Shown here: positions 1 through 64,000 of the stretch, piece by piece
Position numbering within the stretch: position 1 is the first letter of the stretch
Layout: every line of letters begins with the position of its first letter
DNA from: Takakia lepidozioides
Taxonomy: Eukaryota > Plantae > Bryophyta
NCBI GenBank assembly: GCA_030704615.1
Contig: CM060733.1
Coordinates: 28,148,001-28,212,000 of the forward strand
Direction of reading: 5' to 3'
Length of the DNA stretch: 64,000 bases
The notes under the pieces: generated by a model
What the model saw: the letters and a program-made list of their open reading frames with translations, nothing else
Told to the model about the DNA's origin: nothing
Databases searched by the model: none
Made by a program: the position numbers and the translations under genes

Positions 1-3000
1 AGCAAAGAAAGCCAGACTATGAGTAGACAAATCACGATCGAACAGAAAAGAAAGGTTCAAGCTCTCAAGAAATGTCTAGGAGTCTGCCAAAAAAAGATTG
101 AAACCGCTTCCTGTGATGAGCATACCTTCCATACTTACCTTGAAGCACGCCAAGAACTTGAATCCTATCAATTCCTTCAAGAACAGAGAATGCAAATGCA
201 GGCGGGAATAAATTGGTCGGCCAAAGGCGAGAAAACGTCCAAGTATTTCTTTGAGAAAGTCAAACTACGCAAATCTCTTCAAAGATACAAGAATTTTACT
301 CGGACAACCAGGGCCACTCCACCTCAAATCCTAGGGCTATGTGCAGTCTTGCATTCTCCCACTTTCAGAAACTCTTCCAGGAAGACACCAAAGACCCCTT
401 GCACCATTCCAAATTGCAGGCATGCTTGCAAGTAGTGCCCCGCAAACTTCAACCAAAAGAATTCTCTTATCTAGGGGAGGACTTCACGGGTATGGAGCTT
501 CAGGATGCACTGAACAAGATGAACAATAACAAAGCACCTGGCATCGATGGCATGCCAGTGGAGTTCTACAAAGCCCTCTGGTCACACATTGCGGTTGACT
601 TTGCTGCTCTGGCTAATGCAATTAAAGCCCAGGGCCTGATGCCTCCTTCAATGTCCCATGGAGTCATTTCACTCTTGTTCAAAAAGGGCGACAGAGCTAG
701 CATAAACAACTACAGGCCAATCACACTCCTCAATGTAGCATACAAGATAATTGCCAAAGCTCCGGCTCTTCGTATCCAGCCCCTTCTCCCTCAGCTTATC
801 AGGACAGGACAGGCTGGTTTTATTAAAGGCCGAAGGTACATTCTTGACAACATCCTTTTGGCTCAAGAAGCCTCCTCATATGCTTCCAGAAACAACCAGG
901 CCCTGGCCCTATGGTTGCTAGATTTTGAGAAAGCCTTCGACAAGGTAGATTGGACCTTCCTGCTGGTGGTTCTTCGAAAGACAGGCATCCCAGAAAACTT
1001 TTGTCAATGGGTTCAAATCCTTCTATACCAATCCACTAGCAGAGTCATGGTCAATGGCCATCTCTCCGCTCCTTTTTCTCTCCACAGGTCAGTTAGACAA
1101 GGACGCCCGTTGTCTCCCTTTCTTTTCTTGTTTGTGGCTGACACCCTAGGTTACCTGCTGGACTCTGAAGCTTCGGTGCAAGGCCTCAGGATAAAAAAAA
1201 CCCTAGGTCTGGGCTCCAAATCCAAGTAAAAGACTCTATGTTTGTTGACGATACATTTTTACTACTTGATGCCACCCCCAACACCCTATAGGCAGCCCAT
1301 GATACATTAACCTAGTTCTGTGAGGTCTCCGGCTTCAGGGTCAACTGGAGTAAGACCAATGCAATCTTGGTGGGAGACCTCGCACAATCGGAAATAGGCG
1401 ATAACCCCTCATGGGGGGCTGAAATAGGTCTAATATGGCTGGCATCGGGCGAGTCAACAACACTGCTGGGATACGCTTTTGGTAAAGACCTTACAGAGAA
1501 CCAAAGAATGGGGCCCATTCTAGCCATGCTCAAGAGAAAATTAACTTACCGGGGATCACGCTTTCTCTCCATTACAGGAAGAGCTTTGGTGGCAAACCAA
1601 GTGCTCGAGGCAGGCATTTGGTACTTTGCCTCCACTTGGGGCCTGGATTCGTTGTTCCTAAACGAGGTTAAAAGATGCGTGAGAAACTTCATTTGGGAGC
1701 AAACTGTTCAACACAGAACAAAAGACCCCAGGTGTCATGGAGGCAAATTGCCTCCCAAAGAAGAGGGGGGGTTTAGGTATCTTGGACCCAGAAATGCAAA
1801 TCCACGCTTTGCTGGGCAAATGGCTGCCCAGATTTCTAGGGCCCGAAGGCGGGTGGTGGAAGCTTCTGGTGGAAGAAAACATAGCATTTACCTCACCTCT
1901 CCTGAGCACTCACTGGAAACAATCCACCGGGTGGATAACCCAGGGATTCAATCACAAATCAGTGGGATCGCCTTTATGGAAATCTATTTGGAAAGCCTGG
2001 AAAAGATTTAGGCCATTTCTGCTCAAGTCGGAGCCTGCCACCTTCCAAGAAACAATGAGGCAACATCTTTTCCTTAATACATCAAATCCAACCCCTCTAG
2101 AGAGAGCACAAGCTAGACGATGGGTAGCATGGGAAACGAGAGGTTTCTCGCAAGTAACTCACTTATGGGACAGCAACCCGGATTCCCTTAGGATGGCGCT
2201 GGGTCAAAACAGGCTGGTAGCTGGAATCCAAACCATCATCCGCTCTATCCCAGATCAATGGAAGACAATCCTACGGGGTGGCAAGGAAATCCATAAAGAA
2301 CATCAATGGGTCAATTCCATCAACCAACCTTTTTCGGTGATGTATGTGATAGCAGCCACACAGACATCGCTCTCAGGCTATGGGTTCCTGGCAGACTCCT
2401 TCTCGGGCTTCCTTTCACTTTTCTCTACTCAACCCCAATCCCTGGACAGTTCACAGGCCACCCCAGTTAGAATCTGCCATTGGTCTGGCAAGGAGAAAGA
2501 GTTCAACCCTTCGGCTCCCTTGGACAAACCGATAATGCATTGGATTCAAGCCAACTCTTTCACCCGAATAGGAAATGGGCAGATCCAAGATCTTCCAATC
2601 GACCCTGGTGAATGGGAGTGGAACTTAGATGGGGCTTGCTCTAAGTTCTTCTCCTACTCAACCAAGAATGCATACAGATCTCTCATCAAAGCAACAGGTC
2701 TAACTGCAAAGTGGAATGACAAATGGAATTTGGAGGGTTTCGATGAAGAGAATTGGGATATTATATGGGGCCTGGTCTGGGAAAAAACAAAACCAACAAA
2801 GCTCAGTGCTTTCCTGTGGCAAATCACCAACAGGGTCTTTAAGGTTGGGCAATTCCCAATCCTAAACGTCCAGGAGGCCTTTCTTTGTACTTGCTGCCAC
2901 ATTGGAATTATAGAAACGATGGAGCACTGCCTAATTTCTTGCCAGGGACCAACCCTCATTTGGCCATATATTGTCACATTTTATGCAGGTTGGGGCCCTC

Positions 3001-3939
3001 TCCCTGCAGGCAGAGTAGAGTTACTCCCGAACTACAACAAGCAATCTAAATCAGTTGCGAACCACTCGGGCCGCCTAACAAAACATCTGCCCAGTTTTTG
3101 AAACCCTGAGAGGAGCCACTCTATGGCAATTGTGGAAAGCTAGAAGCTCCTGGTCTATGCAACATCTTAACTCAACTGTATCTGCTGTGCTTACGAGGAT
3201 CTTCTTTGAACTCACTGTAGCAGCTAAGTTGGCATGGAAAAAAGTCTGTGCAGGCATTACCAGGAAGCCAGAACGAGAACAGGCTCTCTTGCAGCAGTTC
3301 AATTCCACCTGGGGGAGAGGGGATCTCATCTGCTCCTGCAGGGGTCCTGACTCCTGTGTCTGGCCTCGGCAAATCCCCTCTCAATGGAGGGGACACCGAA
3401 CCCTCCTCTTCCGCTTCCCCAAAGTTTGACAAAACGGACATCAACTGGAAGCATGTGAGGACCTCCACGAAGACCAGGCTGGACTACAGCTCCTAAATTC
3501 CACAGCACAGGCTCTACCACATTAAATCTATAGGCTCTTGTTCAGGTTATCTGGTGTATCAAAACCCCTCGATCATTTAGACTCGTAGTTTCATACCTCG
3601 TAGTCTAGTGTGTATCTGACCTTCGAGATATCTCTAGGTTGTGTCACTCTAGTTGACGTCATTGCTCTAAGTCTCCTCACGGAGCCAGACTACACTTCTT
3701 TAGCTCAGCTAATCGTATTACTTTGACTCAAAACACAGGGCCAGGTCTCACTTGTTTAGCTTAGCTAATCGTATTGCTCTTCGGGATATCCGTTACGTTT
3801 ACTGTGAGACAAGCCTAATGGCGGCCAAAGGCCAACCAAGGGTTTTAATTTTTTTCCCTTTAATAATCTCAATAAAATTCGACTACAGGGCACCGTTCCC
3901 TACTCTCCCCCCTGAAAAAAAAAAAAAAAAAAAAAAAAA
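1..3939 (+). mobile_element. L1/Tx1-type LINE (LINE-A): ORF2 to poly(A) tail, degenerate, 5' part outside window
   Basis: Frameshifted ORFs 19-435, 339-1229, 1367-2011, 1737-3101 and 3130-3429 contain non-LTR RT motifs (KAPGIDG, NYRPITLLN, LDFEKAFDKV, VRQGxPLSP, FVDD) and a C-terminal zf-RVT-like CTCC..ETMEHCLISC. AATAAA at 3871-3876; A25 at 3915-3939. Confidence 0.93.
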
Positions 3940-4859
3940 CCAATGACTTTTAAAACCAGGAAAGATAGAGAGCTCCGCGTTTCGCAGTGAGAGGAGAGTC
4001 CAACGGTCTCTTCGTCTCTCTCCTCCGGCCAGGCGACTCAACGATCTACGGACTGATTTTCAGGAGCGAATAAGGTCCTGTGTATTGGAGGCTGCATTTA
4101 GTAGGAAGTTTTTTTCTTCTCCCATTTGATTTGATACCTTTTTAAGCGAAAGGGGTTCATTCCAGAGGCTTTTTCCTTATCATCACTCATACTTCATCTC
4201 TTCCTATCTTCATCCCAGACAAGTTTATTTCGCGAATTCATACATCACCATCAATAGCACGACGACGTGCTCAGGGAGGCGGCCGTCACCATTTATGTTG
4301 TCTCCCTTCACCCATGTCAACCTCATTATATCCTACGCTAGCACCCCAGCTTAGCTGTCACCCTCCCGCGCTCTCGAACAAAGTCCACAACCTTTACGCA
4401 GTATCATCGCAGACACCTCTAATCGCCTCCCCGCTATATTGTGCATTAGGCTTATCGTTGTCAAGTTCCCTTGTTTCTTTCTAGTAAACTTCATCTATAT
4501 CCTGGTCTGGTTTCTGTATTAGTTCTCTCTTTCGATGGACACACCCATGACCGACAGTTCTAAGTTCGAAGTTCTAATTTTCAGTATCATCTCTAGTTCT
4601 CTCACAACTTTAGCTAATCAGTCCTTGCTATAGTTCGCATCAGGTTTCTAATAGTCAACTCCTTTCGCTTCTCTCTCACTGTCTCTCTACAATATAATTT
4701 AGAACTATGCGACTAAGAGCTTCTATCGAGCGACATAAAGGAGTAGAAGGGAGACGGGGCTGGGAAATAGATGAAAATTGCAGCTCATCTGTAGTTCAGT
4801 CGCTGTCCTAGCGAACCCAAGTTTTTATCCTAGCTCGAAATCCTTTTTATCCCAGCGCC

Positions 4860-6260
4860 ATGGCTCCCACAAACTCACAGTTCGGGTCCAGAGGTCGTGG
4901 CTACGGTATAGGGAGGAGGCAGCCTCGGGCAAACCCCGTCCCCAGGGCCCACCTATCCTCAGGGATGGGCTTCTTCCAGGCACACCAGGCCCAATTGCAA
5001 GGTAACTTCAATCACAGGGCCACGCAGGTCTGGCAGCCTAGAGGCCCCCCCAGGAAGATCCCTACACCAACGATGGCCCATAGGCAGGGACCTGGAACAT
5101 ACCGGAATCACAACCATCATCTTCTGAACTCCCCTCCCTTCAACGAGCTGGCGCATATGCAGATTCAAGGTTCGACACTATACTAAGCTAAAGCAGAGCA
5201 GCAACAGAGCCCCCATCACCTCTCAGACCAGATGATCGATCTTCACATAACTCTAGAAGCCCTCTAGAGGGAGTTCCCTCTGATCTCCATGGACATGGAA
5301 GACCTTGAGACCAGAGTCACAGACATGGAAAAATTCGGAATTCTGGTACATTTCCTTGGAAGGAAGGTGAAAGGGCAGCCGTAAGAGATTGGGCAATCAG
5401 ATATATGGGGGCCTCAAGGGAACTGAAACAACAATTTTGACATGCTAAAGGTAGGGGTTTTCTTTTCCATAGTTTCTGAAACTGAGGAAGCAGCATCACA
5501 GGCCCTCTCCTTTAATCCGCATGTACATGGGTTTAACGTTCACATCTTTCCATGGTCCTCGAAAATGGGGCACAGAAATAGAAAGCTCTGGGGACCCAGG
5601 ATTGTGTCCTTACCCTTCATCCCAGATCAATACCTTATGCATTTTGGATCGTATCTGGGATGCGTAGGGGTGTTTGACCCACTCATGAGCACCAACCTCA
5701 TCAGACAGAACGCAGCATGGAAATCAGCAACTATTGCATCCAGACTAAATGACACAGGGCATGCAAAAATGGTCTTATCAATGCCTGATAAAGACACCCT
5801 TCCGGATTTTGTGCGTCTACCAATAGACAGAGAGGGAAACTACTTCACCACGAGGCTGATTGAAGATACAACTTACTCCGCATGCTTCAATTGCGGCATG
5901 CAAGGTCATATCAAGGCAAACTGCACGCAGAGGAAAAGGAAAAGGGTAGTAAGACTGAGCAAGGCTGAGGCCTCCCACCCCATTGAAGGAGGAGAATCAC
6001 CAGTCAGTACCTCCCCAGGGATAGAGAGGCCTATCCAGAAACCAAGAACAGCTGAAGCTAACCCAGAACTGGTGGAGGATGTCCAGCTCAACCCACAGCA
6101 CAGGCAAATGCTGTCTAGAGGGGAAGCGGAGGACCCTATGATCCTGGAATCACGCAACTACGAGCTGGCACAAGGTAATCTACACAACAAGCAAAAATCG
6201 CAGGAAAATCCCTCCCCCTTTGGAAATTGTAACAGAGTTCTTAAACCCCATGCAGCCTAC
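4860..6260 (+). pseudogene. LINE-B ORF1 (gag-like, CCHC zinc knuckle), disrupted
   Basis: ORFs 4860-5186 and 5442-6347 with CFNCGMQGHIKANC knuckle, followed by a basic low-complexity tail. Preceded by a pyrimidine-rich putative 5' UTR (~3940-4859). Confidence 0.75.
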
Positions 6261-6647
6261 AGTCCTCCTATAGTGTCCATTTTTTGCTGTCACAACACTG
6301 TTTTTTCTAGACATAGAATATTGGTAAATTATCATATTCCTACATGACAATGCCATCAATAAAAATGGACTAATATATAGAGGCTCATCTACATATACTT
6401 TCACACTTTTAAATCTCATTATCAAAAACCAGAATCTGTAGATGCTATGGACTTTTAAAAAGTCCATAAGGAATTGTCACAGTCCATAAAAAAGACGTTA
6501 TGGACTTTTTTAATATAGGAGTTAGAACAAAGTCAAGAAAATGGACTCTCTCAACCTTGCTTTGGAGAATGAGGAATCTGGAAGGAAAAATATCATTAAA
6601 AAATATGAAGTTAAAAAAAAATTATATACTATATTGAGCCTAAAAAA

Positions 6648-7018
6648 TGTTGGAATTCGACAGAGAATAGAGATAAAAGATGAATTGATTACTGAGAACT
6701 CTCCACCCAACCATAGGACCACAACAAGCTGTGTGTCCACCCTCCGAGCTCTCCATATTTATACTCAAAGTCTAATCCAGAAATAGCTGAGATAACTATA
6801 ACATAACTCCATGCTTTTACTTAAGTTATCTCCACTTGCTATTCTGGTACAATGACTTGAGTCACTAATAACTAAAGCTAACTTTAACTATCTTTTAGTT
6901 AACTGAGGCTTATCTCTATTGTTAACTGTGACTTGTCAGCATTGCTATTACGGAAGCCTGACTTGTCATCACAGTAACTTTAGGTAGTAGTAACTTGGTC
7001 AGGAATTGATTTCCAACA
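6648..7018 (-). repeat. Copia 3' LTR (371 bp)
   Basis: Direct repeat of 21972-22327 (about 16 substitutions and one ~15-bp indel, counted by eye); TG...CA ends. Confidence 0.95.
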
Positions 7019-7700
7019 CCCCCACTCAACGAGTTACCAAGTTAAGCACTTGACTACTCCCATTAAGCCTCGAAAGCGTTCAAGCTTTTCAGCACTAAGC
7101 CCTTTTGCCAGTATGTCTGCAACCATGTTGTTGGTGTTGCAATATACAAGCTTGACAACTCCAGCTTCAGTCTTCTCTGACAGAGCCTGATCAATACATG
7201 ATCACATGATCTCTTTCAGAGCCACCATCTCAAACCTCTTTGAGATATCACTTTGTTTTTCTCAACAAAGCAATACATGATCATAGGATCTCTTTCAGAT
7301 CCACCATCTCAAACTTCATTGAGATATCGCTTTGTCTTTTTCAACAAAGCCTGATCAATACATGATCATGATCTTTTTCAGATCCACTATTTCAAACTCC
7401 TTTGAGATATTACTCTGTATGTGTTTCAACAAAGCCAAGTCATTAAAGACCAAAATCAGATTATCAACGTACAGTGTTATGATCACAAAAGAGTTTCCAT
7501 GAGCTATCTTATAGTAAACACTATAATCAGCAGAATTCCTCTCAAACTCTTCAGCCATGAAATATGCATCAATCTTAGCATTCCATGCCCTAGGGGATTA
7601 CTTCAAACCATACAAGGACTTGATGAGCTTACACACCTCTTTTTTTTTACAGCAAATCCCTCCGGCTGGTCCATGTATATTTTTTCCATAAGATCTCCAT

Positions 7701-7787
7701 TGTCGTGCGCATACGTATCGCTACACAACTACATCGTTGTCCAAACCACACCACACATATATGCACAATAAAGTAGTCTGCCACAAT
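7701..7787 (-). repeat. Gypsy terminal repeat A (outer copy, 87 bp)
   Basis: Matches 8146-8232 with 2 mismatches. Confidence 0.93.
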
Positions 7788-8143
7788 TGATAGAACAAGC
7801 TAAGAGACACACTGTTCACACCAGAAACAACATGAAATCCATCGCTATCACTCGTTAAAACAGAAGTCGAGCTAGGGGCACCCCAAGCTATGGGGACTCT
7901 ACCCCACAACAACCTATACTCCCATCATAAGCACACTCAGTCCTAAATGATGCAGGAGCTCGGTCGCGCAGGCTCAACTTGAGAGAGATGAGCTGCGCGA
8001 CTGCTGCTCTCGTGAAGATAAGGCGGTTCAGGTATCAAACTAAACTTGACACCTGACTTAACACTTGACCTAAATCCAAGTGTTAAATACAAATAACTAG
8101 CTTTATTCTAGTTGTTTTCACATTGTGCTTATTTAACTTGACA
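7788..8143 (-). repeat. Gypsy terminal repeat B (3' copy, 356 bp)
   Basis: Matches 19514-19869 with about 13 substitutions, nearly all transitions. Confidence 0.95.
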
Positions 8144-8145
8144 GC

Positions 8146-8232
8146 TGTCGTGCGCATACGTATCGCTACACAACTACATCGCTGTCCAAACCACACCACA
8201 CATGTATGCACAATAAAGTAGTCTGCCACAAT
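8146..8232 (-). repeat. Gypsy terminal repeat A (inner copy, directly after the PPT)
   Basis: Matches 7701-7787. Preceded on the minus strand by the PPT-like TAGGGGGGCG (8242-8233). Confidence 0.93.
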
Positions 8233-8480
8233 CGCCCCCCTAGCTGGTGGGTAGGTCCTTCTACCTCCAGATAGCTACAAGATGTAATAGCCACAGCCGT
8301 ACTAAGTCCTCCCTATTGCACTCAAACTCTATAGACCAAGAGGCCGAGTACAAGAGTAGCCCCATCGTTAGTCGCCATCTTGCAATCTGTGAACTTGAGC
8401 CAAGACCTCGTGTGTTCAAGGTCTCATAGTAGCTGGGCCTTGCGTTTCTTGTTAGTTTTCCATGGTTGTATCCACTCCCA

Positions 8481-10175
8481 CTATCTAATGCAATGTGGAC
8501 ATAACCAATCCCCATCTGGAACCATCTCAAGAGGTGGAGTCAAGCATCCCATATGCCAACCTCTAGAGCATCGATCGTACACCAGCATGGTGGCTGCCCC
8601 TCTAGCAGACCCACACAACATGCACCTCAAACCTGCAGATACCACTGCCAAGTTTGGGTCTATCCTGCCATCGACATTCGGAAGGTGACATGGTGCACAA
8701 TTACACACATGGTCCTTCCAAGTTATGCCATCCCGACCCTCCAAGACCAAGACGCCTGAGGGCAAGACCTCTCGAACCCTCAAAATAACACGTCCTACAG
8801 TCACATCCAAGGTCGTAGGAGCAGTCTGCTGCAGATAGACGTAGTCACCAGGGTTGAATCTCCGAACCCCAGGACAATAGCCCCCACCACGTATGGTAGC
8901 ATACCTCAACGTATCACGGTGTTGTGCAATGGCAAGGTTCTCAAAAGCCATTGGCATGACTTTCTTGAACAACTCTGCACGCTGCTCACATGCACGTGCC
9001 CACACATCCGGATCGTCAAGGTTAAGAACTGTACCAGCTTCTCTGCGAATGGATGTAGGCAAATCCGGCTCTCGGCCAAAGAGAAAAAAGTATAGTGAGA
9101 AGGAGGCAAGTGATGCTTGCTTGCTGAACCTGTAGCCCATGGCTAACCAGGGTAACTGAAGGTCCCAATCTCCTAGGTGTCCCTTCTGCAAGCCATACTT
9201 GCGCAAACCCCTCTTTACTGTCTGAACAATTCTCTCTGCCAAGCCATCGGCTTCAGGATGATCCCGAGAAGTGGTGCGGTGGTCTATCAAGGCCTTGTCA
9301 CACAAAGCCTGAAATTCCCCCAAGAACTCTCTCCCTTGGTCCGTGAGTACCTCAGCTGGAGCACCGAATCAGCTAAGCACACAATCCAAGAATGCATACG
9401 CAGCTCTCTCACTAGCCTTATCAGGCAATGGAACCAATTCAATCCACTTGGAGAAGTGCTCCACCATCACCAACACGTACTTGTTGTGGCGCATGGTCAG
9501 TGGCAACGGCCCTGCGAAGTCAAGACTCCACCTGTAGCCCAATCCCATGATCGGAAGAGGGTGCAATTGTGGAGTAGGGGCGTTGAATGAAGCACGCACC
9601 CTGTCACACACCATGCACCTAGCCACAAATTGTTGCACCTCTGAGTGCATACCACACCACCAATACTGCCCCTGCAGTAGACTATAAGTGCGTCGCACCC
9701 CAAAATGCTCCAACTCCTCATGGGCATGCCGCACTAACCGTGCCCGCTGTGTTGGGTGAGGCACAATCCTCACTCGACCATCCTCCCACACTCGGAGCAG
9801 GTGTGTCCCCTCCCACTTGAACCTCTTGGCTCGTTGTAGGATCCAATCCCTCTCCTTGGCAGTCATAGTGGCTGCAGTGTCTCCAGTGCGGAGGTAGTCT
9901 AACACAACTGAATCCTCATGTATATCTTTGGCGCCACCTTGCTCATTGCTGGCCTTAGGGTCCTCAGACACTTGATCTACAGTCATCCCTGTTGCAGGTC
10001 CAACCTGGCCTTCCGCTGCCAAGATACACAGAAATGCAGATGCATGCCATCCGGGGACCATCTCCTCGTCCGTCTCACCATGCCACCGAGCTCCAGTGTC
10101 ATCCTGCTGGCTCGTGCATGGATTGCGACTCAACCCATCTGCATTGCGATTGACCAAACCCGGTCGATGCACCAC
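8481..10175 (-). pseudogene. Gypsy integrase with C-terminal PHD finger (one in-frame stop)
   Basis: Zinc finger H-x4-H...CMVC; catalytic D (WSLDFAGP), D (VLTDQGREF), E (GLAERIVQT). C-terminus CMLC...YDRC..WHMGCLTPPL..VPDGDWLCPHC. Stop at 9369-9371. Confidence 0.93.
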
Positions 10176-10208
10176 CTGAAAGTCATACTCTTGAAGGATG
10201 AGTGCCCA

Positions 10209-11501
10209 TCATGCAAGCTTCCCCGTAAGCTTGTCTGACTCCATCAACCACTTGAGTGGTTGGTGATCCGTGACAAGGGTGAAGAGATTGCCGTATAGAT
10301 AGCACCTGAAGTGTGCCACGGCCCACACTGCAGCTAAGCATTCTCCCTCATATGAGCTATACTTAGACTCAGCAGCATTGTTCGAGCGGCTAGCGTAAGC
10401 CACTACGAACTCTCTTCCCTCATCATCCACCTGTGTGAGCACCGCTCCAAGCCCCAGCATGCTCCAATCTGTATGCAGCTGAAAAGGACGCCCCCTGATA
10501 GGTCGTCTCAAGATGGGCGCCGAGGTCAACCTCGCCTTGAGCTCTTGAAAAGCTTGTTCTTGCTCATCTTCCCACTGCCACTCCTGGTCCACCTTGGTCA
10601 GCTTGGTTAGAGCCTTTGCAATGGCACTAAATCCCTTAACAAACCGTCTGTAATAGTTTGCTAACCCCATGAAAGCTCGAACTCGGCTCATATCCGTGGG
10701 GCGTGGAACCTGTGCAATGGACTCTACCTTAGTCCGCTGTACCCCCAATCCTCCAGGATATATCATGTGACCCAGATACTCAATCTGGTTGTGGAAAAAC
10801 TTGCACTTTCCTGGATGTAACTTCAATCCGTGCGTCCTCAAGCACTCAAATACCCCCTGAAGGTGTCTCTCATGCTCATCCACCGTAGCACTAAAGATGA
10901 TGATGTCATCTATGTAACACCGAGCAAACTCCACCCCTGCTAGAATCTTGTCCATGACCCTTTGAAACTCAGCAGGAGCGTTTTTAAGCCCAAATGGTAA
11001 GAACCGCCACTGGTATAGGCAATCCTTCCCATGCTCATTGATCCCCCAGAATGCCGTCTTTTGCTTATCCGCCTCCTTGATCGGCAACTGGTGATATCCA
11101 GATCGTAAATCCAACGTGCTAAAGACCTTGGAATGCCCAATGGCATCAAAGATCTCCTCTGGTGTCGGCATGGCATACCTATCGGACTTGGTCTGACGAT
11201 TTACAGGCCGGTAATCACCGCACATACGTCTCTCCGTCCTATTGCCATAGACATCCTTCTTGGCTGGCATCACTGTGGCTGAAGCATACTCTCCACCAGA
11301 GAGCTCCACCAAACCTGCCTCCCAAAGATCCTGAGTTCTCATCTGAATCAAGGACCTCTCCATGTCATTGTATCTATAGGGTCTCCGAAAGATTGGCGTG
11401 TCAGTAGCCAATTCAATGCGAATCTCTTGACCCTTCAGTGCTCCCAAGTCCTTCAAACTGAAGGCAAAGCAATTCCTGTAAGCCCTCAGGAACCGCCGCA
11501 T
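10209..11501 (-). pseudogene. Gypsy reverse transcriptase and RNase H
   Basis: RMCGDYRPVN, STLDLRSGYHQ, LPFGLKNAPA, YIDD; RNase H LHTDWS / GECLAAVWA / VTDH. Confidence 0.96.
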
Positions 11502-11939
11502 ACGTCGTCTCTCTCCTCCGGTGACAATGGGTCCAATATCAGGCTCCCAATTGTCCTCCGTAACTGCAACCTTAAGTCCAGTGGGCTTAGAGGTAGAGGA
11601 CGTGTCCCGTGGTTGCTATGCTGCAACCTCTTGAGCAGTACTCCCTTCCTGCTCAGTCAATGACAAGGCCTCATCCCGCCCCATCATCTAATGATTGAGA
11701 ACCTCCTCAACCCGAGAAGAATCCCCAACCTCATCCATCACAGCTGCCTTGGCTGCCAACTCCCTCTGGACCTCGAGCACCTCCCACGTGTGCCATGGAT
11801 GTCTACACCCCGTGGTCCTCACCGGCTCGCCCCCACTCGCTGCCTGTACCGTCTCGGTAGGCAGAGAGACCGTCAAGGGAAGTGCACTCCGCACTCTACG
11901 TTGCTCAGCCATAGCCAAGCTGATAATCCAGGTCAAGCA

Positions 11940-12870
11940 ATTGAGATCCATTGCTTGCCCCAACACCTGACGACGTGATGCCGCAGAAAGAGAAGGCACC
12001 GCCGTGGTCCCAATGGAAAACCCCATAGCCCGCTCTCGCTCGTCGGCATTAGGCTCCACTAACTGTTGCAACTGAGCATCCCACAGGAGGCCAGGTCCAC
12101 CATCCCGAAAAGCATGGGATCCTGGGAAGCTGAGCAGTGTAGGTAATGCTGCTCGTGGTTGACCCACCCTGTTGACCACTGCCAAAGGCGAACGGTCATC
12201 GTGTCTCACACGTTGACACTGCCTCCCTGTGTCCAAAATGTTGTCCACTATGAGGTGTGTTGGCCGCTGCACCCCATCAAATGCACGCTTGAGCAGTGCG
12301 GGTGGCATCAAGTTAGTCCACCATAGCCGTGGACGATGAGCTCATGATCCTACTGCAGCTGCATCCAGCAGGTGCTGACCCAAGCCACGACCGGACTTGA
12401 TGCACACAGGCCATCACCCTGGCCCGAGAATCGCCCATCAGTGGCACATTCTCCAAGATGTATGCTGGCGATACAGCTTGATGAAGCTGCAAGTGGCGCA
12501 AAATCCGCACCATCTCCCAAAACAGACCCGTCCTCGAGTCTCGCAATCCATTGCTATGCCCGGCTGATGAATGCCCTTGGCAGGGCCAACCTGCCACTAC
12601 CAGATCAATGGAGCCAACCTGCTCCAAATTCGGCGCCCCCAACAACGAAATGTCTGCTGGCAAGGCTTGTTGGTATCCACGAACTGCAGACACTGGCAAC
12701 AAAGCAGGGTACTGCTGTACCAACTGAGCAACATGGCGTAGTGAGACGTGTCGTGCAGTCTCATCCCTCTCCACATACAGGTAACGCCTTACCCGCACAC
12801 CTGCCTGTAGCACAGTAGCCAATCTGGTGCTGATCCCGCCAAACAAGTCCAGAAGGCAAATGTCTTCATC
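11940..12870 (-). pseudogene. C5-cytosine DNA methyltransferase domain (DNMT3-like) inside Gypsy pol
   Basis: Motif I LLDLFGGI, II YVE, III DI, IV GWPCQGHS (catalytic PC), V LRDSRTGLF, VI LENV. After a frameshift near 12375 and a TGA at 12342-12344: VIII AHRPRLWWTNL, IX ERERAMGF, X RRQVLGQAMD. Confidence 0.92.
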
Positions 12871-13260
12871 CGGATATTGCCACACAATAGGCGTGGTATC
12901 CAATGGAGACAACTGAGGTGGTCCTGGTGCAATACCCGCACTCTCCTCCTCTCCTGACAGTACAAAAGCCTCTACCCAGGCTTGTTGCACCTGTCGATCA
13001 GTAACCTGCTGCAAATCTTTGCTCGTACCCCACAATGGAGTGTGAGCAACCATGGCAGGCAATTCCGCCATACCATGCATGTCATCATGCTCTGCTGGAG
13101 GTGACACATCCTCTGCATGGGCATTGCCTTCCAGCAACTCTCCAGGCCAACTAATTGCAGCTGTAAAGGCGGCTAGTGTTGGCATCTTGCCCCGTTGGGC
13201 AGCTGCAATACCCCCAATGAATGTCACAGGGAGCTGTGCACGACGACCATCCCTTGACTG

Positions 13261-14367
13261 CTATCCAGGCTTGTAGAATGCTGACTCCTCCCAAAAGTCC
13301 AGGGTGAAGCCCATGGGGTATAACACTGCCCCACCAACGAGGACATCGTAAGAGACCGCGTCTGTCACAATGGCCTTGGCTCGCATTACTAAGCCATCGA
13401 TAGGATGATCCGGCTGCAGTTTAATGGCCAACTGATGTTGTGTCATGCCCCGAGCCTGCTCTGATCCTCCCAGAGATGTCTGTATCTGGAAAGAACAAGG
13501 CTCCATATCCGCCTCCATGAGGCCCAAACTTGCAATAGCAGCTCTGCCCAACATCAGTGGCTGAGCTCCCGAGTCCAACAAGACCCGTAGTGGCCGGTAC
13601 TTCTTGCCTGCCGGTCCACTCAAAGAGAAAATGCCATCCTGGTTGTCTAACAAGACAACTCCAGGTGTCACCATGGCGCGCTCAAAGGCTGGCCTAGCTG
13701 GCAGCTCCGTCAACCTGGCAGCTGCAGCTTGCCATGGCGCAGCCGTGGCAGTCTTGACCCTCAAATCCGAGGATCCCTCTGCCACTACACCTTCCAGTAA
13801 CTCCGCAGAAGATGAAGTGACCTCCCCACTCTCACAGAGTGTTGCTGCTAGTCTGAACACTGCAGCTGGTCTTACCCCCGGCGTCGCAATCATGGTTGCC
13901 GAGAATAGTGGGGCTTGACACACAGAGGTGGCTGCCCCCAACAACACACCGGCTATACTAGCCTTGGCAGCAGGTGTCAGTGCTGCACGTGTAGCTCTCC
14001 CCAATGGCATAGAAACCTCCGCCTCGGTAACAGTCAGGCGAGAACTAGGTGCCATGGATGGCGTTGACACTGTCTCCGCCAAGGTGAATGACTGAGGCGG
14101 CCTCGCCTGACGGCTTGCGTCCCCACGTTGTGGATCCAACTCCACCTCTGCACCTCGTGGCTCAGGAACTCGTGCTGCTCCTCGAGTCACGGCTGCAGCA
14201 GACTCCACCTGCTCTAGTGGTAGTGCTGCTCCGCACATGAATCCCATGCCTCCCATATCTCCTCCCTCAGGAGCAGGAGGTGGACCATCCCGCCTGGGAG
14301 CCGGTACCGCCTGAGCTGTAGCCATGGCAGCGAGCCTCTGCTTTAGCTGCTGAAGCCGGTTGGCCAT
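13261..14367 (-). pseudogene. Gypsy gag-pol linker and aspartic protease
   Basis: VLLDSGAQ catalytic motif and YDVLVGGAVL C-terminal motif. Confidence 0.88.
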
Positions 14368-15802
14368 GCCTTGATCAATACCCTGACCTCCACGTCCTTG
14401 GCCATATTGAGCTTGCCCTTGGCCTGCACCTCGTGCCCGACCACCTCGTCTCTCTGGGCTGGTCCACCTTGCCCCCGGCCACCATTGTTCCCTTGGAACT
14501 GGCCTGGGCGCAACTCAGGATGCAAGTCATAACACTGGGCATCTCCATGCCCATACTTGCCACAATGCCCACACTGCAACTGTGCAGGCTGTGTTTGTGC
14601 CGGCCTTTTGCCACTCTCTGGGCAATCTCTCTTGACATGGGGTCCTCCACATGTCCAATATATCACCCCTGGTTGCTGTTGGCCTGCAAAAGATGCCACG
14701 GGCCTCTGCACCTGAGGTCCCCTGTAAGCTCCATGGAACTTGGGTTGGGAAACCTTGTCCCCCTGACCACGCTGTTGGGCTGTTCCTTGTGCCTGTGGGC
14801 TGGTAGCTGCGCCTCGTGCAGGCATGTCCTTGCCAAACCCAATGGTAACAACTCGCTCCTCCACCATGTTGAGCTCAATCCGCTCAGCCAGCAGAAACAC
14901 ATCTGTTAATGTGGGTGTAACAGGGTTGCATCCCGCACCCTTCTCCTGAGCTCCTTGTCCAAAATTCCATACCAGAACTGGATTGCCTGAGCTTTAGTAA
15001 CCCCTTGGGTCACACTTATCAAGCGCCTCATACGAGTGTAGGCCTCTCGCAAGCTCTCACCGGGTTTGCGCTGGAAGTCTTGCAAACTTCGCAGCTTCTC
15101 TGTCCGTACACCTTGGTAGTTCCTCCGCAACTCCTGGAAGAACTCCACCACCGGGTTGAATCTAGAGACATGTGTTGTAGTCGTGGCAGGAGGAGTAGTA
15201 GCACCTTTTGAACTGGTACCACCTGCAGAAGTACCGGCACTACTTGTTTCACTACTAGTGCTGGTAGTGGGAGATATTGGTACTGATGCAGCTACTGGTC
15301 GCGTCGTGCCTCGAGTAATGGAGACGTAGTCAGGTGACCAATACATCCTCCACTCCAATCTCTGCTTCATGTCCTCACCTGAACTCGTGGTAATCGTCCA
15401 TAGGCGGACCTTCCAAATGCTGGAACAGTCCTTTCCACGCCATGAATGGGGTGAATAGTTGTGGATTGCGCATCTGCTGCAAATCACACCAGCTGTCGAA
15501 CTCCTGGATAAAGTCATCCAACTCGATTGAGACACAGCTCCAGAGTACCTACGAGGCCTCTTGGTAGCTCCATACATCTCCTCCATGTCGTCCCACAACA
15601 ATGGCGAATGAAACTGCACACCTGTTGATGAAGCCTCCGAGTCTTTGTCTGACTCTGCACTAGTTGAGGGTGGAGGTGAAGGTGGTCTGAAACGAACACC
15701 TCGTCTGGTGAACCCACTCTCACTGCTACTACCTGTAGCCGTACTCCCCTTAGAACCCCTGGGTAACTCCGTGATGACACTCACAATGTGCACCTCCCCC
15801 AC
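14343..15802 (-). pseudogene. Gypsy gag (capsid-like region and two zinc knuckles), frameshifted
   Basis: LQDFQRKPGESLREAYTRM (major-homology-like); WTCGGPHVKRDC and CGHCGKYGHGDAQC knuckles. Confidence 0.85.
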
Positions 15803-16305
15803 GTGACACTATAAGGCTTTAGTACTAATTCTAATACGGGTAGGCACCTGTTGCAGTTTAAGGGTCATATCCCAGTGGCTCAGGGCACCTGCACCTGCAT
15901 CCACCGCAAGAACTCCTATGGTTGGCTGGTCATCAACCCAGCCTCACCATAGAAGAAACACTGGTGGTCTTGCTGGTCATCACTCCAGCCTCACCACCGA
16001 CAACATACTCTAGGATTGACCGGTGATCAAGTCCGGCCTAATCCCTATGAAAGCAAGCGCCCACACAAAACCCACAGTCAAGCATGCAGGTGTTGGGGGG
16101 GATCCAAACACAAGAAATCAAAACTCAACACCTCCACACCAAAATCCAGCTGCAATGCTGATCCTGCAGAATAGCCCAGTCCAAAACCCGGGACTGACTG
16201 GCCTCCACCAAGAGAGGCTTTGGCAACTACGAGTACAAGGTAATGAAAATAGTACAGAGATGGAGGGGAAGAATAGAAGCCCGCCCAAGCAAGATCTAAT
16301 CCTAT

Positions 16306-17055
16306 CTATGCTATCAACTGCCAGACTTCTCTCAAAGTGCCTTGCTCTGCATGATGGTAAGGTGTAGGAGGTATATCTATGTCCAGAAACCTGCCACTAA
16401 CCTTGTCCCAAGCTACAGTAGCTCGCTCTAACCAACCCTCCTCCTCTTTCTGCCAGGTAGAGACAAAGCAATACTCCCCTATCTCCCGCTCACTGAACAC
16501 TAAAGAAAACAAAGGTATGGTCTGATAGTCTCTCAACTCGAAAGCTTTGAGATGGTTGCGGGTGTCCTCATTGCGAATGACTGCATCTCCTTTAAGCAAA
16601 ACAAACTTGTCATTGCTAATGAACCCCCGCTCGTGGTTGCCTTGTGCAGAGCGTATCCGGCTGCAACCATGTCTGATTGCACAAACTTGTGCAGCTCCTG
16701 CTCCTCTGCTCCAGTACACCACGGCCTTGTGGCTGAACACCTTGGTCCATGGGGCTGTCTTTGGTTGTGTTCCAAGCCTAGCTTTCACCCACTTTGGTAT
16801 TTCACCTACAGCTGCAGAACTGCTGGCTCCAACAGAGTTCTGACTATCCAAAGCAACATTGAGGCCCTCAACGCCAACTACAGCAGTTTGTTGTCTACTG
16901 CTAATGCCTGACTCCCAGTATGCAATCAACTCATCCAACTGTTCTCCACTCAAATCAGTCTGAGTTCCTTGGGAAACATAAATCATGTCCCCTTGTGTGC
17001 ACAGGCTAAGAGACGAGACCTGCCCTTCAATTACGTCCTCATTTCCCCCAGCCAT
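16306..17055 (-). CDS. Extra ORF of unknown function upstream of gag in the Gypsy element (249 aa)
   Basis: ATG-initiated, stop-free 750-bp ORF, sense to the element, with a globular-looking C-terminal half. Confidence 0.55.
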   Translation of the reverse strand: MAGGNEDVIEGQVSSLSLCTQGDMIYVSQGTQTDLSGEQLDELIAYWESGISSRQQTAVVGVEGLNVALDSQNSVGASSSAAVGEIPKWVKARLGTQPKTAPWTKVFSHKAVVYWSRGAGAAQVCAIRHGCSRIRSAQGNHERGFISNDKFVLLKGDAVIRNEDTRNHLKAFELRDYQTIPLFSLVFSEREIGEYCFVSTWQKEEEGWLERATVAWDKVSGRFLDIDIPPTPYHHAEQGTLREVWQLIA

Positions 17056-17325
17056 ACAAGGAGAACATCCATAGATTTGTCTCTCATATAGACCAGAACA
17101 GGTTCTAGAAACAGAATTGTGGATCTTTCATGGCACACTCACACTCTAAAAATTCCATAGATTTTTAGCAGAGTCCCAAAAATAAAAAAACCACGTCTAG
17201 AGAGGTAGATATCCCCTTTCTGCAGCTATTCCCTCAAGAACTGAGTCAAACGGAGCTCATTTGACAAAGATATGACCAACCAGGCTCTTTAAACATAACA
17301 CATTTTCATTTTTTTTTTCATTTTT

Positions 17326-17332
<7 letters not shown>

Positions 17333-17362
<30 letters not shown>
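17333..17362. repeat. (TA)n microsatellite in the Gypsy leader
   Basis: About 15 TA units seen directly. Confidence 0.9.
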
Positions 17363-17364
<2 letters not shown>

Positions 17365-19499
17365 ACAAAACAAATACAAGGAAAACTCTATTTTCAATAC
17401 TTGTCTTGGTTCCCTGTTCCTTGGTTTCTTGTTCCCTAGTTCCCACTGACTGGCTCTCCTCCAGTCGAGATCCGTAGCTATGCTGAGCCTTAATCCTTTG
17501 CACCAATATTCCCAACAAAAGCAGGAACACTTACAATGCAACCCCGGAAAGCACCAGATCGGAAATATCTGATCGGCTCAGCACTATAGTGCCAGGGGCA
17601 CATAAACCAGATTGTAGGAGCAGCCAGAGGAAATGCAGGTTATGCCAGCATCATCCAGACCATCCCTGCATCTTGGATATGCATCCTCCAGCAAGGGCCA
17701 TTGCCTCCATTGCCCGACACTTGGTTACATGCTCAGCCAAACCTAATCAGGTCATTTCCGTGACAGATTTCAGCGGCATTCAAATCACTGGCCTCGCTAT
17801 GCACTGCTGCCCTCAATCAAACATCTTGCAAAGCTGGCTGTCTTTCTCTGGCAGATCGCAAATAGAATTCTAAAGGTAGAGCGTTGGCTTCAATTCACCC
17901 GTGCACTGCTCTGCACATGCTGCTCGCTTGGGGTTTCAGAATCCCTGGAACACTGTCTACTGCAATGCAACATACCTTCAAAAAAAAATCTGACCCAAGA
18001 TTCACTGGCTGCTCAAACACTGGCATGACCAAACATCTTTAACTCCAATCAGCTTGCTACTAAATTACAATCCCAATGCCCAGTTGAGCTGCCAGTCTCG
18101 CATTCACTGTCCCCACCAAGGCAGCTGCATGAATACTATGAATACCATCACAGCTCCCATCTTCCACTCTAACCGGTTGGATGAGTACGGCCTTGAGGTC
18201 TGGTCAAGGCCACCAACTGCACCTGGGTTGTCCCAGTTCTCTGTTGCCCAGTTCGGGTCACCTTGCTGATCGTTGGTGTTTTCAAACGGGTTCATCCCAT
18301 ACACCAGACAAAGGGATAATCAGGAAAGTCTGGAGTTCAGAAGCTGATAGAGCTCATATTCCTGCACCAATTAAATGAATGTGGTATCTCGCACTAAGAC
18401 TCCCAGGACCAGCACCTGTGCAGAAGTAAGTACCCTTGACGCCGAAATGACAGTAGAGGCAAGTGATCAGTTGGAAGTGTTCAATGATGAGACAAGTAGA
18501 GCTGGAGCTCCCTTGACCTGTATCGCCACAATCCTGCACCAAGTCAGGAGGACTTGTGAGGACTTGGTCTTAAAGGAAGAACTTATCTTTCAACAATCAG
18601 AACCATTGGCGGGACGGAGGCGCAGTGTCAGATATATGGTGACAAACTTGGACTCGGGCAGTGTGCTGAGTTGAAAGCTGGGTTGTGAACCACCATTCGA
18701 CTTTCCACCAGTTTCCCCCTCAAAATGGTGGAACCAAGGTGCAAGGTAGCAACAACTACTTGGCTTTGTACAAACCTGAAGCACTTAAAAACGACTTTGC
18801 ACCTTGCACTCCCCGAAATCAACAATGCCCCCAACAACCCTTTTTGTCAGGAAGCTGGTTGCTTATGCAGATAATCGACCAGGTGAAAGCAGCTTTCCCA
18901 GACACAATCACAAGTAGCATGAAGATTTGTGAGACTCCTGGTTTTGCAGTGTTGATGATATGCCAACAATGGGCTCCCCGTTCTCCATCGCTTTGCTGCT
19001 AGGCTTTCTCTCTCGGGGCCTTCACCTTCAACCAGCTCGCTGCGCCATGCTCTACCTGCTGGCGCTGCATTTACTGGAGGGGCGGATTTACAGCTCTTCC
19101 TTCAACTGGCTCCACTACACCAGCTCCACCTGCTCTTCCGCTGCCTTTCCTGACCGCTTCTGGTCTGTGCACATCGAACTAAGGCGAGCAACCCGGCCAT
19201 CTCCAGGCACGGAAGTTCTACCCATTTGCTCGATCACAGGTACCCCTTTAAGTCTCGCACTTGGTCAGTTTCCCAACGGCCAATCGCTGCTACTCCATGA
19301 TGTCTCCTCACTGACCAAAACGAAGGCTGCTTCCATGCAGTGTAGCTCCGTCCTGCCCGGCGGCCTCATGCCAGAACCAACGCTGATCGAAACCTGCATA
19401 TATATATATTTTAAGCTTCTTAAATTATGCACTACTCTCACACAGGTAATCATACAAGTGCTAACCCTCAACTCCTACCTTGCACTCACAGGTAAGAGG

Positions 19500-19513
19500 T
19501 CATCTCTCTCGAG
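19500..19513 (-). promoter_or_regulatory. Self-priming primer-binding site
   Basis: Minus-strand CTCGAGAGAGATGA abuts the LTR end and is the exact complement of LTR positions 19717-19704. It lacks the TGG start of a tRNA PBS. Confidence 0.8.
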
Positions 19514-19869
19514 TGATAGAACAAGCTAAGAGACACATTGTTCATACCAGAAACAACATGAAATCCATCGCTATCACTCGTTAAAACAGAAGTCGAGCCA
19601 GGGGCACCCCAAGCTATGGGGACTCCACCCCACAACAACCTATACTCCCATCATAAGCACACTTAGTCCTAAACGATGCAGGAGCTCGGTCGCGCAGGCT
19701 CAACTCGAGAGAGATGAGTTGTGCGACTGCCGCTCTCGTGAAGATAAGGCGGTTCATGTGTCAAACTAAACTTGACACCTGACTTAACACTTGACCTAAA
19801 TCCAAGTGTTAAATACAAATAACTAGCTTTATTCTAGTTGTTTTCACACTGTGCTTATTTAACTTGACA
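19514..19869 (-). repeat. Gypsy terminal repeat B (5' copy)
   Basis: Matches 7788-8143; minus strand reads TGTCAAG...CTATCA. Confidence 0.95.
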
Positions 19870-21734
19870 CCATTGAGAAAGGCTGTACATTCATCTATCT
19901 GATGTACCTCAAGATTTTCAACAACAACAAACGCTAGAATCACTCGAATTGACTCCATCCGTGCAACATGGGAGAAGGTTTCATTGTAATCAATACATTC
20001 AATTTGCGAAAACCCCTTTGCAACCAAACGCGCTTTGTACCTTGCTACAGAACCATTTGCATTGTACTTAATCTTGAAAATCCATTTGCAGCCAACAGAC
20101 TGCCGTCCAGATGGAAGTTGAACAAGACTCCAAGTCTTATTATCCTGAAGAGACTTAAACTCAGATGCCATAGCTTCCTTCCAGTGTGAAGAGTTCCCAC
20201 TCCTCATTGCATCTGACACACTTTGAGGTTCATCACTGTCAACGAAATAGGCAGAAGATACCTTTGAGGGTTTTTCAATCATAGTACATTGTACCTCCTC
20301 CATTTGAACCTCAACTATCTCTTCAACAATCTTCTCTTCCATGTTATCTTCATGAGTCAGAGCCAAGTTCTTTTTTTTCACGGTCCAAACTTGGAACTAC
20401 TTTTCTTGATGAAAGTTCCTAGACTCATTGAATATCACATCATGACTGATGATCATATACTTGCTCTCAGGGTTATACAACTTATACCCTTTGTTTTCCT
20501 TTCAATAACCAATGAAGATACACTTGATTGCTTTTGCATCCAATTTCTTCCTTATTTTTTTTGGAACATGGACAAATGCAACACACCCAAAGACGCGCAA
20601 ATGATCAACTGAAGGTTTTTCAAACCTCTTCAGGTATCTTTGTAGAGATTGCCTTAGTAGGAAGTCGATTCTGGAGGTATGCTGCAGTCGCCACTGGTTC
20701 TGCCCAGAAACGGTGATCCAACCTCATGTGTTGCAACACACACCTAACACTCTCAACAAGTGTTCGATTCTTCATCTCTGCAACTCCATTCTGTTCTGGC
20801 GTATATGGTGTGTTGATTGTTTTACAATACTATTCTCTCTGCAAAATTGGTTAAAGTTCTTTGAGATGTACTCACCACCACCATCACACCGAAGAGATTT
20901 GATATTTTCTCCAGTTTGATTCTCCACCAAAGCTTTGAATGCTTTGAACCTATCAAGAACTCCAAACTTGTTTTGCATCGTGTAGAGAAATATTTTCCTG
21001 GGAAAATCATCAATGAAGGTCAAGAAATACTTTGTACCTCCGCAAGATTCAGTTGACATAGGACCGCATAGATCTGTATGAACCAGCTCAAGAACCTTAT
21101 TTGTTCGAGAACCTCCATCTTTTGGAAATGAGTTGCGATGGTGTTTACCGTACACACATCCGTCACAAAAACTCAAGATCCGATCTCCTGTAAGATCTAT
21201 GCCATTAACCAGATTGTTAACTGACATGCATGCCAAACTTTGCATTGAAACATGTCCAAGTCTCTGATGCCAGAGGTCACTCTACTTGAGCGTAGTAGTA
21301 CACTCCGCATGTAAAGCCTGGACAACCCCCACTAGCTTGTACAATCTTGCATCTTTCACTGCCTCAGCTATCATTTCACTGTCAAACTTCACCCAACAAT
21401 GATTGATAGAAAATTCAACCGTAAGACCTTGCTCAGTTAGCTGACTAACTGACAATAGGTTCTTTGTCAATCCAGGAACAAAGAGAACTCCCCCGATCTC
21501 CTTCGACACTCCAGATGATAATTGAAACACAACAGTATCTTTTCCATGGATATCAAGACTAGTACTGCTGTCTCTAAAATACACTTTGTGTCCCACAGAG
21601 AGTTCTCTGAAGGTTGAGAATGCTTCATTCTGGAACGTTATGTGCTGAGATGCCCCTGAATCAATGAACCATGCATCTCTGCAACTCGTAGAGATTGACA
21701 AAGCTACAACAAAAAATTCAGTCCTTTCAGCCAA
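19870..21734 (-). pseudogene. Copia pol remnant (protease, integrase, N-terminal RT)
   Basis: ORFs 21282-21734, 20772-21245 and 19809-20381. RT continues at 7700-7355 on the other side of the Gypsy insertion. Confidence 0.92.
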
Positions 21735-21971
21735 TGCTGAAACCTCATTTTGTTTTTTTTGTTTTTCTCATCGTCTAGCTTTTTCTTGAAGCAGTCACGT
21801 GCATATAAGTGACCATCTAACTTCTCCATTCGGATATGATCAGCAGAAGGTGCCATGATACTAGTTTGATGTTTTGCCAACTATAAAACACCCTCAAACT
21901 TTCAGATCTAACTCCAAGCACTCAAGCTTTCAGATCTGACATCAAGTACTCAACTCCAAGCTCTAATACCA

Positions 21972-22327
21972 TGTTGGAATTCGACAGAGAGTAGAGGTAA
22001 AAAATGAACTGATTACTGAGAACTCTCCACCCAACCATAGGACCACAACAAGCTGTGTGTCCACCCTCTGAGCTCTCCATATTTATACTCAAAGTCTAAT
22101 CCAGAAATAGTTGAGATAACTATAGCATAACTCCATGCTTTTACTTAAGTTATCTCCACATGCTATTCTGGTACAATGAACTGAAGCTAACTTTAGCTAT
22201 CTTTTAGTTAACTGAGGCTTATTTCTATTGTTAACTGTGACTTGTCAGCATTGCTATTATCGAAGCGTGACTTGTCATCACAGTAACTCTAGGTAGTAGT
22301 AACTTGGTCAGGAGTTGATTTCCAACA
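21972..22327 (-). repeat. Copia 5' LTR (356 bp)
   Basis: Direct repeat of 6648-7018, adjacent to the PBS. Confidence 0.95.
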
Positions 22328-22919
22328 AAAAAAAATAGTTATTTTCATAAAGTCCTTTATGACTAAATTCTTTTGAAATAACAAAACTTTTTTCATTAGA
22401 CGCATTCATTCACCATAAATGCAGGAGAGCCATGCAACAACAATGAAAACAAATGCAACCATTGCCTGAGAATGACATGCACAAGCAGCCTTCTCCGCCC
22501 TAAATTTCTATGTTGAATTCTGCAAGTTAGCTCGTTGGTGTAAGAGAGCCGGATTTCGAGCTCCAGATTACCTATGATGGAAGGATTTTTGTCGTTGAAT
22601 GTCACCGCAACATATTTACTGACGTTAGCCTCTAGCTCCCAAACGGGTCATGGCAGCAAGGTCAAAAAATGAATATTGCCGACCACATAGCCCGCATTGG
22701 CATTGTCCTCTTCTTCTTTGCATCTGTTTATTGTTCTAAGGTAGACTCCCGCCCGCAATTTAGATTTTAGTCTAGTGCTGATTGTAGCTAGGCCCTTCAA
22801 ATCATCCTTAAGGTCCTCATTATGATCAAATATCAAAAAAACATTTATGAATTGATATTATCACAATTTGAAAATCTTGGTTTTAACAGTCAATAATAGA
22901 CGGTCAAGATTGTCAGTTG

Positions 22920-25900
22920 AAGCAAATCAAATCCGATGGTTGAGGATTCGCCACATCCTCCTTTATGTACTCCTTTATCCGCCACCGTTGGTAAAATCTG
23001 TCACAAAACCATAACCTGGTCGAAATTGTTACTGAGCGAATACCTCACAAACAATCAACCCTCATTTCACATGGACCAATAGACGTGACCTCCCAAACCT
23101 CCAAATGGCTCGTTTAGATAGATTCTACTCATCCATTCACATTATACAGTGGATGACCTGTTTGTCTCAACAACCCATTCCCATGGGTTTTGACCACGCA
23201 GAGATTTTGGCAAGCATCAACATTCCTGTTCATCAGGTAAAGGAATATACAGGATGAACGCCTCCCTTTTTGCTATTCCCTCTTTCAAAAATGGTCTCCA
23301 GGAAGCATGGACCTTGGCCGGGACTGTATTCTCAAACCTTTTAGAGCGTTTTCAGGAAAAACTGAAAGCCGTGTCCAAGGCAAGTCAAGCCCTCAGCAAA
23401 GCCATTTCTGAGGCCAGAAAACAAAAAATAAAAGCTCTAACGAAATGCCTCAAGGTGTGCCGGATAAGAATGGAGAGTCCTCGCTGTGACGAGGCTACTT
23501 TCCATACTTACAGGGAGGCAAGGTTCAACATGGAATATTTCCAGAACCTCAATGATGATCAGAAGCTAAAGCTGCAGGCAGGTATCAATTGGTCCACTAA
23601 AGGCGAAAAGATGACAAAATATTTCTTTGGAAAAACCAGACAGAAGAGAGCAGCTCAAAACATTGCAGGCCTTTCTGACCCTGCGACAAGTCTCCTTGCA
23701 TCCTCTCTGGAGGCTATGACCACGGTGGCATTCAACCACTTCCAGTCACTCTTCCACAGCCAAAACCAGTCACTGAACACCTCTGAGATCCAAAGACAAT
23801 GCCTAGCTCAAACCCAACCTTGGTCTCTCCTACAATAGCTCAATCGCTTGAAGGACCATTTACAGACACAGAGCTAGAGGAAGCTCTCACAAAACTCCAA
23901 AATGGCAAATCACTGGGGATAGACGGTATCCCAGTGGAGTTCCACAAAACGTTGTGGCAGCACATATCCAAAGACTTCACTGAGATGGCCAACTTCATCT
24001 TTCAGCAACAACAAATGCCCTCGGCTATGATGCAGGGGGTAATAATTTTGCTGTTCAAGAAGGGAGACCGCACTAACATAGCCAATTACCGACCCATCAC
24101 ATTGCTTAACGTAGCCTACAAAATCATAGCCAAAGCCTTGGCAAGGAGGCTTCAGCCACTATAAGACCAGGGCAAACAGGCTTTAACAAAGGGAGATACA
24201 TACTAGATAACCTCCTACTGGCCCAAGAGATACCCCACTATGCCGCCAGAACTAACCAAGCGATATCACGTTTATTACTGGACTTTGAGAAAGCATTTGA
24301 CAGGGTTGAATGGTCTTTCCTTATGGGGGCACTCTGGAAAATAGGTCTACCTAAAAGCTTATACCAATGGGTCAAAATCATGATATCTGGATCCTCCAGT
24401 AGGGTGCTCTTCAATGGCCATCTTTCAAAACCAATTTCTCTTCTCAGATCGGTTCGCCAGGGTTGTCCATTGTCCCCTTTCCTGTTCCTTGTGGCAGTAG
24501 ACTACCTGGGTCATATGCTACAAGCTAATCGGGATATTACAGGGCTGAAGACAATAAACCACACTACCCGGCAGCCAACGCAGGTTAGGGAATCAATGTT
24601 CGTTGATGACACTTTCCTGGCACTCCAATCCAACCGAGCGAACCTCGACATTGCTGTCCACACCTTGGAAACCTTTTGTCAGGCATCAGGGTTCAAAGTC
24701 AATTGGGGCAAGACTTGTGCTCTGTTGGTAGGGGACACATCCAAGTCACTAATCGGAACCCAGCCAAGGTGGGGAACTGACAAGGGCTTAAGATGGTTGC
24801 AGCCAGGTCAGACGACAACCCTGCTAGGGTATACGTTTGGTATCAATCTCACAGACCAGCAACGCTTTGAACCCATAATAGCAAACCTCAAATCCAAGTT
24901 ATCCCACGGGGGATGGATCATACCACCTCTCTATCACTGGCAGGGCAATAGTAACAAACCAGATCCTATCAGCTGGGCTATGGTTCTTCTCGGCCTTGTG
25001 GAGACCTGCCTCGTCATATATCAAAGAGGCTACCACACTCTTGAGAAACTTCATACGGGGGGCAAACAACCATACTGAAAAGAAACGACCGCAAGTATCT
25101 TGGAAGCAAATCTGCATGCCAAAGAAAAAAGGGGGGTTGGGAATCATTGACATGGATAAACAGATTACAGCCCTTTTAGCAAAATGGATCCCTAGATTCC
25201 TGGGGCCAGAGGGAGGGTGGTGGAAGTTCCTTGTGGCAGATCATATGGCAGAAGCCACCCCCCTGAAGGCAGCAAGATGGAAACCATCATTTCGTTGGAT
25301 TGTCAATGGCTTTAAGCACAAACACACGGGATCCCCCTTGTGGAACTCTATCTGGCAAGCCTGGACCCGTCTGAGACCATTCTTAGCAAAAAAAGAGCCA
25401 ACCACCTATGATGAAACTCTTAGACAATCCCTCTTCCTGAATAGCAATGTCACCTCGTCAACCCAGAAACAGCAAGCAAAGAAATGGTCAGCCTGAGACT
25501 TTGGATGCATCTCAAAAGTTGCAGATATCTAGAAACAAGGAGGCTTCCTGTCCAAACAAGATGCCTCAAACATAGTGGGCAAAGTAAGATCTAACCATGG
25601 ATTCGATGCCATCCTTCAGGCCATTCCTCCTGCATGGATAGATATACTGGAACAGGGACCTTCGCAACCATGGAAGGTTACTCTTTTCATATAGACACTG
25701 TCACAATGACCTTATCAATTCAAGATACCTCCATTGCAACCTTCCCCCACAGAGCCCATACTCCTGTGTCCATCTGCTGCTGGTCATCACCAGCAAAAGA
25801 GATTAACCCTCTGCCACCCCTTAACCGGCCGCTGTATGCTTGGCTTTCCACCCAGCGCTTTGTTTGGATACTCGGGAGACCTCTTCGAGAGTTGGACCTG

Positions 25901-27240
25901 GACCCCAAAGAATGGTCTTGGAAAATAGCCAAAGCGCCAGAGCCCTTCTTTTCCTACACCACCAAAAAAGGATACCAAGCACTCTCCTTGTCAGACCCAC
26001 TATTAGACAAATGGAATGGAAAATGGAGACACCTAAACTTTGACAGGGAGAGCAGGGACACTATATGGAGAATCATTTGGAAGAAAAGCATGCTTGTTAA
26101 GCTATCGGCATTCTTGTGGCAAATAGCTAATAGGGTTTTGAAGGTGGGAGAATGGCTGGGATTCGATGATGCCCTCCACTGCAAATGTTGCTCGTTAGGA
26201 ATACTGGAATCGCAGGAGCGTCGTCTCTTGCATTGCGGGGCACCAGCGGTCATCTGGCCACACATTAAATCCTTCTATCGTTCCTGGGATGCCCAGCCAT
26301 TAGGGTCAATTTCCCTCCTGCTGAACTACGACTTAACTACCAAACAAAAAGCTAGCGGCTGCCCAGTTCTGGATACCCTCAGGACAGCCACTCTTTGGCA
26401 CATTTGGTGAGCTCGGTGTAAAAGAACCCTCAATGGAACGACATGCTCCATTTCTACTCTCCTCGCTGCCATTTACTATGATCTGCTGATAGAAGCAAGA
26501 AAAGCATGGATCAAGCTCTGTGCAGATTCTAAAAGAAACCCACGAAATGTAGGTAATTTGCACCACACCTTCGCAGCTACCTGGGCACATCAAGGAATCA
26601 TCTGCACCAGCTCCGCATCAGATCGCTGCGATTGGAACGACCAACCTCCGGCAAGTTGGTGCAATCTCAATTCACCAGTCCACAGCGTCGCCAGAGTATG
26701 ACAGGGACGTAAACTGGAAACATGTCAATGACGCCACCAGGCCATCCAGGCTCCACTTTCGTTGATGATTGAGCATACTGAGAAAGCACTAGAGTTGATA
26801 ACGCAGAAATCGTATAGTGCAGGAGCCCTAGGCTCAAGGCTACAGCTAGCCATATATTGTCTTTATGAGAAATCTTTGCTCGGTTTACAATGAGCAGCTA
26901 GATTTGCTATTACTCCGCAGGGAGTTGGCAGGTTCTTGATATCACTGACATCGGTGTGTGTGCCTCATGGCGTAATCGAGGGTTTAACATGCTGGGTGTG
27001 TGCAGGCAAGAATCAAATTGTATGTGTCTTGCAACTTTGACAAGAATCAGGAAACAGCTGCAACAGTCTCTCAAAAACCTGGAGACAACTTGAAAGCCAA
27101 AGAACCTTTCCCAACACAAACTAATGTGACAACTTGTAATCATCCAGAGCTCTAAATATCACTCTTTCCCTCTAATAACTCTAATAAAATTTCAACCCAT
27201 GGCGCTGAACCCTGTTTCTGTGAATATATATATATATATG
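22920..27240 (+). mobile_element. LINE-B ORF2 (C-terminal part of APE endonuclease, RT, zf-RVT) and 3' UTR, degenerate
   Basis: FTWTN..ARLDRF, NYRPITLLN, LDFEKAFD, VRQGCPLSP, FVDD, CKCC..ESQERRLLHC; stop at 26699-26701. AATAAA near 27184, followed by (TA)n at ~27223-27239. Homologous to but diverged from LINE-A. Confidence 0.92.
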
Positions 27241-28082
27241 TGACTCCTCTGTGCAGCAGGTACATGATGATCTGCCCTAGAAAAGGAGAGGTTTTGCATG
27301 GTGCCTGGGAATAGTTGGTTCACTCGGAGGAAGAGGACTTCAACTTGAAGAAACCAGCTCCTAGTTACAACCTGGTGGAAGTCTTGAGAGTACTGTGAGT
27401 GCACAGGAATCATTACAGCTCCTTTAGTGAGGGAGGATGGCTATCCAAATTTTGTGGACAAAGGAGGACTCCCCATCCATCTGGCTACCTCATACACAGG
27501 GTTCATCTGCTACTCAATTCTCCAGATGCTGAGCATTCATGCAATCAGCGTGCCTGCTGGACGATAACTCGGCCATGTCCAGCTTGAACATTGCTTTAGT
27601 TTGGAAATGCATGTACATGTAACTCACAGCCCTCTCTGCACGAGGCTCTCCACCTTAGAGAATCTGTGGAAGCTGAATTGCAATGTTCTGGTTGTAATGG
27701 TTTGCAGCTTCTGACTTCATCTGTCTCTGTGGGGTGTGAGAATATTTTGCCTTTTCGTTTTGGTCCTTGATCTTGGTGTAGCAGAATTGCAGGTGCTCAC
27801 ATACTGTCTTACTGCGTTAATATTCTGGTTGTAATAGATGGTTTGAAGCTTCTACTATGGGGTGTGACATCTTGGTCCTTGATCTTGTTAGTGACGCAGA
27901 ATTGCGGGTGCTCACATGCCACCTTACTGATTCAGTTTTGACAATCACAGCTCTCTCTACACGAGGCTCTCCACCTTAGAGAATCTGTGGAAGTTGAATT
28001 GCAATGTTCTGGTTGTAATAGATGGTTTGAAGAATGCACATTGTGTATTCTAAACTGTTTCAAGAATCACAGCAATCTGGAA

Positions 28083-28560
28083 ATGGAAAAGGCACCTCAG
28101 CCCCCTGTTTTTTTGAAGACTTTGGTCAAGAGTAATCTGGCTGAGATGGCCAGCTCCTGGATGGTATTTCCTCAATTCCCTATCTTTCATAACTTTTTTT
28201 TTTCTGTTCTCATTGTTGCTTCTGCTTGTTCTGCGCCTTTTCCCGTTCTCTTTGTTCTACTTGTTGCGAATATCCTGCAGCACTAACCAAAGGTTATGGC
28301 TGGGAGCTGCTTTTTGCAGGTTATCCCTGCAGCATTTACCGCAGCTCATGGCAAAGAGATTGGGCAGGCTGCAAAACTGCAGGGCCTCAGTGGTAATGCG
28401 TGGCAGGTAGTAGTTGGCCGCCCTGGCGACTGTGTTTTGAAGGCACAATTCTGTGTCAGGATAAACTGTTGAGCTTAAAATGGATTGAAGCTTGATAGCT
28501 AGTGGTGATATCCTGAGATTCACTAATCTTAGAAAGGTAAAATACATCTACGAACTGCCC
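28083..28560 (+). pseudogene. B3 DNA-binding domain (REM/VRN1-like) pseudogene fragment
   Basis: Splicing the GT-AG intron 28164-28319 gives VFLKTLVKSNL..SWM|VIPAAFTAAHGKEIGQAAKLQGLSGNAWQV. Stops follow, then GDILRF. Confidence 0.6.
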
Positions 28561-30744
28561 CAGAGGTGTGCTTGAAAGCCACTACCAGGATTGATATTGG
28601 TGACAGATCCATAGTTGGATTTCCGCAATGCGCCAGGGTGACTAGAGTGAATTGATCTGTTTTGGTTTGCCACCTGGGTCGACGGATTAGGGGTTGTGTG
28701 ACTGATGTGTTAATTTTCAGGCCTGTGTGGGCAGGTTGTAAAGGTTCCTTACACAGTGGGTTTCCTGTGAATCACGACTGGTGCTGAGTGTTTTGGTGCT
28801 TCCACTCTTCAGCAGCATAAGATAATTTGGAGTCAGTCTGAATTTCAGTGGAATGTTGTCTCTGTTTAATCATTTTGAATGTGGCAATGTGTAGGGACTT
28901 TGACAGCGCTGCAGTGCAAGATGGCCAACCACCGATTGCTGGATGCAGGTGGTAGAAAAGAAGGTCAGGAGATAACATGGGGTTTTGCATGGACCTCTCG
29001 ACCTGAGGACATTGGCCTGAGTAGCAGCTCATGACAATTGTAGTTAAAATTTGCGACCTTGAATTCATTCATGTTCAAGCTTAACATGGTGATGGTCTGG
29101 TTGTCAATGGATATTAAATTGGGAAGATCTTGCTTATCTGTCAGAGGATAGGACAGTTTTGCTAAAGGAAGGATTCCTTGAAATATTGGAGAACAACTTC
29201 TCAGAAATTCTTGGCAGTTTACATTTTGCAGCTGCCCCTCCTTCCCTCCTAAACTATTTTGCAATGTGATGAGCCTTATATTGCTGGCACAAAAATCATT
29301 TCAATAACACTCAGGTTGTAAATTGAATCATCAGAAGCAGAGCAAGTAGCTGCCTTTACTTGTACTCGAAAATTTTACCTGGCAAATATTGCCTTAGACC
29401 AATTGATAGAGCATATGGGCTCTCCTATGAGTACTTATATGATGATGAATGTCTCAAGCAACCTGTCTGAAGTCTCAATAAGTGCCTTTACCTTTCTTAT
29501 GACTAGCATGTCTCCAACTAACTTGTAACAGCCAGGAAGGGCCCCGGACCTCACTGAAACCCACTCGCATTACCTCTGTATTAGATGAGAGAAATAAATT
29601 TGCAGCTTTTCAGAAACACATGTACGTCTTCGACTTGTCAGTGCTGGGAAGGTTTTCGTGTGTGATGCAATCTGTGAAAGGGAGAACCTGAAGGAAAGCA
29701 CTCTGATCAATGTAGAGAAAAAATGGGATTCTACCTCTTTAGTCTTCTCTTACCATGGGTACTTTCAGTAGTCCTTAGTTCCTTCAAAATGCTGTTAAGT
29801 GTGAATAAAATTGATTTTCCCACAATTCAAAATTTACCTCTTGAAGGCGGAGTAGGATATTGTGTAGTTTTCACTGTTGGGAATCACATGCTCCTTTGGA
29901 GATGTATGAATACCACTATTTCTTCCACGTACACCAAATTTTCCCGTACAGGTGTATAGAGGGACAGGGTAAAATCTTTGATTTTACATTCTGCTCGATG
30001 AGGGAACATTTACAGGCCCCTTGTCATATATATATATACGTGGCCAAGCTCGCCGACCTCAAATTGTCCACCAAACTCTTCCAGGCTGCATGAGAACAGA
30101 ACCATTGAGCTCGCCATTGAGACTGTCAGCGGGAGCCCAAACATGATGCTGTCGTCCCCCTCAAGTGATCAACCTGCAGTTATTGATTTGGGGAGCAATC
30201 AGAGAAGTCAGCCTCGACCCTAACCAGCCTAAGGGAAAACTTTCGGGATCACAACTTCTCTAGGTCCACTTGTTACAACTAGTACATAAGCAACAACAAT
30301 ATTACGATGTTCATGGGAAGCATGACTGCAGAAAAAGTGTGTGGGGCATCATGGACACACACATTACATCACTGGAACTCGTAGAACAGGCCATGATTGA
30401 CTGCTGAGTCTCCCCTCCAAGACAGACACTAGGCAGTTTCCCCGACCGCTGCACATGATCGTAAAACAGGGAGAAAACAGGATGAACTTATCAAGAGACG
30501 CACTGAAAGCTACATACTGACAAGTCATGAATTCACACAAGGGCAATTCTGCTAGATGACGCTATCTTCCAGCTTACTTCGACGCTATCTTGCAGCTCAC
30601 CTAGAGCAGCGCATTGCGGCAGAGAGAAAAAGAGATAGACTCCACGGACTATGTGTGGGTGACAGTGCGAGGGTGAGAAGGTCCGCAAGCAATCTCATGT
30701 GCAGTATGTGAGAGAAGAGGTAATATGTGTGTGCGACAGTACCA

Positions 30745-31190
30745 TGACAATCTCGGTGGAAGAAGAGAAGAAGCGAAGCGCAGTCTCGTCTCCTGGAACG
30801 TTTCCGCAGGCCGCGCCGGGATCCGAGAACCCGGCGCAGTTCCGTTGATTTCAGCGGCGACGGCGACCGTGGCGGTCTTTATCACGAGAAAGAATTCTAT
30901 GTAGAATATTGTATCTTTAAAAGCATCTTCCCATTTCTATACGCAATCGCTTTCGATTGACTAAGTGTATGTGGATTTGAACACAGCACTTTGTAGAGCT
31001 GATCCCCGGGATGACGAGATTTTAGTGATGGATGTTGGAGATCAGTCATTCATCCACGGCACTAACGACGGCTGCCGTCACCGCTGCGACGAACGGATGT
31101 GCGCCGGGTTTTGGGATTCCGGCGCGGAACACCGTCCCGTGACTGCGCGGTTCTGACTTAATTTGTCATCTCTCTCTCCCCCCGAGATTG
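30745..31190. repeat. Long imperfect inverted repeat (foldback/MITE-like) upstream of the GH9 gene
   Basis: CCGCGCCGGGATCCGAGAACCCGGCGCAG (~30811-30839) pairs with GTGCGCCGGGTTTTGGGATTCCGGCGCGG (~31099-31127). Outer CAATCTCGG / CCGAGATTG; AT-rich spacer. Confidence 0.75.
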
Positions 31191-31324
31191 CGATGCTTCG
31201 TCTCTCCCCCCTACAAAATCCCTGACGCCACACATTCACGCACATTCACGATATCTGGTACATTTCTCACAGTCTTACGTACAGAAAATAGATATTGTCC
31301 TGAAGAAAGTGAGCTCTCTCGTGA

Positions 31325-34948
<3,624 letters not shown>

Positions 34949-35978
34949 TGCTTGAGCTGCCTGCACTGAGCTTGCACTCCTCGTCGATTTCTCGTCGATC
35001 GTTAGCATGTGGGTCGGCATCTCGGTCAGGAAACTAGAGATCTTGATTAAAGATCACATAATCTTTTAATTATTTTATAGTCCAGAACTGTTCATTTACA
35101 AATTAGGTGGAAGTTCTAGCTTACTTGAGAGCTAAATATTGTATTTGTATCTCCAAGACCACTGCATCAAGGTCACGGAGACCATTCACAAAATTTATTA
35201 TAAATTTGACATTCTTCCTGAACTCGATGTCCAAATATGTTCACAAGTGGCTAGAGTTTGTTTGTGTTTCTGACATACCATGATTGTCTGTTTTGCCTCT
35301 GGGAAATCGGATCCGAACAAGTGGATTGAGTAAGCACTAATTTCTCTCTCCAGTGGACTCTCCGAAAGTTGTTATCTAGACACTTCAGGACTATTGGTTA
35401 GTTGCATGGCCTTGTCTCTCTGAATTCGCAGGAACTTATTTCTTTCCACCTTTATCTCCAGAGCTCTCTCTGGAAGGTTCACACTTCACGCACAACCTCC
35501 GGGAAGTTAGTGGTAGATGGACAACTTGGAGGGTGCTCACCGCTTGCACTAGACTTGTACATCCCTCGCCACCTCTCACACCCAACCCATTTTCCCTCCC
35601 GCCACTGCCCGTGCCATCTGTTCGGGTATCTCCTTAAGATAGTTCAGTGCAAAGCTAAACACAGTCACCTTCTGGACAAGTTCCGAAGTCAAAAAACGAC
35701 GTGGGTCTTGTCACTTTATCAACACTCTGCTGAAGGATGTTGCCACGTAAATTTAGTATTATGCGAGGAGTGTAGGTTCAAAAGCCTTCGGGGAACGAAC
35801 AGCCCCATGGGTTGGTGTGGCAGGTGTCGAGTGTCGATGGGGATATCGTATGAATGAATGAATAAAATGCATATCCAACATAGTTTATCCATTCCGGATT
35901 AGATACAATAGAAACGAGCTTCGTCCAACTCCGTGGACGATCCCTACCTCGTTTCTCTCCTGAGTGGATGTGACAGCT

Positions 35979-37453
35979 ATGGCAGCCGCAAGCATGGTAA
36001 CGAGAGCTGTGCTTCATCGCCTCACTTCGCTTCTGAGATCATGGCCCTTTTCGGGTATCTCTACTATGCTTTCATTTGTACTACTTTTTGTCTCGATTCT
36101 GGGTTTGTGTCCTTCTATGTGGTACAAACTATCAGCCTAATCTTGCGTCCAGTTGCTGTGAAATCACAGAGTCAAGGTCACTTAATTTCGCTTATACCAT
36201 AACACCCAAACCATTCTGTTCTGGTGTTCTGCACTGCACAATATGTGGCAATAGAGCCACCCGACACACAGACACTCTCCTTCCGAGGACGTTGTAAAGT
36301 GTTTCTTTCGTCTTTCTTCTTCCCAAGAACGGCCCTTTCTGTGCGATTGTCTGAAGATGCTGCGTGCTTGTGACAGGCCGAAATCCAGGGAGCCTAGCAA
36401 AATTGATAAGTGGGAGGAGCTCTAGTGCACTTAAAGCATCAATACCCACTCATCGGCAGAGACGCCACTTGCAAGTTAAAAGCGATGCAGGACACATTGG
36501 GCATGACTTTTCGAATGCTGAAAGGCGACAACCGGAGCTTCTGGTGCCCTTGTCGCAGCTGGTGGAGGCACGCGTCATCTACTGTGCAGCTCCCGCGATG
36601 GGCCATAATCAGGTTTGATGTTTCTTAATGGACATGGACAATACTTGGACCTACCGGGGGAGAAAATGTCAAAATCGCAACTCTGAGAGAACTCCTCAAG
36701 TTCTTCGCAAACCTTACAAGGGCAAGTGATCATTTCGTCGGGACTGCACAAGGATGGAAACAAGTTTAATGTCTCCCATAAGTTCATTACCATCCCTGGA
36801 GAAAGATCCATAAAATACGAAAGTTTAAATTGCTGAAACTGGTGGTAGAGGGAGGGTCAGAAATTAGACTGACATTTGTTGCGTTTGAGCTTTCACAGGA
36901 GGGTCACCCGGAGTGTAATGCAAGAGTACCAGCAATATTGGAGACATTGCAAAAGGCAGAGCTGACACCTGAGGTAAGGTAAGCTCAGTGGCTTTCCCTA
37001 CTGGTCCCTCTTCAGAATTATGCTTATATGTAGATGTAGATGATCACATGAACTGTTGGCCCTCTCTCTCTGCTTTGCCATTTCCACTCAGGAGAGGACA
37101 GGGACAGACAAGAAATGGGAAGAGTGTAGGGATAGGAGGAGATGGAAAGGGAAAGTGGGCAGAAATGTACTGAACTGATTACTTAGGCATATACATGATA
37201 TGGTATTGTGCAGCCATAGACATTTCAGTCCGACATAGTCCCTACTAGTTGGGTTTACATTATAGTTTGGAACTGCCAAATTGCTGCCATAATTGCTTTC
37301 ATAAATGTGAGCTTATGGGGGTGGATGGTGTCTAGATCCGAGGAAAGGAGGTTTTGAGGATTGAAAACTTCAGAACAGCATCCAAGGATGATGTGGCTGC
37401 TGTTCACTCTATGGCTTATGTCAAGGGCCTGGAAAAGGCAAGGAGCATGTCTC

Positions 37454-37488
<35 letters not shown>

Positions 37489-40400
37489 TTTTCCTTGAAT
37501 GTGGGTACGTTCTTTGTAACAACACTCAAGAACCGCCTGACCCCTCTGGCTCTTTCTCCACCCTTGAACATACAGGACATTTAATGATGGCAAACTAATA
37601 CATGATGTCTTGTGCTAGGCCCTTTAGCAGCAGCATAATAGAGTATATGTGTACACCTTCTATATGATTTGGTCAATGTACATTGCTCTCTTGGCTGGTC
37701 TACTGCATTAGGAAACCTGAAAATGAGAGGCTTGAGAATTTTTTTCTCTCTCTTTCCTTGAATGTTGCTAAGGTCTTTATAGACAGCATTCAAGAATTGC
37801 CTGATCCCGTTATTCTGCTCAGATTTTTTCATCCAGAACAGAACATGGACTTGGATAACAGGATGACTCACTAGGTTGACTCATGAGGGTTCACCCTAGA
37901 GATCTTAACCTAAAGCCTCACCAGAGAGACGCCCTCTTCAAATCCATCAAGGGATTTGGTCCTGTACCTCTGTTTACCAACTTTGAAAATCTCAAGGCTG
38001 AGCCAAAAGCCCAGGCCCTTTTGTTGGGTAAATCACACACAGCAGACTGATGCTGGTGTTAAGGGATTTCTAGAGGATATCTGGAAAACTCGGATCAATT
38101 GTCTGTTGCAAGGTAATAATACTACCGGCGTCAGCCCTGACAAAGGTAGTTTCTGTCCCTTTGTGTTCCACTCAAACTGGGCGCAGGGACAATGGCCACA
38201 AGGCTATGGCAAACGTCTTATGAGTACATTCTCTCTCTCTCTCTCTCACTGCTCACACTCAGAAGATTGATGCTTGTGTGAAGGGCTTTCTTGATATCTG
38301 GAAACCCCAAACTAATTGTTTCTAGTCCCTTTTGTTCCGCCCAAACTGGGCACGGGGTCTACGGCCACAAGGCTCTGGCAAACAACGTCTTATGAGTTCA
38401 TTCATATCTTTATCTATGAGCCGTTTCTATACACAGTAGTATGGATCTCAACATTTTCCAAATTCTGGACAGTTTGTTGGTGGATATGTTTCTGCTTGCA
38501 GCATTAAACATCTTGTCTGTTTTGTGGTTGGTTACCCTACTGTGCACCATGTGCAAATAAATCCAGGTGATGGATAGGGCTCAGGATGAGGGCCTCATAT
38601 TTCTGGATGGAACAGGACCCACATATGCTACTCCAACTGTACGTCCTCTATGTCGCTTTCACCTTTATGATACCTCCTTTGAATTATATCGTGTTGCCTC
38701 AATCATGGCTCCATCCTTTGTGCAAATATTTTTCTAGTCCTCTATAAACAGTATGAGTCTCGAGACTAATGTTCTTGTCCAACACTCTCATGGCAGACAT
38801 ATCATGAGTCCATGCTGGCAGCTGGGGCAAGTTTGGCATTGGTCGATTCAGTGGTAATTCTGCTTCCCCACTTCCCATGCTTTTTTCCTCCTCCAAAATG
38901 ACCATGCTTTCCTGAACTCTACACTAACTCAATCGAAATGGTTATGGTCTGTTGCCTGTGTCTTTAGATGAATCCTGGACAGCAGTGTGGGTGTGCGCAT
39001 AATGAGCTTTTCCTTCCTCACCCAGGAAGACAATGACTACCATGAAAGTCTACTGGAGCATGAGACTTTAATGGCTGACGTGTAATAGGATGTCCTTCTC
39101 TTCTCCATGACCTCCAGTGGACTTAATTCCACAGTTTGTTGCTAGCATGATGTCTATACCTGATCATACATTGAACACCCAGTTCCTTGTAACCACACTG
39201 GCTTAGGATTGGGTGATCACTCGGTAAACATATGCCCTGGTGGCTGAAATTTCACAATTGGCTCAGAGGGGATTGGAATCAACAGTTTTCTCGACTGACA
39301 TCTATACTAGCCTGCCCATCAACTTCCTGTGATGAAATTTTCATTGGCTCAGTACTAAGAGCTGTGGCAATTTTGGGCTGGTTTTCCATACCCTGGTAAG
39401 TACAAACCCCACAACTGTCTCTGCCAGGGTTGATATCCAGCGGTGACTATGCCTCAAGGGTAGGTCATAGCCAACCTTCTCAGGTCAAGTATAATTCTCT
39501 CTTCTTCTCCCCTCCACTCACCTAATGTTTTTTGTCCGATGTTAGGACGACTGCTGAAACACAGGAGGACAACTTGTCTTTAAGGAATTGCTTCCTTTTC
39601 TTAGGTGGCAGCATCGAGAGAAACTCACAGTCCACCTGTTGGGTTTGCGCTGGTGCGACCCCCAGGGCACCATGCAGTGCCCACTGGACCAATGGGCTTC
39701 TGTGTTTTTGGCAATGTTGCGGTGGCTGCGCGCTATGCCCAGCGGGTCCATGGATTGCAGCGTGTTTTTATCATTGACTATGATGTCCATCATGGCAATG
39801 GCACCCATGATGCTTTCTACAGTGATCCTGACATCTTCTTCCTCTCCACTCATCAGGTTACTACTGATATCTCTCTCCCCTCAACCCCCTCCCCCACCTT
39901 GTACAATCCAGTATTTCCTTTCCCAGTTTCCACCACGCTCATGTATTTTTTCCTGCTTTCATCTGGCTGTCACTGCATATGGTTGCACATGAGGTTCTCT
40001 CTTTGAATTTTCATCTTTCGGGGGGGTTCATTTTGACTGTGGACCTCAAAACTTCGTCATAATGTACCAGCTTAAGTGGTTTACTCAATACATTTCCAAT
40101 GACCTTGGAACACCATGGAGCTGGACTGAGAAGGATGTTTGCAGGCGGGCAGCTACCCCGGGACTGGGAAGATGGTGGAAGTAGGGATGGGAGCGGGTGA
40201 GGGCACCAGCCTCAATTTACCTTTGCCTGGCGGCTCGGGTGACAATGCCATGTCTAGAGTTCTCGAGGAAATTGTCATACCTGCTGCTCAGCGCTTCAAG
40301 CCTGACATCATTTTAGTTTCTGCTGGGTAATCTTTCTCCTCTCTTCGTTATTTTATCAGCAGTTATGCTCTGTTTGCCTGTTAGCAGGTGTCTCTCCTCT

Positions 40401-41613
40401 CTCTCTCTCTTTCTCTCTCTCTCTCTGGCCACAAGGCTACGGCAAACAACGTCTTATGAGTACAATCTCTCTCTCTGGCCACAATGAAGTTAGGGAGAAA
40501 ACTTCCCTGAACAGTGTGTGACATGGGAGAGGCCATCATGGATGACCTCAAGGGCTCACCCTCCCTCGGCACTAGAGTGAAATTTAAACTCGGGGAGAGA
40601 AGCCTACTTCTGAACAGCAAACAGATGCAGAGAGGAAAGAGGGGTTGCAATTGCCCGTTGTGTGGGTGACCTGAAGACAATATTCATTATCTGATTTATT
40701 GTCCTGGGTACTCTCATGAGTGAGTCGCCCTCTTCAAATCCATCAAAAGAATTGTGCCTGAACCTGTGTTTACCAACTTTGAAAGTCTCGAGGCTGAGCC
40801 AAAGCCCAGGCCCTTTTGGGGCCCAGTTATTGGGCAAACCACACACAGCAGATTGATGCTTGTGTGGATTTCTAGAGGATATCTGGAAAACTTGGATTAA
40901 TAGTCTGTTCCAAGGTAAGTCATACTACCGGCGTCAGCCCCTGACAAAGGTAGTTTCTGTCCCTTTGTGTTCCGCTCAAACTGAGCGTGGGGTCAACAGC
41001 CACAAGGCTACGGCAAACAACGTCTTATGAGTACATTCTCTCTGGCCACTACAGCAAATGAAGTCTTATGAGTACATTCATTCTCACTTTCTCCATCTCT
41101 CTATTTCCCTGTTCCCTTTTGTTTCGCCCAAACTGGGCACAGAATCTGTGGCCACAATGCTACGGTAAACAAGTTGTATGAGTACATTCTTTCTCCATCA
41201 AGCAGCAAATAGTGGGTGTTTCTAGCAATGAGTTGCAGCATGACTGCTTCATGGATCAGCTGTGGGGCTTGGCCGCCTTCTCCTTTCCACCTTCTCAAAT
41301 ATTCACCTGCAGGTACGATGCGCACGTTCAAGACCCACTGGCAGGGTTCCAATTCACAACGGGGACATACTATCGGCTAGCGTCAGGTATCAATCAGTTG
41401 GCGCGTCAGCTTTGTGGGGGCCGTTGTGTCTTCTTCCTTGAAGGGGGTTATGACCTCCGATCATTGTCCAACAGTGTAGCAGACTCATTTCGTGCCTTTT
41501 TGGGAGATCCAAGTGGATCAAGCCGGGTGGACAACCCTGCTGTGCTCTACGATGAACCTAGCATTCTAGTGAGACAGGCTATCGATCAGATCAAATCAAT
41601 TCATTCTTTATAA
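35979..41613 (+). CDS. HDA14: Histone deacetylase 14-like (class II RPD3/HDA1 family, probably organelle-targeted)
   Basis: Exons approx. 35979-36054 (inferred transit peptide), 36377-36612, 36899-36973, 37336-37437, 38567-38638, 38797-38853, 39605-39856, 40145-40326, 41313-41613. Motifs [46 protein letters not shown]. Confidence 0.92.
37920..38402 (+). mobile_element. 5'-truncated (CT)n-tailed LINE fragments in an HDA14 intron
   Basis: Homologous to 40480-41195 and 59473-59860; ends ...GGCAAACGTCTTATGAGTACATT(CT)n. Confidence 0.75.
40426..41195 (+). mobile_element. 5'-truncated (CT)n-tailed LINE (RTEX-like C-terminal CCHC) with extra tandem 3' ends
   Basis: Translates to [19 protein letters not shown]...GFLEDIWK. 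Four copies of the 3'-end motif. Confidence 0.75.
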
Positions 41614-42701
41614 CCTCGACAAGTCACCAGTAGAAGTAGGTATCTGAAAGAGTATGCGCCACTCATTCATTTAGCTAGTGTTCAATTGGTCTTTCCATCT
41701 CCTTGGACTACTGCCCTTCTCCTGCCGAGCTAATTGATATAAGCAACTCTATTGGGACACAGTGAAGTGGTCACACTATTGCAATGGTGTGAGCCATGCA
41801 GTGAAGGACTCTCCTTATAATCCATCCACGTCTGAACTTGTATGAAGTCACTATATAGAGATATACCTTCATCAATCGTTGCCTGCTCTGGAGATGAAGA
41901 TGGGAGTAATGAATCTTGATACAGTAAACTTGGGTGATTGTGTCGGCCATGATGCACCAAGGAAGTTGAGCTGCATTCACTTGGGGGACTTTCCAGTCCT
42001 TGGCGGAGGTTTGGGCAACCCCCTTACCTCCATTGTGGCTGTTAGAAGCTGTCCACCTTCCCAATGGAAGACAGTCTCGTATAGTCCTTTAGGTGAAGAG
42101 ATATGATAATGTATGCTCGTTTGGTGACCATCAACTTCTAGATATCCCTCTCACATGTGATTTTGAACAAGTAGCATTTATATTGTAAAAGGCTTGTACA
42201 CTACAAGTTTATGAAGAAACTGAAGACGGCATGCACTTTTGAGTGTACAGTTTGTACGTAAGTTGACAAACATGCAATTCCAAGACCTAGTGCGGTGGAC
42301 CTAACAACCCATGACATGGGGTAAGAGAAATTAAAAATCCTCATTACTAGCAACTTACTTTGTGATTCCCAAATGTCAATGATGTTTTATTTTTTGATTT
42401 GGTGTGAATATACTTTTGACCAATTCAGAGCGAGAGTTCAGTCCCACTCTAAGGACCACAGCTCTAGATCATCCCAAGGCAGATTCAAGTCATACAACAA
42501 GTGTAGCACATAGGCTGAACTGACCCATCCCAAATAAAGGAATTTCCAGACCAGTGGACATCAATGGACATGGTCTCCCTAAGAATCAAAAAAGGAAAGA
42601 ACCTTGGGGGGATCCCAGTTCGAAGTTATAGTTGACCTAAAAATGAATTTTTTTTGAGGATGAGGGAGGAATTTTCCCCTAAGAATCAAAGAGGAAGGAA
42701 C

Positions 42702-43329
42702 CAATGTTGTACTGGTATGTGCCAGTTGGCCGGGGTATGTGCAAGGGTATGGGTACGGGTATGCCAGAACCAACCCGGCTGGTGTATCATGCAGCCTATA
42801 CCCCGGGTGTGTCTAGAACTTACAGTTTAGGGTTCCAAACATACCCAAACTGATACCATACGAGTCATCATAGCTAGCGGAGGAGCAATACTGCGATTGT
42901 GAAACAATACTTTGGGGGGGGGGGAGTGTTTCGAGATGGGAGGGGTAATAGTTATGGCATTAGGGTCGCGCCATGTTGTGTTTGCTATAGGAGGGGTTTC
43001 ATTTTTGCGGTTGGATCTTTGATGTGGGGAGGCGCAAGAGATTGAGCAGATCGGCCTTGTGATTGCAATTATTTTTGTACATTTTGTATGTTGCCCTCAA
43101 TCTGGTTTTTTTTTCAGCTTTGAAAAGGGGACACTGGCTCCTGCAGAGGGCTCCAGCCCAAAATGGAGTATGATGAATGTTGGGGTATACCATACACATG
43201 TTGCCCCAGTATAGTTTTTGCCATATCCATGCCTAGGAACCAAGGTATCTCAAAATTGGAAATGCCCATACCCATCAGATAACCAACCTACCCTGGCCAG
43301 TCCAAAATGGACATACTAGTACAACACTG
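42702..43329. mobile_element. Non-autonomous hAT element (MITE)
   Basis: TIRs CAATGTTGTACTGGTATGT / ACATACTAGTACAACACTG (17/19). 8-bp TSD GAAGGAAC at 42694-42701 and 43330-43337. Subterminal GGGTAT/ATACCC repeats. Confidence 0.9.
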
Positions 43330-44109
43330 GAAGGAACCTTATGGTTCGGCGGGCCGATCCTGGTTCAAAAGTTATGGTTGACCCATAACTTTAGGATGAG
43401 GAAGGAATTTTTTGAGGCTCTCTACCTATAAGTGATGGTATATGAGAGTCAATTGATTCGAATTTGGAACACCTAGGTCAGCAAATAGTGATAGAATGTC
43501 CTATGCTGAAGCAATGGTATAGAGAACTTGAATGTTGTGGCTCACCTCATAAGCAAATCTTGTTGGCCTTCAAAAGAACTAGTGTGAGGCAAGCATCCAC
43601 CTCGTGCCACTGAAGTCTGCAGGTTCAGCTCATTTTATCATCCACTTCTCAAGACCCATTTATAAGCCCATAGATGATTTTGAGTAGCCCTTTCTACATT
43701 TATGGCTAAAGCCAAGATTTCATTGGGGCAACTTAGATGGGTCAGTTTCTGCAAACTCTGAATTTTAAGATAACATCTAACGTCTTGGCCTCCATGTGTA
43801 ACCCCATCATAGACCAAATGACGGATTCGGACGCAAACCGGAGTTAGCATAAATAAGAGCCCCTTACAAGTATTGGCCCCTTTGAAGGTGTGGTGTAGTT
43901 TTAGGTTTTGTTTTTAAATAATAACATTGTGCCTCCTTTTACAACTGCAATAATAACCATCAAGGGGGGAGAGGGGGGAGTGTGTCAGCGTGTATTTTCT
44001 CATTTTTCGAAAGTAGCACCATCTTTGTAGCGCCCAAGGTGGCAAAAAAAAACGAGCAAAAGCTAACTCCGACTTCTTCAAGTGCCATTCAATTTTCCGT
44101 ATCACGAGT

Positions 44110-44470
44110 CAGAATCGATGGGAGGCAATACTTAGGTGTCTTCACCTTGTTGACAATGCTGCTGTTGTAGTGGACTTTGGTGCACTTGGGTATGATAAGT
44201 TAGCTAAAACCAGATGGTTGATAGATGCTCAGAATGATCTGTATGACCAGTTCTGGAAGGCTGAGCAGAATGTGACAGTAGATGAGATGATAGTGGTGAA
44301 GTACAAACAAAAGTACAACAAATTGCAGCAGTATCCGATAAAAATTTGGTGGTTTAGTATGCTAACTCCCCATATGTGCACAGAATGGAGGTATACCTGG
44401 GGGAAGATGCAAATGTTGATGTCACCCATGACATGGGGTATTCCGCGGTTAGTCGTTTGCTTGGTGATGG
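44110..44470 (+). pseudogene. piggyBac-type transposase remnant
   Basis: NRWEAILRCLHLVDN...YDKLAKTRWLID...VTVDEMIV.KY.....QQY.PIKIW...MEVYLG, matching the piggyBac signature around the first catalytic Asp. Confidence 0.8.
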
Positions 44471-46212
44471 AATCTGTGCTCACCACAAAACCAAAATAAT
44501 TTTGAGAAGTGTTGTAATGATTTATATTGAATATTATGCACGAGCATTTAAAATACTTCTTCATGTCAAATCATAATAGTTTTTTTCCCCGAATAAATTA
44601 TTAATAAAATTAATCAGGGCTGCACTGCAATCCCCCTGTTCTGAAAAATAAATAAATAAAATCATAGTATGTAGTTTACTTGTTTTTTCTGAGTCAGTAA
44701 AACACTTTAAAAAAAAAACACACTCAAACTATCTTTTTTTATCAATATATTGTTAAATAAAGTAATATTGGAGCAATATTTAAGTAGATTTGACAAAAAT
44801 AATTTCTGAAATGATTCAGTTTTCAGGGGAGGGCAGCTTCAGGAAAAGATGCTGATGATGTGGCAGATGCCAATGACCGAAACAATTTTCAGGCAATTAG
44901 GGTAGCTCATGAGAAGACGACGATGACGTGGCATTATGGCACCCTATACCTACTCTACACTCAAACTAAACCAAGACCCTCCATATAGGCCTCCATATAG
45001 TAATACCTAGTTACCATCAATTTTGTGGGGCAAACCACAAACCGGGCCCATTTCTTTGTCAAGTCTGCTTTCTGACCTCCACCTTGACCTTGTGGAGGGC
45101 AGCTAGGCAACCTGTTCTAGTATACCTATTGCCGGGCTTTACTTCCTCCGTTCCTGTCCAGACTCTGGAGATAACTTGGTCCAGGACTCCTTCCATCTTT
45201 TGTCCGTATGCGAGTAGACTTGGTAGTGACCAATTTGAAGGATATGGAGGTGCTTGATGTGGTCCACTCCTATGTCCACAATCACTGGTCCTATGTTACT
45301 TTTGTCACGTGTACGTGGAAAGCAGTTACCTATATGAAGAGTGAAGAAAGTCACCTCGACAGCACGTGAAGATGTCTGCCTTCACTACAGTATGCGGCTC
45401 TACAGAAGTGGGACCCAACAGTATCTGAGGGAGCTGAGTCCACGGAGTGCAATTATATGACTCGATTGGTGGGGTTGGCCAAGCTTTGATATGCTGGGTT
45501 CCTGCGACTTACTGTCAAACGAACCACACACGAACGCCAACGACGGCGCCTGCTCTTGAAAGGAAGGTTCCGAAAGTATATATTTGCAAGTAGGAAGTCA
45601 AACCAGCGGAGCAGTTTCTGGAACATCTCCAACAAGTCGCTAACATATATAATTTCTAACTTGTTGACTAAGGAAACTCTGTCAGCTCAGCAAAAATCGT
45701 GGGGCGCTCTCTCCCAAAAGCACCGAATGCACCGAAAGCACGACGACCTGTGACTAGAACTGATGGTTTCCAATCGGACTCACTGGATGACAGAGCCTAC
45801 GTGAGATTCATGAAACCCACGAGTTGCTTGCAAGACTGCATCGTGCCTGCCTCGTATCTACACCGCTCGTCACTGTAAGAGCAGTTGCACTGTATATGAG
45901 CAGAATGAATCATACTTTTATTATTAGACCAAGGGATTCAAGAAGAATTAGGCACAATCTGTCTTCAGTTTAGTAAAACTCTAAAAATATACTGGTGTGA
46001 TGGAAAGTTCAGTGCGAAAATTTGCCAGGATTCCTGGAAAACAAACATGTATGACGGGGGTAAAATTCAAAGAAAGCCTGCTCCAGTATCTGAGTATCAT
46101 GCCACCCAGGAAGGCCCTCAGGGCCATGCTTCAATTCGTGGAGAATATCCGTCAGCATTGTTATTCATTTGATACCTATCTGGTGTTTCAGTTCTACAAT
46201 GTGAGCACCAGT

Positions 46213-46281
46213 TGGTAGGTAGCTCAGTTGGATAGAGCACCTGAGTGCCACCTAGGTGATTCTGGGGTTCAAATCCTGCTA
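46213..46281 (+). mobile_element. tRNA(Gly-GCC)-derived SINE head or pseudo-tRNA
   Basis: A box TAGCTCAGTTGG, GCC anticodon loop, B box GGTTCAAATCC. The acceptor stem does not pair. Confidence 0.65.
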
Positions 46282-47760
46282 TTTTGTCAGGTGTGGTATG
46301 ATTTTCACCCCCTTCCCTGGGTCGGTGTCCCTTCAGCCTTGTGCTTGAAAGAGGTTACTTGAAAGAGGGTATTTTCCAGTGTTGTGCGGGTCCGGGTGTT
46401 GAGCCCGGGTACCCGGCGAGTTAGGGTCCGGGTTACTCGGAACTGCACCGGGACCAGTGTCATCAGCAAAAAAACCGGACCCAGACTAGCTTGCTAGGTC
46501 CAGAACCTGTTATACCCCAACACAAAGTACCTGCGGGAACACCCAGTGGTCGCCATGTCACCTGGGATAATCTGCCGTAGAGCACTCGCTGGCAGATTAT
46601 CCTAGTTAACATGGCTCCCAATGGCCGTTTGGCCGTTACCAAATACATTACATCACTGTGTTGGCTGTTTTGGATTACACCCCTTTGCCCCGGGCATTTT
46701 CATAATCCTGGCGGGGTAGTCGCAATTTTTGAATGGCTTCACGAAGACAGAAAAAAATCATTTTCCGGGATCTTGGGGTCTCAAATCCTCCTCAAATCTT
46801 GAAAAATCGTGGGGTGAGAATCTTAGCTTCCGTAAACAAAACCCACTTACCCGGCCAGAGTCATCTCTCGCATTGTGAGGGTGCTGTAATGTAGCCATGT
46901 CTCCACATGGAATATTGTTTGACCACATTGTGAACATATCCAGTCCTAAACAAAGCCTAAAACCGAGCCGGGGCTTTCTTGCTTTGGCGAAACATAAGAA
47001 AAAGGTGAGAGTGAGGGGCATGACTCAGCACAACACACCAATGCCAGCCTTGACACACAGTGTAAGGTCCTTTGACCACATTTTCTCCATTGACTCCAAC
47101 ATGTTGCAAAGTCTCTCTCTCCAAGAGAGCCTACAAAAGACACAAGCCCAATGAGGTAGTTGCTCGTATCTATGTAAAACCTACTCATAACTTATTCTCC
47201 TTATTCTCCTTTCCAGTTTTGACCGAGAATCTAGTCTCGAAGTGAGCACAATAAGAATGCCGCCAAAAAATATTCTGGCTCTGTGCCGTTGTCATCTATG
47301 ATCTACTTTTCGTGGATGATGTTGCATCAAAAATAAATTGAACATAAAGTTGGCTTAAGCTAATAATAATAAAAGCTCCTTCGCCTTGGATTTTTTGAAG
47401 TGTCAGCTTTTAGAAAAAGCGTGGGCTTTTGTGTGGGGGGAGGTGGGGGGACACCTGCCCCACTGCAGGTGAAAGTTGATATGTAAAGCAGTTTCATTTG
47501 GGCCGATTAATTCTAGAGTGGTCCACGAATTAGCGTGGTCCAGGAGTTAAAAGAGGGGCCCAATGTAATAAGGCCACCTCTATTAATTAACGAAATGAAG
47601 GGTCCGAAAAAAGCCAAACCCTTCATATACATAAAAACCAAATCTCGGGCTCAAAGATTTACCTAATGAATGCATGGAATTCATGCAAGCCCTGCCGTAC
47701 AGTAATTATGAAAAGGTAGTAAAAATCTGGAAGATCACATAATTAGTCTAAATATCAAGG

Positions 47761-47818
47761 TAACAGGATTTGAGCCCTGAATCACCCAGGTGGCACGTAC
47801 GGTAATATCCAATGGACT
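47761..47818 (-). mobile_element. Second, more degenerate copy of the tRNA-derived element
   Basis: Reverse complement ...GTGCCACCTGGGTGATTCAGGGCTCAAATCCTGTTA aligns with 46245-46281. Confidence 0.6.
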
Positions 47819-48645
47819 TTCAATTATGGCATGCACAAGAAGTTGAACGGATGTTATTCATTAAAAGCCAGAATATTCTCTTGTCGATCGAATTGGAAGT
47901 CTAATCGAAAGTATGGGTGCTAAAGCAGCTGAAACCATTGCGCAGTCCTGCCTTAGGAAGGCAGGGCCAACAAAAAAAACTTTAGTGCATGTTTTGCTCA
48001 GTTTACAAAGCACTTCTACTGGGGCAATTAGAAATCATGACATTTGAGAGAGCCCATGATGACATTTGTTTTCCATGCGAAGTGGGCACTTACACAAGTA
48101 CCCCGCAAGTCCTCTCTCTCGCATTGTCGGTGCCGCATTATACCATTCCGACAAGATGGGCACATACCACGTTGGATGTGGTTGTGGGTTCAAACCACCA
48201 TCTGGTGTGTCATGAAGGTGTCCACCTACCTGTTGGAAGGCAGTAGCCCTTGTGGTGGAGTGACACCATAAGTTACGTTCCCTTGGGGAGGTGTCATACT
48301 TTTCTTTACTTTCTACATACCCATACACGTACACAAAATTCCTAAGGCCGATATATGTATATATAGATGTAAGTATGGTTGTAGATTGTCAAGTGTCTCA
48401 CTGGATTTGTCTCTCTCACGGAGTTGCAGTGAGCACCACACCACCTCTTTAGATCTGCTGCAGTGCGAGCTCTTGCGGGAAGCCCACTGATCAAGGCTTG
48501 AAGAGGCTCCATTGCAGTGGGAAGTTGAGCATTGAGGGTGTAGAGGTCTCTGCTCCACAGTTTTGGGTACAACAAGATTCTCAGCAGGAGGAGGGAGCAT
48601 AGGCGTTTTTGGCATTTGAAGCTCGAGAATTGAAGAGAGACAGTC

Positions 48646-50787
48646 ATGCAGAGCGGTGGACCTCTATGTGTTGATCGCAAAGTGAACACGAATCTGTCCA
48701 TACCCCTTGACTACTCCGCGAATGGTACTGCCAATCCAGTGAAGGGTGGTGCGGAGATGATAATGGGCCCTCCCCCGGCGATAGTTTTCATGCAGCAGCT
48801 GAGAAACATGATTACTGTGCCGAAGGCTCTCAGAGCTGCTATTCTTCTTGGGGTGCCTGAGATTTTGTCCAGTAGCCCCAAACCCATGTCCGCGCAAGCC
48901 ATTGTTAGCAAGTTTCCGGGCAAGTCTGGCAGCGCCAAGAACTTGGATCGAATTCTACGGTCGCTGGCTAGCTTTGGTTTACTGGAAGAAACTGTGAACG
49001 AGAAGAGTGATGGTGATGTCGAGAGACTGTACAGTATGCAGCCTGGGCTGGGAGAATTTTTCGCTCCAAACCAAAATAAGGGCCCAAATTTGTCGACAAT
49101 AGTGAAGATGGCCACAGATGACGCAATTGTGGTGGCCATGTGCAACCTTCATGAAACGGTTTTGAACCCTGGAGAAAGTGCTTTCGCCAAAGTTCATGGC
49201 ACATCCTTCTACGAGTGGATGGAGGATGCGGCTGGCCAACATTATGGAAAAGTATTCCATGGGTCAATGACGGCGCTTTCTCTCACATCGATGCATGATA
49301 TTCTGAACACATACAGTGGGTTCAAGGGACTTGGCAGCATTGTAGACGTTGGAGGAGGTGTGGGAGCGTGCATGGAAATGTTGGTGAAAAAGTACTCGAG
49401 CATTCAAGCCATCAGCTTCGACCAACCCCATGTTGTGGAGCTGGCTCCTCACTTACCTGGTATCTCCCCCTCATCCGCGTATTCCCTTGGTTTTCCAAGT
49501 TCACTGATTTGAAGATGTGAAATGTGCTCAATTTGTTGTCTTCCTCCTCGGAGGGTTCTTAGTTTTGTTGATTAAATCTCTTCCTTTCCCCTGCGAGGCA
49601 AAAAATAAAATAAAAATGTGCTCAATCAGTAAATGCTGCGGTAAGGATCCCCTGGATTCAGCGACCACCAGTTGTGCTTTGCAACATGAGTAGGAAGACT
49701 GCGGACCTCTTTGGTGTCCAACAATTCCGTACCATGTTCTGTAGTCAGGCTGGGCCTTCTTCTGGTGTTGCAGTTAGGGGGTGTTCGAACTTCGAACAAA
49801 GAACAATCCATGACGCAACGTGTATACATATAGTCGTAAGTGGAATCAGATGTCCCGGTTCCGTTGAATAGACACTGAGAAGGTTACTTGCGAAAAGAAC
49901 ATCGGGTATTCAGAGCAGGATTACCATTGGAATAGTTCTGAAGAGGCGGAGAGAGAAGCTGAGCTTGGACCACAATCATAACTTGATTCTACGAGTGACC
50001 AAAAAGCTCCTCGTATTGTTCAATTTACGTAGGGCATTCTGGGGTAACCATGGGTGCGTTGTAATGGGGGCAGGAGTGAAGCTAGTCGGTGGAGACATGT
50101 TCGAGAGCGTGCCCTCTGCAGATGCTACTTTCCTGAAGGTTCGTTTCGCCCTTTACTCTTGGGAATTTTTATAACTAGTGCATCGAATCGATCACAATCG
50201 TTCCGAAGTAAGAATAGAGTACTTATCTACATTCCAAGATCCCTGAAATCATTCCAGCTTCAACTGTACTGCTGCCATGCACATCTTTTTGCTTGTATAA
50301 GTCGTCATACATTTGTGTTGACCTCCCAAGCTTAGCTGCTGCAGGCAACCTCTGAACCTCTAACTTGAGATCCTTTCCCAGCTTGTAACGTACATGATAT
50401 TAAGTCAAACCGAAGTCAACTGGAATTTGCGAGCTCTTGAAGCAAGTGACGTGACAGGGCTTGGGTTTTGTTTTACAGTATATATTGCACAACTGGGATG
50501 ACGAGTACTGTGTGAAGGTGCTCAAGAACTGCTACAAAGCACTCCCTGATACAGGCAAACTCATAATTGTGGAGTCATTGTTGCCCCCGTCGAGTGTTGA
50601 CAATGTCGAACGAGCACAGGAAATCATCTCCATGGATCTTGCCATGTTGGCCAACCAAGCTGGAGGCAGGGAGCGATCTGAGAAGGAGTTTCGGAGCCTT
50701 GTATTGGCTGCTGGATTCTCCAGGCTTCACGTGGCCGCGGAACTCCATGCCGGTGTTGACAGCGCTCTAATGGAGGTCTTTAAATGA
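48646..50787 (+). CDS. SAM-dependent O-methyltransferase (COMT-like), 3 exons
   Basis: Exons 48646-49459 (start could be 48757), 50074-50138, 50479-50787. Dimerisation region LDRILRSLAS; VDVGGGVG, FDQPHV, GGDMFESVP, KYILHNWDDE, GGRERS. Confidence 0.93.
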
Positions 50788-51607
50788 GCCCTTTCATTAG
50801 CGTGTTTCGAAGCTTATCACCCTCCAGATATCGTCATGGGCATGATTATCGTCTTCCCCTTATAGCTTGTAGGCGACGTCGTTCAAATCCAGAGCTGAAT
50901 GAAAGAATATCATTCCCCGCTGATGAGCTAAAGTTGACACCCCCCCCCCCCCCCCCAAAAGAAGCCATGGAGAAATGTCTACGAAGGTGATATTGTACAG
51001 TCCGAGCAGTCCTGACGTTATAGCTTATAACCTTCATGTGCTGTTCATACATACACCTGGAAGAGTCGCATGCACTAGACGCCATAGCCAATCCTCTAGA
51101 TTTTCGAAAATAATGTTCACTTGAACAATCTGTGGACCGCGGTCCGAATGTTGTACCTTTTCTTAATGTTGATGAAGAAATCTCACTGCAAGTCTCGCAC
51201 ACTTACCATTTCTGCATGGCAGACGGCATACGTGAGACAGATATAAGTAAAAACAGTAATTGGGTTTGAACAATCCGGTGCTTCAGATGCAAAACTGCTA
51301 CATATGTAAGCTACACCGTCTTGCTCGAGAGCCATGCCTCCAAGAGCAACACCCCACAGCCAACAAACAGAAGGATGATCGCCTGCCTCTCGTAGACTCA
51401 AATAGTCGGCACTGACTCCTCTGCAACCTAACATCATCCTTTGTGCACGTTTGGCATCGACAGTCGTCACTCGTCACTCCATACGGCCTGATTATGGATG
51501 GCTCGTTGGCTATCATCAGCATTTTGTCATCTATTTCCTCGAGGCTTTGGAACAGTAAGAATTTCAAGGTCTGAGAGATGGTGCTCTGATCTCGATGTCT
51601 TCTCACT

Positions 51608-53890
51608 ATGCTCTCTCTCTCTCTTGTTAGTAATTGTTTTGAGAGGATAGCAGGGTTGAATCATGCGGGGTTGAATGGTGGACATCAGACATGCGGAAGG
51701 GTTAGTATGTCCACCATCACCACTGTTTTTGAAAGAAGACCAAGAGGGGGAATCGCCAAGAACACTACTGGCGCTTGTGAGGATGTGAGGACACTATGTA
51801 AGGCGGGACGACTGAAAGATGCGCTTCACATTTTGAACCAACAAGGCATTGATGCAGATTTCAATACTTATGTCTGTGTCTTGCAGGAGTGCATCAACAA
51901 AAAAGGTCTAGCGGAGGGTAAGCAGGTGCACGCTCACATTATCCAAAGTGGATTCAAGCCAAACGTCTTCTTGCTCAACAAGCTTGTCAACATGTATGCC
52001 AAGTGCGGGAGTGTGGTGGATGCACGCAATTTGTTTGACAATATGCCTGAACGAGACGTGTTTGCATGGAATATAATGATAGCAGGATATGCCAAGCAGG
52101 GGTATGATAGGGAGGCCTTCAGGATCTACAAGCAAATGCAATTGGAGGGGGTGACGCCCAACGTGGTCACGTTCGTTTGCATTCTCAATGCGTGTGTAAG
52201 CCTTGGAGCTCTAGAAAAGGGCAGAGAGGTCCATGCGGACATCATCAGAGCTGGAGTTGCGCCGAATATCATTCTCGAGACTGCTATTGTTGACATGTAT
52301 GCTAAATGCGGGAGCATAAAGGATGCGCACCGAGTATTTAACCGTATGGCTCAGCGAGATGTGGTCTCATGGAGTGCAATGATCGCAGGATATGCTCAAC
52401 ATGGGTTTGGTAGTAAGGCTCTCAAGCTCTATGAGCAAATGCAAGGGGAAGGGTTAACACCTAACTGGGTCACATTCGTTTCTGTTCTTAATGCGTGTGC
52501 CAGCCTGGGAGCTCTGGGAAAGTGCAGGGAGGTCCATGCCGACATCATTAAGGCTAGAATTCCACCAAACATCATTCTTGAGACTGCCCTTGTCGACATG
52601 TATGCCAAATGCGGGTGCGTAAAAGATGCGCGTCAAGTGTTTGACAATATGGCCAAACGAGATGTGGTCTCATGGAACGCGATGATCGCTGGACATGCTG
52701 AGAATGGGTATGGTGAAGAGGCTCTCAGAATTTATGAGCAAATGCAAAGGGAAGGGCTGACGCCCAACAGGGTCACGTTCATTTGCGTTCTCAATGCATG
52801 TGGCAGCCTAGGAGCTTTGGAAAAGGGCAAAGAGATCCATGCTCACATCACGAAAGCAGGAATTGCATCAAACATCATTCTCGAGAATGCCCTTCTTGAC
52901 ATGTATGCCAAATGCGGGAGCGTGAAGGAAGCGCGGCAGGTGTTCGACAATATGCTTGAAAGAGATGTGGTTGCATGGAGTGTCATGATGGCAGGATGTG
53001 GTCAACATGGGTTTGGTAGGGATGCCCTGCAACTGTTTGAACAAATGCAACAACAAGGCTTGAAGCCAGATTGTATTGCCTTTGTATCTCTTCTCTCTGC
53101 ATGTAGCCATGTGGGCCTAGTCAATGAGGGCCGGCACTACTTTGATTGTATGAGTCGAGTTCATGGCCTCACTCCTACACTCAAGCATTTTGGCTGCATG
53201 GTGGACCTTCTTGGCCGTGCAGGACGATTTGATGAGGCGGAGGATGTCATTAACAAAATGCCGATTGAACCCGATGTATCTGTGTGGGGGGCCTTGCTTG
53301 GTGCCTGCAGAATTCATGGCAATCTGGAGGTAGCAGAACGTGCAGCAAAAGGCCTTCTCAAGAGTGATCCACAGCATGCTGGAGCTTATGTGCTGCTGTC
53401 AAACATCTATGCTGCATCTGGCAGGTGGGGTGATACTGCAAAGGTGAGAAAAATGATGGAGGAAAGAGGAATAAAAAAGATGCCAGGGCTCAGCTGCATT
53501 GAGGTATGCAACCGGGTGCATACATTTGTTGTTGAAGACAAAATGCATCCACAAATCGAGGAAATCCATGCTGAGCTGAACAGGTTATGTGGGCAGATGA
53601 AGGACGCTGGGTACGTGCCTGATACCCGCTTTGTGTTGCATGATGTGGAGGAGGAGCAAAAGGAGTTGTCTCTTTGCCACCATAGTGAGAAGCTAGCGAT
53701 TGCTTTTGGCCTCATCAGCACCCCCCCTGGGACGCCCCTTCATATCATCAAGAACCTTCGGGTATGTGGTGATTGCCATAATGCCACCAAGTTCATCTCA
53801 AAAATTGTCGGGCGAGCAATTGTTGTACGGGATGCCAACCAATTCCACCACTTTCAAGATGGGATCTGTTCTTGTGCAGATTACTGGTGA
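51608..53890 (+). CDS. PLS-class PPR protein with E and DYW deaminase domains (organellar C-to-U editing factor)
   Basis: Tandem P-L-S repeats (LVDMYAKCG, DVVSWNAMI, PNxVTF), PG box, HSEKLA, CGDCH, terminal DYW. Exact start uncertain. Confidence 0.96.
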   Translation: MLSLSLVSNCFERIAGLNHAGLNGGHQTCGRVSMSTITTVFERRPRGGIAKNTTGACEDVRTLCKAGRLKDALHILNQQGIDADFNTYVCVLQECINKKGLAEGKQVHAHIIQSGFKPNVFLLNKLVNMYAKCGSVVDARNLFDNMPERDVFAWNIMIAGYAKQGYDREAFRIYKQMQLEGVTPNVVTFVCILNACVSLGALEKGREVHADIIRAGVAPNIILETAIVDMYAKCGSIKDAHRVFNRMAQRDVVSWSAMIAGYAQHGFGSKALKLYEQMQGEGLTPNWVTFVSVLNACASLGALGKCREVHADIIKARIPPNIILETALVDMYAKCGCVKDARQVFDNMAKRDVVSWNAMIAGHAENGYGEEALRIYEQMQREGLTPNRVTFICVLNACGSLGALEKGKEIHAHITKAGIASNIILENALLDMYAKCGSVKEARQVFDNMLERDVVAWSVMMAGCGQHGFGRDALQLFEQMQQQGLKPDCIAFVSLLSACSHVGLVNEGRHYFDCMSRVHGLTPTLKHFGCMVDLLGRAGRFDEAEDVINKMPIEPDVSVWGALLGACRIHGNLEVAERAAKGLLKSDPQHAGAYVLLSNIYAASGRWGDTAKVRKMMEERGIKKMPGLSCIEVCNRVHTFVVEDKMHPQIEEIHAELNRLCGQMKDAGYVPDTRFVLHDVEEEQKELSLCHHSEKLAIAFGLISTPPGTPLHIIKNLRVCGDCHNATKFISKIVGRAIVVRDANQFHHFQDGICSCADYW

Positions 53891-56519
53891 TAGAAACATT
53901 GATGGAAGAAGGAAACTTTACAACCTCTGTAAGGGGCCGTGAGAACCCATAGGACAAAGTAAATGAACAAGAAACAACTTCAAGGAAATATCTATTGACA
54001 CCTGAAGAGGCAGTGCCGCATACTGCAACCATGGCCCCCCACATTAAGAAGTGCTCGTCTGGGAAAGCTAGTTGCAGGATCCAATGTGGTGGTATTATGT
54101 GTTGATGGGAGGCATTTAGACAGGGGATGAAACTGCTCGTGGAGGAGTGTTGTAAAGAAGCGAGGTCGAGGATTAGTAGAGACTGCATCCTTGTGAGATT
54201 CAAGAGAGGTTGTAGAGATTACTATAATTCCGGTCACGGAGATGGTGGAAATAGAGATGCGAAGACCTGTCCTGCCTTCAACAGTCCGGCTCTTGCATAG
54301 AGAAGTGGAGGCATGGAGTGATTTCCTGTCATTCTGTACATGGGTAGTCCTTGAAGCTGCCAGGGTCCTACAAAGAGTCACGAAACTTGTGATTCTCGAG
54401 TGGCTTCTTCTGCACTCACCTTCCCATGGGATAGTCCTGATTGCAGCCATGGCCAGCAATGTATACTCTCTTCTACAGCTTGTATTGAAAGCTAAGGGAA
54501 GATAATTGTTTGAGCAAGAAGCTTGCAAGGGAGGAAACAAAGGGTGCAGACCTATTGGACTCGGAAAGAGCTGTGGAGAGAGACACGCGGTTTCCCACAG
54601 CTGCACAGGTTGATTATTCTCTCGAGGGAGACAAAGAACTCTTCAAACTTACAGGGACAGGAGGCACATGACCAGCCAAGGTAAAACAAGAACAGAAAGA
54701 GGTTTTGTGTGGAGTGCTCTGAAGTTAAGGGAGGATGTACGCCACCATCTCTCCATGAATGTGCTCAAAGCAAGATTCTCGTTCTTGGACTGTGGAAGTT
54801 TTGCATGAAGTGAAGATTCCCTTGTGTGAAGACACACTCAAGGGAGCAGGAATGGAGAGAGCTCTTTAGGGAGGCAACAAGAGCTTAGACCACCAAAACA
54901 CCACATGTACTAGGGCCTCAAGCTTGTGGATGTCAGTGCCAAGTAAATAAATTTGCCATCAAGAGGATTATTGTTTGTGCATGAGAGTGACGTAGATGTT
55001 CAGTAGATCACGTTTGTTGTAGTCCTCTGCTGTGCCCGGTCCAATGATTGGGTCTACATGCCTAAGACCCAGTTTGTGAATGTTGTCTATAGTAACATTG
55101 TGGTTGGTGAGAATGGTTGATCTTTCAGATCGGAGAGCCAAAATGGCATGCTTAGCCGGCTTAGCTAGCTCAAGATTCCGATTGCAAAAACTTGTGTTGT
55201 ATAAATTTTGTTATAAATGAAATGGTTTCCAAATGTTGTGCCTCCTATTTAGTTTGGAATGGTGATGCATGGTTGGCTAGTGTGTAGAATGCATGCTAGC
55301 TTACAAAAGTGGGAGAGGTAAATTGGATTAATCGTGTGTTTGCGTAGTGTCGAAATCGGGTGACTCCCATCCAAGGGGCAAGGAAACTTGCGCCTTCTTT
55401 GGGAGTTTACGTGCTAGTACGCACTTGGCGCGTGCGTGTACTATAACTGCGCTACTAAGGGGGTTGCCTTGTAGTGCGGGCTAACGCGGAAGCTACGTGC
55501 TTCCGTTCACGTACTATAATCGCGTAGCCTCGAAACGAAGTCGTAGTGCGACTTCGGCGTGTTCCCCTACCTCAAACCAGCATTCCAAGGCGGACCCAAT
55601 TGTAGTGATTGGGGCGCATGGTTCGTTCAAGGGTATCTTCCTAGTCAAAAAAAGTTCAAGGTGAACCCTTGCTCAAGATGATGCCAAAAGCGGCATCATG
55701 AGCGGTCGCAAACAATGTTGTTGCAGTAAGGCGATTCGATCCTGGGGGAGTATCGTTCCTTGGCCTTGAAGTAGGCCAAGAAGAGTGCACTGGGTGGAGC
55801 TTGAGAGGCTCCATTCTTGGCCGGGACTTGGATGAAGTCGGCCGAACTAGCTAGTGGAGAGTGGAGAGAAGATACGACAGCTGCAGATATGATGTGAAGG
55901 TAACTGTTGGGGTACCATAAAGGCGGTTCAACAAGCACGAGCATTGCCACCAGAAGAGTCCTGGTGGACTGGAAGCTTTGCAAGAAAGCAGGATACTTCC
56001 CAGGCATAGTAATAGGGGGCAAGCGATATGGAAGTAACGTTAGCAGAAGGGACTTTCGACTACAGCAGGGATGCTACTAGAAGCATGTCTGACAGGTAAT
56101 CCAACTTCATCATATAATGGTTGGTGACTGATGTTTGCTTACCAGGGTGTTGTCTTTTTTGTTGCTGTCAGGGTGCTCAGCGTTCTTCATGAAAGACCTG
56201 CAGTGTCCAGCCTAGAGAGAGCTGACTGGTAAATTAGGACAAAATGCATTTTCCTGTTGTGTGCATATGTTCAGGAAAGATTATGAATTGATGGTAGGTG
56301 TGAAAGTAGTACCCGAGTGGAAGAGCTCAAATACTACCGGGGCTCTAAGGAGCGCGGGGAGTCTTAACAAGCGAGTGACGGAAGGTAGTTATAGTAACAG
56401 TTGTCTGGATATGTACAAAGTGGAGAAGCAAGAAATGTGGTCATTGACTTTTCTGAAAGCCTCAAGCTGCCTACACATATGTATCCTTGACTGTATCCTT
56501 GATGAGAAATAAAAAGACA

Positions 56520-56935
56520 TCGAAAGTGGGTGATACTACAAAGGTGAGAAAAGAATGATGAAGGAAAGAGGTATCAAATGTATGCAAGAGTGCAGCTGTA
56601 TTGAGGTGTTCTGACGGGTGCATACGTTTGTTGTCGAAGCCAAATTGCATCCACGAATGGAGGAAATCCAGTGGAGCTGAACAAAATTCGGGGCAGATGA
56701 AGGAGGCCGCGCACATACCTGACACCCGTTTTGTGTTGCACAATGTGAGGTGCAGAAGGAATTTTCCCTTTGCCACCACACTGACAAACTAGTGATGGTT
56801 TGTGGCCTTGTCAGCGCACCCCCTGAGACCCCCCATCCATGTCATCAAGAACCTTCGGGTATGTGATGATTGCCGTAACGCCACCAAGTTCATCTGAAAA
56901 CTGGTCAAGCAAGCAATTGTTGTACGGGATATCAA
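56520..56935 (+). pseudogene. E+/DYW domain pseudogene fragment
   Basis: Colinear with 53425-53840 (GDTTKVRK, HTFVVE, GQMKEA.HIPDTRFVLH, IKNLRVCDDCRNATKFI*), with frameshifts and stops. Confidence 0.88.
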
Positions 56936-57967
56936 ACAACGCCTTAAGACGAGTGCCTCAAAAGAGGGGACACTCAAGAGCATATGGCACAAAGTAAAAC
57001 CACAAGACAAGTGTAAGACAACAATATAACAACAGACAGTGTACCTGGAAATAGTCTTACATGGACAGTCTATGAAGAAGCCTTATTTCAGAGGATTTGT
57101 TGACACAAAACAACAGCAGTTCTAATGAGAAGAAAGATAAAGAAGTTTGGACAAATGCATTACCAAAGCATCACAGAAAACTAAACTGTCCTTTGGAGTG
57201 ATTGAGGACACCCAAACACCTTGAGACATGAATTTTCACCCATATGCTTCCCTTCAAACCTCTTGAGCTTCCTAATGCTCTCCAAATGCTTGCCCTTGTT
57301 TATGTACACGAATTCCAGTTGTGCGGTTGCGGCGCCTAGTTAGTAAACAACTATTCATTTGCGTGTACTCAAAATTCAAAATGAACTCAACATGATTGGC
57401 ATAAACAAATAGGATCTCCACGTTTTGGAATGATCAAGCATGGCAGGGATGCAATGGGCAACCCGAGTAATCCATATGAAGAATCAGATATGGTTGCAGA
57501 CCACTGACTCGAAATTGATAACTGAATAGTTGTGACTCATACCTCACCAGACACAAACAGGAGAGCTAATTTGAACTAGGTAACAAGTTGATCATCTAAC
57601 TAGGAATTATCTTTGGTTGTAGAAAAGCAATTTGTGCATAATGCTTAGTACTATTGATTTAGGCAGTCATCAGTTCTTACCTTGCTTTATGATAACTATT
57701 TGCTGTTTCTGTACAGTACTTGTATAGGTGGCGCATGAGCTGTGCATTAGAGGTGGATGCATGGAATAGAGATCTCGTCTAAACCATAGATGAAAGACCG
57801 GGGTAAGGGGTAAACCTAAACCCACCTCGGGTTTTAGTCGACCAAAGTGCAGTGTTGCAGAGGGTTACAAATTTCCTTGGAAGACATGGCGGACGCCTTG
57901 GCGACATCACTCTGCATCGCCCCCAATTAGGTTATGAGGGCTCTCTTACTGATCCATTCAAAAGTTG

Positions 57968-59976
57968 ATGCTCATGGCATCCACGTCTGCCTCAGAGGCA
58001 GCTCCTGCTGTCGTGGGGCAGTCAACAGCTGCTCCGGAGGCAACCCAATTAAGGTTGCCCACACATGAGGAAATCCGCGCGCAGGAGGTGTTCAACAATT
58101 GCGCAGTTCGAACGGTCGTCAGTGGTGTGATGGGTATGTCGTAGCTTCTTGTAATTTATTCGTAGCATATGTCACCATCTCTTATATCTTATTTGTTTGC
58201 GCTCTGGCGCATTTTAGACGCTGCTCTATCAGATGACCTGATGAAACAGGATGCAAGTGATTCGTCTCTGAAGCCTAGACCACTTGCGTAAATTTCCCAA
58301 TCTGCACTAGACCCAGAACTGCGCTTGAATGTGTTGTAAGCATGTCACGAGATGTTGAACATTCTGTGTTTGCACGGTGGCAGACTTTTCGATTTTTCTT
58401 GAAGCTCTCTCTGAATCTCACTCTCAGAGATACACAACCAACACGGTGCGAATGTTTCATGTCTGAAGCATAGATTATTTTTGTAAGTTTCTGAATCTCA
58501 TAAACCCTAAAATGCTCAAAATCCAGGTGGAGGGATGGGAGTGCTCATGGGTATGTTGTTTGGGGCACTCGATACGCCGCTCCACGCAGAGCAAATGACA
58601 GCCCGTCAGCATGTGGTTCACGCAGCCCGAACAATGGGCTCCAAGAGCATGCAAATGGCTAAGGCTTTTGCTGTCATGGGTGCCATTTTTTCAGGCACCG
58701 AATGTCTAATAGAGAAGGTATGGTTTCCAGAACCGATCAGTTCAGACTCTGGTCTCTTTTGAATTACTTTCTTGAAGGGCAAGGTTGCTTTGTAGAGAAC
58801 CCTTCGATCTATTAGGGTTGTTGTGAGTTAGATCAATTTGACTCACATCACTAATTGCTCTTGGAAATGGTGCATGGCAGATAGGTGTCCCTACCAAGTA
58901 ACAAATGTAATCACTTGGCTATCACTTACCTATCAGTTCTGTTGTGCATGATTTGTAGTCTACAACACTAAGCAGATAGAAAAGAGTAATTCTCTTGCTG
59001 GTTGATTACAATGGCAGGCTAGGGCAAAGCATGATGTCACCAACACAGTTGTTGCTGGCTGTGTGACTGGTGGCGCATTGTCGGCTAGAGGTAGGCCGTT
59101 TTTGTCCTCATTTTCTTTGATTTGTACTGTTCATGCTCCCAAGAGACAGAGCTTTAGTTAAAGTGTAGGATAATCTGAAGTGCCTGCCTACCTACCCCTG
59201 GCAATAGACTGAAACTTAAACTCAGGGCAAGGAGTACACGTTTGAAGTCTTTGAACAATAAACAGATTCAGAGAGAATATAGTCCCTGCACCTCTGCACA
59301 TCAACTGTGAAGATCTCGAGGCTGGGCCTTAAGTCCTGGCCCTCTTGGAGTCTAATTGTTGGAGTCTCTGTCTCTCTGTCTCTCTCTTTCTGTGCCTATT
59401 CCTCCAAACTGGGCGTGGGGTCTATGGCCAGAAGATATGGCGAACAAAGTCTTATGAGTACATTCTCTCTCCATGCCTGAAGACAATTATCCATTTTTGA
59501 TACATTGTCCTGGGTGTTCTCACCAGAGAGTGACCCTCTGGAGGCACATCAAGAGCATTGTTCCTGCACCTCTAGTCACCAACTTTGAAAATCTTGAGGC
59601 TGAGCCTAAATCCTTCGCCCTGTTGGGTCTAGGTGCTAGGCAGCTCACAGACAGCAGATTGATGCTTGTGTGAAGGGCTTTCTAGAGGATGTCTGGAAAG
59701 CCCGAACTAATTGTTTATACCAAGGTAAGTCCCACTAGCGGAGTGAGCCCCTCACAAGTGTCTGTTCCCTTTTGTTCTGCCCAAACTGGGCATGATGTCT
59801 ATGGGCATAAGGCTACGGCAAACGTCTCATGAGTACATTCCCTCTCTCTCTCTCTCTCACGCAAAGATTGTGGGATTGTGCTGGGTGCAGCTGGTCCACA
59901 GGCAGCGTGTCTTGGATGCGCTGGCTTTGCCACATTTTCTGTTCTAATTGAGAAGATCTTTGATCGGCATGAATGA
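57968..59976 (+). CDS. TIM22: Mitochondrial import inner membrane translocase subunit TIM22, 4 exons
   Basis: Exons 57968 (or 57974)-58133, 58527-58717, 59018-59090, 59891-59976. EEIRAQEVFNNCAVR, FAVMGAIFSGTECLIEKARAKHD..N..VAGCVTGG, GPQAACLGCAGFATFS. Confidence 0.93.
59400..59860 (+). mobile_element. 5'-truncated (CT)n-tailed LINE fragment in TIM22 intron 3
   Basis: PEDNYPFLIHCPG...KGFLEDVWKAR; same 3'-end motif and (CT)n tail as the HDA14 intron copies. Confidence 0.75.
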
Positions 59977-61541
59977 AATTCAATCGGATGTCACTGATAG
60001 CTTTGATGGTTTCACAGGAGGTGTGAAATATTTCTACAGCTCTTGTGAAACGGTTAAAGTATTAGGCAATTTTGTGTCCCATAACATGAATTCTTACGGT
60101 GGCCTGTTCAATCATAGTTTCACAATTAGCTCCTGCTTGATATCTGCTCTTGTTAGGTTGCAGAGAGTATCGGGTTGTCAAGGTTTGTTGAGCAACCATT
60201 TGGAAGGTGAAGCTGGAGTAGTACTAGGAGGGTAGTGACTGTAATTAGCCCACAATTGTGGGGACTTGAGTGAAGTTACACGCCAATAGTTTCCTCTTAG
60301 GTTTGATAGTGCAATAGTCCTCCAGAGAACACTACAGTGCTCTCTGGCAGTCACATGGAATTTGGTCAGCCTGAAGAAGAATTGCACAGAATTTGTTCTT
60401 ACTGAGTGAGTTCAATTGTGCAACTTGTTCCATGTCTAGCTGTGAGCATGTATCTGTTTAAATGTGATGGGGAAATTTGCTTTCAGGTAGTGGATTATGG
60501 GTTTAGCGAGATAGGAGCTTGTGTTGGTGTTTAAGAATGTCTGTGGATGGTGTGTTTAATCTCCCGTCGATAGAGGATGACTTCCAAGCATGTAGCCAAA
60601 AGGTCTCTGCCTCTTTTAATTTCAGAGTCCTCTTCAACCAAAACTGCCATTTATACTACAGTGAAACCTCACACTATACTGGGTTGTATGGCTACAAGCT
60701 TATGTTGCATGGTCGTCTCTATGAAGTGTTTTTCTATGACATGGATGCATGGAGACAGCATTTCCCATGGATCAGAAATGATTCACAGGTGTTGTTAGAG
60801 GAAAATAGTAGGCAGCTTTGTACTTTGCCACCTACATATCTCAGCGTCACCACTACAAAGAGGCCTTGGCTCTATTCTGTTTTCTCACCTCTGTTTCATT
60901 GTTTCCTTCCCGGTTGGCTCCACGGTTTCAAATCACTAGTGTCAATGGCTTAGGTCTCTAGTCTCCAGGGTAGGAAATTACAACAATGCTATTTAAAAAA
61001 AAAAAAGGGAAACACCTGGGAGTGACGCCAATGTTGATAGTTGCAGGCAATGATATCATGAACCCTCTGGTTCTCTCTGAAAATGATTAATCTACTCAGA
61101 ATCGCATTGGTTTCTTTTAGGGTTCTTGGGTTGTGGCATTATTTTGTGACCGTCATGGAATTTTCAACCACCCATGTGTGATGTAACCAATTCGATCAGG
61201 TTCTACTTCATCCTCACCATCTCCAACTTTATTTGCTATTTTGGTCCAAGATATAAGATACCGGATTGTCTGTTTAGCTTCAGAATTCTTGCCGATAAGG
61301 AAGGCTCTTTAGGAAGGCTCTTTAGGCATTCTTCATCTCTATCCCATCTATAATCCTGCCATCCATATCAGAGTACATAGATCAACATTGTCAAAAGAGA
61401 AACTTGTGTGAGGCACATGGTTTCTTTACATGATTTTGAGGATAGGAGGATCAGTGCATTGACTTATGACCTAGATCAAGACTCACCAAACAATGCAAGA
61501 AAATGGAAGACGAAGGTTCCAACATGTGGTCATCCATGTAG

Positions 61542-61640
61542 GAGAGAGAGAGAGAGAGAATACTTACTCTGAAGACGTTTGCCGCAGCCTTGTAGCCATA
61601 GACCGCACACAGAACAAGAGGGAGAGAGAGAGAGAGAGAA
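61542..61640 (-). repeat. Short 3'-end copy of the (CT)n-tailed LINE between two GA tracts
   Basis: Reverse complement GGTCTATGGCTACAAGGCTGCGGCAAACGTCTT...TATT(CT)n. Confidence 0.65.
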
Positions 61641-64000
61641 GTTTGTCAAATTAATAGGTTAACGGTATTTTTCATCGCAGGGCTCCAGAGGGTCAAGGGG
61701 AGGTGGCAGCCCATCCTTGGCCAAGAGTTCAGCATACTACTGCAGTATCCTTGTCCTTGGCAACCCGCAGCATTTTTGTGGCCTCTTCCTCAGTGAATTG
61801 ATTTCCTTAGGACCTCATTACTTTCTGAGAGCAGATTGCCACCAGCAGTTAAAATGGGTCAGTCTGCAGTCGGTGGTGAGTTCATTATTTGAAAAGAGAA
61901 AGCTTTGAATATGAGATCTCTCCTCTCCTTTTCCTCCTAAGATTTGCATTATGAAATGCTGGGCTATCGCTCTCTTCCTCATGTCCAGGGGTCAATCTCA
62001 CCTTTAAGACATCTGCGTCTCTGCGTCCGTCACGAGTTGTTTCCCGCTTACAAGCTGCAGAGCAAAACACAGTTTCATGATCTTACTGTGGGATTTTCCA
62101 CATACATATACTTTTAAACAATCTGGACCTTAGGGGTCAAACATACCAACCTGCCTAGGTTCACCCCTGAAATTGCAAGGAGAAAAGTACACCGAGAGGG
62201 TGGGGGAGGATGTGGTGTCTGGGAAAGAGATTCTCATTCCAATGTAATACTAGACATTGATCGGGCTCCAGTATATAACTCCTCAGTACAAGACTGCCAT
62301 TGCTCTATCACAGCCAATTACAGAGACTGTGGTTTACTCTACTCAGGCCTTCGAATTGAGGCCAGCAGGGACATCATGGATTCACTTGTTTGGGTTTCAT
62401 TTGCTAAAGTACTACATCATCTGAAATCTTACAAGCAATGCTTCAAGAATTTTCGCCTTGGGGTTGCGCTTAAAAGCAGCAGGCTCAAAAAAAAGGCAGC
62501 CCTCACTCTCTCCAAAGGGTCAAAAAACTTTTCGTAATCTGAAGGGTTGATCCTTTGCTCCCGTGCATGGCACTAAATGAAACGCCTGGCTGTCTCAGGT
62601 GAATTTGTGTGATACTCTCTCTGTCTGAACTCTCTGGGATCCCTTCCAGGGGACGAGTTTCTTTCCTCTTTCTTTCTAATGTCTGCACATCTCAAATTTC
62701 CTACTGAATCCGATTAATTGATTGAGGGCCTAAGCTTGTTCCAATGTATGCAGGCAAGGTATAAGGAGGTGACTTCAACAACGAGACTTCATTTTGCATA
62801 TGACAACTTCGAGCAAAGGGTGTTCGAGTAAAACTAGTGTCCAGACCAGGGGATCAACTCATCCAATCATCCAATTGATAAGTTCACCCTTAGGAATTGA
62901 GGCGTATTGTGAGAGAAACATGCAGACATTTGTAGCGAGTTTTTCGACTTGTTCATCTGTGGGATTGAAGGCTAAAGAGCGCAGCATCGGTGCCACACCC
63001 TGCACCACAACCAAAATTGCCAGTTCAGACATGAGCAAAGATCACTACACTGTAGCAGTAGACAAATTGATATGCTTCGAACAGTGAACGACACTGTCAT
63101 GTGTAATTATTTCCAACACTCAGCTTTACACTATGCCTTCCTTCTTTATCAGTACTTAGAGCTCTCATAACGGACCAGATTTTAGTCATCTTTGCAAAAA
63201 CACTATCTGAAAGGGGTATCGAAACCAGGCCTGGTCACTTGGGAATTCTATGTGCTGACATGCATGTTCTAGCCTCTCCCCAGTAGTTGCAAAACATTGT
63301 TGAAGTAATAAGCATGAACCATATAAATAGAGACTCGCTCCTCAAATTTTTAACCCTTTACAATAGCAAACAAATGTCAGTTTTGTCCCTGGAGATGGTA
63401 CTAGATGATGCAAGATATGATCCTCAGTCATTCAGGCTCGTCCCTGGGATGACTGAGAGCTTGTCATTGATGTCGTCATTGTAGCAATCTTACCAGCATT
63501 TAGGGCAGTTAGTACTTGCCCAGCCACAGACTCTGGAGGCTTAAAAATGGGGTGGATCCATCTCTGAAAAATTTAGCTTTGCCATTCATCACTCATGAGG
63601 TTTGCTTTGAGGCTGAACCTTCTCATACTAAGGTTCACATCATGTACAACTGTACAAATGCCTTTCTTAGCAAACATAAGGTTTTGGTTAGTTTGAGTAA
63701 GAGGCTGGCTGGCTATCTTTCAAAAACATTTTCTTTAGTTCAGAGTTTTGGACCTGACTTTTATACAGACCTCCTCAATTTGCCAATGAAGTTTGCTCCA
63801 AACTTGCCATCATTGGACTGGATATCTAGACTTGCACATAAACTGTCCATTTAACCACAGTTAAAAGATACGGAAACTTGGAAAAGGAATAATGAATCAT
63901 ACTAACTTCTCTTGAAGCTCGGTTTTCTTCTTCGCACCTTTCCTGATAAAAAGAGGGAAAGTCTTTTGCAAAATCTGCTGCATGTGTGGGATAACAGGGA

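Follow-up and report, generated by a model that had tools for sequence, protein, structure and literature searches.

Evidence for an internal attachment site, probably cut on end-joined cDNA, in a Gypsy retrotransposon with split repeats

LTR retrotransposons are taught to integrate linear cDNA by its ends, with circular forms regarded as by-products. The Gypsy element described here, which covers 12.2 kb on the minus strand of the window (the whole 64,000-nt stretch of DNA analysed) and runs from 19869 to 7701, raises the question of how its ends were chosen: they correspond to the two halves of a palindrome found inside the element, and not to the ends of the repeat that its cDNA is predicted to carry. 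In the reading that we favour, and consider probable, inserted copies begin and end at the palindrome halves and a DDE integrase would cut there on an end-joined circular cDNA.

Element structure and the palindrome between its repeats

In the direction of transcription, the element consists of repeat A1, a primer site, a long 5' region, gag, protease, C5 DNA methylase, reverse transcriptase (RT), RNase H and an integrase with a PHD finger, followed by a polypurine tract, repeat B1, the dinucleotide GC, and repeats A2 and B2 (Table 1). The window copy is disrupted by stops and frame changes. Its pol order is PR-RT-RH-INT, as in Ty3/Gypsy, with a protease match that is weak and below the cut-off, while the methyltransferase region has a Pfam match (E 4e-13) in 12313-13260 and none in the piece 11688-12341. 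The zinc and DDE residues of the integrase are present, and its profile finds the Ty3 and foamy virus integrases as best matches among solved structures. No tyrosine recombinase family of Pfam was found in the scan, which covered 31 of the element's frames, all of about 70 aa or more. Among the 120 of 275 protein matches listed, named relatives come from Marchantia, Klebsormidium, Haematococcus, Volvox, Pleodorina and Tetrabaena.

Three smaller features of the element may be recorded here. In the integrase core, 34 residues separate the second D from the E (window frame 8481-9368), one fewer than in Ty3 and foamy virus, and this spacing holds throughout the alignment except in P0007, which has a duplicated stretch, and P0004, which has a divergent start; it may be linked to internal cleavage. 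The 5' region contains a LINE-type zf-RVT fragment (17747-18025, plus strand; E 4e-5, below the cut-off) and a self-complementary TA-rich microsatellite (17320-17375).

The element lies within a Copia element. Translated separately, the two Copia flanks give TAFLN and GDL, which across the insertion make up the usual Copia RT motif, and with CCAT at both borders no host bases appear to have been lost. The same Copia element holds three tandem copies of a 79-bp unit (7192-7432), and it is flanked by two broken LINE-type RT elements (255-3101 and 24110-26410, plus strand).

Table 1. Features of the Gypsy element, its repeats and its insertion site in the window
Feature	Coordinates	Strand	Remarks
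Host Copia element	6647..22327	-	LTRs 6647-7018 and 21971-22327; RT motif region interrupted by the Gypsy insertion
Target-site duplication CCAT, 4 bp, left copy	7697..7700	+	
B2, terminal B copy	7701..7787	-	Abuts the end of A2; putative end-to-end cDNA joint at 7788/7787
A2, second A copy	7788..8143	-	
Palindrome GACAGCTGTC	8140..8149	none	Core of the putative internal att site; spacer GC at 8144-8145
B1, 87 bp	8146..8232	-	Ends in ACGACA (left palindrome half); predicted 5' part of U3
Polypurine-tract G-run	8233..8241	-	Directly before B1
Integrase (H2C2 zinc domain, DDE core) with C-terminal PHD finger	8481..10208	-	In-frame stop near 9369
Reverse transcriptase and RNase H	10209..11615	-	
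C5 cytosine methyltransferase region inside pol	11688..13260	-	Two frames
Frame with weak aspartyl protease match	13261..14514	-	E 0.005, below cut-off
gag	14343..15808	-	Two frames; weak Retrotrans_gag match, E 0.002, below cut-off
273-aa stop-to-stop frame	16306..17127	-	In the 3.7-kb 5' region; no Pfam family at E<=0.01
Primer-binding site	19500..19513	-	Directly behind A1 and complementary to A1; without tRNA-type TGG start; self-priming predicted
A1, 5' repeat, 356 bp	19514..19869	-	TGTCA start (right palindrome half); predicted 3' part of U3 + R + U5
Target of self-complementary primer site	19704..19717	-	Predicted RNA 5' end; 14-nt exact complement at A position 153
Target-site duplication CCAT, 4 bp, right copy	19870..19873	+	

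The two copies of A are identical at 343 of 356 positions and those of B at 85 of 87, giving the order A-ORFs-B-GC-A-B, with the palindrome joining B1 and A2. On the plus strand this junction (8138-8151) reads TTGACA-GC-TGTCGT, and on the minus, coding strand ACGACA-GC-TGTCAA. Its first six bases are identical to the right terminus of the element (19864-19869) and its last six (8146-8151) to the left terminus (7701-7706), so that both the perfect palindrome at the A/B junction and the match of its halves, minus the central GC, to the outer termini can be read directly, as the sequence-only reading had claimed. The span of 8137-8152 given there contains the palindromic site but has one surplus base on each side. 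The 10-bp palindrome occurs once in the window. Palindromes of such length are common, with 99 in the window, 63 when AT runs are left out, or about 1 per 1000 positions, and the claim therefore rests on position and recurrence; what is above chance is the placement of the palindrome exactly between the repeat ends, together with its recurrence in relatives.

The reverse-transcription signals place this site within the predicted LTR. A primer site behind the 5' repeat and a polypurine tract before the 3' repeat are both present, as Ty3/Gypsy requires, while two complete colinear terminal LTRs are absent, with A at one end and either B-GC-A-B or B at the opposite one. The 14-nt stretch that follows A1 is exactly complementary to A positions 153-166, and primer complementarity of 11-14 nt at A positions 153-168 is found in 6 of 13 A1 ends, the window included, the rest being weaker, decayed or absent. 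This arrangement suggests self-priming and an RNA start inside A. Self-priming has a precedent in Tf1. With the G-run directly before B1, standard LTR copying would yield a cDNA repeat B-GC-A with the palindrome inside U3, bounded on one side by the polypurine tract and on the other by the predicted start of the RNA at the self-priming target, 152 nt into A; the earlier placement of an att-like site within U3 agrees with this.

Constancy of the insertion ends and conservation of the site

Further copies were studied through contigs of sequencing runs and through metagenome loci; the runs listed as containing the element include no RNA run, from which nothing follows for expression. Contigs of four runs, three from one sample (X1, X3 and X4) and one from another study (X5), were placed on one LTR unit. 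Among the positions listed, loose ends with unlike flanks fall at 8146 in 37, 33 and 27 contigs (X1, X3 and X4), with an agreement of 0.37-0.39, and the other loose ends listed agree at 0.69-1.0 and look like subfamily differences. Loose ends listed at 19869, where junction and flanks are mixed, number 18, 6, 5 and 1 (X1, X3, X4 and X5), and the 2-3 contigs listed at each of 19870-19873 likely match the flank of the window copy by chance. Joints that lead from 8232 back to the start of A, and so correspond to the B2/A2 link, occur in several variants in the run contigs. Between 8113 and 8181 no variant at the 3% level is among those listed, a weak indication, since contig ends mask differences. 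The proposal that the palindrome marks the real ends of the element is borne out by these data, in that family copies share fixed ends.

The left end of the window copy is ambiguous by one base and can be read with the 4-bp duplication CCAT and an end at 7701, or with a 5-bp duplication and an end at 7702. The 5-bp duplication fits the window copy and no other, and the other copies favour 4 bp and 7701. Exact 4-bp duplications flank seven of the ten two-ended elements (window, L002, L010, L060, L061, L064 and L079), two more match at 3 of 4 bases (L004 and L023), and one, L062, has no target duplication; exact duplications of 3, 5 or 6 bp were found at these ends in none of the ten. A duplication of 4 bp is in keeping with a DDE integrase and settles the ends as TG..CA. 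Individual copies depart from the common pattern in other respects: in L079 a partial A stands in tandem before A1 (2335-2434), in L062 GC precedes A1 near 2070, without B and without a duplication, and L016 has a short end followed by GCTG at 879.

A metagenome scan for relatives gave 414 loci, of which the best 80 were used, and 49 of these yielded a B1 row, the others having too little downstream DNA, lacking the region or belonging to other LTR types; two scans of viral contigs yielded no locus. The site lies 89-176 nt behind the G-run of the polypurine tract in five LTR types, namely that of the window, M1 (65-77% integrase identity), L006 (70%), M2 (47-56%) and L020 (55%), in the last of which it is a 16-bp perfect palindrome. 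Across these five types a 13-bp core has an anchored identity of 0.88 vs 0.29 outside, and the conserved sequence is CGACA-GC-TGTC. B can be aligned only between the window and M1, with L013 and L006 aligning over the 34 bp up to the site, and no pair of LTR types aligns in A beyond short stretches. In a shuffle control, the motif appeared in 4-12 of 2000 shuffles per segment. Conservation of the palindrome relative to the rest of the LTR, the check that the sequence-only reading had proposed, thus came out in its favour, for the site is kept across five LTR types whose remainder is mostly unalignable. The A-B-A-B layout itself is shared by at least 12 independent insertions of a distant family.

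In 16 old copies the spacer is GC in 8, AC in 4, GT in 3 and AT in 1, and the right half is TGTCA in 12 and TATCA in 4. All of these changes are transitions at CAG/CTG cytosines, a pattern that would be explained by methylation decay after insertion. At greater distance (44-50% integrase identity) no site was found in 9 of 11 loci, and a candidate was found in the other two. That of L051 (50% integrase identity; 2811-2826) reads CACGGCA-GC-TGCCATG, 121 nt behind a G-run, and has changes on both sides with the palindrome kept (GGCA-GC-TGCC); the candidate site of L077 is imperfect.

Full and short forms and the order of joining and cutting

In M1 and M2, 16 of 40 distinct 3' ends extend past the palindrome into A, and the other 24 terminate with the CA of B1. 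From this count L014, L023, L026, L032, L042, L049 and L060 were dropped as repeats of the same insertion, L033 was excluded as unresolved, and L011, in which B2 lies behind a deleted A, was removed from the short class; the partner kept from a same-insertion pair varies between this count, the B1/B2 comparison and the joint analysis. The short form, A-ORFs-B, which makes up more than half of the 3' ends and was omitted from the sequence-only reading, also carries a target duplication. Divergence does not differ between full and short M2 copies (0.108 vs 0.108; n=13 and 16; P 0.84), which is compatible alike with primary short insertions and with later B-B deletion, and the short forms could all be post-insertion deletions. 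One M1 insertion, present in two assemblies (L013, 3244-3878, and L014), has a foldback 3' end composed of B1-GC-A, the primer hairpin and the first 176 bp of A in inverted orientation, ending at the att half-site; this suggests that a half-site alone can serve as an end.

The joint between A2 and B2 is imprecise: in 14 M2 copies it has no extra nucleotides in 6, 1-3 extra nucleotides in 5 and deletions in 3. In 12 copies, B2 differs less from the B1 of its own element than from those of other copies, both in transversions (0.009 vs 0.021) and in indel events (0.42 vs 1.33), and rare variants, up to 7, are common to B2 and its own B1 in 8 of the 12. By all substitutions the own B1 ranks first in only 4 of the 12, because decay blurs the signal. 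The sets of B1 and B2 are not set apart by letters of their own, the one such column of 195 being polymorphic. Taken together, the imprecise joint and the likeness of B2 to its own B1 indicate that end-joining is likely remade in each cycle. The pattern fits a B2 that would derive from the left end of its own cDNA and be joined afresh in every round, and the likeness of B1 and B2 could also arise via gene conversion.

A route consistent with these features would begin with cDNA made by standard LTR reverse transcription, B-GC-A-ORFs-B-GC-A, the right end of whose A would be linked by host end-joining to the left end of its B, producing the imprecise A2|B2 joint. Integrase would then nick both strands of a palindrome 2 nt apart, after CA, so that two CA-3' ends would arise, sharing a GC flap that repair would remove, and these ends would be inserted 4 bp apart in the target by ordinary strand transfer. 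A 2-nt staggered cut after CA, which we infer from the inserted copies, is the simplest geometry that yields TG..CA ends, loss of GC and a 4-bp duplication. If the upstream palindrome were opened, the full form would result; no other form has a repeat at both RNA ends, so that this is likely the one able to replicate, while short copies would come from 1-LTR circles, double cuts or later B-B recombination. The sequence-only reading had the cut and omitted the joining of the two cDNA ends, which a full-length copy additionally needs. The evidence consists of inserted copies throughout, and the circle and the cut are deduced from them. An internal att site is the firmer part of this proposal and is very likely, whereas joining before cutting is held with moderate confidence.

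The main result against a randomly opened 2-LTR circle is that such a circle holds two identical palindromes, yet the permuted form A-B-GC-A-ORFs-B was found in 0 of 7 short-looking elements with both ends. The probability of this outcome is 0.001-0.008 if at least half of short-looking ends were permuted, and 0.08-0.2 if 20-30% were. Three explanations offer themselves: a preference for the upstream site, a collapse of permuted copies, or cutting before joining. The last of these would mean that the upstream palindrome is cut on linear cDNA and the freed B ligated to the far end of A; att site and cut would be the same, but ligation would occur during or after strand transfer, without a closed circle. 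Such an order, which we regard as possible though unlikely, explains the lack of permuted copies, is compatible with the imprecise joint and with a B2 like its own B1, and fits the many short forms, which would follow if the downstream palindrome were cut as well or the freed piece were lost. However, it needs a rule that selects the upstream palindrome and retains a fragment of 87-176 bp, for which no precedent was found in the literature searched, and the permuted copies may instead have collapsed by recombination between the longer A repeats.

A very improbable alternative is copying in the manner of PAT and Ngaro, with an RNA that extends through B2, an A-B-A-B layout inherited via the transcript, and a single-junction circle opened by integrase. 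The layout is that of split-direct-repeat elements (PMC4157794; PMC5890265, Fig. 4c legend), but the self-complementary primer site and the polypurine tract sit at the borders of A and B, where ordinary LTR copying has them, the A2|B2 joint varies from copy to copy, and B2 tracks its own B1 in the absence of class-specific letters. Almost no weight can be given to a unique rearrangement, to a nested solo LTR or to insertion by a tyrosine recombinase supplied in trans: although 7701-8143 alone resembles a TG..CA solo LTR and a 10-bp palindrome is common by itself, recurrence of the layout in the distant family already contradicts these readings, the ends of the window family are fixed, 4-bp duplications span whole elements, and the scanned frames of the element offer no recombinase of that type.

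Relation to known systems and wider setting

The element resembles Ty3/Gypsy elements (Metaviridae) in its gag-PR-RT-RH-INT order, TG..CA ends, 4-bp duplication and polypurine tract, and differs from them in that its inserted ends are not those predicted from reverse transcription, its LTR is split and its att site is internal. A close counterpart is KnitGypsy-Dnmt3 from Klebsormidium nitens (de Mendoza et al. 2018, PMC5890265), which has Gypsy domains and a cytosine methyltransferase in pol, and whose repeats are likened in the legend of Fig. 4c to the structure of DIRS elements (A-coding-B-A-B). Judged by that description, it shares with the window element both the methyltransferase in pol and the DIRS-like repeats, and a K. 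nitens protein is 57% identical to the integrase piece of the window. In the parts consulted, PMC5890265 describes neither an att site or palindrome nor a target duplication, a short form or any mechanism, and no other description of the att site or mechanism was found in the literature searched, which consisted mostly of open papers. The layout has thus already been noted, and the integration route is likely new. A PHD finger in a Gypsy polyprotein is common to the window element and, according to PMC9940879, to Gypsy-7a_cRei and REM1 of Chlamydomonas, likewise of the green lineage, for which a split LTR is not described in the consulted portion of that paper.

Precedents exist for the individual steps. 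HIV-1 integrase is reported to be capable of cleaving both strands of an internal palindrome after CA (PMC1905944), 2-LTR circles to be able to feed integration (PMC4372172), and the 2-LTR circle junction of foamy virus to be cleaved (PMC1180852). In these retroviral accounts the junction palindrome is the end-to-end joint itself and belongs to a side route that restores a normal provirus, whereas the palindrome of the window element is an inherited U3 site that is distinct from the end joint, contains a 2-bp spacer and delimits each of the insertions examined. PAT, TOC, Kangaroo, Ngaro and VIPER are described as A1-ORFs-B1-A2-B2, with a B1|A2 junction that equals the outer ends (PMC4157794). 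The window element shares the split direct repeats and the A1-B1-A2-B2 (DIRS) order of the PAT/Ngaro group, but that group uses a tyrosine recombinase and the window element a DDE integrase with a 4-bp duplication. The transposase of ISCth4 (IS256 family) is described as nicking head-to-head ends with a short spacer on a circle, with a target duplication on insertion (PMC7780238); there, as far as that account goes, the junction is made anew from DNA by the transposase, with spacers derived from the flank, while that of the window element would be inherited through RNA.

We lean, though only somewhat, towards a wider reading in which the element represents a widespread green-lineage Gypsy clade whose end-joined 2-LTR circles, in other LTR elements a dead end or a reserve, are an obligate productive intermediate and whose integrase uses an inherited internal palindrome in place of the cDNA ends. 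If true, this would be a natural case of a retrovirus-type integrase routinely using an internal site, with end-joining as part of the productive cycle, and the old question of whether circles serve as integration precursors could be tested in a simple system whose 13-bp substrate is defined. It would also represent convergence on the layout of tyrosine-recombinase retrotransposons and on bacterial copy-out/paste-in logic, and an integrase that inserts circles via one short site would be a candidate tool for integration in plants. Standard LTR finders would miss or misannotate such elements, since full copies are without paired terminal LTRs and short copies without a repeat.

Outside the mobile elements, the window contains a PPR-DYW editing-factor gene (51590-53890, plus strand), which identifies the host as a plant, with a partial duplicate 3.1 kb downstream (56691-56939), and a plant O-methyltransferase frame (48634-49512, plus strand). 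A dispersed repeat family, in pieces of 45-200 bp, forms three clusters, one of them inverted (37917-41203, 59426-59858 and 61542-61604).

Follow-up and report, generated by a model that had tools for sequence, protein, structure and literature searches.

A DNMT3-like cytosine methyltransferase domain at the end of the Gag-protease frame of a decayed split-repeat Ty3/Gypsy element in Takakia lepidozioides

Introduction

Hosts defend themselves against transposons chiefly by methylation, and since 2018 it has been asked what makes retrotransposons retain DNMT3 domains. In that year, de Mendoza et al. described KnitGypsy-Dnmt3 of Klebsormidium nitens, and Gypsy elements with a DNMT3 have been a known kind since then (PMC5890265). 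According to the text and the legend of Fig. 4c of that paper, which we compared here in place of its domain-order figure, this element combines Gypsy domains and DIRS-type repeats with an intronless, unrearranged Dnmt3-type domain under purifying selection; it is described as Klebsormidium-specific and has its methyltransferase inside the Pol ORF. This earlier sole Gypsy case thus came from an alga, and its domain gave no methylation in yeast, a result that the authors call inconclusive; self-methylation of the cDNA was already proposed in their Discussion (PMC5890265). The same text presents SymbioDIRS-Dnmt3 of Symbiodinium, a tyrosine-recombinase DIRS element with an unrelated reverse transcriptase (RT) and without DDE integrase, which has a Dnmt3-type domain, repeats in the order A-coding-B-A-B and de novo CG methylation activity in yeast.

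Other features of relevance here are known from separate systems. The available text of PMC6681497 gives the repeat order A1 ... B1-A2-B2 for Ngaro, PAT-like and VIPER elements, which use a tyrosine recombinase. In-frame stop codons that divide a polyprotein are known from SIRE1, Tca2 and MuLV (PMC2194720), and UAG followed by CAR YYA is the readthrough consensus of TMV, with values of 9-32% for viral contexts in a plant reporter (PMC2754532). EpiLTRs and DAM-LTRs are LTR-type elements with DNA methyltransferases and a chromatin reader, in their case DAM, a sister of DNMT4 and a chromodomain (bioRxiv 10.64898/2026.05.21.726589); the main texts of this preprint and of PMC12344493, as distinct from their supplements, speak of "streptophytes" only. 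On the host side, plant DNMT3s carry a DUF3444 domain (PMC6453930), and five DNMTs are listed for Marchantia in the text of PMC5784723, with DNMT3 not among them.

Here, we analysed a stretch of 64,000 nucleotides of the T. lepidozioides genome (called the window below) in which a methyltransferase domain had been noticed inside a retrotransposon. New here are the range of the element family in land plants including a model organism, the layout around a candidate leaky stop, and the integrase-type handling of split repeats. Neither land-plant members nor the leaky stop are described in the literature that we searched, including the accessible text of PMC10952607, PMC9033089, PMC6673714 and 10.1101/2021.11.30.470311, though subscription papers, Repbase, figures and supplements could hold such a description; the words "PHD", "methyltransferase" and "Marchantia" are likewise absent from the text of PMC6317226.

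Organization of the element

The element occupies 12,169 bp of the minus strand (19869-7701) and is nested in the RT of a host Copia element. Its features, in the direction of its reading frames, are as follows:

19870..19873, minus strand: 4-bp target-site duplication ATGG, 5' side, adjoining the interruption of the Copia RT
19514..19869, minus strand: repeat A1 (356 bp), starting with TGTCA as the 5' end of the element, with no TGG-type primer-binding site after it
15809..19513, minus strand: long 5' region, 3.7 kb against about 1.1 kb in moss-type relatives
16306..17127, minus strand: open frame of 273 codons in the 5' region
14499..15715, minus strand: gag with zinc-knuckle-like Cys/His motifs (Retrotrans_gag E 0.002), frameshifted here
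13261..13700, minus strand: aspartic protease (LLDSGA; E 0.005, below cut-off), with a premature stop after it
11925..12873, minus strand: DNMT3-like C5-cytosine methyltransferase domain in linear motif order, with a frameshift at 12373/12371, a stop at 12344 and an altered motif I residue
11610..11618, minus strand: conserved in-frame stop TAG followed by CAA CCA (CARYYA context), end of ORF1 (Gag-PR-DNMT)
10100..11615, minus strand: RT (YIDD) and RNase H, with a premature stop at 10211
8640..9950, minus strand: DDE integrase with H2C2 zinc finger, with a premature stop at 9371
8481..8636, minus strand: C-terminal PHD finger (closest solved structures CHD4, KDM5A/B PHD1, ATXR5, PHF12 and PHF21A)
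8233..8241, minus strand: G-tract AGGGGGGCG, putative polypurine tract directly before B1, also in relatives
8146..8232, minus strand: repeat B1 (87 bp), ending CACGACA
8140..8149, no strand: palindromic internal junction GACA-GC-TGTC, the right end of the element joined to its left end
7788..8143, minus strand: repeat A2, differing from A1 at 13 of 356 positions
7701..7787, minus strand: repeat B2, 3' end of the element, ending GACA, 2 differences from B1 in 87 bp
7697..7700, minus strand: 4-bp target-site duplication ATGG, 3' side

The domain order gag-PR-DNMT-RT-RH-IN-PHD is common to the window and related loci. Leaving the methyltransferase and the PHD finger aside, the order gag-PR-RT-RH-IN, the DDE integrase, the TG..CA termini (starting TGTC and ending GACA) and the 4-bp target-site duplication are those of Ty3/Gypsy elements, and the RT of Ty3 is the best PDB match for one relative (P0009). 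The 5' region is ~2.5 kb longer in the window than in moss-type relatives, and the 273-codon frame within it has no match in Pfam, the 80 related loci or the atlas. Among the closest solved relatives of the PHD finger, CHD4, KDM5, PHF12 and PHF21A presumably prefer unmodified H3K4.

The methyltransferase domain

Translated from the minus strand, the domain begins with motif I (LDLFGG.., L at 12852) followed by YVERD, has GWPCQG with the Cys at 12582 and ILENV with the Glu at 12453, and continues in its C-half with AHRPRLWWTNL (12341), ERERAMGF and RRQVLGQAMD (11975) in linear order. By the numbering from I to X that we assume for these motifs, it comprises motifs I, IV (PC), VI (ENV), VIII (RxR), IX and X of C5-cytosine methyltransferases, and the DNA_methylase profile of Pfam matches it with E=3.9e-13. 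The original prediction had placed such motifs, including PCQ and ENV, between protease and RT, had proposed the Pfam search and had read the order of AHRPRLWWTNL and RRQVLG as linear, unlike the permuted order of DRM; the translation, the Pfam match and, for the motif order, also the ranking of PDB profiles agree with all of this. Its count of one frameshift and one stop holds for the domain proper but missed the altered motif I residue, which is found in none of 78 related loci, and it does not extend to the whole copy, which has 3 frame changes relative to intact natural relatives and 5 premature stops (13263, 12344, 11690, 10211 and 9371). The window element is a dead, broadly decayed copy. 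One correction concerns the location: instead of lying inside pol as first thought, the domain forms the C-terminus of the Gag-PR ORF, ahead of a conserved stop.

Assignment to DNMT3, as originally suggested, is borne out by a PDB search with a profile of 7 relatives, which ranks DNMT3A first (E 2e-11) followed by DNMT3B/C, against E 6e-6 or weaker for DRM-type enzymes and 1e-3 or weaker for bacterial enzymes (HaeIII/HhaI) and DNMT2. Motifs I to X are colinear with DNMT3A in the profile alignment. An AlphaFold model of the intact relative P0003 (pLDDT 90, pTM 0.89) has DNMT3A as its best Foldseek match (E 1.5e-18, TM 0.84 by target), only DNMT3A/B/C structures appear among the matches listed, and the predicted fold resembles that of DNA-bound DNMT3. 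By profile and by predicted fold, the closest solved proteins are thus DNMT3, not DRM, DNMT1/CMT, DNMT2 or bacterial enzymes. A DRM identity was rejected based on the unpermuted motif order and the weaker profile scores. We also rejected a host plant DNMT3 gene (such genes have reportedly been named in Marchantia since the list of five DNMTs), because the domain is intronless, lies within the element and lacks DUF3444, which was sought in 26 relatives and found in 0/26. A scan of IMG/VR returned only distant phage-type C5-methyltransferases of 23-34% identity.

The catalytic Cys is kept in 79/80 related loci and the Glu in 73/80. RxR is conserved in land-plant-type loci and in all 35 distant proteins, 31 of which also have an ENV-like motif. 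Many distant algal element-borne domains have GWECQ at motif IV where others have GWPCQ.

Split repeats and integrase-type ends

The original prediction had assumed a pair of LTRs, and this part did not survive: the repeats are split direct repeats in the DIRS-like order A1 - coding - B1 - GC - A2 - B2, with a palindromic junction and no primer-binding site. A TGG within 6 nt of the end of A1 is absent in 5/5 elements, and a G-tract precedes B1. The conventional layout of two full LTRs with tRNA primer-binding site and polypurine tract was therefore discarded on account of the split repeats and the missing primer-binding site. Over the 443 sites of the A and B pairs there are 15 differences (K2P 0.035), all but one being transitions.

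The same layout is found in six metagenome loci (L013, L039, L060, L064, L065 and L069), and the junction motif in 8 of the 22 loci having enough 3' sequence; GACA-GC-TGTC is identical in the window, in L013 and in L074, a distant locus with just 48% identity to the query in its methyltransferase. Four of six full-length elements are flanked by exact 4-bp duplications, with one mismatch in another and a degenerate duplication in the last. About ten loci stop at B1 without A2-B2 (L015, L019, L022, L023, L024, L025, L029/L078, L041, L050 and L063), and among the four B1-ended loci with both ends three have an exact 4-bp duplication and one a single mismatch; such copies fit either use of the internal junction by the integrase or recombination between B1 and B2. 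No B repeat stands before the 5' A repeat in 25 loci (26 rows, one locus twice), which lends no support to a simple circle that has two equivalent junctions, and a search of the loci for a permuted B-A-coding form found none.

These elements share their repeat order with Ngaro, PAT-like and VIPER elements but differ from those tyrosine-recombinase elements, as described in the text of PMC6681497, in having a DDE integrase, TG..CA termini and 4-bp duplications. The open frames of the window element yielded no tyrosine recombinase, and a decayed one in the 5' region is possible. Split-repeat ends without primer-binding site that nonetheless generate integrase-type duplications point to a little-studied replication route, and programs that look for two LTRs would miss such elements.

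A conserved stop codon between methyltransferase and RT

Among 80 loci examined, 28 had no RT-start motif within 700 nt and 2 no C-half of the DNMT; in all of the remaining 50 (42 distinct insertions after duplicate removal), the nearest in-frame stop upstream of the RT start is TAG (33) or TAA (17) followed by CAA or CAG. Decay stops taken as control (n=745) are followed by CAR in 24 cases and by CARYYA in one. In sister contigs from three organisms, 11610-11618 is without variant among the rows listed, and the stop at 11690 differs in nearly all. Kept in 50/50 loci and in the sister contigs, the stop at 11618 is not a product of decay. Protein models agree with this boundary: in the intact relative P0382 (1329 aa) a single frame leads from gag through DNMT up to this position, which is also where models from Marchantia and Calypogeia end, and the four closest RT relatives (RT-IN-PHD, 1033-1083 aa) begin at or shortly before the RT.

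A TMV-type site, with UAG and CAR YYA in frame, is present in the window and in five of the 50 loci (full CARYYA in L019, L028, L074, L075 and L076). It seems likely that RT and integrase are made by readthrough, since ORF1 (Gag-PR-DNMT) ends at a conserved stop in CARYYA context. A second TAG-CAG-TCA at 13263, which also fits CARYYA, was considered as a readthrough site, but relatives run through it and we treat it as decay. Compared to the stops of TMV, SIRE1, Tca2 and MuLV, as far as the texts of PMC2754532 and PMC2194720 describe them, this one lies after protease and methyltransferase, so that the enzyme would share the abundance of Gag; the predicted stoichiometry is an enzyme at Gag level with RT and integrase as minor products. 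Distant relatives (P0106, P0228, P0235 and Closterium proteins) continue from DNMT into RT without a stop and keep their DNMT, so the stop is not needed for retention of the domain.

Relatives and distribution

A search with the N-half yielded 50 longer proteins of up to 75% identity that match gag, protease, DNMT and RT of the window in order; 23 of them carry organism names, namely Marchantia polymorpha (19), Calypogeia fissa (3) and Sphagnum troendelagicum (1). RT lies downstream of DNMT in 54/80 loci, with short contigs or deleted copies making up the remainder, and single contigs from public sequencing runs of two other organisms cover the stretch from DNMT through RT (X10 8226-13172; X11 10234-12955). 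In run X1, which may be the window's own sample, 89,102 contigs fall on the element. The methyltransferase has the same position in sister copies of three organisms, in Marchantia models and in metagenome loci. The domain is therefore not a one-off capture, and its occurrence in land plants, for which the original prediction had cited the neighbouring genes, extends to Marchantia, Calypogeia and Sphagnum. Judged by these matches, the family is abundant in plants, with named relatives in liverworts and one moss, and bryophyte gene models annotated as DNA methyltransferase may be these elements.

A wider search gave 2344 representatives at E<=0.001, with organism names including Closterium, Scenedesmus, Mesostigma, Coleochaete scutata, Klebsormidium nitens and Tetraselmis. 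Many of the 60 long representatives scanned are Gypsy polyproteins with the DNMT either before the RT or between RNase H and integrase, and a few are Copia-type or bear DAM. Kinship to the Klebsormidium kind had also been anticipated, and Gypsy domains, Dnmt3 domain and DIRS-type repeats are indeed shared with it. By contrast to KnitGypsy-Dnmt3, which the text of PMC5890265 describes as Klebsormidium-specific and with the DNMT inside the Pol ORF, the window family lives in land plants and its clade has the domain at the end of the Gag-PR ORF1, before a conserved CARYYA stop. The window family further has a PHD finger on the integrase, a 4-bp target-site duplication and a palindromic junction, and the word PHD is absent from the text of PMC5890265. 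EpiLTRs and DAM-LTRs, as presented in the text of bioRxiv 10.64898/2026.05.21.726589, differ in their set of domains, the window element having a DNMT3-like domain and a PHD finger but no DAM.

Proteins with a DNMT3-like domain between RNase H and integrase, together with PHD (P0089, P0100, P0105, P0148, P0159, P0183 and others), constitute a second clade, which is one clade in both RT and DNMT trees and has Scenedesmus sp. as named member. The same domain type also occurs with Copia-type domains or with a DAM adenine methylase (P0140 from Closterium, P0196, P0119 and P0182; P0093 and P0170), and these cases may be further captures or chimeric gene models. An RT-IN protein of the window family (P0369, cluster of P0227) was deposited as uncultured cyanobacterium (CAA9586175.1), probably because a metagenome bin took up plant or algal DNA.

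Selection and history of the domain

By the Nei-Gojobori method, dN/dS of the DNMT between lineages ranges from 0.08 to 0.23, with dS mostly near saturation and several pairs saturated: we obtained 0.10 for L075/L076 (unsaturated, dS 0.29), 0.11 and 0.09 for L074 pairs, 0.16-0.17 for L028 pairs, and 0.08 and 0.23 for window pairs, next to 0.03-0.06 for the RT. By these values the domain is under purifying selection between lineages, and the dN/dS comparison proposed at the outset as a check on neutral evolution gives no support to it. A Ka/Ks of ~0.2 or less, as in the KnitGypsy-Dnmt3 kind, is seen between lineages and not within the large decayed moss-type family, where medians of 0.5-0.9 are due to post-insertion decay.

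RT and DNMT trees were built from proteins covering most of the respective domain, with near-duplicates dropped. In the RT tree (120 rows, SH-aLRT support only), L028, Marchantia and the moss-type family form a group with the window (support 97); it is nested in a clade of 16 rows that includes Coleochaete and L074 (support 100), and this clade lies in turn within a wider, weakly supported group of 56 rows including Closterium and Klebsormidium (SH-aLRT 89). Three K. nitens RT proteins in this wider group have no DNMT in the same protein and are at most candidates for KnitGypsy-Dnmt3. The DNMT tree (FastTree), composed only of element-borne domains and phage outgroups, has the same near neighbours and again a separate clade of domains after RNase H. 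RT and DNMT identities co-vary across 35 proteins with a Spearman coefficient of 0.65, a value inflated by related sequences, and none of 999 permutations was as high. The domain is a long-time passenger of the element, and a single origin with the Klebsormidium elements is plausible. Among the observations that would have spoken against the original prediction, we encountered neither absence of the domain from sister copies nor neutral evolution nor grouping with a host gene that has insertion boundaries of its own.

Proposed mechanism and alternatives

With moderate confidence, we read the window element as a decayed copy of an old green-plant Ty3/Gypsy element whose ORF1 would encode Gag, protease and DNMT3 ahead of a leaky UAG, and whose packaged enzyme would methylate the cDNA before integration. 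This reading builds on what the sequences display directly, i.e., the domain order, the conserved stop and its context, purifying selection, the split repeats and the 4-bp duplications. Since the UAG that closes ORF1 after the DNMT is probably leaky, the enzyme is likely made at Gag level and packaged. In bulk, ORF1 would be translated into Gag-protease-DNMT3, and a minority of ribosomes would read through UAG-CAR-YYA to add RT-RNaseH-integrase-PHD. The protease would free the DNMT inside the particle, where it would methylate cytosines of the nascent cDNA before integration. Lacking a tRNA primer site, both termini would be rebuilt from the internal B-GC-A junction, with plus-strand synthesis beginning at the G-tract that precedes B1 and the product being trimmed to TG..CA by the DDE integrase. 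The PHD finger may then tether integration to the tails of histone H3, probably those with an unmodified K4, and the new copy would arrive methylated, passing as host DNA or landing quietly in methylated chromatin.

Why such domains are kept can be tested directly since close relatives reside in Marchantia polymorpha, a genetic model for which both methylomes and methylation mutants are available. As a rather doubtful generalization, the elements could constitute an ancient, Viridiplantae-wide lineage of split-repeat elements without primer-binding site, abundant in bryophytes including Marchantia, in which a DDE integrase acting on ends regenerated from the palindromic junction, a leaky stop and a DNMT3 at Gag level would together send pre-methylated cDNA into chromatin selected by the PHD finger. 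Were this so, land-plant genomes would receive de novo methylation from an enzyme that their transposons encode.

The strongest alternative, unlikely in our view, is that the DNMT is active but works on chromosomal DNA after or apart from integration, be it in self-silencing, in silencing of competitors or as accidental methylation of the host. Its place in ORF1 would make the enzyme abundant in the cell and not only in particles, and isolated SymbioDIRS-Dnmt3 domains methylate chromosomal CG in yeast according to the text of PMC5890265. A cDNA-specific CpG footprint is not seen either: CpG depletion at codon junctions, a measure of little informative value here (0.29-0.43 in the element, 0.15-0.49 in the neighbouring Copia and LINE sequences, 0.44-0.55 in host genes), is no stronger in the element than in transposons or host genes nearby and gives no support to self-methylation. 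However, a one-frame fusion behind Gag and protease is a layout for loading particles, and the second clade has its domain between RNase H and integrase, again in a packaged polyprotein.

Less probable still is that the stop is the true end of ORF1 and that RT and integrase arise by reinitiation, splicing or an internal promoter, which would leave the role of the DNMT unchanged. In 45 of the 50 loci the sequence reads stop-CAA-CCC/CCT-ATG/GTG, with the YYA part broken and mostly an AUG right after the stop; reinitiation or a spliced or subgenomic RNA is thus possible there. As these 45 loci belong to a single family, no more than 4-5 independent lineages are represented; most loci of this large family have an ATG two codons past the stop after CAA CCC, not CARYYA. 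The stop is TAA in 17/50 loci, and the gag-pol stop of Candida Tca2 was not read through in a yeast reporter (text of PMC2194720). Yet CARYYA is found in the window, L028, L074, L075 and L076, all without an ATG directly after the stop, and lineages with nearly saturated synonymous sites still share the stop, its frame and the CAR.

We see very little room for a domain kept for nucleic-acid binding, a structural role or RNA methylation and not for DNA cytosine methylation. The inactivity of the KnitGypsy domain in yeast (reported in the text of PMC5890265) and the GWECQ of many distant algal members would fit this idea, but land-plant-type loci retain Cys, Glu and RxR, RxR and the ENV-like motif persist in distant members (35/35 and 31/35), and the modelled fold matches DNA-bound DNMT3. 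A one-off or neutral capture of a host DNMT3 fragment by the window copy, for which the broken state of this copy and the dN/dS of 0.5-0.9 among decayed family copies might be cited, is already refuted by the same position of the domain in sister copies of three organisms, Marchantia models and metagenome loci, by purifying selection between lineages and congruent RT and DNMT trees, and by the lack of DUF3444 in the 26 relatives scanned.

Neighbourhood of the element

The host Copia element extends over 6647-22327 (minus strand), with LTRs at 21971-22327 and 6647-7018 that are 92% identical with gaps, and a unit of 79 bp occurs in it three times in tandem (7192-7436). Further transposon remains on the plus strand (255-3100, 23194-26410 and 44017-44499) are two decayed RT regions of LINE type, which are 64% alike, and a fragment of a DDE_Tnp_1_7 transposase. 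Neighbouring genes on the plus strand encode an intron-split GH9 glucanase (31325-34945), a histone deacetylase (39605-41610), an O-methyltransferase (48634-50784) and an intact PPR-DYW protein (51590-53890). The named matches of the O-methyltransferase are all liverwort proteins (33-37%) and the atlas assignment is Streptophyta, in line with a seed-free land plant as the likely host. The PPR-DYW gene has 303-nt repeat units as well as a partial second DYW copy at 56528-56939. A dispersed non-coding repeat family (37917-41195, 59387-59856 and 61542-61604), with some copies in the histone deacetylase gene and one inverted, is possibly a small non-autonomous element.
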